A stretch of DNA of 64,000 nucleotides from Kiritimatiellia bacterium (lineage in GTDB: Bacteria; Verrucomicrobiota; Kiritimatiellia; UBA8416; JBFIFS01). Both the position numbers and the translations under genes were made by a program. The stretch spans positions 13,097-77,096 of the forward strand of contig JBFIFS010000001.1 of assembly GCA_041602695.1 (NCBI GenBank). The letters run 5' to 3'. Shown here piece after piece: positions 1-64,000 of the stretch. Numbering within the stretch: the first letter of the stretch is position 1; every line of letters starts with the position of its first letter. The notes under the pieces were generated by a model that was given only the letters and a program-made list of their open reading frames with translations, did not search any database and was not told where the DNA came from.

Positions 1-638
1 GATTGAGAGAGTGTCCAGTGACGCGTCGTCCTCCGGGCCGATCACGTCCACTATCTCACCCTGTGGCATGAGCTTAGGGTTTTCCCAGGACAAGAAGCGG
101 ACGACCACGCGGTCACCTTCCGCGGCCTCGCCGGTGCTGGCGACATAGAAGTCCTGCCTGTATTTGCGGTCAATTGGAACAACATATGTCATGCGTCCAG
201 CTGACCTCACAGTGCCCACAATATCATGCGCCACACGCTCTATTATGCGTATGACCTTGGCATACTCGATATCGCCGCTGTCCCGTCGCGAGGCAAGTTT
301 GTAGCGCGCGAGGACGCGATCTCCCTGCATCGCGGTCGCAAGGTCCGACTGGTCGATACGCACCCGCTTTTCGGAGTCATCAATTGAGAGAATAGCGTCA
401 CCGTTACGAAGAACGTCGATCCTGCCCGAAAAGAGGTCCTCTTCCCCTCCGAGCGAGTATGATCCGCGTCCACTGTGAAACAGCAGTCCGTCGTTCACCA
501 GCTCGGCAAGCCAGCGCTGTAGTCGTTTCCTGGCAGTCTTACGCAGGTTGAGGGCCCGGGATATTTCCGATATGGGGGCCGGCTTCTTCTGCTCGGACAC
601 GAACTTTAAAATTTTCTTCTTTATTACTTCAGGCTTCA
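1..638 (-). CDS. rnr: Ribonuclease R-like protein, N-terminal fragment (gene continues beyond the left edge)
   Basis: Absent from the ORF track because it has no in-window stop. Hand translation of the reverse strand from the ATG at 638..636 gives MKPEVIKKKILKFVSEQKKPAPISEISRALNLRKTARKRLQRWLAELVNDGLL...GRIDVLRNGDAILS...GDRVLARY...YVVPIDRKYRQDFYV...GDRVVVRF, open to position 1. A winged-helix N-terminus followed by cold-shock/OB-like segments is the usual RNase R N-terminal layout. ORF 243..473 lies inside it, out of frame. Confidence 0.5.
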
Positions 639-991
639 TTTAGCTCCTCTTTGGTTTCGCGGGCACGGTAGTTAAAAGCGCATACCTTAGTCCATTCTTC
701 GTAGTTCCAGTCATGTGGAAATCCAGAACACTGGTCGGGCTTTACGGGATTGACCCTGCAACTGCGGTCCCGATTAAGAAAGATACAGCTGCCGTCCTCG
801 TGGTCCTTTAGCTTCAGTCCCGCCCTGCTCGGTTTTAGCTCTGTGTAGCAATCCGCGAAATCGCGGGCCGAGATGCCAAGATGGCCGGCCATGCGCTCTA
901 TCTCCGTCTGGCTGACCGTGACAGCTCCCTTAATCGTACAGCAGTTACCGCAGCGCACGCACTCGAAGTCAGTTGGGACGGGAAGCGTCAT
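629..991 (-). CDS. YkgJ-family (CxxCxxCC) cysteine-cluster protein
   Basis: 120 aa with a CVRCGNCC cluster plus downstream Cys residues (GSCIFL, RSCRV, DQCSGF). ATGA overlap with the thrC stop; 10-nt overlap with the rnr start. Confidence 0.6.
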   Translation of the reverse strand: MTLPVPTDFECVRCGNCCTIKGAVTVSQTEIERMAGHLGISARDFADCYTELKPSRAGLKLKDHEDGSCIFLNRDRSCRVNPVKPDQCSGFPHDWNYEEWTKVCAFNYRARETKEELNEA

Positions 992-2364
992 CGGGCGCAG
1001 ACCCTGCCTATGAGCTCTTTCAGCTCGATGGCCGAGGGACTCATTTGTGAGCAGCGCGTCTGGCTGCCCTTAAGGCCGTCGATAAGGAAATGATGAGCAG
1101 CGTCCTCGCCGGTGGCCTTGATGACCGCATCGGGAAACTTCGCCGGATGTGCTGTGGCGAGGCATATGGTCGGAACATCGGAGGCATGGAAATCTGCCAC
1201 CTTCCAGCCAACGGCGGAATGCGGGTCCAGCAGGTAGTTATGGGTGCGCCACACTGACGCCATTGTCCTGAGGGTATCATCGTCACTGCAGCTTCCGGCA
1301 GTGAACAGTTCATCTGTGGAGCCGAGATGCTCGGAAGAAAGCGTGCGGTTTTTCTTGAAGGTTTCCATCATGCTGCTCAGTTTGCCTGCGTCCTGTCCGC
1401 ACCGGTAGTAAAGATAACGTTCAAAGTTGCTGGCGACCTGTATGTCCATCGAAGGGCTGAGTGTTGGTTTAACTGCAGAACAGCTGTAGTCCCCATTGGT
1501 AAAGAAGCGGGTGAGAATATCATTCGTGTTTGTGGCCAGTATGAGGCGCTCTACAGGAAGGCCCATCTGTGCGGCTATGTATCCTGCGAAAATATCGCCG
1601 AAATTACCGGTAGGAACAGAAAACTGGACTCGCTGCGAGCCTGTTTCCCCCATGACGCGAAATGCGGCGTAGAAATAGTAGACAACCTGGGCGAGAAGCC
1701 TCGCCCAGTTAATTGAGTTCACCGAGCCCAAGCTGTACTCGTCCTTAAAAGTCAGGTCAGCGAAGACCTCCTTCATGATCGACTGACAGTCGTCAAAAGT
1801 CCCATGCACTGCTATGTTATGCACATTCTCGTCAAGAACACTCGTCATCTGGAGCTCCTGCACTGGGCTGACCCGATTGTGCGGGTGCATGACGAATATT
1901 CGTATGTTCTTTTTGTTGCGCACGCCGTGGATTGCCGCGCTTCCCGTGTCGCCACTTGTGGCTGCCACGATATTAAGGACCCCACCCCGATCCGCGAGTA
2001 CCTGGTCAAAGATGTTCCCGAGAAACTGCAGCGCTATGTCCTTAAACGCGAGTGTTGGCCCGTGAAACAGCTCAAGAACATGGCGATCGGCCACCGGTAC
2101 AATCCTGACTACTTCATCCTCGCGGAAAAGCGCATAGCTCTTATCAACAAGCGAAGTGAGTGTATCTTCTTCGATGTCGGCAAAGAGCGACATGACCCGC
2201 ACGCACAACTCTTTGTAGCTGAGCTGTTTCCAGGACTCCAGCTCGCTCCTGGCGTCTGGGATATGCTCGGGGAGCAACAGGCCGCCGTCATTTGCGAGCC
2301 CCATCATCACAGCATCCGAGAATGGGATTGGCTTGATATTGCCGCGTGTGCTGATGTATTTCAT
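988..2364 (-). CDS. thrC: Threonine synthase
   Basis: 458 aa beginning MKYISTRG. PLP-lysine context FHGPTLAFKDIALQ and the ATSGDTGSAA loop are present; full length. Confidence 0.9.
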   Translation of the reverse strand: MKYISTRGNIKPIPFSDAVMMGLANDGGLLLPEHIPDARSELESWKQLSYKELCVRVMSLFADIEEDTLTSLVDKSYALFREDEVVRIVPVADRHVLELFHGPTLAFKDIALQFLGNIFDQVLADRGGVLNIVAATSGDTGSAAIHGVRNKKNIRIFVMHPHNRVSPVQELQMTSVLDENVHNIAVHGTFDDCQSIMKEVFADLTFKDEYSLGSVNSINWARLLAQVVYYFYAAFRVMGETGSQRVQFSVPTGNFGDIFAGYIAAQMGLPVERLILATNTNDILTRFFTNGDYSCSAVKPTLSPSMDIQVASNFERYLYYRCGQDAGKLSSMMETFKKNRTLSSEHLGSTDELFTAGSCSDDDTLRTMASVWRTHNYLLDPHSAVGWKVADFHASDVPTICLATAHPAKFPDAVIKATGEDAAHHFLIDGLKGSQTRCSQMSPSAIELKELIGRVCAR

Positions 2365-2427
2365 ATACGGTATCTAATACTTAAGGTCAGAACAAAGCAA
2401 GGCACAATAGCTTCAGGAGACCCTGAT

Positions 2428-2970
2428 ATGTCCAAAATTGCACTCGTGATTGCAGACGGCAGTGAAGAGATGGAAATCGTAATTATTGCAGATGTTTTGC
2501 GCCGGGCCGACCTGGATGTAGATCTTGTATCCATACTGGGCGAGAAGGTGCTGTGCTCCCGTAAGGTCTCTCTTTGTGCTGACCGCACGCTTGATTCAGC
2601 GGAGCTGTCGGACTATGACGTGATAATACTTCCCGGCGGGATGGATGGAACACAGTCATTTATCCGCCACGAGCCGCTGCTGGGCGCGCTGCAGTCGCAC
2701 CACTCTGAGGGGAAGCTGCTTTGCGCTATATGCGCCGCTCCCCTTGCCCTGGATTCAGCGGGCATTCTGAAGGGAAGAGCCGTAACCTGCCACCCCTCCG
2801 TGAGCGACAGGGTTACCAGTGCAAACTATACAGGTAAACGCGTCGAAAGAGACGGCAACATCCTGACTAGTCAAGGGCCCGGTACGGCCTTTGAGTTCGC
2901 CCTTGAGATCATCGCAGAGCTCAAGGGGCATGATGCTGCGCAGAGCGTCAGGTCCGGGCTTGTCCTCTAG
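2428..2970 (+). CDS. DJ-1/PfpI family protein
   Basis: MSKIALVIADGSEEMEIV..., nucleophile-elbow Cys in LLCAICAAP. AGGAGA Shine-Dalgarno at 2415-2420. The track ORF 1804..2970 is extended artefactually through the antisense of thrC. Confidence 0.85.
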   Translation: MSKIALVIADGSEEMEIVIIADVLRRADLDVDLVSILGEKVLCSRKVSLCADRTLDSAELSDYDVIILPGGMDGTQSFIRHEPLLGALQSHHSEGKLLCAICAAPLALDSAGILKGRAVTCHPSVSDRVTSANYTGKRVERDGNILTSQGPGTAFEFALEIIAELKGHDAAQSVRSGLVL

Positions 2971-3344
2971 CCCCTGGCCTCGGACTTCGCCTCGTTGACT
3001 ACGATTCGACGGCCGCGCATTTCCTTGCCGTTAAGCGCGCGGATAGCCTCCAGGCTGCTGGCCCTGTTCGCCATCTCCACAAACCCAAAGCCCTTGGACT
3101 TGTTATTGAACTTGTTCTTGATGATTCGCGCTGACGTCACGCCGCCGAACTGTCCGAACTCACGTTTAAGGTCCTTTTCCCGGACATCATACGAGAGGTT
3201 TCCGACATAAAGCTCGGTAACACCCCCGCTCTGCTTCGTGCCGGTCATACGCTGCCCGACCACTATGCCGATAATAAACCATGCCACGGAAAAAAGTGAC
3301 ACGAGAACGGTGATATCCATTGAGAAGCTGTCGACACTATACAT
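2967..3344 (-). CDS. RRM-type RNA-binding protein with an N-terminal transmembrane anchor
   Basis: RNP-2 LYVGNL and RNP-1 KGFGFVEM motifs, preceded by the hydrophobic helix ITVLVSLFSVAWFIIGIVVG. Start chosen at the ATG at 3344 (MYSVDSF...) because AAGGAG sits 8 nt upstream (3353-3358). Confidence 0.8.
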   Translation of the reverse strand: MYSVDSFSMDITVLVSLFSVAWFIIGIVVGQRMTGTKQSGGVTELYVGNLSYDVREKDLKREFGQFGGVTSARIIKNKFNNKSKGFGFVEMANRASSLEAIRALNGKEMRGRRIVVNEAKSEARG

Positions 3345-3429
3345 TTTTCTACTCCTTTTAGGAACAATCCGCCCTGTCTGTGACAATCAATAAAGGGCGC
3401 CGGTAAAGGACCGGTATTCTGGTTCCCCA

Positions 3430-5502
3430 TTATTTCAACTCGAGAAAACCCTCGAGCTTTCTTAACCTCGTCGGGTGTCGGAGCTTCCGGAGAGCTTTGG
3501 CTTCGATCTGCCTGATTCGCTCACGGGTCACGTTGAACTCCTTTCCGACCTCCTCCAATGTTCTCGAATACCCATCGGTCAATCCGAACCTGTAGTCGAG
3601 AACCTGACGTTCCCTGTCCGTCAAGGTGTTGAGAACATCCCTAAGTCTGTCCTTCAGCATGCTGTGTGCTGTCATCTCTGAAGGATTCTCGGCACTCTTA
3701 TCCTCGATAAAGTCGCCGAAATGCGCGTCATCACTGTCGCCAACAGGGCTCTGCAGTGATATGGGCTGCTGGGCCATCTTGTAAACGGCCCGAACCCGCT
3801 CAACCGGCATATCCAGCTCGTCCGCGGCTTCCTCCGGTGTAGGTTCACGTCCCAGCTGCTGAACAAGTTTCTTCTGAACCCTCAGCAACTTGTTGATAGT
3901 CTCAATCATGTGCACTGGGATTCTGATTGTTCGGGCCTGATCGGCAATCGCACGAGTGGCCGCCTGCCTTATCCACCATGTCGCGTAAGTGCTGAACTTG
4001 TAGCCCCGCCTGTATTCAAACTTCTCTACGGCTTTCATCAGGCCGGTATTGCCTTCCTGAATCAAGTCCAGAAAAGACAGGCCGCGGTTCATGTACTTTT
4101 TGACAATGCTTATTACCAGTCGCAGGTTCGCCTCGACCATCTCCGTTCGAGCCTGATGGCCGTTGCTCATCGCTTCCTTAAGCTCTGCGTAGGTATTGTT
4201 GAGTTCTTCCGAATTCATGCACAGCCGTATCTCGCTCTCCCGGATCTCCTTAGCGACTGCCCTTACCTCAGCGTCACGTGCCTTGCTCTTCCGCTTGTTC
4301 GATGCCCGCTTGTGCTTGCGCTCAAGCTTCAGGAAGTCGCGAAAGGCTTCATCAGTGGTCTCAGCCATTGACTCGATGACCTTCTGCTTGAAGTGCAGTT
4401 TGTTGAATGCCTTGGATATCTTGAGCCGGGTTTTGCCTATTTCCTTTGCGAGGCGGTCCCTGCGCTTCTTCGTTGTCGTCTTCTTGAGAAACTCGACGAA
4501 CTGCTTGCGGAGCTTCTTCTCAGTTGTCCGGATTTCGGTGCGAATGCGAGGAAGGATTTTTATATACTTCTCGCGGCTGTCGACGAACTTGTCTTTCACT
4601 ATCCTGTCGAAACGCTCTTCCCCGCGGTCGAGCCTCTCGGCAAGGTCCAGGTACATGTCCGGCGCTATACCGAGCCTGTCGAAAAGTGTTTTTACCGTTA
4701 CTTCGGCCTTTTCGATTCGCTTGCAGATTTCAACTTCCTGCTCGCGAGTCAGCAGCGGTACCTGTCCCATCTGGTGCAGGTACATGCGAATAGGGTCATC
4801 ATAGAAATCTATCTTGCCCTTGCGTCCGGTCTTGGCCGTTTCCTTCCGGAACTTTTCGACGGAATGCGACTCAATTATCTCAACCTGCATCCCCTTCAAA
4901 AGAGACAGGTAGGATTCGAGGTCTTCTGCTCCGACGACTTGCTCCGGCAGATGCTCGTTGATGTCATCGAAGGTGAGATAGCCCTGGGCCTCAGCAACCT
5001 TAAGCAATTCCTTGATCTTGCCCTTAACCTCGTCTTTCGCAACCCCTGAGGCGACCTGCCCGGACTCTTCCTCTGCCTTCTTCCTCGAGTCGACAATTTG
5101 GGCGGCGGCGTCTGATTTCCTGGGACGTCCCCGCTTCTTCTTTACAGGAACCGAAAGTCCGGAGACTTCAAGTACGGCGCTTTCCTTCTTCTTCTTGGCT
5201 CGTTTAGCTGGTGTCTTCTTCGCGGCCTTTTTCTTCGTGACCTTTTTTGCGTCTTTCGTCTTTTTCGAGGCCGTCTTGGCAGGCGTCTTCTTCGCCTTAG
5301 TTTTCTTCGTTTCTATCTTCTTTTTTCCCACGCGCGTTGCGGAACTCTTGGTTCGCTTTGCAGCAGCGTTCTTCTTAGCAGGAGTCTTCCTCTTTGTTAC
5401 GGTCTTCTTAACCGCTTTCTTTTTTTTGGATTGACTCGCCGGCTTACGCTTTGCTGTCTTTGTGGCTTGAGAAGTCTTTGTCGGCTTCTTTTTTGTTGGC
5501 AT
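3430..5502 (-). CDS. rpoD: Primary sigma factor RpoD with a Lys/Ala-rich N-terminal extension
   Basis: Region 2 (YATWWIRQA), region 3 and region 4 ([20 protein letters not shown]) are all present. The first ~135 residues are KKxPAKK-type low complexity. Confidence 0.9.
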
Positions 5503-5627
5503 ATTACCTTCCCTTAACAGCTCTGCCAGTCTGCACAGAGGTGCAAAAAACTCCGCGGGTTTGTATTATCTATTGGGTTCGATAGCAAGAGAAATTCGAT
5601 GAAATCTGGTATTTATTTGCAGTTGTT

Positions 5628-7172
5628 TCAGTCCAAAAGCGCCTGCAATCCCTCGATATGCGATGCAAGTGCCTTATCATCAACGCGTTGCGCGGCATCG
5701 AGCGCCTTCTTCATTGCCGCTGCCCCTTCGTTTATAAATCCTTGGGCATGAAGGCTCTTGGCGGCCGCGAGATAGCGCAGGCTGGATTTCTCAAACTCAT
5801 CCGCACGCGCGAAGTATGCAGCGCCCCTCTCGAGCGCGTTAGCCATCCCATATAGCAATCCAGCCGTGCTCAGTTCGCTTGCCTCCCTGTCGCTTAGCTC
5901 TCCGGCGCGGCGCGGCGTTTCGACTGCAAGGCGAGCCATGCCTCGGTAGAAAGCCGCCTTTGCCGCAGAGGTGCCCTTCTTTTCGACCTTCCTCCAATAT
6001 GTATCCTCTACCTCTTTGGCTTTAGTCTCATCTCCGGTGTTTGCCAGAAGCAGGTAGGCTGCTGCGATGAACTCCGAATGACCATCAAAAGGCATTCCCC
6101 TGGGAGGACGCTCCAGTACGCCTATCGATGCGTAAGATGCCGCCCAGCTCTTGTCTTCCTGGTGAATCAGGGCTCGCAACGCCTCGTTGTGGGCGACGCT
6201 GACAGGATCGCGTCTTCCCGACAAGTCCGCTTCCCGAAGAATGACTGCGGCGTCCTTCGCCTCTCCATTTCCATACATGCAGGCGGCTAAATTATAGGCG
6301 GTGCGCGCGATCTCTCCAGCGTCTGCCGTCTTTCTCGCTTCAGTAAGCTCTGCTTCGCACTTTCTGTACAGGTCCGGCTCCGTCTTGGCATAGAAGCCGT
6401 AGAGCGGAGATATGAACTCACTTGCTTCCTTTTCGGGAATATACTTGCGAATGAGCCAGTGTTTTTGTGCCCCCTTGATCAGGCGACGCGTCTCATGAAC
6501 GGTCGCACCGGCCTCCGCGAGTATTTCATTGAGGTGATTGATTGCCTCGCGGACATCAGCCGTGAGGGTCGGATCCGTGATCATCGTACCGAGCAGCCCT
6601 TCGCCGCCGCTCAGGTCTCCGGCTATCTTGTTGGCGTTCGACATCACACCGCTGGCCTCATCGACCATGGGCACGACAGCGGCCTGGAGCTGCTCTACTG
6701 CCTTCTTTGCAATCTCCATCAGCTCTTTGTCTTTGTAACAAGCGATCACTCCACCGTCCGCAATCTGCTCGCCCTGCCCTTCCGTAATTTCGATATGAGT
6801 ATCACCGGCGAGTCCGAACATCTTTTTTACGCGGGCAACGGAGTCCACGCTGACGTAGCGATGAAAGCGCTCTTTAATCTCCAGGACGGCCATCAGGCCT
6901 CCGTCATCCAGAGGCTCGATGCTCTTGACGCGGCCTGCCTTCGCGCTGCGTATCTTTACTTCATCGCCCTCCTGCAGGTCAAAGCTGCCCTGTTCCGCAG
7001 ACGACTTCCCGTCCGCATCCATAAAGACGGCATGGATTTCCACCCTGCCCTCAAACCATCCCTGCGCTTTTCCCGCGAGGATGACGCCTAGAATGAAGAG
7101 AGACAGAGCAATGAGAACCATTGCTCCAACTGTTTCGTTAACATAACGCAGCCCTGGCTTATTCGTAGTCAC
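5628..7172 (-). CDS. MlaD/MCE-domain protein with a long alpha-helical (TPR-like) C-terminal extension
   Basis: N-terminal TM (VGAMVLIALSLFILGVILAG) followed by an MCE-like barrel segment (GDEVKIRSAKAGRVKSIEP...LGLAGDTHIEITEG). About 380 further residues are rich in A/E/L. 14-nt overlap with the upstream ATPase-like gene. Confidence 0.65.
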   Translation of the reverse strand: MTTNKPGLRYVNETVGAMVLIALSLFILGVILAGKAQGWFEGRVEIHAVFMDADGKSSAEQGSFDLQEGDEVKIRSAKAGRVKSIEPLDDGGLMAVLEIKERFHRYVSVDSVARVKKMFGLAGDTHIEITEGQGEQIADGGVIACYKDKELMEIAKKAVEQLQAAVVPMVDEASGVMSNANKIAGDLSGGEGLLGTMITDPTLTADVREAINHLNEILAEAGATVHETRRLIKGAQKHWLIRKYIPEKEASEFISPLYGFYAKTEPDLYRKCEAELTEARKTADAGEIARTAYNLAACMYGNGEAKDAAVILREADLSGRRDPVSVAHNEALRALIHQEDKSWAASYASIGVLERPPRGMPFDGHSEFIAAAYLLLANTGDETKAKEVEDTYWRKVEKKGTSAAKAAFYRGMARLAVETPRRAGELSDREASELSTAGLLYGMANALERGAAYFARADEFEKSSLRYLAAAKSLHAQGFINEGAAAMKKALDAAQRVDDKALASHIEGLQALLD

Positions 7173-7851
7173 TACATGTTTCCTCTCTGGAATTTGTGTC
7201 TCTGATTGAAATTCGCCTTATTTCGGGCACACCTAAGTCTGACTCGTCGCCGGGTGGCTCCGCTCCGCTCCAAATCAGCGTCCCGCCAGATGCAATGTAC
7301 TTGCTGACCTGCTCCCTTAGCTGAACCGTGTGTGAGATCCCTGGCACCGTGTCACTATTGTCGAAAAGAAGAAGGGAGGGTGTTCCGAGAAAAGCCCTGA
7401 CCCACTGGCATCTTTCCAGGACAGAAGCGGCGGCGCCCTCAGGGCGCTCGTCCAGATGTTGCGTGACATCAAAGATAGCTGCGAGCAAGGCGATCTCCTC
7501 GTTGACCTGATCGGCCGTCAGGAAGCCCGCGTGCAGAACACGAAGTCCCACATTCATTCTCAAAGAGAGGTTCTCAATCCACGCCTTGTCGTGGGGAAAG
7601 ACTCGTCCGATCTGAGCGCGGGCCCGGCACTCCGCGAAGGGATCCAACTCACGCCATCGGAACCCCTGAAAGATTACCTCCCCCTTTATTGGCGGCACCA
7701 GCCCGGAGAGCACGTCATAGATCTCCTCGCAATTGCCGTGGGCCCAAAGGACCTGTCCCTTGTCGGCAGAAAACGAAAAGGCGGCTCCGGAGGACAGAAC
7801 CAGATCTCTCGCTTCCAGCAGGGACGCTTTGTTGTTGGTGGAATCAGACAT
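7159..7851 (-). CDS. Degenerate (probably non-catalytic) ABC ATPase homologue, MlaF position
   Basis: Length and motif order match an ABC nucleotide-binding domain, but each motif is mutated (see finding). Start is either the ATG at 7851 (8-nt overlap with the mlaE stop) or 7869. Confidence 0.6.
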   Translation of the reverse strand: MSDSTNNKASLLEARDLVLSSGAAFSFSADKGQVLWAHGNCEEIYDVLSGLVPPIKGEVIFQGFRWRELDPFAECRARAQIGRVFPHDKAWIENLSLRMNVGLRVLHAGFLTADQVNEEIALLAAIFDVTQHLDERPEGAAASVLERCQWVRAFLGTPSLLLFDNSDTVPGISHTVQLREQVSKYIASGGTLIWSGAEPPGDESDLGVPEIRRISIRDTNSREETCSDYE

Positions 7852-8650
7852 AGAAAATAACAGATACAAGAAACGATACTACAAGCATTGTCGCAATCGA
7901 AAGGACGACCCCTTTCGTGACCGCCTGCGGTATTTCTGTGCTCAGGCCGCTGGTCGAGAGGCCTTCCACGCAGCTTATAGCGCCAATCACGAGGCCGCCG
8001 AAAAGGCATTTCACCGCGAAGTCAAAGATGGCCGCCGGCGCAAGTGCAAACAGGACGGAATCCGCGAATTGCTGAAGTGTCACCTCCATCGTGCCGGTAA
8101 GCACACCGGCTATCCACCCGGAGAATAGAGATACAGCAACAAAGATCATGCTCAGACAGAAGTGCGATATGGATATGGCGGCGGACCGAGGCATTACCAG
8201 GTAGGTGAAGGTGTCAACGCCCTGTGCCTCCAGCACATGGAGCTCATGTCTGTTCCGCATGCCGGCCAGCTCCGCGCAGATTGCGGTTCCGCTGCGTCCA
8301 ATAATCACGAATCCAACAAACACGGGCGCTATGCCCGAAATCAGCAGGCGAACCAGGACCGTTCCCGTCAGGTCACTCTGCCCGATATTGGCCATCCAGA
8401 TCTGGACCTGCAACACCACGGCAACCCCGCAAAGGCATGAGAGGAGCACTATCAGCCGCAAAGCCTGTACACCACTGAAATAGAGCTGCCGCACAAAAAC
8501 AGATCTCACAGGGTAAGACCAGCTCCGTACATCAAGAGATACCCGGGTTGCCGCTAAAGCTACAGCGGCTATTCGGCTCGCCTCACTAAAGACAGAACGG
8601 GTCCTCTCGCCAACCGCCGCGAGGACTGCGGCCGCGTCCGCACTTCGCAT
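7844..8650 (-). CDS. mlaE: MlaE-family ABC transporter permease
   Basis: 268 aa, multi-TM, with the family-typical GRSGTAICAELAGMRNRHELHVLEAQGVDTFTYLVMPR segment. Confidence 0.8.
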   Translation of the reverse strand: MRSADAAAVLAAVGERTRSVFSEASRIAAVALAATRVSLDVRSWSYPVRSVFVRQLYFSGVQALRLIVLLSCLCGVAVVLQVQIWMANIGQSDLTGTVLVRLLISGIAPVFVGFVIIGRSGTAICAELAGMRNRHELHVLEAQGVDTFTYLVMPRSAAISISHFCLSMIFVAVSLFSGWIAGVLTGTMEVTLQQFADSVLFALAPAAIFDFAVKCLFGGLVIGAISCVEGLSTSGLSTEIPQAVTKGVVLSIATMLVVSFLVSVIFYV

Positions 8651-8711
8651 TACGATGCCTCCTGACTCATGAGTCGGATAATACTCCGAGAAGGAAGATG
8701 ATTCAAGCCGC

Positions 8712-9488
8712 CTATTTCTCCTCCACTATGCGCAGCCACTCTGTCGGGACAAGTCGCTCGAAACCCATATGGTCGAGGACGAGTACGCGATATGATGCTC
8801 GCAGAGGGCGGAGAAAGCGGAGGATCGTTCCGGCAGGCACCTTCCTGTTGTCGCTCTTCATCAACCGGACGAGGCTCCAGCGCTTCAGGTTTCTGATCCT
8901 GTTCCAGTAATCCTCGGACATCTTAACAGGTCTGGATGGAACAGTTCTTCGCTTTCTCCGGCTTGAATCGTGCTTGCGGCAGGGCTTTAGAGAGACTGCG
9001 TATCCCATCTCACAGGCGCGCCCGACAGCCCATTTGTCCGCTGACTTTTCTCCTTCGCGTCCGTGAAGCCCAAGCTTGTATCTCCTGTAGTGATGAAGCT
9101 CATGGGCGAAAATGTAAGCGAGGTGGGCGTGGAATGACCGAAGCCAGATGCGGAAACCGTTCTGGTTATACTCCACCCTTGGGTAGGAAATGCCATTGCA
9201 GCCCATTGAGACCTCAATGAGTGCAAACTTGTCCGGCAGTCCGGGCGGAATACCGCCGGAATGTGCGGACTTCCACGGCCCGCGCATGCGGTGCAGTGCG
9301 TGGCGCGAAATATCCTTCGAGTAGAACGCCCCGCTCCAGCCCGAAGTGTCTGGATTAAGCTGTACTACAACCAGAAGGCGACGGGTATCGGTTCCGCGCG
9401 CTATGCGCCGTACTGTGCCCTCCACGCGCATCCTGTCTGTAGCGAAGGACCGAAAAGCACCCGCCGGACTGTATATTAATACTCTCAT
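8712..9488 (-). CDS. Hypothetical protein with an HExxH zincin-like motif
   Basis: 258 aa with a single AHELHHYRRY motif followed by GEKSADKWA. No other family recognised. Sits 61 nt upstream of mlaE on the same strand. Confidence 0.4.
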   Translation of the reverse strand: MRVLIYSPAGAFRSFATDRMRVEGTVRRIARGTDTRRLLVVVQLNPDTSGWSGAFYSKDISRHALHRMRGPWKSAHSGGIPPGLPDKFALIEVSMGCNGISYPRVEYNQNGFRIWLRSFHAHLAYIFAHELHHYRRYKLGLHGREGEKSADKWAVGRACEMGYAVSLKPCRKHDSSRRKRRTVPSRPVKMSEDYWNRIRNLKRWSLVRLMKSDNRKVPAGTILRFLRPLRASYRVLVLDHMGFERLVPTEWLRIVEEK

Positions 9489-9564
9489 AAATCTATCTTC
9501 CCCGAGTCCGGAAAAGATATCTTTCCCTTATTTCGAAATCAAGTGCAGTGAGCACCCGGACTGA

Positions 9565-9593
9565 TTGACATCTCGGCACCTTCTAAGTAATAT
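9565..9593 (+). promoter_or_regulatory. Sigma-70-type promoter (TTGACA-17-TAATAT) predicted to give a leaderless mRNA
   Basis: TTGACA at 9565-9570, 17-nt spacer, TAATAT at 9588-9593. The ATG of the MBL gene lies 6 nt after the -10 box, and no Shine-Dalgarno is present. Confidence 0.45.
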
Positions 9594-9599
9594 TCAGAC

Positions 9600-10409
9600 A
9601 TGTACGAGATGATTATCAGGGGCTGTCGGGGCACGGTGCCTGTCTGCAGCACTCAGTTTGTCGATTTTGGCGGATGCAGTACATCGTTCTCTGTGAACAC
9701 GCCAGAGGGACTGCTGCTGATTGATGCCGGAACGGGCATTAAGTCCGTCGATCCGGTAACCGCCCCTGATTCTATTTACCTGCTTTTTACCCACTACCAC
9801 GTGGATCACATATCTGGCCTGCCTGTATTTGCGCCCTTATATTACAAGGGCAAGACGGTCACTCTTATGGGCGATCCGCAGCGCGAGGATAACTGGCGGG
9901 ACACGTTGTCAAATTTCATGACCAAGCCCTACTGGCCAATTGGTATTGCTGACACCCCCGCGAAGCTTTCAATGGAAGACCTTGTGCCCGGCGGCGATCT
10001 GCGCCTCGGGGATGTCAGGGTGACGTGGATGCCCCTGCCCCATCCGCAGGGCTGCCTCGCGTTCAGGATTGACTGTCCTGACTACAGTGCTGTTATTGCC
10101 ACCGATGTCGAGTTCCCGAAAGACATAGTTCCCGATGAGTTTTCGGAGTTTGCTTCCGGAGCGACATTCCTCATATTTGACGCGCAGTACCACCCCGCCG
10201 AGCTTCTGGAGCACCAGGGCTGGGGCCACAGCTCCTGGAGGACGGCCTGCAGGGCGGCAGCCGATTCCGGGGCAAGAAACCTTATACTGACTCATCATGC
10301 CCCGGACAGGACAGATCTTGAGATTCGGGATATCGAACGGCTGGCCAAAAAGGAGTTTGCAGACACTGTAGCCGGATCGTGCGGAATGACTATTTGGCCG
10401 CAGATCTGA
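9600..10409 (+). CDS. Metallo-beta-lactamase-fold hydrolase
   Basis: HYHVDHISG (HxHxDH) motif plus downstream His/Asp ligand candidates. 20-nt convergent overlap with the gene at 10390. Confidence 0.75.
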   Translation: MYEMIIRGCRGTVPVCSTQFVDFGGCSTSFSVNTPEGLLLIDAGTGIKSVDPVTAPDSIYLLFTHYHVDHISGLPVFAPLYYKGKTVTLMGDPQREDNWRDTLSNFMTKPYWPIGIADTPAKLSMEDLVPGGDLRLGDVRVTWMPLPHPQGCLAFRIDCPDYSAVIATDVEFPKDIVPDEFSEFASGATFLIFDAQYHPAELLEHQGWGHSSWRTACRAAADSGARNLILTHHAPDRTDLEIRDIERLAKKEFADTVAGSCGMTIWPQI

Positions 10410-11535
10410 TCTGAGGGGGCAGAGACTCCAGCGAGATGGTTCCGTCTACTTGCGCCTGAAGTGCATGGCCGGCAACCATGTCGATTTCCTTGCTATTGCC
10501 GGGCCACGGGTACTGCTCCATCAGTTCGATGACTTCCTGGCTCATGTTCGGCAGGACCCCGCCCTCTTTGTTGATTCGGGTTTGCATGGCCATGCGCAGC
10601 GTCGGAACCACGTCTTCCTTTCTGTCTCGCAGCGGCGGGATCTTTATGAGGATGATCTTCAAAGCCTTGTAGAAGCTCAGGCTCAACTCGCCGGCCGCGG
10701 CCATCTGTTCCAGATTACCTGTCCCTGATGCAATGATGCGTGCATCGAGCAGGCGCTCCTTGTCCTGCTCAGAAGAAGTAAACTTTTTGTCTTCAAGGAT
10801 CGTCGCAAGCCGCTCCTGTTCCTGTAATGGCAGCGACTCTATCTGTTTCAGGTAGAGGGTAGCCCCACAAGCCCTGTCCAGCGCCGAAGGCTTTCCTGGC
10901 TCACCGGCAAGCAGCGTTCCCGCCTCCGGACGCGAGCAGTCGACCGTAACCATTTCTTTGTCCTTACGCCGGCTGTACTGATGCAGTGTTTCTGCGACGA
11001 GACTCTTGCCTGTGCCCTTTTCTCCCGTAATAAGCACTGTGACATCGGTTCCTGCTACACGGCTGATCATGTCGCAGACGCTCTTCATTATGGGGCTTTC
11101 CGCCACAATGCCTTCGAACTGGTATGTCGATTCAAGCTGCAGGTTAAGGTTAACGGAATCGGAGTCCAGCAGGCCCTGAAAATCTACTGCGCGCTGCACC
11201 GTGCTCAGAAGCTGATCAATCTTGAGCGGCTTCTCAAGGCAAGCGAACGGCGACGCCTCTGCCACGCTCTGCATGGTGTTCTGGTCTGATGCGTCAATTA
11301 TCGCTATCACTGGGACAGCCGGATGGGCCGTCCTGACGCTCTTTACCAAATTGAACTCAGGATCCGCTTCTCCACCAGCAGATGCGAGTACCAGATCATA
11401 CGCAGCCCCCGCAAGCTTTTCCTCCGCCTGCTTACCATCGGCGGCAGCGTCAACCTTGTACCCCTCTGTTTTAAGCAGTTTTGTCAGAATTGCCGTCGTG
11501 CCCTGGTCTATGCTTGCTAAGAGAATTCCTGACAT
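10390..11535 (-). CDS. Pseudo-receiver + degenerate AAA+ sigma-54-activator-like protein (no GAFTGA, no HTH)
   Basis: Walker A GEKGTGKS and the C-terminal WPGN box place it in the bacterial enhancer-binding protein (bEBP) AAA+ family. Start chosen at the ATG at 11535 (MSGILLASID...), 1 nt after the cyclase stop (TAA-A-ATG); the track start at 11649 would overlap the cyclase by 113 nt. Confidence 0.7.
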   Translation of the reverse strand: MSGILLASIDQGTTAILTKLLKTEGYKVDAAADGKQAEEKLAGAAYDLVLASAGGEADPEFNLVKSVRTAHPAVPVIAIIDASDQNTMQSVAEASPFACLEKPLKIDQLLSTVQRAVDFQGLLDSDSVNLNLQLESTYQFEGIVAESPIMKSVCDMISRVAGTDVTVLITGEKGTGKSLVAETLHQYSRRKDKEMVTVDCSRPEAGTLLAGEPGKPSALDRACGATLYLKQIESLPLQEQERLATILEDKKFTSSEQDKERLLDARIIASGTGNLEQMAAAGELSLSFYKALKIILIKIPPLRDRKEDVVPTLRMAMQTRINKEGGVLPNMSQEVIELMEQYPWPGNSKEIDMVAGHALQAQVDGTISLESLPPQIRSAAK

Positions 11536-11536
11536 T

Positions 11537-13777
11537 TTAGTCCTTTGTTGCTCTGATAAACTCGCCGTTCCAGCCCACCTCGGGCTCAGCTTCCCTGTAA
11601 CCGCTAATGCGCAACAAGAGCTTAACACAGGGACCGTCCTCTTGGTCAAGCGATAATGCCTGCTTCAGAAGCCTTTCAGCCCTGTCCCAGTCCCGGTCCC
11701 AGTGCGCTTTCAGAGCTTCTTCATAGAGGTCTGTAACCTTCCTTCGCTGCTCGTCAATCTCGCCTTTCCTGGCTATTAGTTCGTAGAGAAGGATCGGTCG
11801 AGTCTTACCTTTGACTATGATCTTGTCGAGCATTCTGGCCTCAATGTGGTCTTTTGCGGCCTCGTATGTTGTTTCCCCGATAGCTATCATTGTTCCGTAG
11901 TCTTTGTTCGCCGGCTCAAAGCGCGCCGCCTGGTTCACGGGGTCCCCCATTACGGTGTACTGGAAGCGCCTGTCGGAACCCATGTTGCCCGCAGTGACGG
12001 TGCCTGAGTTAATCCCCATCCGGACGTGAAGCTCATGACCGAACTCTTCAAGCAGTGCCGGACGGATACGATCCAGCGCGGCCTGCTGCTCGATCGCAGC
12101 AAGGCATGCCTGAACCGCGTGGTCTTCGGTTGGAAAAGGAACACCCCACTCCGCCATAATTGCGTCTCCCTGGTATTTGTCCACATATCCGCCCCTGTCC
12201 ATGATGATCTGAGTCATAGGGCTGAGATACCGGTTCAAAAGTTCGGACAGCTTTGCCGGCTCCAGGCTCTCGGAGATGGTGGTAAAAGCCCGGACGTCAG
12301 AGAAGAACATTGTTGCCTCGGCCTTTTGTCCTGACAGGGAAAAGCTTCCCGGATTCTTTTCGAGATATGTGAGGACGTCCTCTGACACCATTGTGCCGAA
12401 CATGTCGCGAACCTTTTTCTTCTGGAGCTCCTCCTGCCAGAACTTGATCATCGTAAGGACAAGGTAGACTATGACTATTGTTATAATGATCCAGACCGGG
12501 ACGAAAACGAGGTGATACTCCTGGATCAGCAGCACGCTGGAGGCATAGGCGATCCAGATCATGGCAACGGTCACCAGGAAGCTCATCCACGAGCGCCCTC
12601 GTGCGATAAGGAATGAGAGAGCAAGGCCGGTGAGCAGGATGAAGATCGCCTGGACTCCTGTAAGGTAACTCGGCGCCAGCAGCATGTCGTCGGCAAGAAT
12701 ATTGTCTACCATCGTGGCGTGTATTTCCACGCCTGAAAAATGCTGTGTAAGCGGCGTGGCCCGGAGGTCCTTGAGCGCCGCCGCCGAAGTCCCCATGAAG
12801 ACAATCTTGTCAGCGAGCTCTCTTGACCCTACCTTGCCGTCCAGAATGTCTTTCGCGGAATAGGTGGGGAAAGAGCTGTAGAATCCCGACTTTGCGCTCT
12901 TGTTGATCGTTCGGTAATTGACCACGATTCTTCCGGCGTGATCAGTGGGAATCATGTAACTGCCCAGTCGTATGCGCGTGATGCCGTTTTCATCGTAGAA
13001 TACCATCCCGGAGCTGATCCCTTTGTCCAGCCTGACGGCCTCAAGTGCGAGCGCCGGATAGACCCGTTTGGGACCGTAAGCCCATATCAGGGGATTGCTT
13101 CTGACAACACTGTCGGAATCAACCAGGGCGTTAAAGAATGCAGTATTCGCGGCCTCGTTCAAGGCGAGTATCGGCACGCTCATTGTGTCCGCCTGGACCA
13201 AGAACTGTATTGGGTTGAGCTTTGCTTTACCCATGAAGGAAAGATAGGACGAGTAGAAGGGATCGATGGAATCGTCAACCATGTCGGCGGGGCGATCGAC
13301 CGGCCACATCATAATACCGAGAATAGCATTTCTGTTGCTCAGGCTTCCGGCAAAGACCTGATCGAAGTCGTGCACCTCATCCGGCAGGCCCTTGATGTGA
13401 ACATCAGCATCAAAGGCGCGCTTAATTCGAGCGGTAAGGATCTTAGGGGAAGTCCTGTCCTGCTCGGAAAATAGTATGTCATACGCAAGGACCGACGCCC
13501 CTGACTCAAATATCCTGTCATTAAGCCTGGCTACCAGATAACGGGGCCACGGCCATTGCCCCAAGTGCGGGTCCGCCATGCTGTCATCATCGATGTCAAC
13601 AATAACCACCCTCCCTGACTTCGGTGGTTCGCTTACGCGACGGAGAAGCGCGTCATAAGCATAATTTGAGATCGCCTGAATGAAGCCTGGGCCCCAGAGG
13701 AAGAGTATGAGGCAAACCACGGTGACCGCGAGCCCAACCAGCATCACCGGGTTTATGCGGCGCAATGTTTTCAGCAT
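11537..13777 (-). CDS. CHASE2-domain membrane-bound class III adenylate (nucleotidyl) cyclase
   Basis: N-terminal TM followed by a CHASE2 signature (VVIVDIDDDSM...GQWPWPRYLVARL...AYDILFSE). Then a block of TM helices and a cyclase domain (FSDVRAFTTISE, DKYQGDAIMA, YTVMGDPVNQAARFE), ending in a short TPR-like tail. Confidence 0.85.
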   Translation of the reverse strand: MLKTLRRINPVMLVGLAVTVVCLILFLWGPGFIQAISNYAYDALLRRVSEPPKSGRVVIVDIDDDSMADPHLGQWPWPRYLVARLNDRIFESGASVLAYDILFSEQDRTSPKILTARIKRAFDADVHIKGLPDEVHDFDQVFAGSLSNRNAILGIMMWPVDRPADMVDDSIDPFYSSYLSFMGKAKLNPIQFLVQADTMSVPILALNEAANTAFFNALVDSDSVVRSNPLIWAYGPKRVYPALALEAVRLDKGISSGMVFYDENGITRIRLGSYMIPTDHAGRIVVNYRTINKSAKSGFYSSFPTYSAKDILDGKVGSRELADKIVFMGTSAAALKDLRATPLTQHFSGVEIHATMVDNILADDMLLAPSYLTGVQAIFILLTGLALSFLIARGRSWMSFLVTVAMIWIAYASSVLLIQEYHLVFVPVWIIITIVIVYLVLTMIKFWQEELQKKKVRDMFGTMVSEDVLTYLEKNPGSFSLSGQKAEATMFFSDVRAFTTISESLEPAKLSELLNRYLSPMTQIIMDRGGYVDKYQGDAIMAEWGVPFPTEDHAVQACLAAIEQQAALDRIRPALLEEFGHELHVRMGINSGTVTAGNMGSDRRFQYTVMGDPVNQAARFEPANKDYGTMIAIGETTYEAAKDHIEARMLDKIIVKGKTRPILLYELIARKGEIDEQRRKVTDLYEEALKAHWDRDWDRAERLLKQALSLDQEDGPCVKLLLRISGYREAEPEVGWNGEFIRATKD

Positions 13778-13808
13778 CCGCTTATCCGTTCATCATAGTG
13801 GGCATGCA

Positions 13809-15566
13809 TCAGAACAGGTCCGCACCAAAGCCGCCATGCGCGCTGGCTGCCGTTCCGTGATTGAAATTGAACGTCCCTGCCGCGCCCGTTATTGGAACGG
13901 TGCCCATCCCGGGGCCAACCAGATGTCCGCCGACAGTATGGCCCGTCAGTGAGCCGATGCCGTATGGAGTCCCATTGACAATAAGGCTGTAACTTGCGGG
14001 CGCCCCTGTCATTAATCCGTCACTCTGTATTATTCCCCCCGCCTGGAATGCCAGGCTGTCGCCGCCCATATTGTTCATCGAAAAATTGCCGTTCCAGTTG
14101 GGCGTAGTGCCCTGCCCCACCTGTACTGACAGGGCGCACGTGCCCTGTACCAGCCTGGCGTAGGGGCCAGCGAAGACCATGGCAGCCGCGGTGCCTGAAC
14201 CTGAGAGGTTGTACATGGTTGAACCGACAGCAATCGCAGCGAAGTCTGCTCCCTTTATCTTGGCAAGAGACCTGAATGCAACCGACTGAGGAACACCTTC
14301 AAGTTCCCATATCCCCCAATCCCAGTCCGTACCTCCTCCCATTTGCACAAGAACAGGAGATGGTCCCGGCGGCGGAGGCGGAGGATTGGTAGTTCCGTCC
14401 GGTGGCGGGGGGTCCTCATTCGGCGGCGGCGGTGGCGGAGGAGGCGGAGGTGGATCTTCCAGCTGGTCCTCAGGCGGCGGAGGAGGAGGCGGTGGCGGAG
14501 GAGGCGGAGGACGCGCAAGAAGTGTGTCGTCCGGGGGAGGCAGCAGCACGCTGCCATCGGGAGGCGGCAGGAGCGGATCGGTAGTATTTCCATCCGGCGG
14601 TGGAAGCAGCAAGCTGCCATCAGGAGGCGGCAGCTGTGTGGAGTCCGGCGGCGGCCTGCGGCGGGGCCTCGCATTGCGATGGCCGGGCCTAGGCCCATCA
14701 TCGGGTGGAGGAAGCATTGCAACATCTTCACCGGGCGGAGGAGGCAGGATTCCCTTGTCTTCCGGCGGCGGATCCTCGCCTTCCCTGAAAATTGGCTGGT
14801 CTTCATTCGCGGCATCACCGGCACCGGGCAGCGGGGCTGCGCTCAGGTCAAGGTTGGGATCCTTGTCAGCTCCGACAGGGGTGCAGTCATCTATCAGCCT
14901 GGCCAGGTCAGCTGGTGTAAGTTCTGTTTCCTTCAGTCCTTCGTTCTCGCTTATTGATACAATCCGGCCCGGCTTCTTGGCGTGCAGCGTCCTTGCGATA
15001 TCCTTACCTGTCTGCTGGATGCTCAAATTGTCCGGCTGCACTCCATCAAGGGCGGCTTTCGACGACGCAGTGATGACGACGCTCTCTTTTTCCCCAAGCT
15101 CAATTATGTAAATATTTTCAGACTGCTGAGAAATCCTGAAGCCCATTTCGCAGCCCCGAATTCCGATGGTGGCCATGCGGGTCTTTACCTGGAAGCGTTC
15201 CGGGTTCAGTTTGGTTATCTTCCCCGTTACCATGCGGAATATTCCCTTTATCGCACCGAGTGAACAGTTGGCGCTGTCCTTGTCGCCGGGGTTGTAGACA
15301 TACTTGTCTATCACGATCTCGCTCTTTTCTCCCTGAGAGATGACCGTCTCGTCCTTGAATATTATTTGCAGCTTTGCGCCCTCGCCGGTGGCCACCTTGT
15401 CATTGAGGAAGACCGGGCTCTTGATTTCCAGGGGGCGAAGTTTGGCATCGGTTCCGACGGCGGTGGCCTTTCCTTCCAACGCTATCACGCTGCCGATCGG
15501 TTCGGCGAATAACAGGGCAGGAAACAGCAGCCCCAAGCACAGTGCGTTTCGAATCAAAGCGTTCAT
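13809..15566 (-). CDS. Secreted FecR-domain protein with a polyproline spacer and a C-terminal Gly/Thr-rich beta-barrel-like domain
   Basis: Signal peptide (LGLLFPALLFA/EP). FecR-like segment (IGSVIALEGKATAV...VFLNDKVATGEGAKLQIIFKDETVISQGEKSEIVI). Residues ~265-404 are proline-rich. The C-terminus shows an alternating beta pattern and ends GGFGADLF. Confidence 0.7.
   Translation of the reverse strand: MNALIRNALCLGLLFPALLFAEPIGSVIALEGKATAVGTDAKLRPLEIKSPVFLNDKVATGEGAKLQIIFKDETVISQGEKSEIVIDKYVYNPGDKDSANCSLGAIKGIFRMVTGKITKLNPERFQVKTRMATIGIRGCEMGFRISQQSENIYIIELGEKESVVITASSKAALDGVQPDNLSIQQTGKDIARTLHAKKPGRIVSISENEGLKETELTPADLARLIDDCTPVGADKDPNLDLSAAPLPGAGDAANEDQPIFREGEDPPPEDKGILPPPPGEDVAMLPPPDDGPRPGHRNARPRRRPPPDSTQLPPPDGSLLLPPPDGNTTDPLLPPPDGSVLLPPPDDTLLARPPPPPPPPPPPPPEDQLEDPPPPPPPPPPPNEDPPPPDGTTNPPPPPPGPSPVLVQMGGGTDWDWGIWELEGVPQSVAFRSLAKIKGADFAAIAVGSTMYNLSGSGTAAAMVFAGPYARLVQGTCALSVQVGQGTTPNWNGNFSMNNMGGDSLAFQAGGIIQSDGLMTGAPASYSLIVNGTPYGIGSLTGHTVGGHLVGPGMGTVPITGAAGTFNFNHGTAASAHGGFGADLF
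14355..14774 (-). repeat. In-frame proline-rich low-complexity region (LLPPPDG repeats and polyproline runs)
   Basis: The plus strand shows a (A/C/T)GG triplet array. By my codon count there are runs of 13 (14472-14510) and 11 (14421-14453) consecutive Pro codons, plus four LPPPDG/LLPPPD repeats. Confidence 0.85.
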
Positions 15567-15582
15567 TCTATACCTCCATTAC

Positions 15583-17319
15583 TCAAAAGGCGTAAAACAC
15601 GGATGCCGTCGTAACCTCTCTGTCGTACTGATAAAGCGCGAATGAGGAAGTAGAGCGCGTGGACTGATAGTTGATGTCAGCACCAAAGCGGGTTCCAAAC
15701 CGTCGGCTTAGCCCCACGGTTACCTGGCGCTGTGAATCTTCCCTCTGTTCAGGCGAAAGGTCCTCTTTTTCAGCGTAGCTGGTCTTCGTGCTGGACAGCC
15801 TCCCATAGAGAACACAGCCCAACGGAATGACCTGCTCGGCGCCAAGGTTCCATGCGACGCTGTTGTACTCGTAGACTCCAGAATCCGTTCCGTCATGCGA
15901 GAACGCGAGGCCCATAACCACGCTGGCCTTGCCGTCCGGCGCGATCATCTTTACCGCCTGGCCGATTGACGCGTACCAGCCGTCTCGGTCATTGAGCTCC
16001 TTGTAGTCCCTCATCTCGGCGACCGCACTGGTTGTAAGGCTGACCCGTCCTCCGCTGTGCATGCGCCTGTAAACGGGGGCTATGCCTATCATATCCACCA
16101 GCGCTTCTCCTCCGGTATCGATATGCGAGTACCTGACAGGGATCCGAACCAATGAGCTTCCAAATGCTTTCGAGAAGCCGGCTGCACCCATCAGGTACAT
16201 CGTCTCGTAAATCTCCGCATCATCTAGTGTATTATTATAAGCCATAATGTCGGCAAAAGCAAGCCAGCCCCCCTGAGCTCCGACGTCAGAGGTCCCGGAA
16301 AGGCTGAGTGATGCGAACTGCCCTTTTGACTCCGCAGGAAGTGACTCGGAGGTCAGCGATAACTCGTCGATAGAGAGGCTGCCGAATACGATGGGAGCGA
16401 TGCTTATGATCGTGGAGTCCGGCCCGACGTTGACATTACTGTCATCGATGAATCCGACGTCGATACGTCCAGACAACGCTCGTTTCTTGGAGTAACCCTC
16501 CACCTCCCTCAGGTAACGCTCAACGTTGGCCCTCACTTTGCTGTTGAGATCGTGAGCCAAGACTTCCCTGAGGTTTTTGCGGGCGGCCTCGTAAAGGCGG
16601 CTCGCTACCTGGGCCCGGGCAAGCTCAAGGCGCGCCCTGTCATTTGCGGGGTTAACCATCAAAATGCGCTCGAACGCCAGGCGGGCCCTCGGATGGTCCC
16701 CCAGCGCCATGCAGGTCATGCCGTATGCGAAATTAATCTTCTGGTTCTCCGGGTCTGCTGCCAGTAACTCGCTGAGGAGTTTGTAGGATGTCTTCAAGTC
16801 ACCCGACTCGCGCGCTGCCTCGGCCTGACTGTAACGATCGTCAATGACCGGCTCCAGATAGACAGACTTCGTCTGCTTTACGAGAGCGGCAGCAACAGCC
16901 TTTGCGTTCTGTGACATGGCCAGCTGGAGCGGCGTGACACCTTTGTTTGCCTTCACGTCAACCCTCGCCCCCTTGGCTATCAGGAGGGTGGCTATTTCGC
17001 CCGCGTCAAAAAATGCGGCCCAGTGCAGGGGCGTGTAGCCCTCCGAGGTCGCGAGCTCTATGTCAGCTCCGCTTGCCGCCAGCAACTCAACCATCTCCTT
17101 GTTCTTGAGTCCCACGGCAAGATGGAGGGGCGTCGAACCGCCGGATGTCTGTGCGTTCACGGCCAGAGGCTCGGAAGCAAGAATGCGCCTCACGGCGTCG
17201 AAATCCTCATTCTCAACCGCGGTATGGATAGGCGCTGACTGCGCGCGCATGGTGGCCATCGATAATGCAAGCGCCATGGCCCAAAAGCACTGAGTTCTTA
17301 TGATAGTAGAAAAATGCAT
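15583..17319 (-). CDS. Outer-membrane protein: signal peptide, 3 ankyrin repeats, TPR-like region, C-terminal beta-barrel
   Basis: Signal peptide ALALSMATMRA/QS. ANK repeats (GGSTPLHLAV, GYTPLHWAA, GVTPLQLAM). TPR-like helices (residues ~160-280). The last ~290 aa show alternating beta-strand patterning with GFIDDSNVNVGP, and the protein ends in the OMP-typical aromatic terminus VFYAF. Confidence 0.65.
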   Translation of the reverse strand: MHFSTIIRTQCFWAMALALSMATMRAQSAPIHTAVENEDFDAVRRILASEPLAVNAQTSGGSTPLHLAVGLKNKEMVELLAASGADIELATSEGYTPLHWAAFFDAGEIATLLIAKGARVDVKANKGVTPLQLAMSQNAKAVAAALVKQTKSVYLEPVIDDRYSQAEAARESGDLKTSYKLLSELLAADPENQKINFAYGMTCMALGDHPRARLAFERILMVNPANDRARLELARAQVASRLYEAARKNLREVLAHDLNSKVRANVERYLREVEGYSKKRALSGRIDVGFIDDSNVNVGPDSTIISIAPIVFGSLSIDELSLTSESLPAESKGQFASLSLSGTSDVGAQGGWLAFADIMAYNNTLDDAEIYETMYLMGAAGFSKAFGSSLVRIPVRYSHIDTGGEALVDMIGIAPVYRRMHSGGRVSLTTSAVAEMRDYKELNDRDGWYASIGQAVKMIAPDGKASVVMGLAFSHDGTDSGVYEYNSVAWNLGAEQVIPLGCVLYGRLSSTKTSYAEKEDLSPEQREDSQRQVTVGLSRRFGTRFGADINYQSTRSTSSFALYQYDREVTTASVFYAF

Positions 17320-17410
17320 TACGTACCGTGGTTAGGATAAATTACGCCAACCTGCGTGTCAACGCCGCTTGTGCGGACCGACTGTGGCAATTCAGGGTGC
17401 ACATTGAATC

Positions 17411-17439
17411 TTGAACCGTAACCGCGCAAAGCTTAACGT
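17411..17439 (+). promoter_or_regulatory. Possible sigma-70-type promoter (TTGAAC-17-TAACGT) for the glycosyltransferase operon
   Basis: The -35 element is at 17411-17416 and the -10 at 17434-17439. The ATG at 17448 lies only 8 nt downstream and has no Shine-Dalgarno, so the mRNA would be nearly leaderless. The -10 hexamer is weak. Confidence 0.3.
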
Positions 17440-17447
17440 CCTGCCAT

Positions 17448-18563
17448 ATGAGGATTTGCATAGATATTCAGCCAGCCGTAACTCAACGGGCCGGGATCGG
17501 CAGGTACGTGTCAGAGCTTGTGGGACATCTTCCAAAGGAAGACGATTGCAATTTCGACCTTTTTTACTTCGACTTTAAGGGCAGGGCCCGTCCGCCCCGT
17601 GCAGAAAGCTGCACTCTCAAGAGGTACTCTAAGCTCCCCGGGATGCTGGTTCAGCAGGCATGGAAGCGCGTTGGATGGCCGCGCTTCGATTCAATTGCCG
17701 GGGATGCTGACCTCTATCATTTCCCGAATTTTATTATCCCTCCCCTCTCCTCGGGCAAGAAGGCGGTGGTCAGTATTCACGATATCAGCTTCATCCTGCA
17801 TCCAGAGTTTGCGGAAAAGCGAAACCTTGATTACCTGTCCCGCCGGATTAAGGCGACGGTCCAGAGGGCCGATGCTGTGATAACTATTTCTGAGCAGAGC
17901 GCCAGCGACATAAATAAGCACCTGGGCGTGCCGCGTGAAAAACTTTCGCCCATACACCTTGGGGTGTCGCAGAGCTTTCAGCCTGCCCAGGATGAAGACA
18001 TCCTGTCCGCAAAGCAGGCTCTTGGACTGGACAGGCCTTTCATTTTGATGGTCGGCACGTTCGAGCCTCGCAAGAACATCCCGTATGCGGTGGAGCTCTT
18101 CGAAAAGATGTCGTTCTTTGATGGTGACCTCGTTATCGTGGGGCAGAAGGGTTGGAAGAATGAGGCTATCTTTGACGTAATCACCGCGTCTTCGCGCTCC
18201 GCAAGGATTAAAACAATTCAGGCGGTTTCCGACCAACACCTCGTAAGCCTCTATTCAGGGGCCGAATTTCTCCTCATGACGTCCCTCTATGAGGGCTTCG
18301 GCTTTCCCCCTGTCGAGGCAATGGCATGCCATACACCCGTGCTGACTTCGGCAGGAGGATCCCTTGCGGAAATCTGTGGTGACGCCGCTATAGTTATTGA
18401 GGAGTATGACCCGGAGCTGTGGCTTGAAAAGGCTCAGGCCATTCTGCACGATTCCGGGCTGCGAAATGATCTCGTCGCGCGAGGGATTGAGAAGGCTAAG
18501 AACTACACCTGGCAGAAGACTGCCGATGAGCACGTGTCCGCCTACAGGAAGGTCGTGAAGTGA
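17448..18563 (+). CDS. Glycosyltransferase, GT4 (group 1) family
   Basis: GT-B C-terminal signature SLYEGFGFPPVEAMACHTPVLTSAGGSLAEICGDAA. Confidence 0.8.
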   Translation: MRICIDIQPAVTQRAGIGRYVSELVGHLPKEDDCNFDLFYFDFKGRARPPRAESCTLKRYSKLPGMLVQQAWKRVGWPRFDSIAGDADLYHFPNFIIPPLSSGKKAVVSIHDISFILHPEFAEKRNLDYLSRRIKATVQRADAVITISEQSASDINKHLGVPREKLSPIHLGVSQSFQPAQDEDILSAKQALGLDRPFILMVGTFEPRKNIPYAVELFEKMSFFDGDLVIVGQKGWKNEAIFDVITASSRSARIKTIQAVSDQHLVSLYSGAEFLLMTSLYEGFGFPPVEAMACHTPVLTSAGGSLAEICGDAAIVIEEYDPELWLEKAQAILHDSGLRNDLVARGIEKAKNYTWQKTADEHVSAYRKVVK

Positions 18564-19714
18564 AAGTTCTCGTCGATGCCCGATGGATATTTCCCGAAAT
18601 ATCAGGAATAGGACTTTACACAGTGGAGCTTCTTCGCGCCCTGCTGGCGCAGGACCGCGAAAATGACTATGTCGTGCTGTTCAGTGATGCGGGCGTGATG
18701 GAGCGCACCGTGCTTGACCTGGGGCTTGATGAGGCGCGGAACGCGGAAGCGAGCCTCGTGCCCTACGGTGTCTTCTCCATGAAGAGCCAGCTCATGATGC
18801 CTTCCTACATTCGTGGGATCGGCGCGGATATATTCCACTCCACAAACTACATGGTGCCGATGGCGGCGTTTTCTGCGCTGCGCGCCAATAGAACTAAATG
18901 TGTGATTACGATCCACGACCTGATCCCCCTGCTCTTTCCAGATCATGCGCCGAAGGCAAAGAAGACGCGGCTCATGCCCCTCTATAGGTTCGTCATGAGA
19001 CAGGTGGCGGCCCGGGCCGACGCAATCCTGACCGTCAGCGAGAATTCCGCCCATGACATAAGGCGCATGCTTATGTCACGAAACGCGGATCACGCAAAGG
19101 TCGTGTCTGCCTACAACGGGGTTTCGGATGAATACCGCAAGCTCGCATGGGCGCCCGCGCGAAATCCGCGAAAACTGCTCTATGTCGGCAGGCTTGACCC
19201 ATACAAGAATGTCACAGGACTCATGCGCATTTTCAAAGGCGTGCTTGGGCGAACTTCAGAGAAGGTGAAACTGGTCATAGCAGGATCGAAAGATCCGCGC
19301 TATCCCGAAGCAGAAAGGCTTGCTGAAGAGCTTGGCGTCTCAGAGCACGTGGAATGGACCGGCTACGTCACCCCTGAAAAGCTGATTGCACTTTACGCGG
19401 AGGCAAGCGTTTTGGTGCATCCATCCCATTATGAAGGGTTCGGTTTACCGGTAGCGGAGGCAATGGCAGCCGGACTGCCGGTTGTCTGCAGCAGCGGAGG
19501 GTCGTTGTCGGAAGTCGCAGGCAACGCCGCATGCGTGCACGAACACACTGACGAAACGGGGTTTGTTGAGAGTATCTGTTCGATACTTGATTCAGAGTCA
19601 AAGGCGAAAGAGCTCTCGCAGCTTGGCCGCAGCCAGGCCGAGAAGTTTACGTGGGCCAATGCCGCCCGGAAGACGCGCGAGGTGTATGAAATGCTTGCAG
19701 GGGGGAACTCATGA
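18560..19714 (+). CDS. Glycosyltransferase, GT4 (group 1) family
   Basis: SHYEGFGLPVAEAMAAGLPVVCSSGGSLSEVAGNAA. GTGA start/stop overlap with the upstream gene. Confidence 0.8.
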   Translation: MKVLVDARWIFPEISGIGLYTVELLRALLAQDRENDYVVLFSDAGVMERTVLDLGLDEARNAEASLVPYGVFSMKSQLMMPSYIRGIGADIFHSTNYMVPMAAFSALRANRTKCVITIHDLIPLLFPDHAPKAKKTRLMPLYRFVMRQVAARADAILTVSENSAHDIRRMLMSRNADHAKVVSAYNGVSDEYRKLAWAPARNPRKLLYVGRLDPYKNVTGLMRIFKGVLGRTSEKVKLVIAGSKDPRYPEAERLAEELGVSEHVEWTGYVTPEKLIALYAEASVLVHPSHYEGFGLPVAEAMAAGLPVVCSSGGSLSEVAGNAACVHEHTDETGFVESICSILDSESKAKELSQLGRSQAEKFTWANAARKTREVYEMLAGGNS

Positions 19715-20814
19715 GGTACCCAGGCAATCATGGATCCAAGACAGCTTTGCTCTGCCACGACTGGCTTACGGGAATGCGGGGCGGGGAGAAAGTGCTGGAG
19801 ATCCTTTGCGAATGGTTTCCCGAGGCTGATGTCTGCACTCTTATCTGTAACCCTGGATCCATCTCCCAAACGATAAAGCGGCATCACATCCGTACATCTC
19901 GCCTCCAGTCCATGCCTGGCATCTTCGCGAACTACAGATATTACCTCCCCTTCTTTCCGTCAGCCCTCCGCTCCATTCGGGTTCCCCCGGCGGACCTGCT
20001 GATAAGCACAAGCCACTGTGTTGCAAAGGGGCTTCCCAAGCCGCCCTCCTCCCGCCATCTATGCTACTGCTTTACGCCCATGCGCTACGCCTGGCTGTTT
20101 CACGATGAGTATCTCGGGCGCAATCCTTTGAAACGCCTGCTCGCGGCGCCCATCCTGTCATATATGCGAAATTGGGACATGCGCACCGTGCCTAACGTGG
20201 ATATGTTCGTGGCCATAAGCCGCCATGTCGCCGACAGGATCCGACGTTTCTATGGACAGGAGGCGGAAATAGTCTTTCCTCCGGTAGATACGGACCGTTT
20301 CACGCCCGGGGACGAGAGCGCCGATTTTGACCTGATAGTTTCAGCGCTTGTGCCCTACAAGAAGGTCGATCTGGCCGTTGAGGCTTACCGAAATATGGAC
20401 CGGCGGCTAAAGATTGCCGGAACGGGAACCGAGCTCAAGCGCCTGCGTGAGAATGCTCCGTCGAACGTCGAGTTCCTGGAGTGGCAAAGCGATGACCAGA
20501 TTCTCGGGCTTTACAGGGCCTGCAGGCTCCTGGTCTTTCCGGGCGAGGAGGATTTCGGTATTGTGCCCGTAGAGGCCCAATCCTGCGGCAAACCGGTTGT
20601 TGCGTACCGCAAGGGCGGCGCCCTTGAAACGATAGCCGAGGGCGTTTCCGGCGTTTTCTTTGACGAACAGGACCCGTCCTCGCTTGCCCAGGCCGTAGAG
20701 GACTGTGCGGCCAGAAAGTGGGGGTCGGAAGCAATTCGGAATCACGCCCTCTCATTCAGCACGCAGAACTTTGTCAATGGCCTCGCCAGGTGCATTGACA
20801 AGCTGTTGGGCTGA
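19711..20814 (+). CDS. Glycosyltransferase, GT4 (group 1) family
   Basis: N-terminal CHDWLTGMRGGEKVLE and C-terminal EDFGIVPVEAQSCGKPVVAYRKGGALETI. ATGA overlap with the upstream gene. Confidence 0.75.
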   Translation: MRYPGNHGSKTALLCHDWLTGMRGGEKVLEILCEWFPEADVCTLICNPGSISQTIKRHHIRTSRLQSMPGIFANYRYYLPFFPSALRSIRVPPADLLISTSHCVAKGLPKPPSSRHLCYCFTPMRYAWLFHDEYLGRNPLKRLLAAPILSYMRNWDMRTVPNVDMFVAISRHVADRIRRFYGQEAEIVFPPVDTDRFTPGDESADFDLIVSALVPYKKVDLAVEAYRNMDRRLKIAGTGTELKRLRENAPSNVEFLEWQSDDQILGLYRACRLLVFPGEEDFGIVPVEAQSCGKPVVAYRKGGALETIAEGVSGVFFDEQDPSSLAQAVEDCAARKWGSEAIRNHALSFSTQNFVNGLARCIDKLLG

Positions 20815-20859
20815 GCTGACTGCAGCATCTTTTCCGCGAAAAAAACCCCCGACAATGCC

Positions 20860-20888
20860 TTGACAGAAGGCGAAAACTCCAATACTGT
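20860..20888 (+). promoter_or_regulatory. Possible sigma-70-type promoter (TTGACA-17-TACTGT) upstream of rplU
   Basis: Perfect -35 at 20860-20865, a 17-nt spacer, and a TAnnnT-type -10 at 20883-20888, about 40 nt upstream of rplU. Confidence 0.4.
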
Positions 20889-20930
20889 TTCGCGTCTTTT
20901 AGGACTAGTCACCATTATATGGGGATACAA

Positions 20931-21263
20931 ATGGCAGCAAAAACAGAAGAGAAAAAGGGTTACGCAGTCATTGCGACTGGCGGCAAGCAGTACCTCGTCC
21001 GGCAGGGAGACAAGGTCGAGGTTGAACTCCTCGGCGTTGAACCCGGCGCCAAGGTCGAAATCACAAGTGTACTGGCTGTTTCGGATGGAAAGACCCTGAA
21101 AGTCGGTGCTCCCGAAGTTGAGGGAGCAAAGGTCGTCTGCACGGCGGTCGAAAACAAGAAGGCGGACAAGGTTGTTTCTTTTAAGAAGAAGCGCCGCAAA
21201 GGATTCAAAAAGAAAATCGGCCACAGGCAGAACTATACCGTTCTGTCGGTCGAGAAGCTGTAG
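20931..21263 (+). CDS. rplU: 50S ribosomal protein L21
   Basis: YAVIATGGKQYLVRQGDKVEVE... An alternative start at 20919 would add 4 residues. Confidence 0.9.
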   Translation: MAAKTEEKKGYAVIATGGKQYLVRQGDKVEVELLGVEPGAKVEITSVLAVSDGKTLKVGAPEVEGAKVVCTAVENKKADKVVSFKKKRRKGFKKKIGHRQNYTVLSVEKL

Positions 21264-21287
21264 ATTTACGGCGATTGGAGATAAGCC

Positions 21288-21542
21288 ATGGCACATAAGA
21301 AGAGTGGCGGTTCAGCAAAGAACGGTAGAGACAGCAAGTCGAAGAGGCTTGGCGTTAAGCGTTATGCTGGCCAGTATGTTACGGCGGGATCCATTCTCGT
21401 GAGGCAGCGCGGCACGAAAGTCCACCCGGGCGTTAATGTCAAGCGGGGCAAGGACGACACGCTTTTTGCCACCAAGTCAGGCACTGTCCAATTCGATAAG
21501 GACGGCAAGCGCGTCAACGTCGCTGAGACGGCGTCTGCCTGA
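21288..21542 (+). CDS. rpmA: 50S ribosomal protein L27
   Basis: [29 protein letters not shown]... is the canonical L27 N-terminus. Confidence 0.95.
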
Positions 21543-21565
21543 CATCCGGCAAGCCCCGGAGCAGT

Positions 21566-22576
21566 GTGAAATCCCGAAAATTCATAGACTCAGTCACCAT
21601 ACACGTCAATGCTGGTGACGGGGGGCATGGTGCGGCCACATTCAGGCGGGAAAAGTACATCCCGCGGGGCGGCCCGGACGGAGGCGATGGCGGGCATGGC
21701 GGCGACGTCACCCTGGTAGCTGATCCCGATACCGATTCACTAATAAGCCTGTTCTTCGCTCCGCATCAGCGCGCCGGTCATGCCGGCCATGGAAAGAACA
21801 AGCAGATGCACGGGAAGAATGGCAAGCCGCTTGTGATCAAAGTTCCATGCGGCACGGAGATTTGGGACAAGGACGCCGAGGTCATGCTTGGCGAGGTTGT
21901 AAGACCTGGCGATGAGCTGCTCGTGGCAAAGGGCGGTAAAGGCGGCCTGGGTAATATCCATTTCAAAAGCTCAACAAACAGGGCGCCAACCAAGCGGACC
22001 GAGGGGAAAGAGGGTGAACAGCGAGAGCTGAAACTCGAACTAAAGATCGTTTCCGACCTGGGTTTGGTAGGATTTCCCAACGCTGGAAAGTCGTCGCTTA
22101 TCAGCTGCATAAGCGAAGCGCATCCGAAAGTAGCGGCTTATCCTTTCACCACACTCAACCCGATCATAGGAACCGTGATTTTTGAAGACTATACGTCGAT
22201 ACGGGTCGCTGATATTCCTGGAATAATTAAAGACGCGCACAAGGGCGTGGGCCTCGGTGACGCTTTTCTCAGGCATATTGAACGCTCGCGGGGACTTGTC
22301 TACGTAATTGATCTTTCCGGCATTGACGGGCGCGAGCCCTGGGACGATTACAAGAATCTGCGCGACGAAATTCGCCTGTACAGTCCGGCCCTCGCCGACT
22401 TGCCGCATGTTGTTGTTGCGAACAAGATGGACACACAGGAAGCTCAGGAAAACATCAAAGCATTCCGGAGCAATACAGGGCTGTCGCCTGTGGAGATTTC
22501 CACTGTGTCGGGCGAAGGTATTGAGGACCTTAAGTCCACCCTGAAGGGACTCGCCACAGAGCTGGGGATATTCTGA
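21566..22576 (+). CDS. obg: GTPase Obg/CgtA
   Basis: Obg fold (FIDSVTIHVNAGDGGHGAATFRREKY, GGPDGGDGGHGGDV) followed by a G domain (GFPNAGKSSL, DIPG, NKMD). Conserved rplU-rpmA-obg gene order. Confidence 0.9.
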   Translation: MKSRKFIDSVTIHVNAGDGGHGAATFRREKYIPRGGPDGGDGGHGGDVTLVADPDTDSLISLFFAPHQRAGHAGHGKNKQMHGKNGKPLVIKVPCGTEIWDKDAEVMLGEVVRPGDELLVAKGGKGGLGNIHFKSSTNRAPTKRTEGKEGEQRELKLELKIVSDLGLVGFPNAGKSSLISCISEAHPKVAAYPFTTLNPIIGTVIFEDYTSIRVADIPGIIKDAHKGVGLGDAFLRHIERSRGLVYVIDLSGIDGREPWDDYKNLRDEIRLYSPALADLPHVVVANKMDTQEAQENIKAFRSNTGLSPVEISTVSGEGIEDLKSTLKGLATELGIF

Positions 22577-22595
22577 TGTACCAGCCCCGAGCGTT

Positions 22596-23498
22596 CTAAA
22601 AGTAGCCGGCGATGCCTGTCCTGAAGAACACGGACTTGCTCATTTCGAGCTCCACGCTTGAGGCGTTCCTGCGCTCGAAAACGAGTGAGCGATGGTATGA
22701 CTTGCCGGACTCGACGAAGATTGCCAGGCGGTCGTCCAGCACTCGCTGCACACCAAAAGTGTTTCGGTAGTCCTCCAGCGTCAAGGTCTCGCGGGCATCA
22801 TTTTCGCGGTCACGAAGGTTGTAAGTAACGTTACGCCAGGTGAACTTGCCGTAGAAATTCCAAATCTCATCGGGACGCCACAAGAGCACACTTTCAGGGA
22901 TTCCCAGCTCAACGCGAAAGGAGGGGTCCGGCTCCCATGCCAGGCCCAGTATGGGGAACAGCTCTCTGTCAAATCCCGAGCGATATTCGAACCCTGCGAT
23001 TCCAGACAACTCTGAGCTGAACGTTTTGACCCCCGCGAGCCTGACTGGAAGGAAGAAGGCGTCACTGTCCAGGGTCTCCAGGTCCGAATAAAGGCCGGGA
23101 GCCAGGCCGATCAGAAGGGTCCAGCCATTTCGCATCCTTCTCATCCAGGCCAGATCCAGGGAAACTTGCGAGACATGCTCCGGAAGGTCCAGGCTGGCAG
23201 TCTGCAGGAAGAATGTGCTCCGGAAGTTTAAGTGCGCATCAACGTCACCGCCCAGCGTATCGTTCCAGTAGGCGCAGCCCCAGCTGGCATCGACCTCGAA
23301 AAGCCCGGTATCTGACCCTCCCTGGATATCTGACTCCTCAATATAGGCACCTGCGAGCGTATAGAGAGGCCGCGGCTCCTTGTCGAGAATCTGGCACTTC
23401 GGCCCCCTGCCCCAGCAGATTGAGGCGAAGCAGCAGATTAAAAGCAGAATGAAGATTGAGAAGAGGCTTCTACTTGTCATGATCGTTCCTTTCGGCAT
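22596..23498 (-). CDS. Hypothetical outer-membrane beta-barrel protein
   Basis: Signal peptide (LFSIFILLLICCFASICWG), alternating beta patterning, C-terminal GIAGYF. No family recognised. Confidence 0.45.
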   Translation of the reverse strand: MPKGTIMTSRSLFSIFILLLICCFASICWGRGPKCQILDKEPRPLYTLAGAYIEESDIQGGSDTGLFEVDASWGCAYWNDTLGGDVDAHLNFRSTFFLQTASLDLPEHVSQVSLDLAWMRRMRNGWTLLIGLAPGLYSDLETLDSDAFFLPVRLAGVKTFSSELSGIAGFEYRSGFDRELFPILGLAWEPDPSFRVELGIPESVLLWRPDEIWNFYGKFTWRNVTYNLRDRENDARETLTLEDYRNTFGVQRVLDDRLAIFVESGKSYHRSLVFERRNASSVELEMSKSVFFRTGIAGYF

Positions 23499-23522
23499 CG
23501 CTCAGGTATTGAAGCACACTAA

Positions 23523-24428
23523 TCAACAGGATTCAATTGAAGTATTAGGGCCGGCGTGAATTGACTCTGCTCCTGCGAAGAGCATGGCGAGCCTGTCGAT
23601 CCCAAGTGCAACGCCGGCACAGCCGGGAAGCCCTCGTTTCATTGCTGAAAGAAACTCAAGGTCCTGGGGATACACCACCTTCCCCATGGCCCGGCGCTGC
23701 GCGGCGATCAACTCAAGGCGTGCCTCCTGTTCGCCGGCGTCCGTCAGCTCGCTGTATGCGTTAGCGATTTCGACTCCCCCAATATAAAGTTCCCATCTTT
23801 CCGCGACATCATCCCTTATTCGGGCAAAAGCCGAGGCGCCAGTGGGGAAATCCTTAAGAAACAGGGCGCTCCCCGGCGCCAGGTTAGGCTCGACTTTGTC
23901 AACCAGATCGATGTCAAAACGGTCGGCGTCAAATTCGAGCACGGGGTCCCACCCCGCGTGCTTCCGGAACAGGTCACGAATATCACTGATCTGCCAATCG
24001 CCCGAGATGTCAATACAGCGCCCGTCCCATAACATTTGCTCCGAGCCGAGCACTTTCTTTGCCGCGTACTTTACCAGCTCCATGGTTTCAGCGGCGATCT
24101 GTATGTAATCCAGCCCAACATGGTACCACTCAAGCATCGTGAATTCCGGATTGTGAAGGCGCCCCCTTTCTCCGTCCCTGTAGCACGGGCCAATCTGGAA
24201 TATCCTTTTGGCACCATCGACCAGCATTCTTTTCATGTGAAATTCAGGGGAGGTGCGCAGATACATGTCGCCGTCGCAAACAGCGTCGATGTGCAGTTCC
24301 TGCGCCGGTACCGGGATGCGCACAGGGGTCTCAACTTCTTCGTAACAGCGCGAGGAAAAGAACTGCCTGACGGCGGCTTCGAGCTCGAGGCGGACTTCCT
24401 GGATAGGCTTTTGAGTTTTCAGGTCCAA
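23523..24428 (-). CDS. epmA: EF-P lysine-lysyltransferase EpmA (PoxA/GenX, class II LysRS paralogue)
   Basis: Class II aaRS core without an anticodon domain (YLRTSPEFHMKRML, FQIGPCYRDGERGRLHNPEFTMLEWY). Lies 15 nt downstream of efp. Confidence 0.8.
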   Translation of the reverse strand: MDLKTQKPIQEVRLELEAAVRQFFSSRCYEEVETPVRIPVPAQELHIDAVCDGDMYLRTSPEFHMKRMLVDGAKRIFQIGPCYRDGERGRLHNPEFTMLEWYHVGLDYIQIAAETMELVKYAAKKVLGSEQMLWDGRCIDISGDWQISDIRDLFRKHAGWDPVLEFDADRFDIDLVDKVEPNLAPGSALFLKDFPTGASAFARIRDDVAERWELYIGGVEIANAYSELTDAGEQEARLELIAAQRRAMGKVVYPQDLEFLSAMKRGLPGCAGVALGIDRLAMLFAGAESIHAGPNTSIESC

Positions 24429-24443
24429 GCCTGCAGGTCTCTA

Positions 24444-25007
24444 TTAGCTCTTGCCGGCACGATCGACGTACTCACCGGTGCGGGTGTCGATCCGGAGGAT
24501 ATCGCCCTCATTGACGAAAATGGGCACCTGGACCTCAAACCCGCCCTCCACGGTGGCAGGCTTCAGGACGTTGGTTGCTGTGTTGCCGCGAGCACCGGGT
24601 TCAGTTTTGATGCACTCCCGCTCAATGAAGTTTGGAAATGTGATGTCAATAGGCGTGCCGTCGTGAAAGAGAACGTCCACCTTGATGTCCTCCTTGAGGT
24701 AAAACCGCTTTTCGCCGAGGACCTCCGGAGTCAGGGTTACCTGCTCGTAATCGTCATCCATGAAAACATAGTTATCGCCGTCTGCGTAAGAGTAAACCAT
24801 CGGCTTCTCTTCAAGGGAACAGCGCTCCATCTTGTCATTCGAGCGGTAGCTCTTGGACATAGTGGTGCCGGTTATCATGTTCTTCAGTTTACAGTTATAA
24901 ACCGCCTGGCCTTTGCCGGGCTTCATGAAATTGAATTCTGTAATTACCCAGGGCTGGCCATCAATCTGGATCTTGAGCCCTTTTCTCAAATCGGATGCAC
25001 TGTACAT
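24444..25007 (-). CDS. efp: Elongation factor P
   Basis: 187 aa. MYSASDLRKGLKIQIDG..., with the modified-lysine loop FMKPGKGQA. Confidence 0.95.
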   Translation of the reverse strand: MYSASDLRKGLKIQIDGQPWVITEFNFMKPGKGQAVYNCKLKNMITGTTMSKSYRSNDKMERCSLEEKPMVYSYADGDNYVFMDDDYEQVTLTPEVLGEKRFYLKEDIKVDVLFHDGTPIDITFPNFIERECIKTEPGARGNTATNVLKPATVEGGFEVQVPIFVNEGDILRIDTRTGEYVDRAGKS

Positions 25008-25151
25008 ATATAAGACCCTCTCTCAATTCGCTTAAAGGCGCGAAGGTTAATAGGCTTTCGATCCTCTGTCAATATCCCCTTTTTAATATAGACTTTACCA
25101 CTGCCTTTGGTTGAATAGATCGTTCTTGCTAACACTTTAGAGGCTAACGAG

Positions 25152-26372
25152 ATGGCAGCAAATCGTTTATACAGGAAGATGTCCGGCGGAGTAACGGCCC
25201 CGATGGGCTTCAAGGCGTCCGGGGTCAGGGCCGGGATCAAGCACTCGCGTCCGGATTTGGCCCTGATATTTTCGGAAATGCCCGCACGTACCACCGCGAT
25301 CTATACGCAGAATGTGGTTAAGGGCGAACACATAGCCGTATGTCGGAAGCATCTTGCTGACAATAAATGTCAGGCTGTTGTCGTGAACAGCGGATGTGCC
25401 AATGCCTGCGTCGGTCCACAGGGCGCAAAGGACGCCATCACGATGACCAAGCTGGCCGGCCGAGCCATGGGTATCCCGCATGAGGACGTACTTGTCTGCT
25501 CGACGGGCACCATCGGAATCAGGCTCCCCATGGCGAAAATCCGGGCAGGTGTCGCGGCGGCCGCGAAAACACTCGAAGCGGGCGGCGGGCGTGCGGCAGC
25601 GAAAGCGATAATGACCACTGACACATATCACAAGGAATACGCGCTTGAGCTCAATCTCGGCGGAAGGAAGGTGCGGATCGGCGGTATGGCGAAGGGATCG
25701 GGAATGATTGAGCCCAACATGGCGACGATGCTGGCTTTTATTACAACCGACGCAAATGTTTCCGCCTCGGCACTTAGCATGTGTTTGAAACAAGCCGCCG
25801 AGCAGTCTTTTAACCGTGTAAGCGTCGACGGTGACCAGAGCTGTAACGATACCGTTATCCTGATGGCTAACGGCGCAGCCGGCACGCCGCTCCTGACCAG
25901 TAGGCATAGCGACTGGAAGAAGTTCAGCGAGGCGGTCCAAAAGGTCTGCCATGAGCTGGCGGTCATGCTGATCAAAGACGGGGAAGGCGCGACAAAGTTC
26001 GTGAAGGTCTCAGTTCATAATGCGCGAAGCAATGATGAAGCCAGAGCGGCTGCCCGGGCCATAGCCAACTCCCTTCTTGTAAAAACGTCGTGGTTCGGAG
26101 GCGATCCGAACTGGGGCCGGATTATTGACGCGGCAGGATACTCAGGCGCGTTTTTTGACTCACGTAAAACGGACATAACCTTCAACGGTGTGGCAGCGGT
26201 ACGGAACGGGCAGCGGTCCAGGGGCGTCTCCCTGAAAACCCTCGAGAAAATTTACCGGAAGAAAGAAATCGCAATAGACGTGAATCTTAAGGCGGGCAAA
26301 GGCTCCCATTTCGTGTTTACTTGCGATTGCAGTTTTGATTACGTACGCATCAATTCTGAATACATGACGTGA
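25152..26372 (+). CDS. argJ: Bifunctional ornithine acetyltransferase / N-acetylglutamate synthase
   Basis: Autoprocessing site context PNMATMLAFITTDA; length 406 aa. Confidence 0.9.
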   Translation: MAANRLYRKMSGGVTAPMGFKASGVRAGIKHSRPDLALIFSEMPARTTAIYTQNVVKGEHIAVCRKHLADNKCQAVVVNSGCANACVGPQGAKDAITMTKLAGRAMGIPHEDVLVCSTGTIGIRLPMAKIRAGVAAAAKTLEAGGGRAAAKAIMTTDTYHKEYALELNLGGRKVRIGGMAKGSGMIEPNMATMLAFITTDANVSASALSMCLKQAAEQSFNRVSVDGDQSCNDTVILMANGAAGTPLLTSRHSDWKKFSEAVQKVCHELAVMLIKDGEGATKFVKVSVHNARSNDEARAAARAIANSLLVKTSWFGGDPNWGRIIDAAGYSGAFFDSRKTDITFNGVAAVRNGQRSRGVSLKTLEKIYRKKEIAIDVNLKAGKGSHFVFTCDCSFDYVRINSEYMT

Positions 26373-26379
26373 GAGGTCT

Positions 26380-27258
26380 ATGGACGAAGTAATCAAAAAA
26401 GCATCTGTTCTTATTGAGGCGCTCCCCTACATCCAGCGCTTCCGCGGTGACATAATAGTCATCAAGTTCGGCGGTGCCGCTATGGAAGACCCCGAACATG
26501 TGCAGGGCGTCCTTTCAGACATCACCTTCATGGAATGCGTCGGCATGCTCCCGGTCATCGTGCACGGTGGCGGAAAGGCCATATCGCGCGGTATGGAAAA
26601 AGAAGGGATCGCCGCCCAGTTTATAGACGGGCTGAGGGTCACGTGCGCAAAGACAATAGACGTTGTGCAAAGAGTGATGCACGCCGAAGTCAATCCCGGC
26701 ATCGTGTCGAAATTGCGGGCCATGGGTGCGCGTGCCGAAGGGATCCACGGCGAAGATATTTTCAGTGTTCACAAGAAAACGGGGGTCCACCGGGAGACGG
26801 GCGACGAAATTGACTGGGGCTTCGTTGGAGAGCCTAACGAAGTGCGCGTCGAGGTGCTGCAGGAGCTCCTCGACAGGAATGTCATACCCGTTGTAACTCC
26901 TCTCGGCAAAGGCGACGACGGGAAGATCCATAATATCAACGCGGACACGGCCGCCGCCGCCGTCGCCCGGGCTTTGCGCGCGCGCAAGCTGGCTTTCGTG
27001 TCGGATGTTCCCGGGCTTCTGCGTGACCCGGGAGATCCCGATTCTCTCATTACAACTTTGAAGGCGGGGAACGTACAGGAGCTCATCGACGAGGGCGTTA
27101 TAGATGGCGGCATGCTCCCTAAAATCAGCGGAGGAGTCGAGGCGCTCAAGGCCGGCGTGCGCAAGATCCACATGATAGACGGCCGCATGCCGCATTCGCT
27201 GCTGCTTGAGATTTTCACGGACAGGGGTGTTGGAACCGAAATAATCAGGGATGAATAG
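26380..27258 (+). CDS. argB: Acetylglutamate kinase
   Basis: IVIKFGGAAM..., PVIVHGGG, NINADTAAAAVA. Confidence 0.9.
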   Translation: MDEVIKKASVLIEALPYIQRFRGDIIVIKFGGAAMEDPEHVQGVLSDITFMECVGMLPVIVHGGGKAISRGMEKEGIAAQFIDGLRVTCAKTIDVVQRVMHAEVNPGIVSKLRAMGARAEGIHGEDIFSVHKKTGVHRETGDEIDWGFVGEPNEVRVEVLQELLDRNVIPVVTPLGKGDDGKIHNINADTAAAAVARALRARKLAFVSDVPGLLRDPGDPDSLITTLKAGNVQELIDEGVIDGGMLPKISGGVEALKAGVRKIHMIDGRMPHSLLLEIFTDRGVGTEIIRDE

Positions 27259-27260
27259 AA

Positions 27261-28529
27261 ATGAATACTGCAGAACTTTATGATCGCTACGTTATGAATA
27301 CCTACGGCCAGGCGCGGACCCTCGTAAAAGGGAAAGGGACACGCGTCTGGGACGATAAAGGGATGGTCTATCTTGACTTTATCTCGGGCATTTCGGTCCT
27401 GAATATCGGCCATAGTCATCCCAAGGTCCTCGCTGCCGTTCAGGCGCAGTCGGAAAAGCTTTTCCATGTGTCGAACCTTTACTTCAATGAGGTACAGGGC
27501 GTACTTGCGCGCGAGCTTTCTGAAGTGTCGCTTAAAGGTAAGTGCTTTTTCTGCAACTCGGGTGCCGAGGCCAATGAGGCACTTATCAAGCTGGCGCGCC
27601 TCAATGGCAGCGAGAACGGCCGCTATGAAATCATCACCATGAAGAACTCATTTCATGGCCGCACACTGGCTACGGCGGCAGCCACGGGGCAGGACAAGAT
27701 AAAGAAAGGATTTGAGCCGATGCCGGAAGGGTTCCTGCATGCCGAGTTCAACAACGTTGAATCGGTCAGGGAGCTCATTTCAGAGAAGACCGCGGGCGTA
27801 CTTCTTGAAGCAGTACAGGGTGAGGGCGGGATCATTCCAGCGACTGAGGAGTTCATGCAGGGCGTGCGCGCCCTCTGTGATGAGCACGGCCTAATGATGC
27901 TGTGCGATGAAGTGCAGTGCGGTTTGGGACGCACAGGGCATTGGTTCGGGTTCCAGGAGTTCGGAGTGGAACCTGATGCGTTCTCAACTGCCAAGAGCCT
28001 CGGGAGCGGTTACCCGATCGGAGCTATCTGCGCCAAGCCCGAATACAGCGATGTATTCAAACCCGGCCATCATGCAAGCACATTTGGCGGGACCCCGCTC
28101 GCCTGCAGCGCGGCCGTTGCAACACTCGAAGTGATCGCAGAGGAGGACCTGCTCGTAAAAGCGGACCGCGCTGGTGAGCTTTTGATGGAAGCGCTGCGTG
28201 ATTACGTGGAGAAGTTCGAGCATGTAAAGGAAGTGCGCGGGCTTGGCCTAATGCTGGGAATGGTGCTGGATGTCGAAGCCAAGCCGCTGTGCGCGACGCT
28301 TGCTGACATGGGACTCCTAGTCCTTCCGGCGGGAGAAAAAGTGGTCCGTCTTCTGCCTCCGCTGAACGTAAAAGACAGCGAGATCGAGGAAGCGCTGGAC
28401 ATAATTCACGACGCTCTTTGCGAAATGCACGGAATGGACGAAGATGCCGTCCCTGCTGAAGCGGCAGGAGATGCGCCTGACGCCGAAGCTCCGGCAGAGG
28501 AGGAAAAGGAGGCTGACGATGAAGCTTAA
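27261..28529 (+). CDS. argD: Acetylornithine aminotransferase (class III), with an acidic C-terminal tail
   Basis: SGAEANEALIKLAR, DEVQCGLGRTG, and the PLP Lys in the FSTAKSLGSG context. The last ~30 aa are D/E/A/P-rich. Confidence 0.85.
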   Translation: MNTAELYDRYVMNTYGQARTLVKGKGTRVWDDKGMVYLDFISGISVLNIGHSHPKVLAAVQAQSEKLFHVSNLYFNEVQGVLARELSEVSLKGKCFFCNSGAEANEALIKLARLNGSENGRYEIITMKNSFHGRTLATAAATGQDKIKKGFEPMPEGFLHAEFNNVESVRELISEKTAGVLLEAVQGEGGIIPATEEFMQGVRALCDEHGLMMLCDEVQCGLGRTGHWFGFQEFGVEPDAFSTAKSLGSGYPIGAICAKPEYSDVFKPGHHASTFGGTPLACSAAVATLEVIAEEDLLVKADRAGELLMEALRDYVEKFEHVKEVRGLGLMLGMVLDVEAKPLCATLADMGLLVLPAGEKVVRLLPPLNVKDSEIEEALDIIHDALCEMHGMDEDAVPAEAAGDAPDAEAPAEEEKEADDEA

Positions 28530-29760
28530 GGACCTGAAGGGGAAGAAGCTTGGCGTTTGCGTGTCAGGAGGCCTGGACAGCAAGACCATTACCAGGAAGT
28601 TCGTCGAAGAAGGGCTGGATGTTGTCTGCTTTACAGCCGACCTGGGGCAGCCTGACGAGAAGGATATACGCGACGTGGTGAAGAAGATGGCCCCGAGTGG
28701 AGCCAGGACCTATGTTGTCGATCTTAAGGATGCCATGGCGAAGGCCTGCCTGGAGGCCGTGCGTGCGCAGGCGAAGTATGACGGCGGCTACTGGAACACC
28801 ACCGGTCTCGCCCGGGCCGTGACGGTTCGAGGACTTATTCCGGAAATGAAAAAAAGGGGCTGCAATGTCCTGGCACACGGGGCAACGGGCCGGGGAAACG
28901 ACCAGATGCGTTTTGAGCGGTATACGAATGTCCTTGAACCCCGCATGACCGTGTATGCGCCATGGCGAGACGCCGACCTCTTGAAGGAATTCCCGGGACG
29001 CAGGCAGATGGTTGCATATCTAAAGAAGCGGGGAATCGCCGCCACGGTTGGCAAGCGGAAGCCTTATTCAACAGATGCCAATCTGGCCGGACTTTCACAC
29101 GAAGCTGAGGACCTCGAAAGCGTTACTACCCCGATGACGATAGTTAAGCCCTTGATGGGCGTGTGGCCCAACCAGGCACCCGCCAAGTCCCAGAAAGTTA
29201 AGGTCACTTTCACGAAGGGCATAGCTACCGCTATCAACGGGCGCAAGATGTCGCCTCTCAAGCTTATGGAGACGGTAAACAAGATCGGCGGAAAGCACGG
29301 TATCGGCATCAAGAACGCGCTCGAGAACAGAATCATAGGAACAAAGAGCCGTGGAGTATACGAGGCCCCCGGCATGGAGCTTCTGGGATCGGCCCTTATG
29401 CAGGTTTACTATGCCGTGTTAGATAAGCGCTCATACAAACTGTTCCACGAACTGTCAGGGCTGGTTGCGCGGCAGGTCTACGACGGTAGACTTTTCGATC
29501 CGGCAACTGCTGCGGCGATGGCCGGCATTAAACAGCTGGCAGGAGCCGCCAGCGGCACAGTCACACTGGAGCTGTTTAAAGGCAACATGTATTTCGTGAG
29601 CCTTACGGACTGCAGGTCTTCCCTCTACAACGAGGAAGATTCATCCATGGAAGAGTCAGCGGGACTCAACCCGGTCAGCTCGCAGGGTTTCGCGGAGATA
29701 CAGAGCGTCGAGGCGCGGTCCCTCGCGCGTGCGAAGCAGGTAAGAAAGAACATCGTGTGA
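28519..29760 (+). CDS. argG: Argininosuccinate synthase
   Basis: [21 protein letters not shown] (PP-loop). AAGGAGG at 28506-28512. The track start at 28444 lies inside argD. Confidence 0.9.
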
Positions 29761-30551
29761 GAGCGCGCCCGAAGAAGGCTCCCGTGTGTCTCACGATTGC
29801 GGGATCGGACAGCGGCGGCGGCGCGGGCATACAGGCTGACCTCAAGACTTTTGCGGCCATGGGCGTATTTGGCACCAGCGCCATCACCTGTTTAACTGCC
29901 CAGAACCCTGACGGCGTCTTGGGTATCACCCCCACCCCGCGTGGCTTTGTAGCAGAGCAAATAAGGGCCGTGTGCTCCTCCTTTCCTGTGGCATCTGCTA
30001 AGACGGGAATGCTCTATTCATCACAGCTCATCAGGGAGGTCGTGAAGGAGCTTAGGCGTCTGAACATACCGGCACTTGTGGTCGACCCTGTGGCGAGGGC
30101 AACGTCCGGAGCGCCGCTCCTGCGGCCAGGCGGGGAGAAAGCTCTACTCGAGGAACTGCTCCCGCTAGCCAGCGTGGTTACGCCAAATGTTCCTGAGGCG
30201 GAGATGATTCTGTGTTCGGAAATCAGGGATGGGCATGATCAGGTCGATGCGGCTCGCGCGATCGCGAAGGGATTCGGTGTCGCCTGTATTCTGAAAGGCG
30301 GACATCTTCCCGGCGCGATGATGCAGGACGTGCTGTGCGCAAGCGGTAAGATTTACAAGGTCCGGGCAGAACGTGTCTCATCGAAGGAAACACACGGAAC
30401 CGGGTGTACTCTTGCGGCAGCGGTCGCAGCGTCGCTGGGGAAAGGAATGTCCGTCCCCGGCGCCTTTAGAAACGCATGCGGCTTCGTGCATGAGGCCTTG
30501 AGGCGGCCATTTAAATGCGGTGCGCATACGCCCCTGGGCATACACTGCTAA
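29757..30551 (+). CDS. thiD: Hydroxymethylpyrimidine/phosphomethylpyrimidine kinase
   Basis: [21 protein letters not shown] and a C-terminal [15 protein letters not shown] start overlapping the argG stop (GTGA). Confidence 0.8.
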
Positions 30552-30564
30552 CCAGCCTGCCTTT

Positions 30565-31884
30565 TCAGGAGCGGATCAGCGAGAGAACCTCATCCCTCTT
30601 CTCTTCCATCACCGATCGGTCCCTGGCTTCGAGGTTGAGGCGCACAAGGGGCTCAGTGTTCGAGCAGCGCACATTAAACCACCAGTCAGCGTACTCAACG
30701 CTTACTCCATCGAGCTCAATTAGCTGACCGTCGGAATACTTTTCCTTCAGTGCCGAAAGGACTTTGCCTGGATCCTGTACCCGTGAGTTGATTTCCCCGC
30801 TTGCGAAGTATTTCTTGATGGGTTTCACCAGCTCCGAGAGAGGCTTGTCACTGTTGCTCACTATGTTGGCGACACGTAACACCGCCATGGCAGAGCTTTC
30901 AGTAAAGAAGTTCTCACGGAAATAATAATGGCCGGACAGCTCCCCTGCAAATATGGCGTTGTTATCACGCATTTGCTGCTTGATGAAAGCGTGCCCTACC
31001 CTGCTCATCATCGGTGTTCCTCCACACTCCTCGATAACTTCCTTGACCGCCCAGCTGCTGCGCAGGTCATAGAAGATAACGCCCTTGTCTTTGGCAAGGA
31101 TGTCCTCGGCGATAAGGGCAGTTATAATATCCATCGGAACTATATCGCCGTTCTCATCGGTGAATCCTGCCCTGTCGGCATCGCCGTCAAACGAGACGCC
31201 GAAATCATATGATCCCTCCCTGACCATCTTCTGGAGGGCCTCCATGGTTTCTTCCTTGAGCGGGTTCGCTTCATGATTAGGGAAGGTGCCGTCCAGCTCC
31301 TCGTACAGGGAGTCGATTTCAATGCTTCCCGCAAGCGCGCGCGCTTCATAAGTGCCCATGGCGTTGGCCATGTCGGCGGCGATCCTTACCGGTCGGCCTA
31401 TGTCCGCGACGGCCTTGACGTGGTTGCAATAGTCCGCCAGAACATCCATCTCAGAGAGAGAGCCCTTCTGGTCCGAGACACTCTCGAATGCCTCGGTCTC
31501 AACTATCCTCTCAATGTCTTCAATGCCTGTTGCGCCGCTGATGGGGACGGCTTGCTCGCGCGTCAATTTGAACCCGTTCCATTCGCCGGGATTGTGTGAG
31601 GCGGTGATCATGATCCCGGCCTCGGCCCCGCTCACGCCTACCGCGTAGTAAAGCATTGGCGTAGAACACATACCGCAATCAATGACGCTTGCTCCTGACT
31701 CAGTAATGCCGCGCGTAAGCGCTTCAAAGAGAGGTTTCGAATGGGGGCGCATGTCGTGGCCGATAACCACCCTGTTACTTTTGAGGAAAGTAACGAATGC
31801 TTTGCCGATCTTCTCTGCAAGTTCCTCAGTTAAGGTGTCACCGTAGACGCCCCTGATGTCATAAGCCTTGAATATACCAGCCAT
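30565..31884 (-). CDS. Phosphomannomutase/phosphoglucomutase (alpha-D-phosphohexomutase)
   Basis: IFKAYDIRG start, catalytic TASHNPGEWNGFK, metal loop FDGDADR. The ATG at 31884 is preceded by AGGAG. Confidence 0.85.
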   Translation of the reverse strand: MAGIFKAYDIRGVYGDTLTEELAEKIGKAFVTFLKSNRVVIGHDMRPHSKPLFEALTRGITESGASVIDCGMCSTPMLYYAVGVSGAEAGIMITASHNPGEWNGFKLTREQAVPISGATGIEDIERIVETEAFESVSDQKGSLSEMDVLADYCNHVKAVADIGRPVRIAADMANAMGTYEARALAGSIEIDSLYEELDGTFPNHEANPLKEETMEALQKMVREGSYDFGVSFDGDADRAGFTDENGDIVPMDIITALIAEDILAKDKGVIFYDLRSSWAVKEVIEECGGTPMMSRVGHAFIKQQMRDNNAIFAGELSGHYYFRENFFTESSAMAVLRVANIVSNSDKPLSELVKPIKKYFASGEINSRVQDPGKVLSALKEKYSDGQLIELDGVSVEYADWWFNVRCSNTEPLVRLNLEARDRSVMEEKRDEVLSLIRS

Positions 31885-31968
31885 TTTGCTCCTGCCTTGT
31901 ACTTGTGTTCCTTTAAAAAACGGATCGTAGATCAGGGAGCACAGCATGGCAAGCGGATAAGCGGCAGA

Positions 31969-32466
31969 CTACTGCGATTTACGCCGCAGTGCCTCAAGCG
32001 TGACCGTTGCCTTCGCCCTGCCGGACTCAAATGGCGATGATTTCAGGGAGACTTCCGTGAGAACCCACGGCGGTCGGGCCTGATGGCACATTACCGCGAA
32101 ATCGTCCAGCTCCGTTAAGATCACATCGCTCAAGACGATCTGTCTAGTGATGACGGACCATCCATCATCGAGGCTGCTTACGCCGCTTTCAGAGTCCGCA
32201 ACAGTTTCAGTTAAGCCGGCATCCTTGATAATTAAGTCCAGGTCGACCGGGCTGCTGGTTTCCAGCGTGTCCAGATGCTCCTTCGCTTCTTCTATAGAAT
32301 CGAGTCTAGCCTCAAGGGCTTTCAGGTGGTTGAGAAGCGCCTGGGCGCGCTCAATATCTGTCATGCGGCGATTTAGAAGTGCAGAGCCCCAGGCCGCTGC
32401 GCAAATCCCACCTGAGAAAACCAGAACAGCAATGGCCGAGGTCCATCTGGATGTAACTGCCCGCAT
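31969..32466 (-). CDS. GspM/PilO-like bitopic membrane protein (tentative)
   Basis: 165 aa with an N-terminal TM (AIAVLVFSGGICAAAWG), a coiled coil (AQALLNHLKALEARLDSIEEAKEHL) and a small C-terminal domain. Starts 1 nt after the stop of the GspL-like gene. Confidence 0.35.
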   Translation of the reverse strand: MRAVTSRWTSAIAVLVFSGGICAAAWGSALLNRRMTDIERAQALLNHLKALEARLDSIEEAKEHLDTLETSSPVDLDLIIKDAGLTETVADSESGVSSLDDGWSVITRQIVLSDVILTELDDFAVMCHQARPPWVLTEVSLKSSPFESGRAKATVTLEALRRKSQ

Positions 32467-32467
32467 G

Positions 32468-33811
32468 CTAGATCCTGCCCTCCGCCGTTATTACAAACCT
32501 GACGGATTCGTCCACAAGAGACTCCTCTCTCTTCAAATCGACAACCAGTCCCTGCTGCCGGAGAAAGCTCGTAAGCTTCTCTGGTAACGACCACGAGGCA
32601 GCACGGCCTTTGAGTTCAGCCTGCGAAGCATTGATCCGCGCTTCCTCAAGGACGAGCCCGTATTCCCCGCTCTTAGCCGCTATTTCTCTGACCCGGACAA
32701 GAAGCGACGGCTGAAAAGGGGCGAGCAATGGCTCTGCCGCCGCAAGCCTCTTTTCGACAGCCTTCTCTGCGACCTGAAGCGCGTGGATCCCTGAGGCGCC
32801 CCCCAAGCGCCCCTGGCTCACTTGGGAAGCACCGGACGTAAACTCATCCTCAATCCCCCTGAGCCTGGCGCCGGCCACGGCATTCAAAGTCAGGGCTGCA
32901 CCGGCGAGAAAAAGGCCGCAAGCTGCCAGAACTCCCGAAAGGGCCAGTGAGCGCGATCGCTCCGCTGCTGTGCCTCCAGCGTGCGCCATTTCATCCCGCC
33001 GCAGGTTCACGCCGTGACTGCCGCCGAGAATCGCCCGTCGTGCCAGGGCTCGCGCAAGAAACTCGCCCGGCTTATCGTGAGTCCTGATTGCCCGCACCCA
33101 TTCAGTGCCGATCGCTTCAATGGCATCTTTAGATGAAGGCAGCTCCGCGCGGCTGCCTGTCAAAAAGAAATTGACCCTTGCCGGAGGGTCGAACGAAGCG
33201 GACAATAGGCGCCTGACGGTTCCTGCCTCAAGCGCACTTACGGCGTGACTCCCGAGGATTCTTGACCCGATCCCGAAGCACAGCGCCGCGCCCTCCTTCT
33301 CAAGTTTCACGACGGCCCTGCACTCATTGCGCTCAGGCGGCACCTCGTGGATGCTCCCGTGCCACATGGCCAGTCCTTCAGCGTCCAGGTAAACAGGATC
33401 TATTCCCCGCTCTGCAATGCTGTCGAGGTACGCCTGGATATCCGTCTTTCGAGCGGCAGCTGCAACGGCCTCAATCTTCCCTTCCTCCCCGGGAGCAAGC
33501 TGCGTAAAAGCAGTAGCACAGTCTTCTATGGAAAAGGGCATCTGAACATCAAGCAGGGAGGGCAGGATGCGGCGGGTCTTCTTGAGCGATGAAAAGGGAC
33601 TTTTCAACCGTCGGACAATTGAGGTGCGGCCCGGCAGTGCGCACGCAATATCGCAGCTGCCCGGCATCTCCGGCGCATTTTGAAAAAGGATATTAGAGCC
33701 GTCCCTGTATCCCAGAACATAGACTGGCTTCTCGGCGCCAAGATCGGCGCCGCAAACCTGTCTTTCTGTGAAAAGTGACTTCATAGGTATACTTAACAGC
33801 GGGACCGACAT
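32468..33811 (-). CDS. GspL- or PilM/PilN-fusion-like protein (cytoplasmic domain, one TM, periplasmic domain; tentative)
   Basis: About 330 cytoplasmic residues, then TM LALSGVLAACGLFLAGAALTL, then a ~130-aa C-terminal domain. Start set at the ATG at 33811 (alternative 33784). The track start at 33961 would overlap the divergent TPR gene. Confidence 0.4.
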   Translation of the reverse strand: MSVPLLSIPMKSLFTERQVCGADLGAEKPVYVLGYRDGSNILFQNAPEMPGSCDIACALPGRTSIVRRLKSPFSSLKKTRRILPSLLDVQMPFSIEDCATAFTQLAPGEEGKIEAVAAAARKTDIQAYLDSIAERGIDPVYLDAEGLAMWHGSIHEVPPERNECRAVVKLEKEGAALCFGIGSRILGSHAVSALEAGTVRRLLSASFDPPARVNFFLTGSRAELPSSKDAIEAIGTEWVRAIRTHDKPGEFLARALARRAILGGSHGVNLRRDEMAHAGGTAAERSRSLALSGVLAACGLFLAGAALTLNAVAGARLRGIEDEFTSGASQVSQGRLGGASGIHALQVAEKAVEKRLAAAEPLLAPFQPSLLVRVREIAAKSGEYGLVLEEARINASQAELKGRAASWSLPEKLTSFLRQQGLVVDLKREESLVDESVRFVITAEGRI

Positions 33812-33951
33812 CGATCCCTGAACCCGTCCGGATTGTATGAAAGCAACACGGATATTCCAAGCGAGAAGAGACTCTTTGTCGAAGCCGCCCGGCGGCCCTA
33901 TACCAAGTATTGCCTTGCTATCAGCATCCCGTATGTTTATCGTTTGCCGCC

Positions 33952-34794
33952 ATGATTTCACGCATAAGCATAATGGGTATTATTACCCTCGCCATTTTCG
34001 CAGGCAGCGTGTGCAGGGCTCAGGATGGATCTGGTGTCGACACCGCGTCCGGACTGCTGGAGGGGTCCTACTCCTCGATGGTCCAGGGCGATCTTCACCG
34101 TGATGGCGGCGACAGGGAAAAGGCTCTTGAGGCATACCGCAAGGCCCTGTCGGGCTTCATAACCGCCTCGGAGCAGCATCCCGAGATTGATCCCGAGGTC
34201 GTTAAATTCCGAATTGCATACTGCGACAACCAGATAGAGACCCTCATGAAGGAGTTTGGCATTAACGGAAGCCGGCCACCATCAACGCCTGAAGAGCGTG
34301 ACGCCATGACCCCCTCTCACGTGCAGACCGCCGGGGCCACAGCGCGGGCGATGAGTGTTCGTCTTCGCGCGATCCGGGCACAAATAGCAAATCGTGAATT
34401 AACAGAAGCCCGGACGTCACTCATCGCTCTCCTGAAACAGAATCCCGACGATGCTGAAATCCGCGTTCTTATGGCCATCGTGCAATGCATGCTCGGCCGA
34501 TTTGACGATGCCGATAACCTGATGACAACACTCGTGCAGGAGAAGCCGGACCTTGCCAGGGCTTATGCGGTCCTTTCAACAGCGAAGATCGGGCTGGGCG
34601 ACGTAGAGGCCGCGAAGGCGGCCCTTGCCAAAGCAATAGACCTCGGATCGACGCGTCCGGAGGTCTACTACAACATGACCCAGATAATCCTTGCCTCAAA
34701 GCCTCTTGATGCCGAGGCAGCACGGGACAATTACCGCAAATCGCTGCAGCTCGGCGGAAGGCGTGATCCAGACTTGGATTACCTTCTGAAGTAA
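33952..34794 (+). CDS. Secreted TPR-repeat protein
   Basis: Signal peptide MISRISIMGIITLAIFAGSVCRA/QD followed by TPR-like helical repeats (EARTSLIALLKQNPDDAEIRVLMAIV..., ARAYAVLSTAKIGLGDVEAAKAALAKAI). Confidence 0.6.
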   Translation: MISRISIMGIITLAIFAGSVCRAQDGSGVDTASGLLEGSYSSMVQGDLHRDGGDREKALEAYRKALSGFITASEQHPEIDPEVVKFRIAYCDNQIETLMKEFGINGSRPPSTPEERDAMTPSHVQTAGATARAMSVRLRAIRAQIANRELTEARTSLIALLKQNPDDAEIRVLMAIVQCMLGRFDDADNLMTTLVQEKPDLARAYAVLSTAKIGLGDVEAAKAALAKAIDLGSTRPEVYYNMTQIILASKPLDAEAARDNYRKSLQLGGRRDPDLDYLLK

Positions 34795-34801
34795 TAAGCC
34801 T

Positions 34802-36163
34802 TCAGGCACGGTATTTGTTGAGCTTCCTGTGCAGGGTTCGCCTGCTCACGCCCAGTTCCTTGGCCGCCTTCGTAATGTTGTTCCCATTACGTTCTAGTGC
34901 CGAAAGAATCATTTCCTTTTCGGCATCCTGCAGCGAGCCTGCAGCGGAAGGAGCATCCCTCCCGCTAAATGATGCCGAGTCTATTTCGCTGCGAATGCTC
35001 GTTGGCACGTCGCGGGCCGTAAGTTTGCGGTTTCGGGCGAGGACACCCATCTTCTCAATAGTATTGCGCAGCTCGCGAACGTTGCCAGGCCAGGAATAGG
35101 CAGAGAGCAGGTTGATGGCGTCAGCGGTAATGCCTTGTATATCAGTATTGTTGCGCTCATTTATTTCGTTGATGAAGTGCTCACAGAGCAGAGGAATGTC
35201 GTCCTGTCTTCTCCTCAGCGGCGGAAGGTCGATGTTTACGACATCCAGCCTGAAAAAGAGGTCCTCTCGAAACCTCCCCTCCCTGACCAGCTGCTTAAGG
35301 TCTTTGTTGGTGGCCGCTACAAGGCGAATATCAACATCGATCAGCTCAGAGCCCCCGACTCGCTCGAACTTGTGCTCCTCGAGGACCCGGAGGAGTTTGA
35401 CCTGCACCTCCGGTTCGATTTCGGAAATTTCATCGAGGAACAGGGTCCCCCCATCCGCGGTTTCAAACCGGCCCCGCCTTCGCGTTGTTGCTCCTGTGAA
35501 TGAGCCCTTTTCATGTCCAAAGAGTTCGCTTTCGAGAAGGCTCTCAGCAAGAGCTGCACAGTGAACGGCTACAAATGGACCTCGCGCCCTTGTGCTGTGG
35601 CGATGGATGGCGTTGGCGACCAGCTCCTTTCCCGTGCCGCTCTCGCCCTGAATCAGAACCGAGGACTGCGTTGGTGCGACTTGCCGCACCATCTCAAACA
35701 CTTCCTCCATGACCCTTGAGCTGCCGACTATGTTTTCCAGTCCGAATTTCTTGTCGAGACGCTCCTTCAGCTGCGCGTTCTCAGTCTCCACTTTCCGGGC
35801 CCGTACGGAGCGCTTGAGAAGCATGTCAAGGTGATCCAGGTTTACAGGCTTCATGAGGAAGTCATAGGCACCCTTCTTCATCGCCTCCACAGCGGTTTCC
35901 ACGTTGCCGTACGCGGTCAGAAGCATGACGATCAGCCCGGGCATTCTTGCCAGAGACCTCTGCATGAGCGTGATTCCATCCATCCCTGGCATCCGTACAT
36001 CGCTCAGCATTATGTCAACCTGCTCGGTGTCCAGAATTGCCAGGGCGGCCTCCGCACTCTCAGCGATCAACACGTTCCAGTCAAATCGCAGGGCCTGCTG
36101 AAGGCCGTCCCTCGTGTTTTTATCATCATCAACGACCAGAACCGTAAACATATCCTTGCCCAT
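34802..36163 (-). CDS. Sigma-54-dependent response regulator (NtrC family)
   Basis: Intact receiver (VVDDD, LSDVRMPGMDG, LLTAYG, MKP). Intact AAA+ (GESGTGKE, GSFTGA, TLFLDEI, WPGNVRELRN). Fis-type HTH (NITKAAKELGVSRRTLHRKLNKY). Confidence 0.9.
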   Translation of the reverse strand: MGKDMFTVLVVDDDKNTRDGLQQALRFDWNVLIAESAEAALAILDTEQVDIMLSDVRMPGMDGITLMQRSLARMPGLIVMLLTAYGNVETAVEAMKKGAYDFLMKPVNLDHLDMLLKRSVRARKVETENAQLKERLDKKFGLENIVGSSRVMEEVFEMVRQVAPTQSSVLIQGESGTGKELVANAIHRHSTRARGPFVAVHCAALAESLLESELFGHEKGSFTGATTRRRGRFETADGGTLFLDEISEIEPEVQVKLLRVLEEHKFERVGGSELIDVDIRLVAATNKDLKQLVREGRFREDLFFRLDVVNIDLPPLRRRQDDIPLLCEHFINEINERNNTDIQGITADAINLLSAYSWPGNVRELRNTIEKMGVLARNRKLTARDVPTSIRSEIDSASFSGRDAPSAAGSLQDAEKEMILSALERNGNNITKAAKELGVSRRTLHRKLNKYRA

Positions 36164-36168
36164 GACTT

Positions 36169-37383
36169 CTAACCCTCTTCCTTGGATGTATAGCCCCGGC
36201 TGCCCGGGTCTGAAAGGAGGCGCACCTGCCTTTCAACCAACGGCAGCAAGATAACAAATTCTGTACCTTCGCCAGGCTCCGTCTTTATGCTGATCTGCCC
36301 GCCGTGGTCCTGTACTATGCGCTGCACAATCATAAGTCCAAGCCCCGAGCCTTTGTCCCTGGTCGTATAATACGCCTCGAAGATGTGCGCAAAATCCTCC
36401 GGCTTGATGCCCGCGCCATCGTCCTTAAAGGCCACACGCAGGAACTGCCGGTCAGCTGAGATGCCGATATCCAGGTTTCCGCCGTCTTTCATGGCCTGCA
36501 TGGCGTTTTTGATGACGTTGAAGAACGCCTGCTTGATCTGGTCCCTGTCCAGCCTGATTTGAGGAATCTTTTCGGGACAATGAATTGCGACGCCGATTCT
36601 GCGGCTCTCCACGTCATGCTTCATGAGCGTGAGAACTTCCTTGAGGACGTCATCAACACCTGCCAATGCCAGGTCTGGTTTAGCGGGGCGTACCGCCTTC
36701 AGAAACTGCGTAATAATGATGTCAAGGCGTGATACCTCCGTTCTGCATACAGAAACCATCTCTTTGAGTCTTTCCCTGTCGCCGTGCCCCTCTTCGCCGT
36801 CTCCGATACGCTTGATCTCTCGGTCAAGGAGCTGCAGGTGAATGTTAAGTGCATTAAGCGGGTTGCCTATTTCGTGGGCCACTCCGGCAGCAAGCAGTTT
36901 CACCGCGTTCACTTTCTCTGACTCAATGTTGGATGCCTCCTGCTCCCTGTCACGGGTAACATCTCTGAGTATTAGAACCGCCCCCGTTCCCTCCTCGTCA
37001 ACGGAAGCGAGCGGGACAACATAGAAGCTTATATACCTGTGCTCAGGGTAGAAGACCTCGATCTCCCGCGTAACGAGAGCTGACGAGACACCGCCCGGTT
37101 CTTCGAAAAGGCTGTCCACGTTGACCTCGCGCATAAAGCGCTGGAGCTTCGCCCGCTCGGCGTCAGCTACACTTAGCCCCAGCAGTGACTCCACAGCCCT
37201 GTTCGCGTATGTGACTTGTCCGCCGCCGTCCAGGACGATCACCCCTTCCTGGATTGACTGAAAGATTGTTTCAAGGAGCCCCCTCTCCTGCACAAGGCGC
37301 AGAAAATGCTTCTGCAGGCTCTCGGGATCAAGCTTGTCTATTCGCTCAATTAGTCTGTCTATGAAACCCTGAGTAATCGGCAC
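36169..37383 (-). CDS. Cytoplasmic PAS-domain sensor histidine kinase
   Basis: H-box AAGVAHEIGNPLNAL, N/G boxes (NVIKNAMQAM, DDGAGI, GSGLGLMIV), no TM helix. GTG start at 37383 with AAGGAGG 5 nt upstream. Lies 5 nt upstream of the response regulator. Confidence 0.85.
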   Translation of the reverse strand: MPITQGFIDRLIERIDKLDPESLQKHFLRLVQERGLLETIFQSIQEGVIVLDGGGQVTYANRAVESLLGLSVADAERAKLQRFMREVNVDSLFEEPGGVSSALVTREIEVFYPEHRYISFYVVPLASVDEEGTGAVLILRDVTRDREQEASNIESEKVNAVKLLAAGVAHEIGNPLNALNIHLQLLDREIKRIGDGEEGHGDRERLKEMVSVCRTEVSRLDIIITQFLKAVRPAKPDLALAGVDDVLKEVLTLMKHDVESRRIGVAIHCPEKIPQIRLDRDQIKQAFFNVIKNAMQAMKDGGNLDIGISADRQFLRVAFKDDGAGIKPEDFAHIFEAYYTTRDKGSGLGLMIVQRIVQDHGGQISIKTEPGEGTEFVILLPLVERQVRLLSDPGSRGYTSKEEG

Positions 37384-37518
37384 GCAGACCTCCTTGGAGT
37401 GTGTCAATATGACGCACTTTACATTTATTATGCCTCGTTCTGCAAGAGATATTTGCACTCTTTCACGCTGGTATTATCAGTGGCGTTCAGAACGTCGATA
37501 TGCAATTATGTCACACTT

Positions 37519-38412
37519 ATGACTTTGGTGGGTATAATAGCTGGTCTGACAGCGGCGCTTTTTCAGTCCCTGTCGTATCTCTTTTCCAGGGGGTATGTCA
37601 TGCGCAAGATGGGCAGTCCTCTGCAGCTCGTTCTTGTATCGCAAGTCTATATGGCAGTGCTTTCCATACCGGCAATAGTCATGACCTGGGGGGGCGATGT
37701 CCCAGGGCTTTCCTCCTATCTGGTGCCGCTCCTGGTTTCGACTGGCGCTTACGTGGTTGGGCAGTCATGCCTATTCATCGCAATGCGGCATGCGCAGGCG
37801 TCGCGAATATCGCCGATGCTGGGGTTCAAGACGGTCGTGACTGCGCTGATCACATACATCTTCTTTGACGCCCAGATGGGATGGCAGCAGTGGACGGGCG
37901 TAGCCACAGCAGTATCTGCCGTGCTCGTGCTGAGCATTTCGGGCGGGCGGCTCCCGACAGCCGCGCTTCTGGCACTTGGCGGAGCCTGCCTCTCCTACGC
38001 GGTCTCGGACATATTTATACGGCGCCTCATTGATTCAGTTGCTCCTCTGACCCTCATGCGGGCATCGTTCTACTCAACAGGTATTTCCTATCTCCTATGC
38101 GGCATTGCGGCCCTGGTGGTCCTGGCGCTCACTCGCCAGCTTCCGCTCCTCACGCGCGGGCTGTCTTTCTCGGTCCCGTTCGCGCTCTCATGGCTGACCG
38201 GAATGTTTGCTCTCTTTACGTGCTTCGGCGCGGTGGGCCCCGTTCTGGGCAGCATACTCCAGTCGTCACGAGGCGTTATTTCGATCCTTCTGGCGATCCC
38301 GGCCGCAAGAATGGGCTTTCCAAAGATAGAGCCGTCCTCTCCCGGGCACGTGGTGATTAAGCGGCTTACAGCCGCCTTTCTTATCATACTGGCCGTGTGG
38401 CTCTACCAGTAG
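37519..38412 (+). CDS. EamA/DMT-superfamily transporter
   Basis: About 10 predicted TM helices in two halves. Start set at the ATG at 37519 (MTLVGIIAGL...). Confidence 0.65.
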   Translation: MTLVGIIAGLTAALFQSLSYLFSRGYVMRKMGSPLQLVLVSQVYMAVLSIPAIVMTWGGDVPGLSSYLVPLLVSTGAYVVGQSCLFIAMRHAQASRISPMLGFKTVVTALITYIFFDAQMGWQQWTGVATAVSAVLVLSISGGRLPTAALLALGGACLSYAVSDIFIRRLIDSVAPLTLMRASFYSTGISYLLCGIAALVVLALTRQLPLLTRGLSFSVPFALSWLTGMFALFTCFGAVGPVLGSILQSSRGVISILLAIPAARMGFPKIEPSSPGHVVIKRLTAAFLIILAVWLYQ

Positions 38413-38448
38413 AGTTCCGCGCCCTGGGCCAGCATGCTTAAGCGGCAC

Positions 38449-38482
38449 AAAAAAAACGGCCGTGGTACAGCACCACGACCGT
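38449..38482 (-). terminator. Rho-independent terminator downstream of the HU gene
   Basis: The minus-strand transcript has stem ACGGUCGUGGU / ACCACGGCCGU (11 bp including one G-U) and a 5-nt loop, followed by U8 (A-run at 38449-38456 on the plus strand). Confidence 0.65.
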
Positions 38483-38504
38483 CTTCTTAAAATCTCAAGC
38501 CGGC

Positions 38505-38786
38505 TTAGCCAAGAACTGCGTCTTTAGCTGCCTTAGCAATCCTGAACTTCAGAACTGTCTTCGCTTTGATTTTGATGGCTTCGCCTGTTGCAGGGTTGCG
38601 ACCCATGCGAGCTTTCCTCTTCACCTTGACGAGCTTGCCAAGACCAGGAACCGTAAATCCGTCTTTAGCGCCTTTGTAAGCCATGTCTACGAGTGCTTCG
38701 ATAGCGGCCTTAGCCTGCTTCTTTGAGATGTCCGCTGCTTCTGCTACGCCTGCGATAATCTGACTCTTTGTTTTAGCCTTCGCCAT
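38505..38786 (-). CDS. hup: HU-family DNA-binding protein
   Basis: MAKAKTKSQIIAGVAEA..., arm motif RMGRNPATGEAIKIKA. AAGGAG upstream of the ATG at 38786. The track ORF is extended at its 5' end. Confidence 0.9.
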   Translation of the reverse strand: MAKAKTKSQIIAGVAEAADISKKQAKAAIEALVDMAYKGAKDGFTVPGLGKLVKVKRKARMGRNPATGEAIKIKAKTVLKFRIAKAAKDAVLG

Positions 38787-38835
38787 TGTGTGAACTCCTT
38801 TCAGTTCTGTTTGTAACTCTAAGTCACTGAGCGAA

Positions 38836-38864
38836 AATATATGCTCACGATGCCTGCTAATCAA
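38836..38864 (-). promoter_or_regulatory. Sigma-70-type promoter (TTGATT-17-TATATT) for the HU gene
   Basis: On the minus strand, the -35 TTGATT is at 38864-38859 and the -10 TATATT at 38841-38836, with a 17-nt spacer. Lies about 50 nt upstream of the ATG. Confidence 0.5.
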
Positions 38865-39013
38865 TAAGAATATTCCTATAGCGAAAGTTATTTTTTTACA
38901 TTTCGACCAATGCACGCTTGACTTTTCTGGCACCCCCCATTCCGCGCTCAGGGTCCTTTTCCTACTGGACAGGATGGGGCACTCACATCTAGTCTCTAAG
39001 TGTGAGGTGAAGG

Positions 39014-39265
39014 ATGCCTATTTACGAATACCAGGCTAAGTCAAAAAAGAAGTCGTGCGAACATTGCAAGAACGGGTTCGACGTGATTCAGAGGATTGCT
39101 GACCCGCACTTGGACAAGTGTCCGGAATGCTCCGCTCCCGTCGCTCGGATAATATCGGCACCATCTGTCGGAGCATCACAGGCCAGCTTTGATGACAGAG
39201 CCAAGAGCTCAGGGTTCCACAAGTTCAAGAAGCTGGGCAAAGGCGAGTATGAGAGGCAGTACTAG
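39014..39265 (+). CDS. FmdB-family zinc-ribbon protein
   Basis: MPIYEYQ..CEHC...CPEC is the canonical FmdB/CxxC-x-CPxC arrangement. Confidence 0.75.
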   Translation: MPIYEYQAKSKKKSCEHCKNGFDVIQRIADPHLDKCPECSAPVARIISAPSVGASQASFDDRAKSSGFHKFKKLGKGEYERQY

Positions 39266-39271
39266 CAAGCG

Positions 39272-40186
39272 CTACTTATGACGACCTGACTCAGGGACCA
39301 GAACGTTAAGCGCTGACGGAACCACCTCGATGGATATTTCCCTACCGGCCGACACGAGTTCGCCATCAACCTGTATGTCCGCTTCGTTGTCACGCAGAAC
39401 GACCAGCTTCCGGAACTTAGAGGTTATCAGCTCCTTGATCTTATCAACTGACCCATCGAACAGCCGAGGAAAGTTTATGAGGAACTGCGGAACATCGCGC
39501 TTAAGAGCGATGATGGCCTCAAGGCATCCGTCGTCGGATTCCGCGTTGGGCGCGATTACCGCCCCGCCGCCATACTGACTTAGGTTGGCAACAGTGAAAA
39601 CGATAGGGTCGCTGTATGCCACTTCTTCCCGGTCGTCCATGCGCACTCGTACTGGCTGAGGCCTGTATTGGAAAAACTCATTAACTCCTGCGAAGATATA
39701 CGGGAGTACCCCCCTGACCAGTGACTTCTCAAAAGAACGGACGATCGATGCGTCCCACGCCATGCTGCACGTAACAAGAAACGGCCTGCCGTTTACTTTG
39801 CCGACATCAATGCTCTTTATCGTGGCGTCGGCAAGGGCAGCGGCGGCCTTTGCAGGGCCGAGCGGTATTCCAAAATGCCTTGCGAACCCGTTGCCGCTTC
39901 CTGACGGGATGACCCCTATGCAGGTGTCCGTGCCTATCAGCGAACATCCGATCGAGTTAACGGTGCCGTCTCCGCCAGCAACAAGCACCAGGTCAATGTT
40001 GTCCGCGACGGCTTCCATCGCCTTCGACGTGCCGTCCGAAGGGCTCTTGCAGAATTGATAAGTAAGCTTGCGGCCGGCGATATCCCAGTGCCTCGCAACC
40101 GCCTCGCGCAATGAGTCAAAGGACCACATCAGGCCTGACTTCATGTTCACCAGAACGCGTACAGTCCTTATCGAGGAAGCATCCAT
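39272..40186 (-). CDS. Diacylglycerol-kinase-family lipid kinase (YegS/BmrU-like)
   Basis: VLVAGGDGTVNS catalytic loop, IPSGSGNGFAR; about 300 aa. Confidence 0.8.
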   Translation of the reverse strand: MDASSIRTVRVLVNMKSGLMWSFDSLREAVARHWDIAGRKLTYQFCKSPSDGTSKAMEAVADNIDLVLVAGGDGTVNSIGCSLIGTDTCIGVIPSGSGNGFARHFGIPLGPAKAAAALADATIKSIDVGKVNGRPFLVTCSMAWDASIVRSFEKSLVRGVLPYIFAGVNEFFQYRPQPVRVRMDDREEVAYSDPIVFTVANLSQYGGGAVIAPNAESDDGCLEAIIALKRDVPQFLINFPRLFDGSVDKIKELITSKFRKLVVLRDNEADIQVDGELVSAGREISIEVVPSALNVLVPESGRHK

Positions 40187-40249
40187 GCCTGTATGTTACT
40201 GGTCTTCACTCAAGTTGACAATCCGCATATATTGTGACCAAGATAGATC

Positions 40250-41779
40250 ATGGATGCTGGGGACCATAATCCGCGGACGGGCAAATGCCTGGACCATCTC
40301 GCGACCTGCCTGATTGCAGCAGCTTTCCTGCTATACCCGCTGCTTCGTGCGCTTCAAATGGGCCATCTGCTGACATGGGATGAGGCGATGAATATATGCA
40401 CTGTCAGATCGATGGCATCCCTGGGCAGCGACGATTTTTCCAACTGGTTTTGGCGTCACCCTCCGCTCTACCCGACCCTCATGCTGCTGCTCGCTCCGCT
40501 GCGAAGCGGGTTTATTGCCCGGGTCGAGATATTCAATATACTTTTGGGATCTGCCAACCTGTTTCTTCTGTATCTGGTTAACAGGCGGTTTCTGGGGCGC
40601 CTGACGGCCGCTTTTTCTGTCTTTCTGATTGCGGTCACCCCTGGAAGCGTATTCTTCGACCTCTGGATCAAGCGCGACCACTTGGCCGTCACATTCGCCC
40701 TTCTGGCGTTTTCCTCGATAGGAGCAAAGCGTTATGCAGTCGCTGCCCTGATGGCAGGACTCGGCTTCCTGGCCAAAGAGACTTTTCTCTTCCTCTATAT
40801 TCCGGTATTCCTCGCAGCCGTAGTGCCGGCAAAGAACCGGCCTCATCGCGGCCTGAGGATACTTATTATGACGCTGATCCCAGCGGCCACGGCAATCTGG
40901 TGGTATATTATTGCTTCGCGTTCGGGATCATTCTCAAGCATCGGTCAGCATTTTGCCTTTGCAACGGCTGAGGGCAGCGCCTGGGCTGGAGGGGCCCTAT
41001 TCTACGTTGATCTGCTTCATTCCCTACTCGGCCCGCTTGGCATGCTTTTGCTGTTAGGTGGCGCCATGGTGTGCGTTGCGTTACCGGACCTCCGCTCAAT
41101 GCGAACATGGATATGGCCTCTCTCCGGCGTATTGCTGCCTCTCCTCCTTCTCTCAGTGATCCCAAGAAAAGTACCCTGGATCGTTATAGTCCTTCTTCCA
41201 TGTGTTGCTTCCATCCAGGCGGTAGGCCTGGAATCGTCCCTCAGGGTCCTTGCAGCTCACACGAAAAGGAGCATTACAGTTGGACTTGCGGGCCTGGCAG
41301 CAGCCGCCCTGATAGCTCTGCCCGCTTTCTCTCACTCTCATGAATCAATGCTCATGGAGGTATCTCCCGACCAGCACCGCGGAGCCACGCGCTCCCGTCA
41401 CACCGCGAGGGCGGCCTCCAGCCTGATAACAAATGATGACCGAGTGCTGCTTTCATCATTTCATTACTGGAAGGGCGTGGTTCCGGGGCAGATGTGTCCC
41501 GTATTCACCTGCTATTTCGAGTCAAGGCCCGCAATTCTTCCGGTCCCTCATGAGGCTGCATTCGAGCAGATAGTCCAGCTTATTTCTGAGTATGACCTGA
41601 ACTGGGCTATCGTTTCGCCCGAACCCGGAGCAAATGAGCGCGATGTTCTGGGCGGCTTTATCTCTGATGCGGGACTGGCCCCCGTCAATACAGGCTATGC
41701 CTGCATTTTTGACACATCGCCGCTCCTGGAGGAGCCGCTATCAGGCGCTCTTGATGAGTTCCCGGAATCGTCCGAATAG
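40250..41779 (+). CDS. GT-C-fold membrane glycosyltransferase (ArnT/PMT-like), tentative
   Basis: About 11 TM helices, a first-loop acidic motif (LLTWDEAMN), and a soluble C-terminal domain of about 150 aa. Confidence 0.5.
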
Positions 41780-42910
41780 GTAATATGGGTCATGCGGCCC
41801 CGGGCAGGCTTCCGGGTGGTACTGCACGCAAAACATAGGCTCCTTCTTGTGGCGCAGTCCCTCGACGGTCATATCGTTGAGGTTAATGTGCGTCACTTCA
41901 ACCTTTGACTTGTCCAAAGAATCCACGTCTACTGCAAAGTTATGGTTCTGAGAGGTTATCTCCACCTCGTTGGTCATGAGATCCTTCACGGGATGGTTGC
42001 AGCCATGGTGCCCAAACTTCAGGCGAAATGTATTGCCGCCGCAAGCGATTCCAAGGAGCTGATGGCCGAGACATATACCCATCATAGGGACTTTGCCGAG
42101 CAGTTTCCGTGCGGCTTCTGCCGCATAACCAACTGCAGCCGGATCGGCCGGCCCGTTGGAAAGGAAGACTCCATCCGGCTTCATCTTCAGAACATCATCT
42201 GCCGATGTCTGGGCCGGGACTACCTTGACATTCATCCCTGTCAGGCGAAGGCTTCGGAGGATGTTCCATTTGACCCCGAAATCGTATGCGACTACGGTAA
42301 GGTCTGCCTCTGGCAGCTCGTCCGCGACGCCCCAGCTGGCAGTTAGCGACCCGTCAGGATCCCAGTCGTAACCTGCCTCGCATGTCACCTTGCTCGCATA
42401 ATCCTGCCCATCAAGGCCACACCAGGCTTCGGCTTTTGAGATCCCTTCACCCTCCGGTAAGTCCGCGGCCGGCTCGACATGCAAGTAGCCTTTAACAGTG
42501 CCCTGCTCCCTCAGCTTTTCCGTGAGAAGGCGCGTGTCAATCCCGGCTATGGCCGGAATGCCGTTCTTTTTCAGGCAGTCAGAGAGAGCTATCTCGCTGC
42601 GCCAGTTACTTGGGGTGTTCACGTTATGTATGATAAATCCGTTTGCAAAGAACTGGCGAGACTCCATGTCAGCAGCGTTGATGCCCGTGTTGCCTATTTC
42701 CGGGTAGGTCATCGTGACAAACTGGCCGCTGTAGGACGGGTCGCTCAATATCTCCTGATATCCGCTCATGCCGGTGTTAAATACAACTTCACCAACCGCG
42801 TCCGTCTCCGCCCCTACAGAATAGCCCCGCATCACCGTGCCGTCTTCGAGCGCGAGATACGCCCTCTTCTCGCGCTGCTCCTTCCAACTGTATTCTTTCG
42901 CCCTGCTCAT
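41741..42910 (-). CDS. carA: Carbamoyl-phosphate synthase small (glutaminase) subunit
   Basis: [14 protein letters not shown], triad Cys in [11 protein letters not shown]. The ATG at 42910 overlaps the carB stop (ATGA). Confidence 0.9.
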
Positions 42911-45900
42911 ATCTTTGCCCTGCTTACATCTATTTTTGGCGCATGCCTGTGGAATTCCTGGAGGCTGCACACGGCAACCTTGCCATTGTCCCTCAGGCTG
43001 CCAAGTCCATCTATGGCCGCGCCCAGTCCGTCCATTGTTGTCGTAATCGGAATGTTCCTGATGACGGCCCTCGCGCGCATCTTCACCTCGTCGCGCATCG
43101 GTGCAGCGCCAGTGGAGGGTGTGTTTATGATCCAGGCGACATTCTTCTCCTCAATCATATCCAGAACGCTTGGCCTGCCCTTCGATATCTTGAACATGGC
43201 GTTGCTCTGTATGCCGTTCTCTCTTAAAACGGTGCTTGTGCCCAAGGTCGCGTAAAGCGTGAACCCAAACTCGGCAAGCTTCTTGGCATGCTCGACAACG
43301 GCCTCCTTGTCGGCATCGCGCACACTGAGGAAAACGTTTCCGCCGGAGGGCAGCGAGTTGCCGGCTGCCATCTGGCTCTTGAGGAATGCCATTCCCTGCG
43401 TGGAATCGATTCCCATTACCTCCCCCGTCGATTTCATCTCCGGGCTCAATATAACGTCTATTCCGGGGCACCTCGAGAACGGGAAGACCGCTTCCTTGAC
43501 CGATTTATGCCTGGGTATAATCTCATCCGTAAAGCCCATGTCCTTCAGCTTGAATCCGGCCATGACAAGCGACGCCAGCTTCGCGAGCGGAACCCCTATC
43601 GCCTTGCTGACAAAGGGTACTGTTCGAGACGCACGGGGATTTACTTCCAGGACATAGACCTCGTCGTCCTGAATCGCGTACTGAATGTTCATGAGGCCGC
43701 AGACACGAAGCTCCTTGGCCAGCGCGAATGTGTGCTTTCGAATGGTCTCCAGCACCGGATCAGAGAGTGTCGCTGTAGGTATAACGCAGGCGCTGTCGCC
43801 GGAATGAACACCGGCGAGCTCCACGTGCTGCATGATGGCACCTATCACGGAAGTGTCACCGTCCGAAATGCAGTCCACATCGACTTCAACGGCCTGCTCG
43901 AGGTAGGCGTCGATGAGAACAGGCCGCTCCTCCGAGACCTCGACGGCCTCCGTCATGTACTTACGCAGCATTTCGTTGTCGTAAACTATAACCATGGCCC
44001 GGCCGCCGAGCACAAAAGACGGACGCATCAGGACAGGGAACCCGATGTCTTCCGCTATGGCTTCCGCCTCTTCGACACTTCGGGCGAGCCCGTTGCGCGG
44101 CTGTTTGATCTTCAGTCTCGTCACCAGCTCCTGGAAATATTCACGGTCCTCTGCCGCCTCAATGCTCGCGGGCGATGTACCGATTATATTTACGCCATTC
44201 TTTTCCAGGTCCGCCGCCAGGTTTAGCGGCGTCTGGCCTCCGAACTGGACGATCGCCCCCCAGCATTTTTCCGTGCGATAGATGTTAAGTACGTCTTCGA
44301 GCGTCAGCGGCTCGAAGTAGAGCCTGTCGCTCGTATCATAATCAGTGCTGACAGTCTCGGGGTTGCTGTTAACCATCACCGTTTCGAACCCTGCGTCGCG
44401 AAGGGCGAAAGATGCATGTACACAACAGTAATCAAACTCGATCCCCTGGCCGATCCTGTTGGGCCCCCCTCCAATGATCATGACCTTCTTACGGTCAGTA
44501 ATGCCCGTGTTGGTAAACTCGGCATAAGTCGAATAGAAATACGGAGTAAAGGCAACGAATTCAGCCGCACAGGTGTCCACGAGCCCATAGACAGGGATGA
44601 GGCCGACTTCTTCCCGGGCCTCTCGGATGTCCGCCTCCTGAACGCCCAGGAGCCATGCAATCTGTCTGTCTGAGTATCCGAATTCCTTGATCTGGCGGAA
44701 GAGTAACAGGTCTGCTTTCAGACCGGATACGTCCTTAGCCGAACGAATTTCATCCTCAAAAGCCACAAGCTCTTCGAGATGACGCAGGAACCAACGGTCA
44801 ATCGTATTCAGTTCGAACACCTTTTCTACCGACCATCCCCGGCGAAACGCCTCATGTATGGCGAAAATACGGTCTCCCGTCGGGACCCTGACCAGCTCTT
44901 CTAGGTCTGCATCGGAAGTATTTTCGAACTTGTCTTTCCCGTCCGCCCCAAAACCGGATCGGCCGATCTCCAGGGAGCGAAGCGCTTTCTGGAACGACTG
45001 TTTAAAAGTACGCCCGATGCTCATGGCTTCACCTACGGATTTCATCTGGGTGCCAAGCTTCTTGTCGGCTTGAGCAAACTTCTCGAAGGCGAAACGAGGA
45101 ATCTTCGTTACAACATAATCAATAGAAGGCTCAAAACACGCCGGCGTTTCTCTCGTGATATCGTTACGGATCTCGTCAAGCGTGTACCCTATTGCGAGCT
45201 TCGCCGCAATGCGGGCGATCGGGAACCCTGTCGCCTTGGACGCGAGCGCGCTTGACCGGGAGACACGCGGGTTCATTTCGATAATAACCATCCGGCCGTC
45301 ATCAGGATTGAGGGCGAACTGCACATTAGATCCGCCTGTATCCACGCCAATCTCGCGCATGACTGCGATAGCCGCATCCCTCATTCGCTGGTATTCGCGG
45401 TCTGTCAGGGTTTGTGCCGGGGCCACCGTAATGCTGTCGCCCGTATGAATTCCCATGGGATCCAGATTTTCGATAGAGCAGATGATGACGACATTGTCCT
45501 TCCCGTCCCTCATCACCTCGAGCTCGTATTCCTTCCAGCCCAATATGGACTCTTCAACTAGGACCTCGTTAATCGGGCTGTAAAAGAGTCCCCTCGTAAC
45601 AATTTCCTCAAACTCTTTTTCGTCATAGGCCACACCGCCACCGGTGCCTCCCAGCGTGAACCCCGGGCGAATTATGAGAGGATAACTGCCTATGTCCGCT
45701 GCGGCCGCTTTTGCTTCCTCCATAGAATGGCAGGAGGCGCTCTTCGGCAGATCCAGGCCTATCTTCAACATGGCCTTCTTGAAGAGGTTCCTGTCCTCTG
45801 CTTTGGCTATGACGTCCGCTTTCGCTCCGACCATTTCCACCCCGTATCGCTTCAGGACGCCCTGCTCAGAAAGAGACATTCCCAGATTGAGGGCCGTCTG

Positions 45901-46176
45901 GCCTCCCAGGGTGGGCAGGAGGGCATCAGGGCGCTCCCTGGCAATGATTTCTGTCAGGATCTCGGGAGTCAGGGGCTCAATGTATGTCCTGTCTGCAAAC
46001 TCCGGGTCAGTCATGATCGTTGCCGGGTTGCTGTTGACCAGCACTACCTCATAGCCCTCTTCCCTGAGGGACTTACAGGCCTGGACACCCGAATAGTCAA
46101 ATTCACACGCCTGGCCAATCACAATTGGGCCAGAGCCGATAAGCATTATCTTCTTGATGTCGGTTCTTTTCGGCAT
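42907..46176 (-). CDS. carB: Carbamoyl-phosphate synthase large subunit
   Basis: 1089 aa with duplicated ATP-grasp halves and an MGS-like tail. [30 protein letters not shown]. Confidence 0.95.
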
Positions 46177-46182
46177 TCTTCT

Positions 46183-47799
46183 CTACTGTCCCTCCGAGTC
46201 CCTTCTTTCAACTGATGCGCCAACAAATCCCTGGAAAAGCGGGTGGGCCTTGAGCGGAGTCGACTGGAACTCCGGGTGGAACTGGCATGCAACAAACCAG
46301 GGATGGTCAGCCAGCTCAACAGACTCAACGAGGTCCCTCTCCCTGTAAACCCCAGAGATAACGAGCCCCTTATCGGTCAAGTCCTTCCTGAACGCGTTAT
46401 TGAACTCATAGCGGTGTCTGTGACGCTCGGCAATCTCATCGGCGCCGTAAGCAGTCCTTGCTTTAGTGCCGTCCATGAGCACGCACGGATAGGCCCCCAG
46501 ACGCATAGTGCCGCCCATATCGGTCACCGACTTCTGCTCTTCCATCAGGTTGATGACTGGATACTTGGTTTCCGGGTCGAACTCCGTGCTGTTTGCGCCC
46601 TCATATCCGCAAACATTCCTGGCAAACTCCATCACCGCGCACTGCATTCCGAGGCAGATACCGAAGAACGGGATGCTCTTCTCCCGCGCGTACTTCACAG
46701 CCTGGATCTTGCCTTCAATCCCTCGATCACCGAAGCCGCCGGGCACGAGGATTCCGCTTACTCCCGCCAGCAGTTCCTCGGCACCCCTCGCCTCTACTTC
46801 CTCGGATTCGACGGCACGAAATGTGACCTTAACGTCATTCGCTATGCCCCCATGGGTAAGCGCTTCGTATATGCTCTTGTACGAGTCCTGCAGGCTTATG
46901 TACTTCCCGACAACGGCAATCTCGACTTCACCGCGCTCCGGGTTGATGTATGTGTCAACCATCGCCTGCCAGTCTGCAATATCGAGTCCGTTGACCGGCA
47001 GTCCAAGCCCTTCAAGCAGGTATACATCAAGCTCCTGCCTTGCGAGCTCGAGAGGTACCTCGTAAATCGTATTTTCAACATCCTTCTCTTCGATGACCCT
47101 GCGGTTATCAACGTTGCAGAAGAGCGCCAGCTTCTCTCTGTGCTCCTCCTCCATCGACACCTCGCACCGGCAAACCAGCACATCAGGGATAATGCCGATT
47201 GTCCTCAGGATGCCAACCGACTGCTGTGAAGGTTTGGTCTTCAGCTCGCCCGCCGCCTTGATGTAGGGAACCAGCGTGATGTGGACATAGAGAACATTCT
47301 CCTTGCCGACATCGTGGCTGTACTGGCGGATTGCCTCAAGGAACGGCTGCGATTCTATGTCACCAACGGTCCCGCCGATTTCCGTGATAACGATATCAAC
47401 GTCATCGGAGTCCAGAGAGCTGATTGCCGACTTGATCTCATCTGTTACGTGGGGAATGACCTGCACCGTCTTTCCCAGGTAGCCGCCCTCGCGTTCCCTT
47501 CCGATAACAGACGAATAAATTCTTCCGGTGGTGTAGTTGCTGTCCTGCGTGCAGTCGATACCTGTGAAACGTTCGTAGTGACCGAGGTCAAGGTCCGTCT
47601 CTGCCCCGTCCACCGTCACATAAACTTCACCATGCTGGTAGGGGGACATCGTGCCTGGGTCGACATTGATGTAGGGGTCGAGCTTCTGAAGGCGTACGCT
47701 GTAGCCACGGCGCTCGAGAAGCAGCGCTATTGACGCGGCCGTCAGCCCCTTGCCCAGCGAGGATACAACACCGCCTGTTACAAAGATATGCTTGCTCAC
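46183..47799 (-). CDS. pyrG: CTP synthase
   Basis: [16 protein letters not shown], GATase Cys in [12 protein letters not shown] start with GGAGGTG upstream. Confidence 0.95.
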
Positions 47800-48021
47800 T
47801 TGAGCCCACCTCCAAGAGATACATTTCGACTGACTTTAAATGGTGTTTGATGCGTAGAGCCAAAACCGCCTGAACACTGCCTGGCGTAGAAACGCAGTGC
47901 CTTTCCTGTTACTGAGAACTCTGTGCAGTCGAGCACTCCCCCGGCGATCCTTTCCAATATCTGTTAGCTCTTTTCATGAAGCAAAACGCTCTGATCGGTG
48001 AACAGAAATATCATAACCGAT

Positions 48022-49446
48022 TTATAAGTCAAGCTGGAGATGCTGAGAATGTTTCTCAAGCATGTTTTTTGACCTCTGCTCCCCTACTTCGACCTTATAA
48101 TCGCCCGTGAAACATGCCGCACAGAAGTCGTCCGAGTTGCCAAACGGTCCTAAAAGTGACTCTGTGCTCAGGTATCCCAGGCTGTCCGCCCCCAGATAGC
48201 GCTGCGTCTCTTCAACACTCCTGTGCCCGGCGATCAGCTCCTCCCTGGTCGGGAAATCAATGCCGAAAAAGCATGGGTGCGAAACCGGAGGACAGGAAAT
48301 CCTGACATGGACCTCCTTTGCCCCCGCATCCTGGAGGCTGCGTACGCGCTTGCGCGCGGTTGTGCCCCTTACAATGGAGTCATCAACTATCACAACGCGC
48401 TTGCCGTCTACAACTTCCGGCAGAACGGACAGCTTCATGTCAACCCCCGATGCGCGATCGTCCTGCTCGGGCATTATGAAGGTCCTTCCGACGTAGTGGT
48501 TACGGATAAATCCGTAATCCAGGGGGATTCCGCTCTCACGCGAGTAACCAAGCGCCGCCGAGTTGCCGCTGTCCGGTACGGGAATGACAATGTCCGCGTC
48601 CACAGGAAACTCCCTCGCCAGGGCCTCGCCGTACTTTACCCTCACTAAGTGCACATTCTCTCCGAAAACCAGGCTGTCGGGCCTGGCGAAGTAGACCATT
48701 TCGAAAACACACTGCGCCAGCCTGGGCGCCCTCTCGGCAAACCGCTCACTCTTCATCCCCGATTCATCAACGGTAACGATCTCACCGGGCTCGAGGTCGC
48801 GCACGTACTCCGCTCCAGTCTGCCGCAGCGCGCAGGATTCGCTTGCAAAAGCCCACCCCGTCCCAAGTTTTCCGATCGAGAGCGGCCTGAACCCGTTAGG
48901 ATCGCGCGCGGCCATGACGCAAGACTTCGTCATTACAAGGAAGGCGAAGGCGCCCTTCAGTTCAGCAAGGGCACGTCCCACGCGGTGCGGCCTGTTTCGG
49001 TACATTGGATCGGCAAGCATGTGGATCAGCACTTCGCTGTCTGTGCTGGTCTGGAAGATCGCGCCGGCATCCTGATACATTGATCGAAGCTCGTCGGCAT
49101 TTACGAGGTTTCCGTTATGCGCGACAACCCAGAGCCCGTCGCTGCACTCAGCAACAAGAGGCTGGACGTTCTGAATGCGTGTTGATCCAGTAGTCGAGTA
49201 CCTAACGTGACCTATGCCGTGGCTCCCCGTTAGGCCGTCAAGGCCTCCTTTTCCGAAGACTTCGCTGACAAGACCCATGCCCTTGTAGGACCGCACCTTC
49301 GACCTGTCGCTAACCACGATGCCAGCGCCTTCCTGGCCGCGGTGCTGCAGAGAGAATAGGCCCCGATAGATGGTGGGCGCGCAATTCTCCACGCCGAAAA
49401 CACCGAACAACCCGCAATGCTCTCTGGGAGAATCACCCACAATCAT
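48022..49446 (-). CDS. purF: Amidophosphoribosyltransferase
   Basis: Propeptide then Ntn Cys (MIVGDSPREHCGLFGVFG), PRPP loop VVIVDDSIVRGTT, and 4Fe-4S Cys residues near the C-terminus. Confidence 0.9.
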   Translation of the reverse strand: MIVGDSPREHCGLFGVFGVENCAPTIYRGLFSLQHRGQEGAGIVVSDRSKVRSYKGMGLVSEVFGKGGLDGLTGSHGIGHVRYSTTGSTRIQNVQPLVAECSDGLWVVAHNGNLVNADELRSMYQDAGAIFQTSTDSEVLIHMLADPMYRNRPHRVGRALAELKGAFAFLVMTKSCVMAARDPNGFRPLSIGKLGTGWAFASESCALRQTGAEYVRDLEPGEIVTVDESGMKSERFAERAPRLAQCVFEMVYFARPDSLVFGENVHLVRVKYGEALAREFPVDADIVIPVPDSGNSAALGYSRESGIPLDYGFIRNHYVGRTFIMPEQDDRASGVDMKLSVLPEVVDGKRVVIVDDSIVRGTTARKRVRSLQDAGAKEVHVRISCPPVSHPCFFGIDFPTREELIAGHRSVEETQRYLGADSLGYLSTESLLGPFGNSDDFCAACFTGDYKVEVGEQRSKNMLEKHSQHLQLDL

Positions 49447-49451
49447 GTGCC

Positions 49452-50885
49452 CTACCTTTTCTTTTGTTCTAGATACTCGTGAATATTGCGAGCGCATTCG
49501 CGACCGTCCGCCATGGCTCGAACCACCAGCGACTGTCCCGTCGACATGTCGCCGGTCACAAAGACTCCTTCAATGGACGTCATGCCTAGCTCGTTCTTTA
49601 CTATGTGTGCACGCTCATCATACTTAATCCCGATCTCTGACAGAGAATCCATTCTCCTGGGCCCCACAAAGCCCATCGCGAGAAGTACGAGGTCCGCCTT
49701 GACCTCGAAGCGCGAGCCCTTGACAGGCACAACCTGCATCCGCCCGTCCTTGCCGCGCTTCCACTCGATTTCCTCGGCCACGAGCGATGTCACGCGTTCG
49801 CCGTCACCTTTGATCTCGACGGTATTGACGCACCAGCGGCGCGTCCCGCCCTCTTTATGGCTGCTCGTTTCCTTAAGAACGTTGGGCCATTCAGGCCAGG
49901 GTGTGGTGTCAGGCCGCTTCTTGGGCGGCTTAGGCATGATTTCTATCTGAAGCACCTTTTTTGCGCCCTGGCGCAGCGATGTCCCAATGCAGTCAGACCC
50001 GGTATCACCGCCGCCGATAACTACTACACTCTTGCCAGTGGCCACGATATCTTCATTTTCCGGGACCCGCTCCCCACCCGTCTTTTTGTTCTGGCAGCGC
50101 AGAAACTCCATCGCAAAATAAGTCCCCTTCAATTCCCTGCCCGGCACCTTGAGGTCGCGCGGTTCCCGCGCACCACCTGCAAGGCAAACCGCGTCGAAGC
50201 GGTCCATGACAAACGCGAAGGATATGTCCTTTCCGACGACCACGCCCCGCTCAAACACTATTCCCTCTTCCCGCATCAGCTTAACTCTTCGGTCGATAAC
50301 GCTCTTCTCAAGTTTGAAGTCCGGAATACCATAGCGGAGGATACCGCCAACCTTGCGGTCTTTCTCAAAGACCGTCACCTCGTGGCCCAGCTGGTTAAGG
50401 GCATCCGCCACTGCAAGGCCCGCCGGTCCCGATCCAATCACCGCGACACGGGTTCCTGTTCTTTCGGAGGGAATGCTCGGCTTTATATATCCCTTCTCAA
50501 ACGCCTTCTCAATGATCGCCAGCTCAATCTGCCTTATCGTTACGGGCTCGTCATTAATGCCCAGCACACAGGACGCCTCGCACGGAGCGGGGCAGATTCT
50601 GCCGGTAAATTCCGGAAAACGATTTGTTTCCATCAGGATCTCCAGTGCATCCTCCCACTGGTGCCTGTAAAGCATATCATTGAACTCAGGAATCACATTG
50701 CTGAGTGGACACCCGCATCCATGGCAGAATGGCACGCCGCAGTCCATGCACCGAGCGGCCTGCTCTGTCAGCTCCTCCTCGGAGAGACGCAGCTCCACTT
50801 CATTGTAATCCTTAAGGCGCTGCCGCTTCTGCCTGTAGCCCGGCTCCTTGCGCCCGTATTCTAGAAATCCGCCGTCCTTACCCAT
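49452..50885 (-). CDS. gltD: Glutamate synthase small subunit
   Basis: Fe-S Cys clusters (CMDCGVPFCHGCGCP), two dinucleotide folds (VAVIGSGPAGLA, VVVIGGGDTGSDC). Confidence 0.9.
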   Translation of the reverse strand: MGKDGGFLEYGRKEPGYRQKRQRLKDYNEVELRLSEEELTEQAARCMDCGVPFCHGCGCPLSNVIPEFNDMLYRHQWEDALEILMETNRFPEFTGRICPAPCEASCVLGINDEPVTIRQIELAIIEKAFEKGYIKPSIPSERTGTRVAVIGSGPAGLAVADALNQLGHEVTVFEKDRKVGGILRYGIPDFKLEKSVIDRRVKLMREEGIVFERGVVVGKDISFAFVMDRFDAVCLAGGAREPRDLKVPGRELKGTYFAMEFLRCQNKKTGGERVPENEDIVATGKSVVVIGGGDTGSDCIGTSLRQGAKKVLQIEIMPKPPKKRPDTTPWPEWPNVLKETSSHKEGGTRRWCVNTVEIKGDGERVTSLVAEEIEWKRGKDGRMQVVPVKGSRFEVKADLVLLAMGFVGPRRMDSLSEIGIKYDERAHIVKNELGMTSIEGVFVTGDMSTGQSLVVRAMADGRECARNIHEYLEQKKR

Positions 50886-53800
50886 TTACGACCTCTTCAC
50901 GCTCTACAGCTTCATCCTCTTTGCTCATCTGACCGAGCACACGCCTGTATTCCATAGGGAACACCTTAACAAACTTGGAAAGGCTCTCTTCCCAATCTTC
51001 AAGAATCCGCTGCGCCTTAGCGCTCTTTGTGTATTTGAAGTGATTCTCAATAAGGCCCCTGAGCTCAAGAATGTCCTTCTTGTCCTCTACGAGCTCAAGG
51101 TCGACCATGTCGAGATTGCAGCGTGTCTCAAACGCCCGGTCTTCGTCAAAGACATATGCCAGGCCGCCGCTCATTCCCGCGGCAAAATTCACGCCTGTCT
51201 GCCCGAGAACGACAACGCGTCCACCGGTCATGTACTCACATCCATGGTCTCCGACTCCCTCGACCACGGCCGTACAGCCGCTATTGCGTATACAGAACCG
51301 TTCGCCCGCCTGCCCGTAAATATAGACCTCGCCCTCAACCGCGCCATAAAGAAGAACGTTCCCGCAAATTATGCTCTCTGAAGGCGCGTATGTCGTGCCT
51401 TGAAAAGGCGTCACGATTATCCGTGCGCCCGACAGCCCCTTTCCGAGATAGTCGTTGGCCTCGCCCTGCAGATGCATTGTCAGGCCATGTGCTCCAAACG
51501 CGCCGAAACTCTGACCGGCCGAGCCCTCAAAGTTGCAGACGATGGTATTGTTCCGCAGCCCCTTGAAACCGTACTTTTTTGCGATCATGCCGGAAAGCAT
51601 GGTTCCCGTGGCCCTGTCAACGTTCCGGATCTTCTTGGAAATCTCGACCTTGGTTCCGTCCTTCAGCGCAGGTTTGGCCAGCCTGATGAGCTCATGGTCC
51701 ATGATATCATCAATCCCGTGGTCCTGAACGGTTTGGCACCTTACCGGCTGCCCGTGGCCGTGTGTAGAAGCGAGCAGCGGTCCGAAGTCAAGGCCCCGCG
51801 CCTTCCAGAAACCAATCGCTTCGTTCACATTCAGCAGGTCTGAACGGCCGACCATTTCGTCCATGCTAGTGAACCCGAGCTGTGCCATGTATTCCCGGAC
51901 TTCCGAAGCAAGCATGCGGAAGAAATTCACGACATATTCAGGCTTGCCCGAGTACCGTTTTCTCAAGCGGGCATCCTGGGTTGCAATGCCCACGGGACAA
52001 GTGTTCTTGTGGCATTTTCTCATCATGATGCAGCCGCATACAACGAGAGCTGTTGTAGCAAACCCGAACTCCTCGGCTCCGAGAAGGCAGGCTATCACCA
52101 CATCGCGCCCGGTCTTGATCTGTCCGTCGGTCTGGACGCGGATCTTGTCTCGCAGATGGTTCGCTACAAGGGTCTGCTGCGTTTCCGCAAGCCCAAGCTC
52201 CCATGGGACACCCGCATGCTTTATCGAGGAGAGTGGCGACGCTCCGGTTCCGCCATCGTAGCCGGCGACGAGGACCATATCAGCCTTGGCCTTGGCAACT
52301 CCGGCAGCAACCGTGCCAACCCCCGTCTCGGATACAAGCTTCACGGAAACACGGGCGTCGGGGTTCGCGTTCTTGAGGTCAAAGATCAATTGCTTTATGT
52401 CCTCGATTGAATAGATGTCGTGATGAGGCGGCGGAGAGATTAACGTCACACCCGGAGTGGAATGGCGCACCCTCGCAATTTCCTTCTCTACCTTGTGCCC
52501 GGGCAGCTGGCCGCCCTCTCCTGGCTTCGCGCCCTGAGCAATCTTAATCTGAATCTCTCTGGCGTTTACGAGGTACTCGTTTGTGACGCCGAATCGACCG
52601 CTCGCCACCTGCTTGATCGCGCTGCACTTACTGTCGCCATTCTTCATAGGTTTGTAGCGCGCAGGGTCCTCGCCGCCCTCCCCGCTGTTGCTCATGGCCC
52701 CTATGCGATTCATGGCAATCGCAAGAGTTTCATGCGACTCCCTGCTTATCGAGCCAAAGGACATCGCAGAGGTCACAAAGCGCTTCATGATTGACTCAAC
52801 CGATTCCACCTTGTCGATAGAAACGCCTTTGGTCTTCTTGAACGTAAAGAGGCCGCGCAGCGTGGAAAGGGCCTTGCTCTGATCGTTGATCATCCTCGCG
52901 TAATCGCGGTAAAGCTCCTCGCTGTTTTCTCGTGTAGCACGTTGAAGAGTGGCTATTGACTGGGGTGTCCAGAGGTGGCGTTCTCCATCGCTTCTGTATC
53001 TGTAATGCCCTCCGCTCTCCAGCAGATGCGATGTTCCCGGCGACTTGTCCACGGCGGCCCGGTAGCGCATCCTGGCCTCTTCGGCTATCTCCTTGAGCCC
53101 GATGCCGCCGATACGGCTTTCCGTCCCTGTGAAATACTTGGCTACCATTTCCGTGTCCAGGCCGACGGCCTCGAACACCTGTGCGTTCCTGTAGCTGCGC
53201 AGCGTGGATATGCCCATTTTCGACATTATCTTCAGCAGGCCTTTGCAGAGAGCGTTGATGTAGTTCTCAATGGCCTTCGTAACACTCAACGAGCCGCCAG
53301 TCAGCTTGCCTGTCAGGGCCAGGTCTGCGATGATTTCGAAGGCAACATACGGGTTGATGGCAGTAGCACCAAACCCGAGGAGCAGTGCCATGTCCTGGAC
53401 CTCTCGCGCCTCGCCCGTTTCAACGATCAGGCTAGCGCTAGTACGAAGCCCTTCCCTTATCAGGCGCTGGTGCACTGTCGATACGGCCAAAAGCGCGGGG
53501 ATCGGGGCCATCCCGGGGCCAAGATCGCGATCGCTCAACACAATAAGAGTCTTTCCACTGCCGATCGCGTCAATGACCTTTCGACAGATCCCCTCGAGGC
53601 ATCGCTCTAAATCCGCAGAGGAGCCGGAACCTGGAAACTGCATCTTGATTTCGAACGATTCAAAGTGCTTGATCTTGCCCGACTCCAGCCGAACAAGGTC
53701 CTCATTTGAGAGAATCGGATGCAGCAGCTTGATCAGCCTGGCGTTCCCCGGTTCGTCCTTGAGAATGTTCGGCCTGTTTCCCATGAATGTAAGAAGCGAC

Positions 53801-55503
53801 ATGACAAGCTCTTCCCTGATCGGGTCGATCGGAGGGTTCGTCACCTGAGCGAAAAGCTGCTTGAAGTATTTATAAAGCAGCTGTGGCCTCTCGCTGAGGA
53901 CGGCCAGCGGTGTGTCAGCGCCCATTGATCCAACGGGCTCCTTTCCCGTCTCGGCCATCGGGCCCAAAATTGTGTCGAGATCCTCGCGTGTATAGCCAAA
54001 AACCTTTTCCCTATGCCTCAGGGTGTCTCGGTCCGGCTCAACAGGCGCTACGTCATTGAAGAGTCCGTGAAGAGTGATCTTGTTTTCGTCAACCCAGCGC
54101 CTATAAGGAAGCTTCCTGGTGTAATACGCCTTCACTTCCCCGTTCTTGAGGACGCGCTTCTTTGCCGTGTCGACAACTATGATCTGGCCTGGCCTCAGAG
54201 CGCCGCGCTCCTTGACGCGTTTGGGGTCAATCTCAAGCACTCCTGTCTCCGACGCGCACACAACAAATCCGTCTGTGGTGATGGTGTATCTTGCAGGACG
54301 CAGCCCGTTCCTGTCGAGGCTCGCACCTATAACGGTCCCGTCCATGAATGCGACGGCTGCCGGTCCGTCCCATGGCTCCATCAGCCCCGCGTGGTACTCG
54401 AAGAAACCGCGCTGGTCAGGGCCGATCGGATACTTTGGCCCCCATGCCTGCGGCATCAGCATCATCATGGAATGAGCCAGGTCGCGGCCGGCTGACGCTA
54501 TCAGTTCAACTATATTGTCCAGGCACGCTGAGTCGCTCCCGGTCTCGTCAATCACCGGCAGGAGTTTCTTTATGTCGGACCCGAAGAGCTTGCTCTCAAG
54601 CGCGCCCTCCCGCGCCCGCATCTGCATCTTGTTTCCGCGCAAGGTATTGATTTCCCCATTGTGCGCAAGGAACCTGAAGGGCTGGCTGAGCTTCCATGAT
54701 GGAAAGGTATTTGTACTGTAGCGCTGATGCAGCACTGCCATCGCCGAAGTGAAGTCCTCTGCCTGCAGGTCCTCAAAGAATTCGGCTATCTGTCCGCCCA
54801 TAACCATTCCCTTGTAAACGATTGTGCGGGACGAGAGGCTCACTATATAGAACTGGTCCCCGAGGGAGAGGGCTTCATCCACACGTTTCTCGATCATTCG
54901 CCGCGCCACATATAGCTTCCGTTCAAGGCTGCGGCCTGCATCCTTGGACGCCAGGAAGAACTGCGCGACATCCGGGCGCACCGACTCCGCAAGGTCGCCC
55001 AGCGCGGACGCATTAACAGGCACATCACGCCAGCCGAGGAACTGAAGCCCCTCTTTCTTCGCGGTGTCCGCTATAAGGCGGCGGCATTCCTTCTGGGCTT
55101 TCGCCTCACGCGGCAGAAAAACCATGCCGACGCCAAAAGACTTTCCGGCCGGAAGCTTCACCCCGGCCTCAGGACACACCCTCGCAAAGAATTCCCTGGG
55201 CAGCTGAAGAAGAATACCTGCTCCATCACCGGTCTTCCCGTCTCCCCCCGCTGCGCCCCTGTGCACAAGGTTCTCAAGGACAGTTACCGCGTCCCTGACC
55301 AGTCCATGTGACTTGCGGCCTTTGATGTCAGCAAGAAAGCCTACGCCGCAGGCGTCCCTCTCGTTCTTCCGCGAGTAAAGGCCAAACTCCTCAGGCCACC
55401 ACTGGCCAGATTCCTCTCCGTCCCTATTCACTAGTCCCTCTCCTTGGCGGAAAAACCTGTACGCCCAGAAGAGCGTACAGGTCCTCCGTGATATTGGGTG
55501 CAA
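50878..55503 (-). CDS. gltB: Glutamate synthase large subunit
   Basis: 1541 aa. Ntn Cys (RDACGVGFLADIKG), FMN/3Fe-4S central domain, and the C-terminal GXGXG beta-helix. Confidence 0.95.
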   Translation of the reverse strand: MHPISRRTCTLFWAYRFFRQGEGLVNRDGEESGQWWPEEFGLYSRKNERDACGVGFLADIKGRKSHGLVRDAVTVLENLVHRGAAGGDGKTGDGAGILLQLPREFFARVCPEAGVKLPAGKSFGVGMVFLPREAKAQKECRRLIADTAKKEGLQFLGWRDVPVNASALGDLAESVRPDVAQFFLASKDAGRSLERKLYVARRMIEKRVDEALSLGDQFYIVSLSSRTIVYKGMVMGGQIAEFFEDLQAEDFTSAMAVLHQRYSTNTFPSWKLSQPFRFLAHNGEINTLRGNKMQMRAREGALESKLFGSDIKKLLPVIDETGSDSACLDNIVELIASAGRDLAHSMMMLMPQAWGPKYPIGPDQRGFFEYHAGLMEPWDGPAAVAFMDGTVIGASLDRNGLRPARYTITTDGFVVCASETGVLEIDPKRVKERGALRPGQIIVVDTAKKRVLKNGEVKAYYTRKLPYRRWVDENKITLHGLFNDVAPVEPDRDTLRHREKVFGYTREDLDTILGPMAETGKEPVGSMGADTPLAVLSERPQLLYKYFKQLFAQVTNPPIDPIREELVMSLLTFMGNRPNILKDEPGNARLIKLLHPILSNEDLVRLESGKIKHFESFEIKMQFPGSGSSADLERCLEGICRKVIDAIGSGKTLIVLSDRDLGPGMAPIPALLAVSTVHQRLIREGLRTSASLIVETGEAREVQDMALLLGFGATAINPYVAFEIIADLALTGKLTGGSLSVTKAIENYINALCKGLLKIMSKMGISTLRSYRNAQVFEAVGLDTEMVAKYFTGTESRIGGIGLKEIAEEARMRYRAAVDKSPGTSHLLESGGHYRYRSDGERHLWTPQSIATLQRATRENSEELYRDYARMINDQSKALSTLRGLFTFKKTKGVSIDKVESVESIMKRFVTSAMSFGSISRESHETLAIAMNRIGAMSNSGEGGEDPARYKPMKNGDSKCSAIKQVASGRFGVTNEYLVNAREIQIKIAQGAKPGEGGQLPGHKVEKEIARVRHSTPGVTLISPPPHHDIYSIEDIKQLIFDLKNANPDARVSVKLVSETGVGTVAAGVAKAKADMVLVAGYDGGTGASPLSSIKHAGVPWELGLAETQQTLVANHLRDKIRVQTDGQIKTGRDVVIACLLGAEEFGFATTALVVCGCIMMRKCHKNTCPVGIATQDARLRKRYSGKPEYVVNFFRMLASEVREYMAQLGFTSMDEMVGRSDLLNVNEAIGFWKARGLDFGPLLASTHGHGQPVRCQTVQDHGIDDIMDHELIRLAKPALKDGTKVEISKKIRNVDRATGTMLSGMIAKKYGFKGLRNNTIVCNFEGSAGQSFGAFGAHGLTMHLQGEANDYLGKGLSGARIIVTPFQGTTYAPSESIICGNVLLYGAVEGEVYIYGQAGERFCIRNSGCTAVVEGVGDHGCEYMTGGRVVVLGQTGVNFAAGMSGGLAYVFDEDRAFETRCNLDMVDLELVEDKKDILELRGLIENHFKYTKSAKAQRILEDWEESLSKFVKVFPMEYRRVLGQMSKEDEAVEREEVVNG

Positions 55504-55511
55504 AATCCCTG

Positions 55512-57572
55512 TTACATCATGAACATCATTTCAGCATAAGACGGCAGCGGCCAAAGGTCGTCCGGCACGACCTCTTCGAGGCTGTCCGCAACTTCCCGCA
55601 GCGCGGCCATCTTACCTATAATTGCCTTCGCTGACCCCGCTTTCTCGAGTGCAGCGATCGCCTTGATCAGCTTTTCGACCTGGGCGCCTACACTCCTTGA
55701 AAGACCCTTAAGGGCCGGGCCGCTTGTTTTGACATCTGCAATCTCACCCAGATAGCGTATGGCCGCTGGAAGTATCATGGTCTTCGCTATCGTAAGAGCG
55801 CAGGCTGCTTCGATATTGATCGTCATTTCGTAGGCTTCGCTGTACACCTCGTAACGCGAGTGAAGCTCTTTAGCGGTAAGCACGCCATACTTCTCAAACA
55901 TTGCAATGTTCGACTTGTTGACGATCGCCTTAAGTGCTTCCGGCGTTGTGATCATGTTCGGGAGGCCGCGCTTCTTCGCTTCCTTCTTCCAGGCGTCGGC
56001 ATAGTTGTCGCCGTTGAAGATAATACGCTTGTGCTTCTTGAGCATCTTGCTGAGAAGCTTCTGAAGCGCCTTGTTGAAGTCCTTCTTGCCGGCCTTTTCC
56101 AGCTCGGTGCACATCTCGTCAAGAACTTCTGCTACCATCGTATTGATTACGATGTTGGCTCCCGCACAGCTGTGCGTAGACCCGACGGCGCGGAACTCGA
56201 ACTTATTGCCTGTGAACGCGAAAGGAGACGTCCTGTTGCGGTCCGTCGCGTCGCGCGGCAGCTCAGGAAGGTGCGAGACGCCCACGACGATCGCTCCGCC
56301 CTGCTTCGAGCTCTTAGCCGAGCCGCCCTTCTCTATCTGCTCCATTATGTCCGTGAGCTGGTCGCCCAGGAACACAGACATGATCGCGGGAGGCGCTTCG
56401 TTTGCGCCAAGTCTATGATCATTGCTGGCCGAGGCTACAGCCGCGCGCAGCAGGTCGGCGTGCTTGTCCACGGCGGCCACGAGCGCTACGATCATTGTAA
56501 GGAACTTGGCGTTCTCGTGCGGGTTGTCGCCGGGCTGCAGCCAGTTCTTGCCGTCAGGTCCCGCAACCGCCCAGTTGTTATGCTTGCCCGATCCGTTAAC
56601 GCCTGCATAAGGCTTCTCATGGAGAAGGCAGACGAAACCGTGCCTCTCTGCCACTTCCTTGAGTACGGACATCACGATCATGTTGTGGTCCACAGCCAGG
56701 TTAAGCTCCTCGAATACCGGGGCTATCTCGAACTGAGCGGGGCATACCTCATTGTGACGTGTCCGCGCAGGGACGCCCAGCGACCACAGCTCCTGGTCGA
56801 CTTCCGTCATGAAGTCAACGACCCTGGGCTTAATCGCGCCGAAATAGTGATCGTCCATCTGCTGATGCTTCGCCGGGCCCTTCCCGAAAAGTGTGCGGCC
56901 TGTCTGCACGAGATCAAGGCGAGCCTCGTAGAATGCCTTATCGATCAGGAAGTATTCCTGCTCAGGGCCCAGCGTCGCGTATGCCCGTTTCCCCGAGTTC
57001 TTCACGCCAAAAAGCTTTCCAAGCCGGCATACCTGAGCCGATACCGCATCCATTGAGCGGAGAAGCGGCGTCTTCTTGTCCAGGGCTTCACCATGGTAGG
57101 AGCAGAAGATAGTCGGAATGCAGAGCGTCGCGCCGCTCTCACTCTTCCTGATGAAGGCAGGACTTGAAGGATCCCATGCCGTGTATCCACGGGCCTCGAA
57201 AGTAGCGCGTATCCCGCCTGACGGGAAACTTGACGCATCAGGCTCGCCCTGTATGAGCTCCTTGCCTGAGAAAGTCACGATGCATCCGCCCTCGTTATCC
57301 GGAACAAGGAACGCTTCATGCTTCTCAGCTGTCGCCCCCGTAAGCGGCTGGAACCAGTGCGTGAAGTGTGTTGCTCCGCGCTCGACAGCCCAGGTCTTCA
57401 TCGCATCGGCCACTTCGTCTGCGATCTTGGGGTCCAGCGTCTTGCCGCTGCAGATCGTAGAAGCAAGCGACTTGTACGCCTTTTCGGACAGATAATTGCG
57501 CATGGTCTTAACGCTGAAAACGTTCTCGCCATAGCACCCCATTGGACTCTCACTTACCAGTTTCTTACTCAT
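55512..57572 (-). CDS. glnN: Glutamine synthetase type III
   Basis: About 690 aa, GSIII length and N-terminus (FGENVFS-like ...[12 protein letters not shown]), [19 protein letters not shown]. The ATG at 57572 has AAGGAG 8 nt upstream. Confidence 0.9.
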
Positions 57573-57671
57573 CACTTCCACTCCTTATGACTACTTCCTC
57601 GTATATCAGATCACTCTTACCACGTCACCAAAACATTTCCAGAACAGACACTTTTCTGCGACAGATGCTAC

Positions 57672-57687
57672 TGCAGATACCGTGCCA
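57672..57687 (-). promoter_or_regulatory. Sigma-54 (-24/-12) promoter upstream of glnN
   Basis: The minus strand reads TGGCACGGTATCTGCA against the consensus TGGCACG-N4-TTGCW. GG and GC are at exactly consensus spacing, with one mismatch (C for T in the -12 box). Lies about 100 nt upstream of the glnN ATG. Confidence 0.6.
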
Positions 57688-57767
57688 ACCAATACCCAAA
57701 ACACATTAGCGCCTCTCGCACAACGCTTTATGCAGATGAGCGCAAATTGACGAAACAGGACGTACAC

Positions 57768-57821
57768 ATACAAAAATGTATCTAACACCAGTCATGTGTA
57801 TACATATTTGTAGTATACACA
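57768..57821. promoter_or_regulatory. Two palindromes sharing TGTAT/ATACA half-sites (candidate enhancer/UAS)
   Basis: ATACA-N4-TGTAT at 57768-57781. TGTGTATAC-N9-GTATACACA (perfect 9-bp arms) at 57795-57821. Both lie roughly 80-135 bp upstream of the sigma-54 promoter. Confidence 0.35.
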
Positions 57822-57845
57822 AACTTGGCGGAGCGAAAGGACCGC

Positions 57846-58904
57846 CTACCTACGGTGCGGCCGGCGCCGTTTGTCGGGACGCTGCCACTGGTCTCCCTGC
57901 CCCAGCTGGCCACCATGCGGCTGATTGCCTCCATTGCCGCCCATCGAAATATACCATTCCCCATCAACTGGTACCCATGTCATCTTTGGGAGGCTGTGTC
58001 CCTTGACTCCTGTCCAGACCTCGGGAACGAGAGATGCTTCATCTCCGCTGTCAGCTACATCTATGTCCTTGCTGCGCAGCTTTGCCCTCGGGTTGTCTGC
58101 AGTGGTCCTCGCCACCATGCCGTATTTCATCTTGAGAACGCTCTTCGCAACGTGCTCCCCTGTCTTCTGCACATAGTCCGGCTCAACAAATTCCAGCGCG
58201 TTGTCCCAGTCCTGGTCCTCGACGTCATCGACAAAATCGTTGAATCTGCGTTTTACTGCGCCTTCTATCCTGCTCTTCTCCGTCACGCTAAGGGCGGTTG
58301 CAGCCTTCACTTCTTCGACAACAGGAACATCCTCGACTATTGGCGTTTCGGGCTCAGCCGGCTTCGGGGCCGCTTTTGTCGCTTTTGCCACGACCGCCTG
58401 CGCCGCCACCAGCTCCGGACGCTCGGCCAGGCCCTCCCTCTCTGCCTTGACTGCCAGGGCGCCCTGGATGTCATTCTTTTTGGTAAGATCCTGCTCAAGA
58501 TTCTTCAGCGACCGCTCATAGAAGCCTGCCAGAGTCAACTTCTTCTGCGCGGGCCCGAGCGGGGCGTTCTTCGTTGCCGCGATAAACATGTTCTGCAGAT
58601 TGGATATCTCCCGCACATCGAGGCTTATGTGCTCTGCCGAGACGATACGCTCACGCGAAAAGCGCTCTTTCTCCTCCTGCGTCTTCAGCAGCGGATCCAG
58701 CTTGCCCGCGGCCTGAAACTGCTTCTCCAAAGCTGAGAGGGCCGCAATGTATTGGTCCTGTGCCGTGGCCATTGCAACCATCTCCTCATCCGAAATCTTT
58801 GCAAGCTGATCGCGGTAAGTGTTTCTCAATGTTTCAAGCCCCTCCGGCACGGCCAGGGAGCTCATGGCGAAAACAAACGTAAGAGCCAGTATTAATAATT
58901 TCAT
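57846..58904 (-). CDS. Hypothetical secreted protein
   Basis: Signal peptide MKLLILALTFVFAMSSLA/VP, a coiled-coil-like N-terminal half, an A/P/E/V linker, and a C-terminal domain with a Gly/Gln/Arg-rich tail. No family recognised. Confidence 0.5.
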   Translation of the reverse strand: MKLLILALTFVFAMSSLAVPEGLETLRNTYRDQLAKISDEEMVAMATAQDQYIAALSALEKQFQAAGKLDPLLKTQEEKERFSRERIVSAEHISLDVREISNLQNMFIAATKNAPLGPAQKKLTLAGFYERSLKNLEQDLTKKNDIQGALAVKAEREGLAERPELVAAQAVVAKATKAAPKPAEPETPIVEDVPVVEEVKAATALSVTEKSRIEGAVKRRFNDFVDDVEDQDWDNALEFVEPDYVQKTGEHVAKSVLKMKYGMVARTTADNPRAKLRSKDIDVADSGDEASLVPEVWTGVKGHSLPKMTWVPVDGEWYISMGGNGGNQPHGGQLGQGDQWQRPDKRRRPHRR

Positions 58905-58910
58905 GTATTG

Positions 58911-58940
58911 ATTCTACCTTACCTCAGAGTTCATATGCAA
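58911..58940 (-). promoter_or_regulatory. Sigma-70-type promoter (TTGCAT-18-TAGAAT) predicted to give a leaderless mRNA
   Basis: On the minus strand, the -35 is at 58940-58935 and the -10 TAGAAT at 58916-58911. The ATG at 58904 lies 6 nt after the -10; no Shine-Dalgarno. Confidence 0.4.
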
Positions 58941-59001
58941 GTTTCCTAAATAACAAACGTAATAGACCGGTATTTATTGCTTCACACTCAAGCCATGAAG
59001 C

Positions 59002-59970
59002 TCAGATGGCGGTACGTAGATCCGGATTCCCCCGTATATCATCCATCAGCAGCTCGTACAATTGACTGCCAACCGGCCCAGGCCGCCCGTTTCCGACCTG
59101 TTTCCCGTCGAAAGAGCGTACCGACGTTACGTCCGGTGTAGTTCCGACAATCAGAATTTCCTGGGCGGCCAGGACCTCCTCTTTCGGAATGGGCCGCATA
59201 TCGACCCGCTGGAGGCCAATCTCACGCATGTTGTCCTTCGCAAGCTCTATCACGCGCATCATCGTCGTTCCGCAAAGGATCCCGTCCAGGTTGGGAAAGA
59301 CGAGGCAGGACCCAGGTGTAACAATTCCCACGTTCTCAGTTGCACCTTCGGTCAGCATGCCTTCCGAGTCAAATCCGGCCACAAAATCAAGTCCCATGTC
59401 GACGGCCTCTTTTTTCATGAGCACGTTCGGCAGGTAGTTGCAGTTTTTTACACGGGCAAAAAAGGACAGCTTGGCGGCCACCTTACTGGTTCCCAGGCTC
59501 GCGCCCTCCGGATGCAGGTCCATGAACCCCCTCTTGAGCTCCGACACGGTCACGTACAGTTGGGGCCCAACACAGTCATACGGGTTCACCCCGAAGCTCC
59601 CCGGCCCTCTCGAGAGCATGAGTCGAACGGAGCGGTCCGCCTTTCCTGAGGCCCGGACTGTATCCAGCGTAATATCGCCTATTTCGGAAAGGCTCCACGG
59701 CATGTCAAAGTCAAGAAGCCTGGCCGACCTCTCGAACCTGTCCAAATGTGCGCCCATATTGTAAACAGCCCCGCCCACACACTTGAATGTTTCGAACACT
59801 CCGTCACCCCTGTGCACGAGATGATCATCAATGGGAACCTGCATGAGCAGCGGGTCGGTTATGATTCCGCGAAGAAGGCTCGAGAACATGGCGTAGTACC
59901 CATTATGATGTGCAGCCCTGCTGCCTTCGAGAGCCTCATAATACTCCGCCTTGTCTAAGATTCGCGTCAT
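59002..59970 (-). CDS. Class IV (fold type IV) PLP aminotransferase family protein
   Basis: HRGDGVFET and VKNCNYLPNVLMKKEAVDMGLDFVAGFDSEGMLTEGATENV, matching the branched-chain/D-amino-acid aminotransferase pattern. Substrate cannot be called. Confidence 0.75.
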   Translation of the reverse strand: MTRILDKAEYYEALEGSRAAHHNGYYAMFSSLLRGIITDPLLMQVPIDDHLVHRGDGVFETFKCVGGAVYNMGAHLDRFERSARLLDFDMPWSLSEIGDITLDTVRASGKADRSVRLMLSRGPGSFGVNPYDCVGPQLYVTVSELKRGFMDLHPEGASLGTSKVAAKLSFFARVKNCNYLPNVLMKKEAVDMGLDFVAGFDSEGMLTEGATENVGIVTPGSCLVFPNLDGILCGTTMMRVIELAKDNMREIGLQRVDMRPIPKEEVLAAQEILIVGTTPDVTSVRSFDGKQVGNGRPGPVGSQLYELLMDDIRGNPDLRTAI

Positions 59971-60009
59971 GTTCGGGTCTCACTTGTGTTCTGGTTGCTA
60001 AAGATTTCT

Positions 60010-60891
60010 CTAGCTCTGCCTTTTGTTCAAGATAAAATCGGTCTGTTCGTCGGAATGGTATGAGCTCCTGACCAGTGGACCGGCGACAACTACGTCAAAG
60101 CCCGCACCTTCGGCTTCGGCCTTCATCTCCAAAAACTCCTCCGGCTCAACATAGCGCTCGACCGCGCAATGATCCGATGACGGCCTCAAATACTGGCCGA
60201 TGAAGAATATCGAGCAGCCGGCTTCTCGCGCATCGCGCATGACGGATGTTAGTTCAGGCCTTGTCTCTCCCAGTCCAACCATGATGCTTGTCTTCGTGGT
60301 GAGCCTGGCCTGTGACGCGCGGCGAAGCAGGTCAAGCGAGGCCTCATAGGACGCCTCAGGCCGGACCTTTTCATAGAGTGAAGGTACCGTTTCCAAGTTG
60401 TGACCAAAAACATCGGGGCGTGCAGCAAGGAGACGGTCGACAGCATCCCGGCAGCCGGCGAAATCAGGAACCAGTACTTCGACAATTGCTGCAGGCAGCG
60501 ATCTCCTTACCTGCTGTATGGTCTGGGTCCAGATTTGAGCACCGCCATCCGCGAGGTCGTCGCGCGTGACAGATGTTATGACGACTTCCTTAAGGTTGGC
60601 TTCTGCCACGGCCTTCGCAACACGCTCCGGCTCATCTTCGTCAACAGTGCCAGTCCCCTTTACTGCTGTGACGTTACAGAACTTGCAGCCGCGAGTGCAT
60701 TCGCCCCCAAGAATCATTACTGTGGCGTGCCCCTTGCACCAGCATTCTCCCAGATTAGGGCACAAGGCTTCTTCGCATACAGTGTGAAGCTTGTTCTGAG
60801 CGATCACTTCCTGTATGCGCTTGAATTCAGGGCCCTGCCCTACCCTGACCCTAAGCCAGTCCGGCTTTCTCAATATACGCTCTGTCGACAT
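60010..60891 (-). CDS. lipA: Lipoyl synthase
   Basis: Auxiliary cluster CEEALCPNLGEC and radical-SAM CTRGCKFC. Confidence 0.9.
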   Translation of the reverse strand: MSTERILRKPDWLRVRVGQGPEFKRIQEVIAQNKLHTVCEEALCPNLGECWCKGHATVMILGGECTRGCKFCNVTAVKGTGTVDEDEPERVAKAVAEANLKEVVITSVTRDDLADGGAQIWTQTIQQVRRSLPAAIVEVLVPDFAGCRDAVDRLLAARPDVFGHNLETVPSLYEKVRPEASYEASLDLLRRASQARLTTKTSIMVGLGETRPELTSVMRDAREAGCSIFFIGQYLRPSSDHCAVERYVEPEEFLEMKAEAEGAGFDVVVAGPLVRSSYHSDEQTDFILNKRQS

Positions 60892-61537
60892 ATCGCCCTT
60901 CAGTGTAACCCATGGTTCTCAAAAAGATATCGGCGAGTTTGGCTTTTACGTCAGCCATGCTTACATCACAGCCTTCGCGCAGCAGCGACGTCACGCCCGC
61001 GTCCGCTATCCCGCACGGAACGATCCTGTCATACATGCTGAGGTCTGTTCTCACGTTCAGCGCCAATCCGTGAATGGAAATCTGTCTCCTGATACGCAGG
61101 CCGATCGCAGCAATTTTGCTGTTTCCCATCCAGACCCCCCTGTTACGGGGGTCCCGTGCGCCGCTTAGTCCGTATGAGCCCAGGAGAAGAATCACGGTTT
61201 CTTCCAGCGCCGAAACATAGTCTGTCACTCCCATGCCAGCCTCTTTAAGCGAGATAACAGGATAGACCACGAGCTGGCCTGGTCCGTGATAAGTGACATC
61301 GCCGCCCCTGCCGGTCCTCTCAACGGCCACTCCATCGGCACGGAGTTCCTCCGCAGGAGACAGTACATTGCCGTCGTCAGCCGAACGACCCAGAGTCAGG
61401 ACGTGATCGTGCTCGAGGAGGAGAAGGGTGTCAGGCTCCGAACCCTCCAGCCTCTTTTCAAAAAGGCGCTCCTGAACATTCTGCGCCTCACAGTAAGCAA
61501 TTGTCCCCATATCACAAATGTTGAGAATCCGTGTCAT
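60851..61537 (-). CDS. lipB: Octanoyltransferase
   Basis: LLLEHDHVLTLGR, RGGDVTYHGPGQLV, catalytic Cys in IVPCGI. The ATG at 61537 is preferred over the upstream TTG at 61573. Confidence 0.85.
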   Translation of the reverse strand: MTRILNICDMGTIAYCEAQNVQERLFEKRLEGSEPDTLLLLEHDHVLTLGRSADDGNVLSPAEELRADGVAVERTGRGGDVTYHGPGQLVVYPVISLKEAGMGVTDYVSALEETVILLLGSYGLSGARDPRNRGVWMGNSKIAAIGLRIRRQISIHGLALNVRTDLSMYDRIVPCGIADAGVTSLLREGCDVSMADVKAKLADIFLRTMGYTEGRYVDRAYIEKAGLA

Positions 61538-61686
61538 GTGTTCGTCTTTATCAGGGAAGCCCTTCGCTGGCAATCACAACCGCACGTGGGCGGATCCCCA
61601 CGCTTGCTGAAACACTATTCGCACGATGCGGATATGCTTTTCTTTTTGCGGCGCCTTACGCATACTCCTTGGGATGGAGGAACGTT

Positions 61687-61905
61687 ATGACCGAAACTTC
61701 TGGGCTTACTACACCCGACAAGATACTTGAGCTAGCGTACGAGAAAGAAAAACAGGCGCATGACTTCTACGAGCAGCTTGCTGCGAAATGCCATGTTGAC
61801 TACGTTCGCGAACTCCTGGAGACGCTTCAGAGCGAGGAGTCGAAACACATGCACGTCATTGAGGAAATGAAACGGCGCCTTGACGCCGGCAAAGAAATGA
61901 CATGA
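61687..61905 (+). CDS. Small ferritin-like/rubrerythrin-type helical protein (tentative)
   Basis: 72 aa. EKEKQAHDFYEQLA and SEESKHMHVIEE resemble one ExxH-containing helix pair of a rubrerythrin diiron domain. GGAGG lies 6 nt upstream of the ATG. Confidence 0.4.
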   Translation: MTETSGLTTPDKILELAYEKEKQAHDFYEQLAAKCHVDYVRELLETLQSEESKHMHVIEEMKRRLDAGKEMT

Positions 61906-61912
61906 GGCGCAC

Positions 61913-62245
61913 ATGCCGATTTCGGACGAATTTCTCCAATATGTAATGGATCAATACGAAGGCTGGGGCGGAGTAAGCGCGCGAAAGATGTTCGGCGGGG
62001 CCGGACTCTACCGCGATGGCAGGATGTTCGCCCTGGTTGCTGACGACGTTCTCTACCTCAAGGTCGATGCATCGAACCGGGCCGACTACAGTGCGGCAGG
62101 ATGCAAGCAGTTCCGCCCCTTTCCAGGCAAGAATACGACGATGCCCTATTGCGAATCGCCACCCGAGCTGCTCGAGGATCCTCAGGAGTTGGCAGCCTGG
62201 TCGGCAAAGTCGCTCGCGGCAGCTGCGAAAGGGAAAAAGAAATGA
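61913..62245 (+). CDS. TfoX N-terminal-domain protein
   Basis: KMFGGAGLYRDGRMFALVADDVLYLKVD is the TfoX_N signature. Confidence 0.75.
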   Translation: MPISDEFLQYVMDQYEGWGGVSARKMFGGAGLYRDGRMFALVADDVLYLKVDASNRADYSAAGCKQFRPFPGKNTTMPYCESPPELLEDPQELAAWSAKSLAAAAKGKKK

Positions 62246-62775
62246 TTATTCGCGAGGCGGACAAAGGTGAGCTTCATGTGATTCTTGACATAGTGAGCTC
62301 AGCCTTTCAGCGCAAAGATGAAGTCGAACTTACGGAGGCGCTGCTATCGGACCCTACCGCCGAGCCTCGTCTTTCTCTCCTTGCGTTCGACGGGCAAAGT
62401 GCCGTCGGTCACGCGCTCTTCTCAAGCGTTAATATATCGCCGGAGGCACCCATGAAATCAGCCCTTCTCGCCCCTCTGTCTGTCCGGCCCGAACACCAGC
62501 GCAGAGGGATTGGGAAAGCGCTCGTTCGCTACGGCCTGCAAGAGCTTGCCGACGCAGAAACCGATGCAGTCTTTGTCCTCGGCCACCCGGCTTACTACCC
62601 CACTCTGGGATTCCAGCCCGCCGGGCCGCTTGGCTACGATATGCCCTTCCCCTTGCCCAAAGGTCCACCAGACGCATGGATGATGCGCCCAATCCGGCCG
62701 AATATCCCGGATGGTATAGCCGGCACGATAGTCCCGCCGAATGCTCTTAACAGACTCGAATACTGGCGCGAGTAA
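62242..62775 (+). CDS. GNAT-family N-acetyltransferase
   Basis: Acetyl-CoA loop VRPEHQRRGIGKALV. ATGA overlap with the TfoX-like gene. The track ORF start at 62101 lies inside the upstream gene. Confidence 0.75.
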   Translation: MIIREADKGELHVILDIVSSAFQRKDEVELTEALLSDPTAEPRLSLLAFDGQSAVGHALFSSVNISPEAPMKSALLAPLSVRPEHQRRGIGKALVRYGLQELADAETDAVFVLGHPAYYPTLGFQPAGPLGYDMPFPLPKGPPDAWMMRPIRPNIPDGIAGTIVPPNALNRLEYWRE

Positions 62776-62872
62776 AATAACAGGGCCATCCCCGAAGCCC
62801 CATCTCCGGGAACGGCCCCATCCGCCCTTTCGCTGCCATCTGCCCTTCCAGCGAATTGCCCTGAAACCAGAA

Positions 62873-63088
62873 TCAGAAAACCAGCCTGGCCGCTTCAATG
62901 AGCTGCGCGTGATAACAGTAGACCACGAAACCGATGGTCACCAGCAGGGCGTACTCAAGGATTGCGCGAATATTGCGCAACCTTTTCTCGCACCTCGGCT
63001 CCCTCTTGTCCCAAGCTGCCCTTTCATTCATGATCTGTGTTAGTACTGACATCTCCCTGTCCTCCCTTGAGTCTAGTTTATTTCCCAC
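62873..63088 (-). CDS. Hypothetical small tail-anchored membrane protein (doubtful)
   Basis: 71-aa ORF with a charged N-terminal part and one C-terminal hydrophobic helix (AILEYALLVTIGFVVYCY). No recognised motif or clear ribosome-binding site. Confidence 0.2.
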   Translation of the reverse strand: MGNKLDSREDREMSVLTQIMNERAAWDKREPRCEKRLRNIRAILEYALLVTIGFVVYCYHAQLIEAARLVF

Positions 63089-63370
63089 TTAGTAAGAAAG
63101 CAACTGACGTGCCAAGTCGTTGTTTCTTTGATTTTAAGCCCCCGGAAGGCAGCAGTCTATCAGTAATGAGAAAAATGACCATGTGCAGAGAGGAGGCTCA
63201 AATTTTCACGCATGACAACGGACCTGCTTGGCCGCATTGCCCAAAGAATTTGCATCCCATGAGTAAAAATGAGAGTATCCAGGATGCCGCAAGTGTCATT
63301 CTGAGCAAATTAGCAACGGAAATGACATATAAATTGGTAAACTAGCGAGTTTCAGGAACAGGAGGTCCTC

Positions 63371-63952
63371 ATGCCGTTCACATTGACGCTTGGAAGCAGT
63401 GCTCCCGATTTTTCCCTCAAGGCCACAGATGGCAATACTTACAGGCTGTCGGATTTTGATTCGGCTGAGACTCTGGTGATTTTCTTTACCTGTAACCATT
63501 GCCCATATGTCATCGGCTCCGATGAGCTGACGCGGCAGACAGCCGTCAAGTTCCAAGAAAGTGGTGTCAAGTTCGTGGGTATCAACTCTAACAGCGCGAA
63601 CACCTACGCGGAGGATGATTTCGAGCATATGGTCCACCGAATGGAAGAGGAGATGTTCCCATGGGTCTATCTGCATGACGTGACGCAGGATACGGCGAGG
63701 GCCTATGGGGCACTCCGTACACCCCACTTTTTTGTTTTCAACAGCGAGCGGCGACTCATCTATACGGGGCGAGGAGTGGACAGCCCGAGGGATGCATCAA
63801 GGGTAACAGTGAACGACCTGGAAAATGCTCTCACTGAACATATCTCAGGAGTTCCGATTTCAGTGCCGCTTACAAACCCGATCGGATGCAATGTGAAATG
63901 GGAAGGCAAAGACGCTCACTGGATGCCTGGCGACGCGTGCGACCTGGTGTAA
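63371..63952 (+). CDS. Thioredoxin-fold thiol-disulfide oxidoreductase (AhpC/TSA-like)
   Basis: [19 protein letters not shown]..., redox motif [19 protein letters not shown] upstream of the ATG. Confidence 0.8.
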
Positions 63953-64000
63953 TCATTTATTTGCGGCGCGACGACTCTCTGTCCCTATCGCCATGGCTGA

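Follow-up and report, generated by a model that had tools for sequence, protein, structure and literature searches.

A FecR-domain protein encoded between a Slam-like outer-membrane protein and a CHASE2 adenylate cyclase: a candidate trans-envelope sensory module of PVC-group bacteria

The window analyzed here, a stretch of 64,000 nucleotides from contig JBFIFS010000001.1 of a Kiritimatiellia bacterium, contains four closely spaced minus-strand genes that code for an outer-membrane protein (OMP) (gene 1; 15583 to 17319; 578 aa), a FecR-domain protein (gene 2; 13809 to 15566; 585 aa), a CHASE2 adenylate cyclase (gene 3; 11537 to 13777; 746 aa), and a degenerate sigma-54-activator-like protein (gene 4; 10390 to 11535; 381 aa). 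A plus-strand gene for an MBL-fold hydrolase (9600 to 10409; Lactamase_B_2, 8.5e-18) converges on them and overlaps the stop codon of gene 4 by 20 nt. The gaps of 16, 31, and 1 nt reported in an initial annotation of this DNA were reproduced from ORF calls and a reading of the sequence: the gene 1-gene 2 junction reads TGA, 16 nt with an internal GGAGG, and ATG; the gene 2-gene 3 junction reads TGA, 31 nt, and ATG; and genes 3 and 4 are joined as TAA-A-ATG, with AAGGA lying 5 nt upstream of the gene 4 ATG at 11535 and the Shine-Dalgarno sequence of gene 4 thus located within the cyclase gene. The starts of genes 3 and 4 are supported by the presence of identical 746- and 381-aa entries in an NCBI-derived protein collection. 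No terminator-like site was found in the three gaps, and a candidate sigma-70-like promoter (TTGACA-17-TATCCT; 10/12 consensus matches) lies upstream of gene 1 on the same strand (17334 to 17362). Cotranscription of the four genes, as originally proposed, is plausible, and every domain assigned to them in that annotation was recovered by Pfam searches and further comparisons.

The gene 1 product consists of a signal peptide, an ankyrin-repeat region (aa 28 to 150; 16870 to 17238) that is presumably periplasmic, a TPR region (aa 160 to 277; 16489 to 16842), and a DUF560/SlipAM β-barrel (aa 280 to 578; 15586 to 16482) ending in phenylalanine. Pfam searches retrieved Ank_2 (7.8e-19), TPR_19 (5e-12), and TPR_16, as well as SlipAM/DUF560 (PF04575) at aa 287 to 568 with 26.0 bits against a cutoff of 22, covering profile positions 6 to 278 of 288; TPR_Slam scored 29 bits, which is under the cutoff of that profile. 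The AlphaFold2 (AF2) model (pLDDT 90.2) is helical up to aa 276, with helix pairs in the TPR region, and β from 280 to 577, where DSSP delineates 15 to 17 β elements. The ankyrin region, also recovered by Foldseek, has four helix pairs in this model; the repeats are therefore real, but their number is not the three first counted. Structural matches of the protein include BcsC, CymA, and DARPins, CymA being the top PDB match for the barrel alone. About 45 full-length homologs were found. The ankyrin repeats are restricted to the subclade closest to the window, and the C-terminal phenylalanine is kept in at least 90% of the family members from related genomes. The DUF560 score, which passes the gathering cutoff, supports the original assignment of this protein as a Slam/type 11 secretion (T11SS)-like OMP.

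In gene 2, a signal peptide without a lipobox is followed by a FecR-type domain (PF04773; aa 22 to 215; 14922 to 15503), a low-complexity linker (aa 216 to 400; 14367 to 14921), and a small C-terminal β-barrel (aa 401 to 585; 13812 to 14366). The FecR match (3e-8; aa 56 to 148) extends to 87 of 90 members of the family, in which G140 and C141 of an invariant IGIRGC motif are universally conserved; aa 25 to 89 additionally show a weak likeness to the LapA retention module (NF033682; E = 5e-5, under the cutoff). The proline spacer noted earlier exists, although it spans about 185 aa (37% Pro, 17% Asp plus Glu) rather than some 140 aa, and the notion of a polyproline rod does not carry over to the family, whose linkers are disordered, variable, and acidic or Pro- or Gly-Ser-rich (49 to 546 aa, median 132; median 13% Pro). 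The barrel is C terminal in all of its 183 representative clusters, with a tail of at most 6 aa in 94%. Its modeled structure (pLDDT 98.2) finds NHBA (6cuj; E = 3.6e-6, TM score up to 0.67) and TbpB (3ve1/5kkx) as its best solved counterparts, which supports the predicted presence of a TbpB/NHBA-like, T11SS-cargo-type barrel. This bears out the earlier suggestion on structural grounds, with no help from Pfam: the window domain has no Pfam match, TbpB_B_D included, and no significant sequence link of it to PF01298 was found, while an hhalign comparison with a TbpB-like set gave a weak alignment whose register is correct (probability 22%). The equivalents of gene 2 in Desulfobacter and Paracoccus, in turn, match TbpB_B_D directly (2e-9 and 2e-4).

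The gene 3 product combines a TM helix, a periplasmic CHASE2 domain (PF05226, 1.8e-54; aa 20 to 385; 12623 to 13720), three TM helices, and a class IIIb cyclase domain (Guanylate_cyc, 1.5e-22; aa 484 to 660; 11798 to 12328). Its FFSD, DKYQGD, and YTVMGD..VNQAAR motifs align residue for residue with Pseudomonas aeruginosa CyaB (3r5g; E = 1e-34), and the catalytic residues, namely, the two metal-binding aspartates, the Lys/Thr specificity pair, and the Asn/Arg positions, are all conserved. The enzyme is thus predicted to be catalytically intact, and the Lys/Thr pair, the same as that of CyaB, supports its earlier classification as an adenylate-type cyclase. Gene 4, in contrast, codes for a pseudoreceiver (Response_reg, 5e-10) fused to an AAA+ domain (Sigma54_activat, 3e-27) and a lid (AAA_lid_14, 1e-10), an architecture shared with the NtrC-family enhancer-binding proteins. 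Alignment with NtrC1 (1ny5; E = 9e-37) shows that GAFTGA is deleted, the Walker B DE is replaced by KQ, the acceptor aspartate of the receiver by Ser, and the arginine fingers and sensor-II Arg are lost; Pfam searches found no helix-turn-helix domain. As initially recognized, the protein is by these signs catalytically dead and devoid of a DNA-binding domain, and as such could not serve as a sigma-54 activator.

To judge which of these genes belong together, we consider their neighborhoods in 66 loci from PVC-group genomes, 51 of whose FecR genes have sequence room on both sides. The order OMP, FecR protein, CHASE2 sensor is found around 28 of these 51 (29 with L053, see below), whereas 10 have only the OMP as a neighbor, with unrelated genes downstream in place of the CHASE2 gene, and 12 have neither. 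It is seen, for example, in L002, L003 to L005, L006, and L007, with OMP identities of 24 to 35%, and beyond the PVC group in Desulfobacter, Paracoccus pAMI5, and Shinella p1. The CHASE2 partner has a cyclase output in 25 of 31 loci; in L020, L040, L048, L065, and L073, it is a hybrid histidine kinase. This indicates that the FecR/OMP pair follows CHASE2 and not cAMP as such. In L049, L050, and L053, a barrel-less FecR protein of 248 to 315 aa lies between the OMP and the cyclase; hence, the link to the OMP is independent of the barrel, and barrel export is not its sole explanation. The recurrence of the gene order supports the view that the OMP, the FecR protein, and the CHASE2 sensor constitute one conserved unit, as first proposed, but it does not extend to the four-gene order, as a gene 4 homolog was found with the module in just 3 of the 66 loci. 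This widespread, uncharacterized three-gene module may reveal the signals to which CHASE2 sensors respond.

The module is not wholly new, and the initial statements that no partner of CHASE2 sensors is known and that no pathway of such composition has been characterized were overstated. In the Burkholderia BiofilmReg operon, a LysM-FecR gene lies directly upstream of a CHASE2 kinase gene (PMC5192318). Such COG4254-CHASE2 pairs resemble the window in that a secreted FecR-domain protein gene directly precedes the sensor, but the second domain is a peptidoglycan-binding LysM rather than an outer-membrane-directed barrel, signal output runs through a histidine kinase with an OmpR-type regulator, and there is no OMP gene. 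In Campylobacterota, one gene cluster contains a CHASE2 adenylate cyclase, a phosphodiesterase acting on cAMP, a TPR protein, and a FecR-domain protein, for which a single pathway spread by horizontal transfer was proposed (Mo et al. 2022, PMC9239204). Compared by that one-paragraph description, which offers no mechanism, the cyclase, the FecR-domain protein, and the TPR protein have counterparts in the window, as does the phosphodiesterase if the MBL-fold candidate is one, and the REC-AAA+ gene is not shared; the TPR protein was not identified as Slam/DUF560, nor was a C-terminal barrel recognized. Perception of an external protein signal by the CHASE2 adenylate cyclases of Sinorhizobium meliloti depends on the outer-membrane β-barrel NsrA (PMC7529298, PMC13001267). 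The NsrA-CyaK/CyaD1/D2-Clr system thus likewise joins an outer-membrane barrel to CHASE2 cyclases, although NsrA (~1200 aa, barrel at aa 600 to 1200; PMC7529298) is larger than the gene 1 product. A tblastn search of the Sinorhizobium replicons, with the OMP of the window as the query, gave no relative. There too, a FecR-domain gene adjoins a stretch homologous to CHASE2-type cyclases. A FecR domain has been identified in SMc02177, whose gene is reportedly dispensable for signal perception (PMC5498481).

Genes 1 and 2 also recall the Slam/T11SS pairs (Slam1-TbpB/fHbp, Slam2-HpuA, HsmA-HphA, NilB-NilC), in which the gene for a TPR-DUF560 OMP shows the same adjacency to that for a Sec-dependent protein, such as a TbpB-like one, with a small TbpB/NHBA-type barrel at its extreme C terminus after a variable N-terminal domain. 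They differ in that the gene 2 protein has an N-terminal FecR signaling module in place of a nutrient-binding domain and contains a long disordered linker but no lipobox, its barrel falls below Pfam TbpB_B_D detection, the OMP has additional ankyrin repeats, and a CHASE2 sensor gene is next in line; moreover, descriptions of T11SS come mainly from Proteobacteria (PMC12282271), whereas the hosts here belong to the PVC group. The T11SS literature that we searched yielded no mention of FecR, CHASE2, or cyclases, and we found no published connection of the FecR/CHASE2 module to type 11 secretion.

On the basis of these observations, we propose, with a probability of roughly one-half, that genes 1 to 3 form a trans-envelope sensory relay to which gene 4 is accessory. 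The gene 1 protein, with its periplasmic Ank-TPR arm and Slam-type barrel, would dock or export the C-terminal barrel of its partner, the gene 2 protein, at the outer membrane; the linker would cross the periplasm, and the FecR domain would remain there and touch the CHASE2 ectodomain. Ligand binding, envelope perturbation, or a like event at the cell surface or outer membrane could thereby alter the activity of the class IIIb cyclase, and the cAMP might then be cleared by the adjoining MBL-fold candidate phosphodiesterase. The gene 4 protein, translationally coupled to the cyclase, would be a noncatalytic, non-DNA-binding AAA+/REC scaffold whose probable role is to modulate or read out this enzyme. 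Like the relay proposed here, FecA-FecR-FecI cell-surface signaling passes an outer-membrane event across the periplasm through a FecR domain, but here there is no TonB-dependent transducer and no nearby ECF sigma factor, and the FecR protein has neither an anti-sigma domain nor a TM helix. For a chain that a barrel protein keeps spanning the outer membrane, RcsF, which is threaded through OMPs, and the retention module of LapA offer an analogy rather than a test of homology.

It is unlikely, in our estimate, that genes 1 and 2 are instead an ordinary T11SS pair, exporting the entire FecR-linker-barrel protein to the surface or medium as a binding protein or adhesin in the manner of TbpB, HphA, and NilC, with the cyclase merely coregulated or sensing indirectly. 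The position of the cargo-like barrel, the canonical gene adjacency, and the missing lipobox, as in soluble hemophore cargo, would all fit, and all characterized T11SS cargo is reported to be translocated whole (PMC8406197, PMC12282271), in which case the FecR domain would end outside the cell, away from CHASE2. However, in other systems FecR domains serve as relay modules of the periplasm, and their pairing with CHASE2 survives without an OMP or barrel in Burkholderia (PMC5192318) and S. meliloti and also with barrel-less FecR proteins, pointing to a periplasmic FecR-CHASE2 relationship; the FecR/OMP partner, moreover, tracks CHASE2 whatever its output domain. We regard as equally improbable a BAM-inserted, 8-stranded integral anchor of the OmpX/Ail kind, in which case the FecR protein would be an outer-membrane protein in its own right, with a tether into the periplasm, and gene 1 a separate porin or assembly helper. 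The barrel does match Ail, OmpX, NspA, and OmpA (E = 9e-4 to 1e-1; TMq 0.39 to 0.43), and the window protein ends in Phe, but NHBA and TbpB match better (E = 3.6e-6 to 4e-4; TMq 0.51 to 0.58), only 12 of 79 tail-less family members end in Phe or Tyr, against the near-constant terminal Phe of the OMP family, and relatives at the same gene position have a bona fide soluble TbpB_B_D domain.

Least probable is the full model of the initial annotation, a single obligate four-gene pathway in which the dead AAA+/pseudoreceiver protein is an adaptor dedicated to the output of the cyclase. It draws on the 1-nt gap and the Shine-Dalgarno sequence inside the cyclase gene, on L002/L035 and L041, in which all five genes, the MBL gene among them, have the identical layout, and on the retention of the degenerate motifs in four gene 4 orthologs of 33 to 46% identity, which implies selection on the protein as a nonenzyme. 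Yet, besides the window, gene 4 occurs with the module only in L035, L041, and L044 (the arrangement in L002 is that of L035, with identical scores), its position elsewhere being taken by a Ser/Thr kinase (L003) or nothing (L006, L007, and L009), or the output being a hybrid kinase. Two orthologs keep the phosphoacceptor Asp, so that the protein does not receive the same input throughout, and no cNMP-binding domain was detected in gene 4 in domain searches. This sparse distribution makes gene 4 a lineage-specific add-on, outside the conserved mechanism of the relay favored here. The MBL-fold hydrolase, a candidate cyclic-nucleotide phosphodiesterase with weak matches to the cyclic-nucleotide-degrading family NF041851 (2e-9) and to RNase Z, has homologs close to these genes in 9 of the 66 loci, plus L002 and L008, and a Pfam-annotated Lactamase_B gene lies downstream in L006.

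The CHASE2 cyclase gene of the window lies in a cassette of four minus-strand genes, whose ORFs and intergenic gaps of 16, 31 and 1 nt were reproduced from the sequence as initially annotated. Gene 1 (15583-17319) encodes a 578-aa outer-membrane protein (OMP) with ankyrin (Ank) and TPR repeats and a DUF560/Slam-type barrel; gene 2 (13809-15566), a 585-aa protein in which a linker joins a FecR domain to a C-terminal barrel, hereafter the C-domain; gene 3 (11537-13777), the 746-aa CHASE2 cyclase; and gene 4 (10390-11535), a 381-aa pseudo-receiver fused to a degenerate sigma-54-activator AAA+ domain. The junction of genes 1 and 2 reads TGA, 16 nt with an internal GGAGG, and ATG; that of genes 2 and 3 reads TGA, 31 nt and ATG; and that of genes 3 and 4 reads TAA-A-ATG with AAGGA upstream. 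The start codons of the 746-aa and 381-aa products are supported by identical entries in a public protein collection. A sigma-70-like site directly upstream of gene 1 and the lack of a terminator-like hairpin in any of the three gaps are compatible with a single transcript. The cassette is real and was well described initially; far from being a one-off four-gene invention, it is placed by our locus survey within a recurrent, experimentally untouched module comprising genes 1 to 3.

The order OMP, FecR protein, CHASE2 sensor recurs in relatives. Among the related loci (designated L001 to L079), L001 (39% OMP identity) has the OMP and FecR genes only, L002 (33%) has the same four-gene order plus a convergent metallo-beta-lactamase (MBL)-fold gene, and L003 to L005 (35%) have the OMP, FecR and CHASE2 cyclase genes followed by a Ser/Thr kinase; the three-gene order is also found in L006 (32%) and in L007 from Desulfobacter (24%). 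Scanning genomes with the alignment of the FecR family, we recovered 66 loci, whose ORFs were called and searched with the domains of the window; nearly all of them come from Kiritimatiellia, Lentisphaerota/Victivallales, Verrucomicrobiota and Omnitrophota, a phyletic range that is a lower bound because the search pattern is specific to the gene 2 subfamily. Of the 51 FecR genes with enough flanking sequence upstream and downstream, 28 are directly preceded by an OMP gene and directly followed by a CHASE2 gene (29 with L053, whose OMP was hidden by an ORF-start artefact), 10 have just the OMP gene as neighbor and 12 lack both; the two neighbors are present together for 22 of the 35 FecR genes that carry the C-domain. 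In 25 of 31 loci, the partner that carries CHASE2 is a cyclase; in five (L020, L040, L048, L065 and L073), it is a hybrid histidine kinase. The three-gene order is further found on alphaproteobacterial plasmids, namely, Paracoccus pAMI5 and Shinella p1, and the canonical pairs of Slam and a TbpB-like lipoprotein (L077 and L078) represent the ordinary version of the same adjacency. A search for another sensor downstream of the OMP-only loci returned unrelated genes only (a PMT_2 glycosyltransferase, G6PD and others). Some PVC genomes contain two to four FecR-family paralogs, with the OMP or CHASE2 neighbor present at some of these loci and missing at others (e.g., L019, L041, L072 and L075 in the Lentisphaerae MAG MHBM01; L030 and L033 in JAQUPZ01), which suggests an expanded sensor family.

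The gene 1 product matches the SlipAM/DUF560 family (PF04575) at 26.0 bits against a cutoff of 22, over profile positions 6 to 278 of 288, and PF04575 or PF24575 is precomputed in most of its full-length homologs. Its N-terminal periplasmic part matches TPR_19 (5e-12), with TPR_Slam at 29 bits, under the cutoff of 35, and there is also a Pfam match to Ank. The AF2 model (pLDDT 90.2; 45 homologs as input) begins with a signal helix and four helix pairs of the ankyrin type, followed by helical repeats of the TPR type at aa 162 to 276 and an all-beta region at 280 to 577, which DSSP divides into 17 beta elements; in two cases, a pair of these may be one kinked strand. Foldseek aligned the model with BcsC over TPR and barrel, with DARPins over the ankyrin part and with CymA, a 14-stranded barrel, as the top barrel-only match in the PDB (TMt 0.50 to 0.56); no solved Slam structure was among these matches. 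The adjoining gene, in conserved adjacency, encodes a cargo-like protein whose C-terminal eight-stranded barrel is TbpB-like by structure match, not by Pfam.

A word-indexed search with this C-domain found one relative only, but an exhaustive HMMER search brought the family to 183 representative clusters, of which 148 scored below 1e-10. The domain is always C terminal, in proteins of about 450 to 900 aa, with a tail of at most 6 aa in 94% of members, and 87 of 90 full-length members have an N-terminal FecR domain. The initial annotation had cast it as a cargo barrel of the type 11 secretion system (T11SS), a claim that fared well in fold and poorly in sequence. The window C-domain has no Pfam match and none to TbpB_B_D (PF01298) even at E values up to 10; none of 90 family members matches TbpB_B_D at E up to 0.01, and a C-domain profile retrieved nothing from PDB sequences. 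Attempts to link it to TbpB_B_D by hhalign against a single sequence, or by searching all locus ORFs with an HMM of 128 sequences, failed or were weak; the strongest bridge was an hhalign comparison with a small TbpB-like set (probability 22%, E 1e-3), which placed the WGxW and YxGxAxG motifs in the expected register. The AF2 model from a 42-sequence alignment (pLDDT 98.2, pTM 0.92) shows a small sheet and a helix followed by eight main strands, i.e., a small soluble beta-barrel fold at the extreme C terminus. In Foldseek searches of the PDB, NHBA and TbpB ranked top: the NHBA C-domain (6cuj) matched at E 3.6e-6 (TMt 0.59 to 0.67) and TbpB (3ve1, 5kkx) at E 4e-4 to 1e-3 (TMq 0.56 to 0.58), with the HpuA barrel (5ee2) at rank 50 (E 0.14). 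The proteins in the same slot in the uncultured Desulfobacter (L007) and on Paracoccus pAMI5 (L009) do match TbpB_B_D in Pfam, at 2e-9 and 2e-4, respectively, the latter with FHBP_C at 2e-3. Since the sequence bridges all failed or were weak, the link to TbpB_B_D rests on structure and gene position.

The remainder of gene 2 comprises a type I signal peptide, the FecR domain (PF04773; 34.4 bits, cutoff 24) and a 185-aa linker with 37% proline, ahead of the 181-aa C-domain. The linker had been read as a polyproline rod spanning the periplasm, but across the family it varies from 49 to 546 aa (median 132), with a median of 13% Pro and with 17% Asp plus Glu, and therefore the proline run of the window is a local elaboration, not a conserved rod. 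Three overlapping ORFs of 189 to 241 aa with Arg-rich or Gly-rich translations, on both strands of this region (14255-15111), were rejected as genes, since they are shadow ORFs arising from the composition of the CCG/CCT-rich linker repeats. The family is not lipidated: window gene 2 has no lipobox, and a loose lipobox pattern occurs in 9 of 101 members. Soluble, non-lipidated T11SS cargo is known, so the missing lipobox leaves room for membership in that class. Beyond the signal peptide and FecR domain, gene 2 has none of the features of FecR anti-sigma signaling, namely, a cytoplasmic anti-sigma domain or TM helix, and the neighbors (Mla components, a housekeeping RpoD and three genes that look GT4-like by eye) include no ECF sigma factor or TonB-dependent transducer. 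The FecR-family motif IGIRGC(E/D) has a Cys (gene 2 aa 147; window 15126-15128) that does not vary among the 90 members aligned, and RGC is present in 99 of 101 representatives, the Desulfobacter homolog having RGS. The window CHASE2 ectodomain has no Cys, which makes an intermolecular disulfide between the two proteins unlikely. Residues 25 to 89 of gene 2 (15300-15494) weakly match the "retention module" of LapA (NF033682; E 5e-5, 23.5 bits, cutoff 50), as well as Lsa33 and LipL45, surface proteins of the FecR type from Leptospira; by topological analogy, this stretch may be a periplasmic plug for a polypeptide that passes through an outer-membrane pore.

Gene 3 has a periplasmic CHASE2 domain (PF05226; 1.8e-54, aa 20 to 385) flanked by TM segments that were read by eye. 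Its cyclase domain aligns with Pseudomonas aeruginosa CyaB (3r5g; E 1e-34), with the two metal-binding Asp residues, the Lys/Thr specificity pair and the transition-state Asn/Arg all conserved; hence, the adenylate-type assignment made initially from Lys/Thr holds, and gene 3 is predicted from these residues to be an intact class IIIb enzyme. The description of gene 4 as stripped of its catalytic and DNA-binding parts was likewise upheld. It matches NtrC-family activators over the receiver, AAA+ and lid only (NtrC profile to position 381 of 463), and in comparison with NtrC1 it has Ser for the acceptor Asp and KQ for the Walker B DE, lacks the GAFTGA segment and an HTH and has substitutions at both arginine fingers and the sensor II Arg, with Walker A kept. 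GAFTGA, Walker B DE, the arginine fingers and the HTH are absent or substituted in the window protein and three orthologs alike, pointing to a sigma-54 activator that has become a conserved pseudo-enzyme. Two of the four orthologs, L002 (7259-8404) and L044 (15002-16288), keep the acceptor Asp that ends beta-3 of the receiver, where the window (11380-11388) has Ser and L041 has Thr; in L044, Walker A is degenerate as well (GTPK). Gene 4 had been counted as a member of the pathway, but in the survey it was found only in L035, L041 and L044 (L002 having the same layout as L035), and it is confined to a Lentisphaerota-like subclade. That it is a dedicated output adaptor of the cyclase appears very doubtful.

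The MBL-fold hydrolase gene (9600-10409, plus strand) is convergent with gene 4, with a 20-nt overlap of the 3' ends. A homolog adjoins the module in 9 of the 66 loci and in L002 and L008 (an Ensifer plasmid), and L006 has a Pfam-annotated Lactamase_B gene near the module. The protein has a weak likeness to cyclic-nucleotide-degrading phosphodiesterases of the Apyc1 type and to RNase Z, and its match to NF041851 (2e-9) is far below the cutoff. It is tentatively a plausible cAMP phosphodiesterase, and its gene is probably the "PDE" of a published Campylobacterota cluster.

The best-supported reading of the module, to which we give a probability of about 0.5, is one in which the DUF560 OMP would dock or export the cargo-type barrel, the disordered linker of gene 2 would bridge the periplasm, the FecR domain, as the constant companion of CHASE2, would engage the CHASE2 ectodomain and thereby set cyclase activity, and the MBL-fold enzyme might degrade the cAMP. 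It is possible, but more tentative, that a Slam-family OMP was recruited here for signaling, not nutrient capture, such that it would hold the cargo-like barrel at the outer membrane or surface, with the remaining chain threaded back into the periplasm and the FecR domain serving there as physiological partner (coreceptor or ligand) of CHASE2. The C-domain could instead be an integral outer-membrane anchor inserted by BAM, given that integral eight-stranded OMPs (Ail, OmpX and NspA) also appear among its Foldseek matches (E 9e-4 to 1e-2), albeit with lower TM-scores. An aromatic C-terminal residue is, however, found in only 12 of 79 C-domain members, versus a terminal Phe in at least 90% of the gene 1 OMP family, which disfavors such an anchor and makes it unlikely. 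The pairing with a Slam-type OMP could also mean that the whole FecR protein is secreted, which we likewise regard as improbable. A simple export model is poorly fitted by the variable linker, the unrelated genes in OMP-only loci and the barrel-less FecR proteins of only 248 to 315 aa encoded between the OMP and the cyclase in L049, L050 and L053.

To our knowledge, CHASE2, a widespread sensor domain, has been without a defined input since it was named. The window locus and its relatives point to a testable one, a secreted FecR-domain protein as the proximal partner, whose second domain would set the anchoring: a T11SS-handled barrel here and LysM in Burkholderia, where an operon of a response regulator, LysM-FecR, a CHASE2 kinase and DUF4136 documents the FecR-CHASE2 adjacency (PMC5192318). 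In Sinorhizobium meliloti, CHASE2 cyclases respond to a plant protein signal via the outer-membrane barrel protein NsrA (PMC7529298, PMC13001267), a FecR domain has been identified in SMc02177 (PMC5498481), and we found a FecR gene beside a cyclase-homologous stretch. As a test of kinship between NsrA and Slam, tblastn searches of plasmids with the window OMP found no Sinorhizobium relative. As a gene cluster, the module is already known. Its reading as a T11SS-type pair of OMP and cargo that feeds CHASE2 seems new within the open-access literature searched, in which no paper combines DUF560 with FecR or with adenylate cyclase; the main text of a 2025 survey of T11SS cargo does not name FecR, CHASE2 or cyclases. 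If true, this would be the first general mechanism for CHASE2 sensing, with one input device serving, in several phyla, outputs as different as cyclases and histidine kinases, among others, and would extend T11SS OMPs past Proteobacteria and past nutrient or adhesin cargo. It would also offer a compact envelope-to-cAMP relay open to genetics in cultivable carriers, such as Shinella or Paracoccus aminophilus with pAMI5. The main interest lies in this coupling of a T11SS-like OMP/cargo architecture to CHASE2, the dead receiver-AAA+ protein being a secondary curiosity.

Ten flanking ORFs scanned in the window, mostly housekeeping (thrC, rpoD, Mla, obg and argJ), include no cAMP effector. Candidate effectors occur elsewhere: a cNMP-binding patatin-like phospholipase adjoins the module in Paracoccus (L009, 2188-4014), and a cNMP_binding-Rhodanese protein lies beside the OMP-FecR pair of L001 (6211-6942), which has no adjacent cyclase. 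On the Ensifer plasmid (L008, 675-6713) and Shinella p1 (L079, 2851-6640 and 13013-14507), genes for NHLP-bacteriocin export (C39 peptidase/ABC and secretion protein) lie next to the CHASE2-cyclase module, as does, in Ensifer, a cyclic-nucleotide-binding protein; this arrangement suggests cAMP-controlled peptide export in these two Rhizobiaceae plasmids. In the window, the ORF at 7159-7869 has no family match, and neither Pfam nor NCBIfam matches a 258-aa ORF with a HELHH motif (8712-9488, minus strand) between the MBL gene and the Mla (MlaE/MlaD) gene set. Divergent from gene 1, three consecutive plus-strand genes with overlapping stops and starts (17448-20814; products of about 370 to 384 aa) look by eye like putative GT4-type glycosyltransferases with an EGFG..P.EAMA motif. 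The minus-strand gene at 3430-5502 encodes a 690-aa housekeeping-type sigma-70 with regions 1.1 to 4 and an unusually long N-terminal extension, region 1.1 starting at aa 160.

Follow-up and report, generated by a model that had tools for sequence, protein, structure and literature searches.

The protein encoded at 13809..15566 (−) in a 64,000-nucleotide stretch of Kiritimatiellia bacterium DNA (contig JBFIFS010000001.1; the whole stretch is called the window here) joins a FecR domain, through a proline-rich spacer, to a C-terminal domain modelled as a soluble eight-stranded β-barrel, and its gene lies between those of a Slam/DUF560-type outer-membrane protein (OMP) and a CHASE2-domain nucleotide cyclase. 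Since the gene is found between a Slam-type transporter and a membrane cyclase in a conserved operon, its product is most likely part of a trans-envelope signalling device. More specifically, and with moderate confidence, it is read as the middle component of a conserved outer-membrane-to-cyclase signalling module, a split analogue of the Sinorhizobium NsrA–CyaK system in which a T11SS-like OMP/barrel pair would form the outer-membrane station. The original prediction had described the protein as possible cargo of a Slam (type 11 secretion system, T11SS) translocator with a TbpB/fHbp-like barrel; what it had observed was confirmed, and its interpretation was supported only in part.

The open reading frame is uninterrupted, starts with ATG and encodes 585 amino acids in four parts, namely a signal peptide, a FecR domain, a Pro-rich spacer of ~160 amino acids and a C-terminal domain of ~178 amino acids. 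The C-terminal residues quoted in the original prediction were present exactly, and the three elements it had named (FecR domain, polyproline spacer and C-terminal eight-stranded barrel) were all recovered, by Pfam, from the sequence and in an AlphaFold model, respectively. The signal peptide (aa 1–21; 15504..15566, −) reads as signal-peptidase-I type: the N terminus is MNALIRNALCLGLLFPALLFA followed directly by EPIGS, with predicted cleavage after LFA and without a lipobox. A lipobox-like string was likewise absent in 131 of 145 family members, and the family consensus at the cleavage site is AA followed by (D/E)PIGxV, again without a lipobox. Such a signal peptide had been proposed to be new for T11SS cargo, which did not hold, because soluble cargo such as the hemophilins is already well known (PMC12282271).

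The FecR-type region covers aa 22–235 (14862..15503, −). Its core, residues 56–148, was matched by Pfam FecR with 34.4 bits (cut-off 24; E 3.1e-8), and the same model matched all 86 full-length relatives tested. The region contains the invariant motif ATIGIRGC, whose cysteine, Cys139, is invariant in the family. A disulfide between Cys139 and a cysteine kept in 93% of partner CHASE2 domains was considered and rejected as a general feature, as the CHASE2 domain of the window has Ile at that position. The LapA retention module (NCBIfam NF033682) scored 23.5 bits on the FecR domain, below its cut-off of 50, and sub-cut-off matches were seen in 80 of the 86 relatives, on the N-terminal half of the FecR-like domain. 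Weak matches of the FecR domain to Lsa33 and LipL45, two surface proteins of Leptospira, were also found. The acidic, Pro-rich spacer that follows (aa ~240–402; 14361..14849, −) contains LPPPDG-type repeats and runs of 13 and 12 prolines, with 7–14 Pro per 20 residues; across the family, spacers measure 43–519 aa (median 113) and consist of 13% Pro, 12% Gly and 10% Asp. No second barrel copy was found in the long family members. The C-terminal domain always occupies the C-terminal position, and its family comprises at least 191 clusters at 50% identity, which, together with the FecR match in every relative, argues that the reading frame did not arise by chance. A search of the contig index found no identical protein. 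As no Pfam or NCBIfam model detects this family, it merits definition as one.

The C-terminal domain itself (aa 408–585; 13812..14345, −) ends in GGFGADLF. An AlphaFold (AF2) model built with a 70-sequence alignment reached a pLDDT of 98.1 and a pTM of 0.92; an earlier model from three sequences (pLDDT 46) was discarded. In the model, a WxWGxW hairpin and one helix are followed by eight long strands, which form a soluble-type β-barrel of the TbpB_B_D/NHBA-C type. The top PDB matches in Foldseek were 6cuj, 3ve1 and 5kkx, representing the NHBA C-domain and TbpB (E 2.6e-5 to 1.6e-3, TM 0.50–0.58, probability 1.00), both of which belong to Pfam TbpB_B_D (PF01298). This structural comparison, which the original prediction had proposed, bore out an eight-stranded barrel with NHBA-C and TbpB as its nearest relatives; the TbpB half of the assignment was upheld, but the fHbp half was not, with TM values of 0.35–0.38 and nothing found by hhalign against the fHbp C-domain. 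As judged from fold-level evidence only, the modelled domain is a TbpB/lipoprotein-C type eight-stranded barrel.

Sequence searches gave a more indirect link. Neither TbpB_B_D nor FHBP_C (PF08794) matched the window domain at E ≤ 10 or any of the 86 relatives at E ≤ 1, so the kinship expected at the level of Pfam barrel families was not borne out. The domain alone matched nothing in Pfam at E ≤ 10, and searches of the PDB by phmmer and with the 70-sequence profile gave no match, the best hit (3rwx, E 0.17) not being meaningful. Using hhalign, the domain of the PVC superphylum aligned in register with NHBA-C (P 0.0096) and with a TbpB/LbpB/NHBA mini-profile (P 0.0055), scores that were reached by 0 of 200 shuffles in both cases. 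A word-indexed homologue search yielded short fragments only for the C-terminal domain and, for NHBA-C, near-identical Neisseria fragments only; a diverse TbpB_B_D profile could therefore not be built. Over 145 columns, the C termini of FecR proteins from Paracoccus and Shinella could be aligned with the PVC domain (E 2.5e-5), and in the shuffle control the real score was 37.1 and the best shuffle 25.2; by profile alignment the PVC and alphaproteobacterial domains are homologous. The alphaproteobacterial C termini match both TbpB_B_D and FHBP_C, below cut-off, and the link of the PVC domain to these two models is transitive only, via its alphaproteobacterial homologues. As with the NHBA C-domain and the TbpB lobe barrels, the PVC domain forms a meander barrel of eight strands after a hairpin, and it has in common with them, in register, the late-strand motif G-x-[FL]-[YV]-G-P...G-x-[FY]...G-x-F-[GA]; it differs in its larger size (178 aa), its WxWGxW hairpin plus helix, its non-lipoprotein character, an identity of 13–18% and no HMM-level match. 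Published Slam substrates have been described as lacking any sequence similarity to each other (PMC5449769).

Foldseek also matched the eight-stranded outer-membrane barrels Ail, OmpX and NspA (TM 0.42–0.51). Taken with the final Phe of the window protein and with NsrA as a precedent for FecR joined to an outer-membrane barrel, these matches would fit an OmpX/Ail-like domain, inserted by BAM, that tethers a periplasmic FecR domain as a miniature NsrA and acts independently of the Slam-like OMP. We consider such an anchor very improbable. In seven of the eight strands, one face is hydrophobic, Gly-rich, conserved (0.61–0.84) and charge-free, and the opposite face is variable and 13–31% charged; the fifth strand (aa 111–123 of the domain) showed no clear difference between faces. 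A hydrophobic face that is conserved, glycines included, typically belongs to a packed core and not to a surface facing lipid; here it is the polar face that varies. A terminal aromatic residue was present in only 23 of 145 FecR-barrel members (16%) but in 41 of the 42 partner OMPs, and beyond the last strand the chain runs on for up to 56 aa. The variable lipid-facing surface, polar interior and terminal aromatic residue of integral eight-stranded OMPs were not observed, 84% of the family ending without the aromatic residue. Both rank and identity in Foldseek favour NHBA/TbpB (16–18%) over Ail/OmpX (8–10%), and homology to alphaproteobacterial domains that match TbpB_B_D and FHBP_C points to a TbpB-like barrel. 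On the basis of its conserved hydrophobic faces and the scarcity of terminal aromatics in its family, the C-terminal domain was rejected as an integral membrane anchor.

The FecR-barrel gene starts 16 nt downstream of an OMP reading frame of 578 aa (15583..17319, −), whose product carries a signal peptide, ankyrin repeats (aa ~28–149; 16873..17238, −), TPR repeats (aa ~160–270; 16510..16842, −) and a barrel matching Pfam SlipAM/DUF560 (aa 287–578; 15586..16461, −), and ends in SVFYAF. Matches to Pfam Ank and to generic Pfam TPR models were strong. SlipAM scored 26 bits (cut-off 22) and covered positions 6–278 of the 288 in the profile; it also matched 29 of 36 OMP relatives, with a best E of 1.9e-12. 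TPR_Slam gave 29.2 bits on the window OMP, below its cut-off of 35.2, and matched 26 of the 36 relatives at E ≤ 0.01. The terminal Phe that is the usual β-signal was found in 38 of 42 relatives, and at ~290 aa the barrel region could accommodate the 14 strands expected of a Slam protein. When the OMP family profile was compared with the PDB, the matches were swamped by TPR proteins. By its profile matches, the upstream gene product is a true DUF560/Slam-type OMP, and the position of the FecR-barrel gene directly downstream of a TPR-plus-barrel OMP, as originally described, was substantiated. Just upstream of the OMP gene, a sigma-70-like sequence (TTGACA-17-TATCCT; 17334..17362, −) is a possible operon promoter, on a consensus match (10/12) only.

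On the other side, 31 nt downstream of the FecR-barrel gene, lies a gene that the original prediction had overlooked (11537..13777, −), for a 746-aa protein with a CHASE2 sensor (aa 20–385; Pfam E 1.8e-54) and a class III adenylate/guanylate cyclase domain (aa 484–660; Guanylate_cyc, 1.5e-22). Related loci were collected by a scan anchored on a FecR motif and not on the barrel, C-domain alignments having no conserved stretch of 7–10 columns. The order Slam-like OMP, FecR-barrel protein, CHASE2 cyclase was found in dozens of PVC-superphylum genomes and on the plasmids pAMI5 of Paracoccus and p1 of Shinella, and is conserved in two phyla; in pAMI5 and p1, the upstream protein is homologous to the PVC OMP over its full length (E 1.7e-19 and 7.7e-34, respectively). 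Among 41 family genes with enough upstream DNA, 34 have the OMP directly upstream and 7 are without it. In 26 of 41 loci the cyclase gene follows directly, leaving 15 barrel-bearing genes without an adjacent cyclase. In two tandem loci, each FecR gene is accompanied by its own OMP gene. In three loci (L045, L049 and L051), short FecR proteins without a barrel are still encoded with a SlipAM OMP on one side and a CHASE2 cyclase on the other. The conserved unit is the OMP–FecR–CHASE2 order, which is retained even in loci whose FecR protein lacks a barrel; the role of the OMP can therefore not be the handling of the barrel alone, and the likely role of the FecR-barrel protein shifts from surface or secreted cargo to a component of trans-envelope signalling. 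A further locus, L048, resembles the barrel-less ones, but its FecR reading frame meets an ambiguous base after 166 aa.

The proposed mechanism would begin with Sec export and signal-peptidase-I cleavage, giving a mature protein made up of a FecR domain, a long disordered or polyproline spacer and a soluble eight-stranded barrel. The OMP, with its ankyrin and TPR repeats in the periplasm and its barrel in the membrane, would recognise the C-terminal barrel, as Slam translocons do the barrels of their substrates, and would hold or expose it at the outer membrane, so that the barrel may lie outside or at the outer membrane and the FecR domain in the periplasm. The spacer would span the periplasm, and the FecR domain would touch the periplasmic CHASE2 domain of the inner-membrane cyclase; we infer both of these physical contacts, between OMP and barrel and between FecR and CHASE2. 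What happens at the cell surface or outer membrane could thereby alter cAMP or cGMP synthesis, with both the direction and the nature of the signal presumed. A precedent for outside-in signalling is NsrA of Sinorhizobium meliloti with the cyclases CyaK, CyaD1 and CyaD2, where the gene directly upstream of a CHASE2 adenylate cyclase gene (cyaK) codes for FecR, TPR and an outer-membrane barrel. The layout is alike, and genetics shows that this outer-membrane protein is needed for cyclase perception of an external protein signal; NsrA is required for the CHASE2 cyclases to perceive such signals (PMC7529298, PMC13001267). NsrA differs in being a single chain of 1197 aa with a large, non-DUF560 barrel, whereas the present system divides these parts between two proteins, presumably joined by the Slam-type OMP/TbpB-like barrel pair. 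Membership of NsrA in the OMP family of the window was considered and rejected, as the OMP profile matches its TPR part alone and not its barrel.

The signalling reading has to be weighed against several counterpoints: the PVC barrel does not match TbpB_B_D or FHBP_C, its TM values are only moderate (0.50–0.58), OmpX and Ail also match, and 15 of 41 barrel-bearing genes have no adjacent cyclase and 7 of 41 no OMP. Known Slam substrates cross the outer membrane completely. We know of no half-translocated topology among Slam substrates, and this, too, counts against a signalling module.

The main alternative is set by the T11SS systems themselves. Slam1 of N. meningitidis (with TbpB, LbpB and fHbp), Slam2 (with HpuA) and the hemophilin systems likewise combine an OMP of N-terminal TPR and DUF560 barrel with a neighbouring Sec-exported protein in which a C-terminal eight-stranded TbpB-like barrel follows variable or disordered regions (PMC5449769, PMC12282271). 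The window protein has three of the features by which T11SS cargo is judged, namely a TbpB-type barrel fold, a Sec signal peptide (read from sequence) and an adjacent DUF560 OMP gene (16 nt away). The differences are that the host belongs to the PVC superphylum, whereas published surveys searched and report Proteobacteria only; that the OMP has extra ankyrin repeats and the passenger is a FecR domain; that the conserved third gene encodes a CHASE2 cyclase and not a TonB-dependent receptor or metal-uptake protein; and that barrel-less partners exist here, any secretion by this OMP being putative. The FecR passenger had been called new for T11SS, and it is indeed not among the published cargo types. 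As conventional cargo, the whole protein would be exported by the OMP, FecR would be an extracellular binding module, surface-exposed or released, and the cyclase would only regulate or be co-regulated. Membership of the OMP in the SlipAM family beside a cargo-like barrel gene, the existence of soluble, fully secreted T11SS cargo (PMC12282271), the weak FecR matches to Lsa33 and LipL45 and the 15 loci without an adjacent cyclase all speak for export. We nevertheless regard it as unlikely: in several phyla FecR proteins form pairs with CHASE2 sensors, no Slam-like OMP being mentioned or annotated beside them, those FecR proteins carry signal peptides (SMc02177 being predicted extracytoplasmic), barrel-less FecR proteins retain the same OMP and cyclase neighbours, the FecR domain of NsrA shares a chain with an outer-membrane barrel and acts upstream of the cyclase, and an extracellular FecR domain could not reach CHASE2.

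Alternatively, the protein may be wholly periplasmic. Its barrel, lipocalin- or hemophilin-like and never translocated, would bind a small molecule or protein, the OMP would serve this ligand as uptake channel or as receptor, and the complete protein would report to CHASE2. This is in keeping with the soluble-type conservation pattern of the barrel, with ligand binding by TbpB-type barrels and handles in known proteins (PMC12282271), and with the barrel-less variants, which show that an OMP–FecR–CHASE2 core works without translocating a barrel. It is judged improbable, as it leaves unexplained why the partner OMP is specifically of the Slam/DUF560 family with a TPR domain, why OMP and FecR genes pair one-to-one in tandem loci, and why a polyproline or disordered spacer of 43–519 aa is retained. 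A bolder form of the signalling reading is possible and is offered tentatively: a permanent trans-envelope tether, in which the Slam-type OMP would act as outer station instead of secreting a protein, the barrel would be pulled to the surface and the spacer would be threaded through or alongside the DUF560 barrel, with the LapA-module-like FecR domain periplasmic and bound to CHASE2, so that cyclic-nucleotide synthesis might change directly when the surface barrel binds a ligand, is pulled or is lost. Threading of the spacer through the OMP is speculation. If true, the tether would establish a new class of signalling at the cell surface and supply the orphan CHASE2 sensor domain with a protein partner.

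Further systems share parts of the signalling design. In FecA–FecR–FecI cell-surface signalling, too, a domain of the FecR family in the periplasm passes information from a protein of the outer membrane to an output at the inner membrane; the present locus differs from it in having no anti-sigma transmembrane segment, ECF sigma factor or TonB-dependent transducer, in a nucleotide cyclase as output and in a fully exported FecR protein. LapA-type adhesins are retained in an outer-membrane channel. RTX adhesins of this type, with their LapE channel, resemble the FecR-barrel protein in their N-terminal globular domain, low-complexity linker and distal domain, whereas here the retention-module score is below cut-off (23.5 versus 50 bits), export is via Sec and not type 1, and the outer-membrane partner is DUF560 and not TolC-like. 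Secreted FecR proteins also adjoin CHASE2 sensors in Burkholderia (LysM–FecR with a CHASE2 histidine kinase) and in the CHASE2 cyclase clusters of Campylobacterota, and FecR–CHASE2 gene pairs have been noted in both (PMC5192318, PMC9239204); neither a TbpB-like barrel nor a DUF560 OMP is described there, and outputs and accessory domains differ. In Campylobacterota, a phosphodiesterase and a TPR protein are encoded in the cluster as well (PMC9239204).

With the signalling module, the range of Slam/T11SS-like pairs of OMP and barrel would reach beyond Proteobacteria to Lentisphaerota, Kiritimatiellia and Verrucomicrobiota, and published cargo catalogues would gain a passenger type, FecR, that they lack. 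It would also link two fields, T11SS and CHASE2 cyclase signalling; no joint mention of CHASE2 with DUF560 or T11SS was found in the literature searched. A dedicated, conserved FecR partner mechanically linked to the outer membrane would be a concrete and testable answer to the question of what CHASE2 senses, and the split system (PVC, Paracoccus and Shinella) and fused NsrA would form a Rosetta-stone pair, predicting which proteins touch.

Beyond the cyclase, the proposed circuit would be completed by a sigma-54-type regulator and a putative phosphodiesterase. The response regulator gene (10390..11535, −), which probably starts with the ATG at 11535, immediately next to the stop codon of the cyclase gene, encodes REC, AAA+ and lid domains, with no HTH detected, and is probably the last gene of the operon; a response regulator is kept after the cyclase in three related loci. 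Convergent with the operon end lies a gene (9600..10409, +) for an MBL-fold hydrolase (Pfam Lactamase_B_2), by inference only a candidate cyclic-nucleotide phosphodiesterase. An MBL-fold homologue follows the cyclase or the response regulator in seven PVC loci, and in Ensifer its gene overlaps the end of the cyclase gene.

The gene at 13809..15566 (-) is an uninterrupted ORF whose 585-amino acid product falls into four parts, with coordinates and residues as quoted in the original prediction. A signal-peptidase-I-type signal peptide without a lipobox (aa 1–21) is followed by a FecR domain (aa 56–148; Pfam PF04773, 34 bits, cut-off 24), a proline-rich acidic spacer with Pro13 and Pro12 runs (aa ~240–402), and a C-terminal domain of ~178 aa (aa 408–585) for which no sequence match was obtained in Pfam, NCBIfam, or the PDB. 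When 1.8 billion representative proteins were searched with a profile of this domain, it turned up in at least 191 clusters, 162 of them at E < 1e-10, always at the C terminus of proteins that are mostly 450–600 aa long. It is a real and widespread domain. All 86 full-length members examined carry an N-terminal FecR domain, separated from the C-terminal domain by a low-complexity spacer (13% Pro, 12% Gly, 10% Asp) of 43 to 519 aa (median 113). Longer members of 750–940 aa (L036 10410.., L039 7983.., and L029 7929.. among the related loci) contain an additional conserved region of ~250 aa between spacer and barrel, with the motifs YEG..ANDNLxQFxR..VNTRTG..FFGQxxQGVG; a second barrel copy was rejected for this region, which may be a handle-like domain. 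Cys139 of the FecR domain (15150..15152; motif ATIGIRGC) is invariant in the 86 members, and in 23 of them no other cysteine occurs in the exported mature chain, which leaves a free, conserved Cys outside the cytoplasm. A periplasmic cysteine is 93% conserved among partner CHASE2 domains, but the CHASE2 domain of the window has Ile at that column.

For the fold of the C-terminal domain, AlphaFold was used with either three input sequences (pLDDT 46) or 70 family sequences (pLDDT 98.1, pTM 0.92). The latter model consists of a β-hairpin with a near-invariant WxWGxW, one helix, and eight long strands plus one short strand. Foldseek against the PDB ranked the C-terminal domain of NHBA first (6cuj; E 2.6e-5 and 1.7e-4; TM 0.50–0.56 by query and 0.56–0.66 by target) and TbpB second (3ve1 and 5kkx; TM 0.57–0.58), followed at lower rank by the integral eight-stranded outer-membrane proteins Ail, OmpX, and NspA (TM 0.42–0.51, identity 8–10%). 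The model therefore agrees with the original prediction of a TbpB-like barrel, but the likeness to fHbp proposed alongside it was poor (TM 0.35–0.38).

NHBA-C itself falls in Pfam TbpB_B_D. In the HMM search that the original prediction had proposed as a check, neither the window domain nor any of the 86 full-length members matched TbpB_B_D or related models. Profile comparison aligned the family in register with the last five strands of NHBA-C (score 21.4, P 0.0096, 0/200 shuffles equal) and with a four-sequence NHBA/TbpB/LbpB profile of the last three barrel strands (P 0.0055, 0/200 column shuffles equal), the shared motif being G-x-[FL]-[YV]-G-P ... G-x-[FY] ... G-x-F-[GA]. The strongest link by sequence is transitive, via alphaproteobacterial FecR C termini. 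Those of Paracoccus pAMI5 and Shinella p1 match TbpB_B_D at E 2.3e-4 and 0.019, the latter across the whole profile, and FHBP_C at about 2e-3, all below curated cut-offs; the family from the PVC superphylum aligns with these domains by hhalign at E 2.5e-5 over 145 columns (score 37.1; shuffles, mean 13.0 and maximum 25.2).

An integral membrane anchor was also considered for the barrel. In seven of the eight strands the hydrophobic face is the conserved one (0.61–0.84), carries the conserved glycines, and is almost charge-free, whereas the opposite face is polar, variable (0.31–0.57), and 13–31% charged family-wide, a pattern characteristic of a packed hydrophobic core, not of a surface in contact with lipid; in the fifth strand (domain residues 111–123) the two faces do not differ clearly. 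The last residue is aromatic in 23 of 145 family members, compared with F, Y, or W in 41 of 42 partner outer-membrane proteins, and the last strand is followed by tails as long as 56 aa. On these grounds the anchor was rejected, though not with certainty.

The upstream gene (15583..17319 (-)) encodes a protein with ankyrin and TPR repeats whose SlipAM/DUF560 match spans nearly the full length and exceeds the Pfam cut-off, which by Pfam's own criterion assigns this outer-membrane protein (OMP) to the Slam/T11SS family, as had been suggested for this neighbor. Among 36 relatives, 29 match SlipAM (best E 1.9e-12) and 26 match TPR_Slam. The ankyrin repeats (aa ~28–149; 16873..17238 (-)) lie N-terminal to the TPR domain, as in 8 of the 36 relatives, and are unusual as a periplasmic feature of a DUF560 protein.

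A gene for a CHASE2-sensor class III nucleotide cyclase (11537..13777 (-)) begins 31 nt downstream of the FecR-barrel gene, followed by a gene for a σ54 response regulator and, in convergent orientation, one for an MBL-fold hydrolase. This context was overlooked in the original interpretation, of which the barrel and the Slam-type neighbor stand. Scanning one genome per species gave 60 related loci, almost all of them in MAGs of the PVC superphylum (Lentisphaerota, Kiritimatiellia, Verrucomicrobiota, Victivallales, and Pontiella). A Slam-like OMP gene lies directly upstream on the same strand of 34 of the 41 barrel-bearing FecR genes, and a CHASE2 cyclase gene directly downstream of 26. Short FecR proteins (247–329 aa) have a disordered tail and no barrel, still with SlipAM-positive OMPs alongside, and in L045, L049, and L051 the cyclase gene follows directly; L048 has the same neighbors, but its FecR frame can be read for only 166 aa before an ambiguous base. 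Because barrel-less FecR genes keep both partners, the conserved core comprises OMP, FecR, and CHASE2, to which the barrel is commonly but not obligatorily added. Two loci (L036 6672..15164 and L039 4130..12590) have tandem OMP–FecR pairs before a single cyclase, each FecR gene with its own OMP gene in front, the first FecR short and barrel-less and the second long and barrel-bearing, which suggests several inputs into one cyclase. In seven cases the barrel-bearing FecR gene is an orphan, with no adjacent OMP or cyclase (L003, L004, L007, L012, L032 second copy, L033, and L034), and several MAGs hold two to three paralogous copies.

The module extends outside PVC. Searching plasmids by tblastn with the cyclase found the order "TPR protein" (474 aa), "FecR domain protein" (655 aa), cyclase on Paracoccus aminophilus pAMI5 and hypothetical protein (469 aa), FecR protein (849 aa), cyclase on Shinella p1. 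Both upstream proteins end in Phe and show homology to the PVC OMP over their full length (hhalign 99.2%, E 1.7e-19; hmmsearch 7.7e-34). In S. meliloti, perception of external protein signals by the CHASE2 cyclases CyaK, CyaD1, and CyaD2 depends on the outer-membrane protein NsrA (PMC7529298, PMC13001267). The protein encoded directly upstream of cyaK has 1197 aa, with FecR (aa 66–160), TPR (aa 417–531), and a C-terminal barrel region. NsrA has the same parts as the PVC module, but as one fused chain, and its barrel is not DUF560-like. FecR–CHASE2 pairs are on record from S. meliloti (SMc02177), Burkholderia, and Campylobacterota, whose CHASE2 clusters include a TPR protein and a phosphodiesterase (PMC9239204). 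Published T11SS surveys are confined to Proteobacteria, give FecR solely as an anti-sigma neighbor in iron loci, and never list CHASE2; co-mention of CHASE2 with DUF560 or T11SS was not found in the literature searched. The novelty is the combination of a T11SS-like OMP/barrel pair with FecR/CHASE2 signaling, each kind already known; the non-lipobox signal peptide, taken earlier to be new for T11SS cargo, is not.

The simplest interpretation is a signaling module that spans the envelope, in which Slam-type OMP and TbpB-like barrel would form the outer-membrane station (covalently fused in NsrA), the spacer would span the periplasm, and the FecR domain would regulate the CHASE2 cyclase. A tethered topology, with the barrel at the surface and the spacer threaded through the OMP, is made conceivable by a resemblance to the LapA retention module, seen in the N-terminal half of the FecR domain of 80 of the 86 members, but these scores are below cut-off and prove nothing. 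Alternatively, the whole protein may be exported, the unproven cargo role of the original prediction, or all parts may remain periplasmic.

The response regulator at the operon end (10390..11535 (-)) has REC, AAA+, and lid domains; no HTH DNA-binding domain was detected in it, and no histidine kinase gene lies nearby. MlaE and MlaD-like genes for outer-membrane lipid asymmetry (5628..8650 (-)) lie a few kb away and a glycosyltransferase cluster (17448..20814) is divergent from the module. The MBL-fold hydrolase gene (9600..10409 (+)), which comes after the cyclase or response regulator gene, recurs in that place in seven PVC loci (L001, L008, L014, L023, L024, L040, and L056) and in Ensifer (L061 8865..9773), where it overlaps the cyclase gene at the latter's end. 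The hydrolase may be the cyclic-nucleotide phosphodiesterase of the module. An NHLP-family bacteriocin export system (C39 peptidase/ABC transporter) stands beside the module in Shinella (L064 8116..14103) and Ensifer (L061 217..5713), the latter also with a cyclic-nucleotide-binding protein gene close by, and in Paracoccus a gene for a cNMP-binding patatin-like phospholipase adjoins the module; any of these might be a downstream target of the cyclase.
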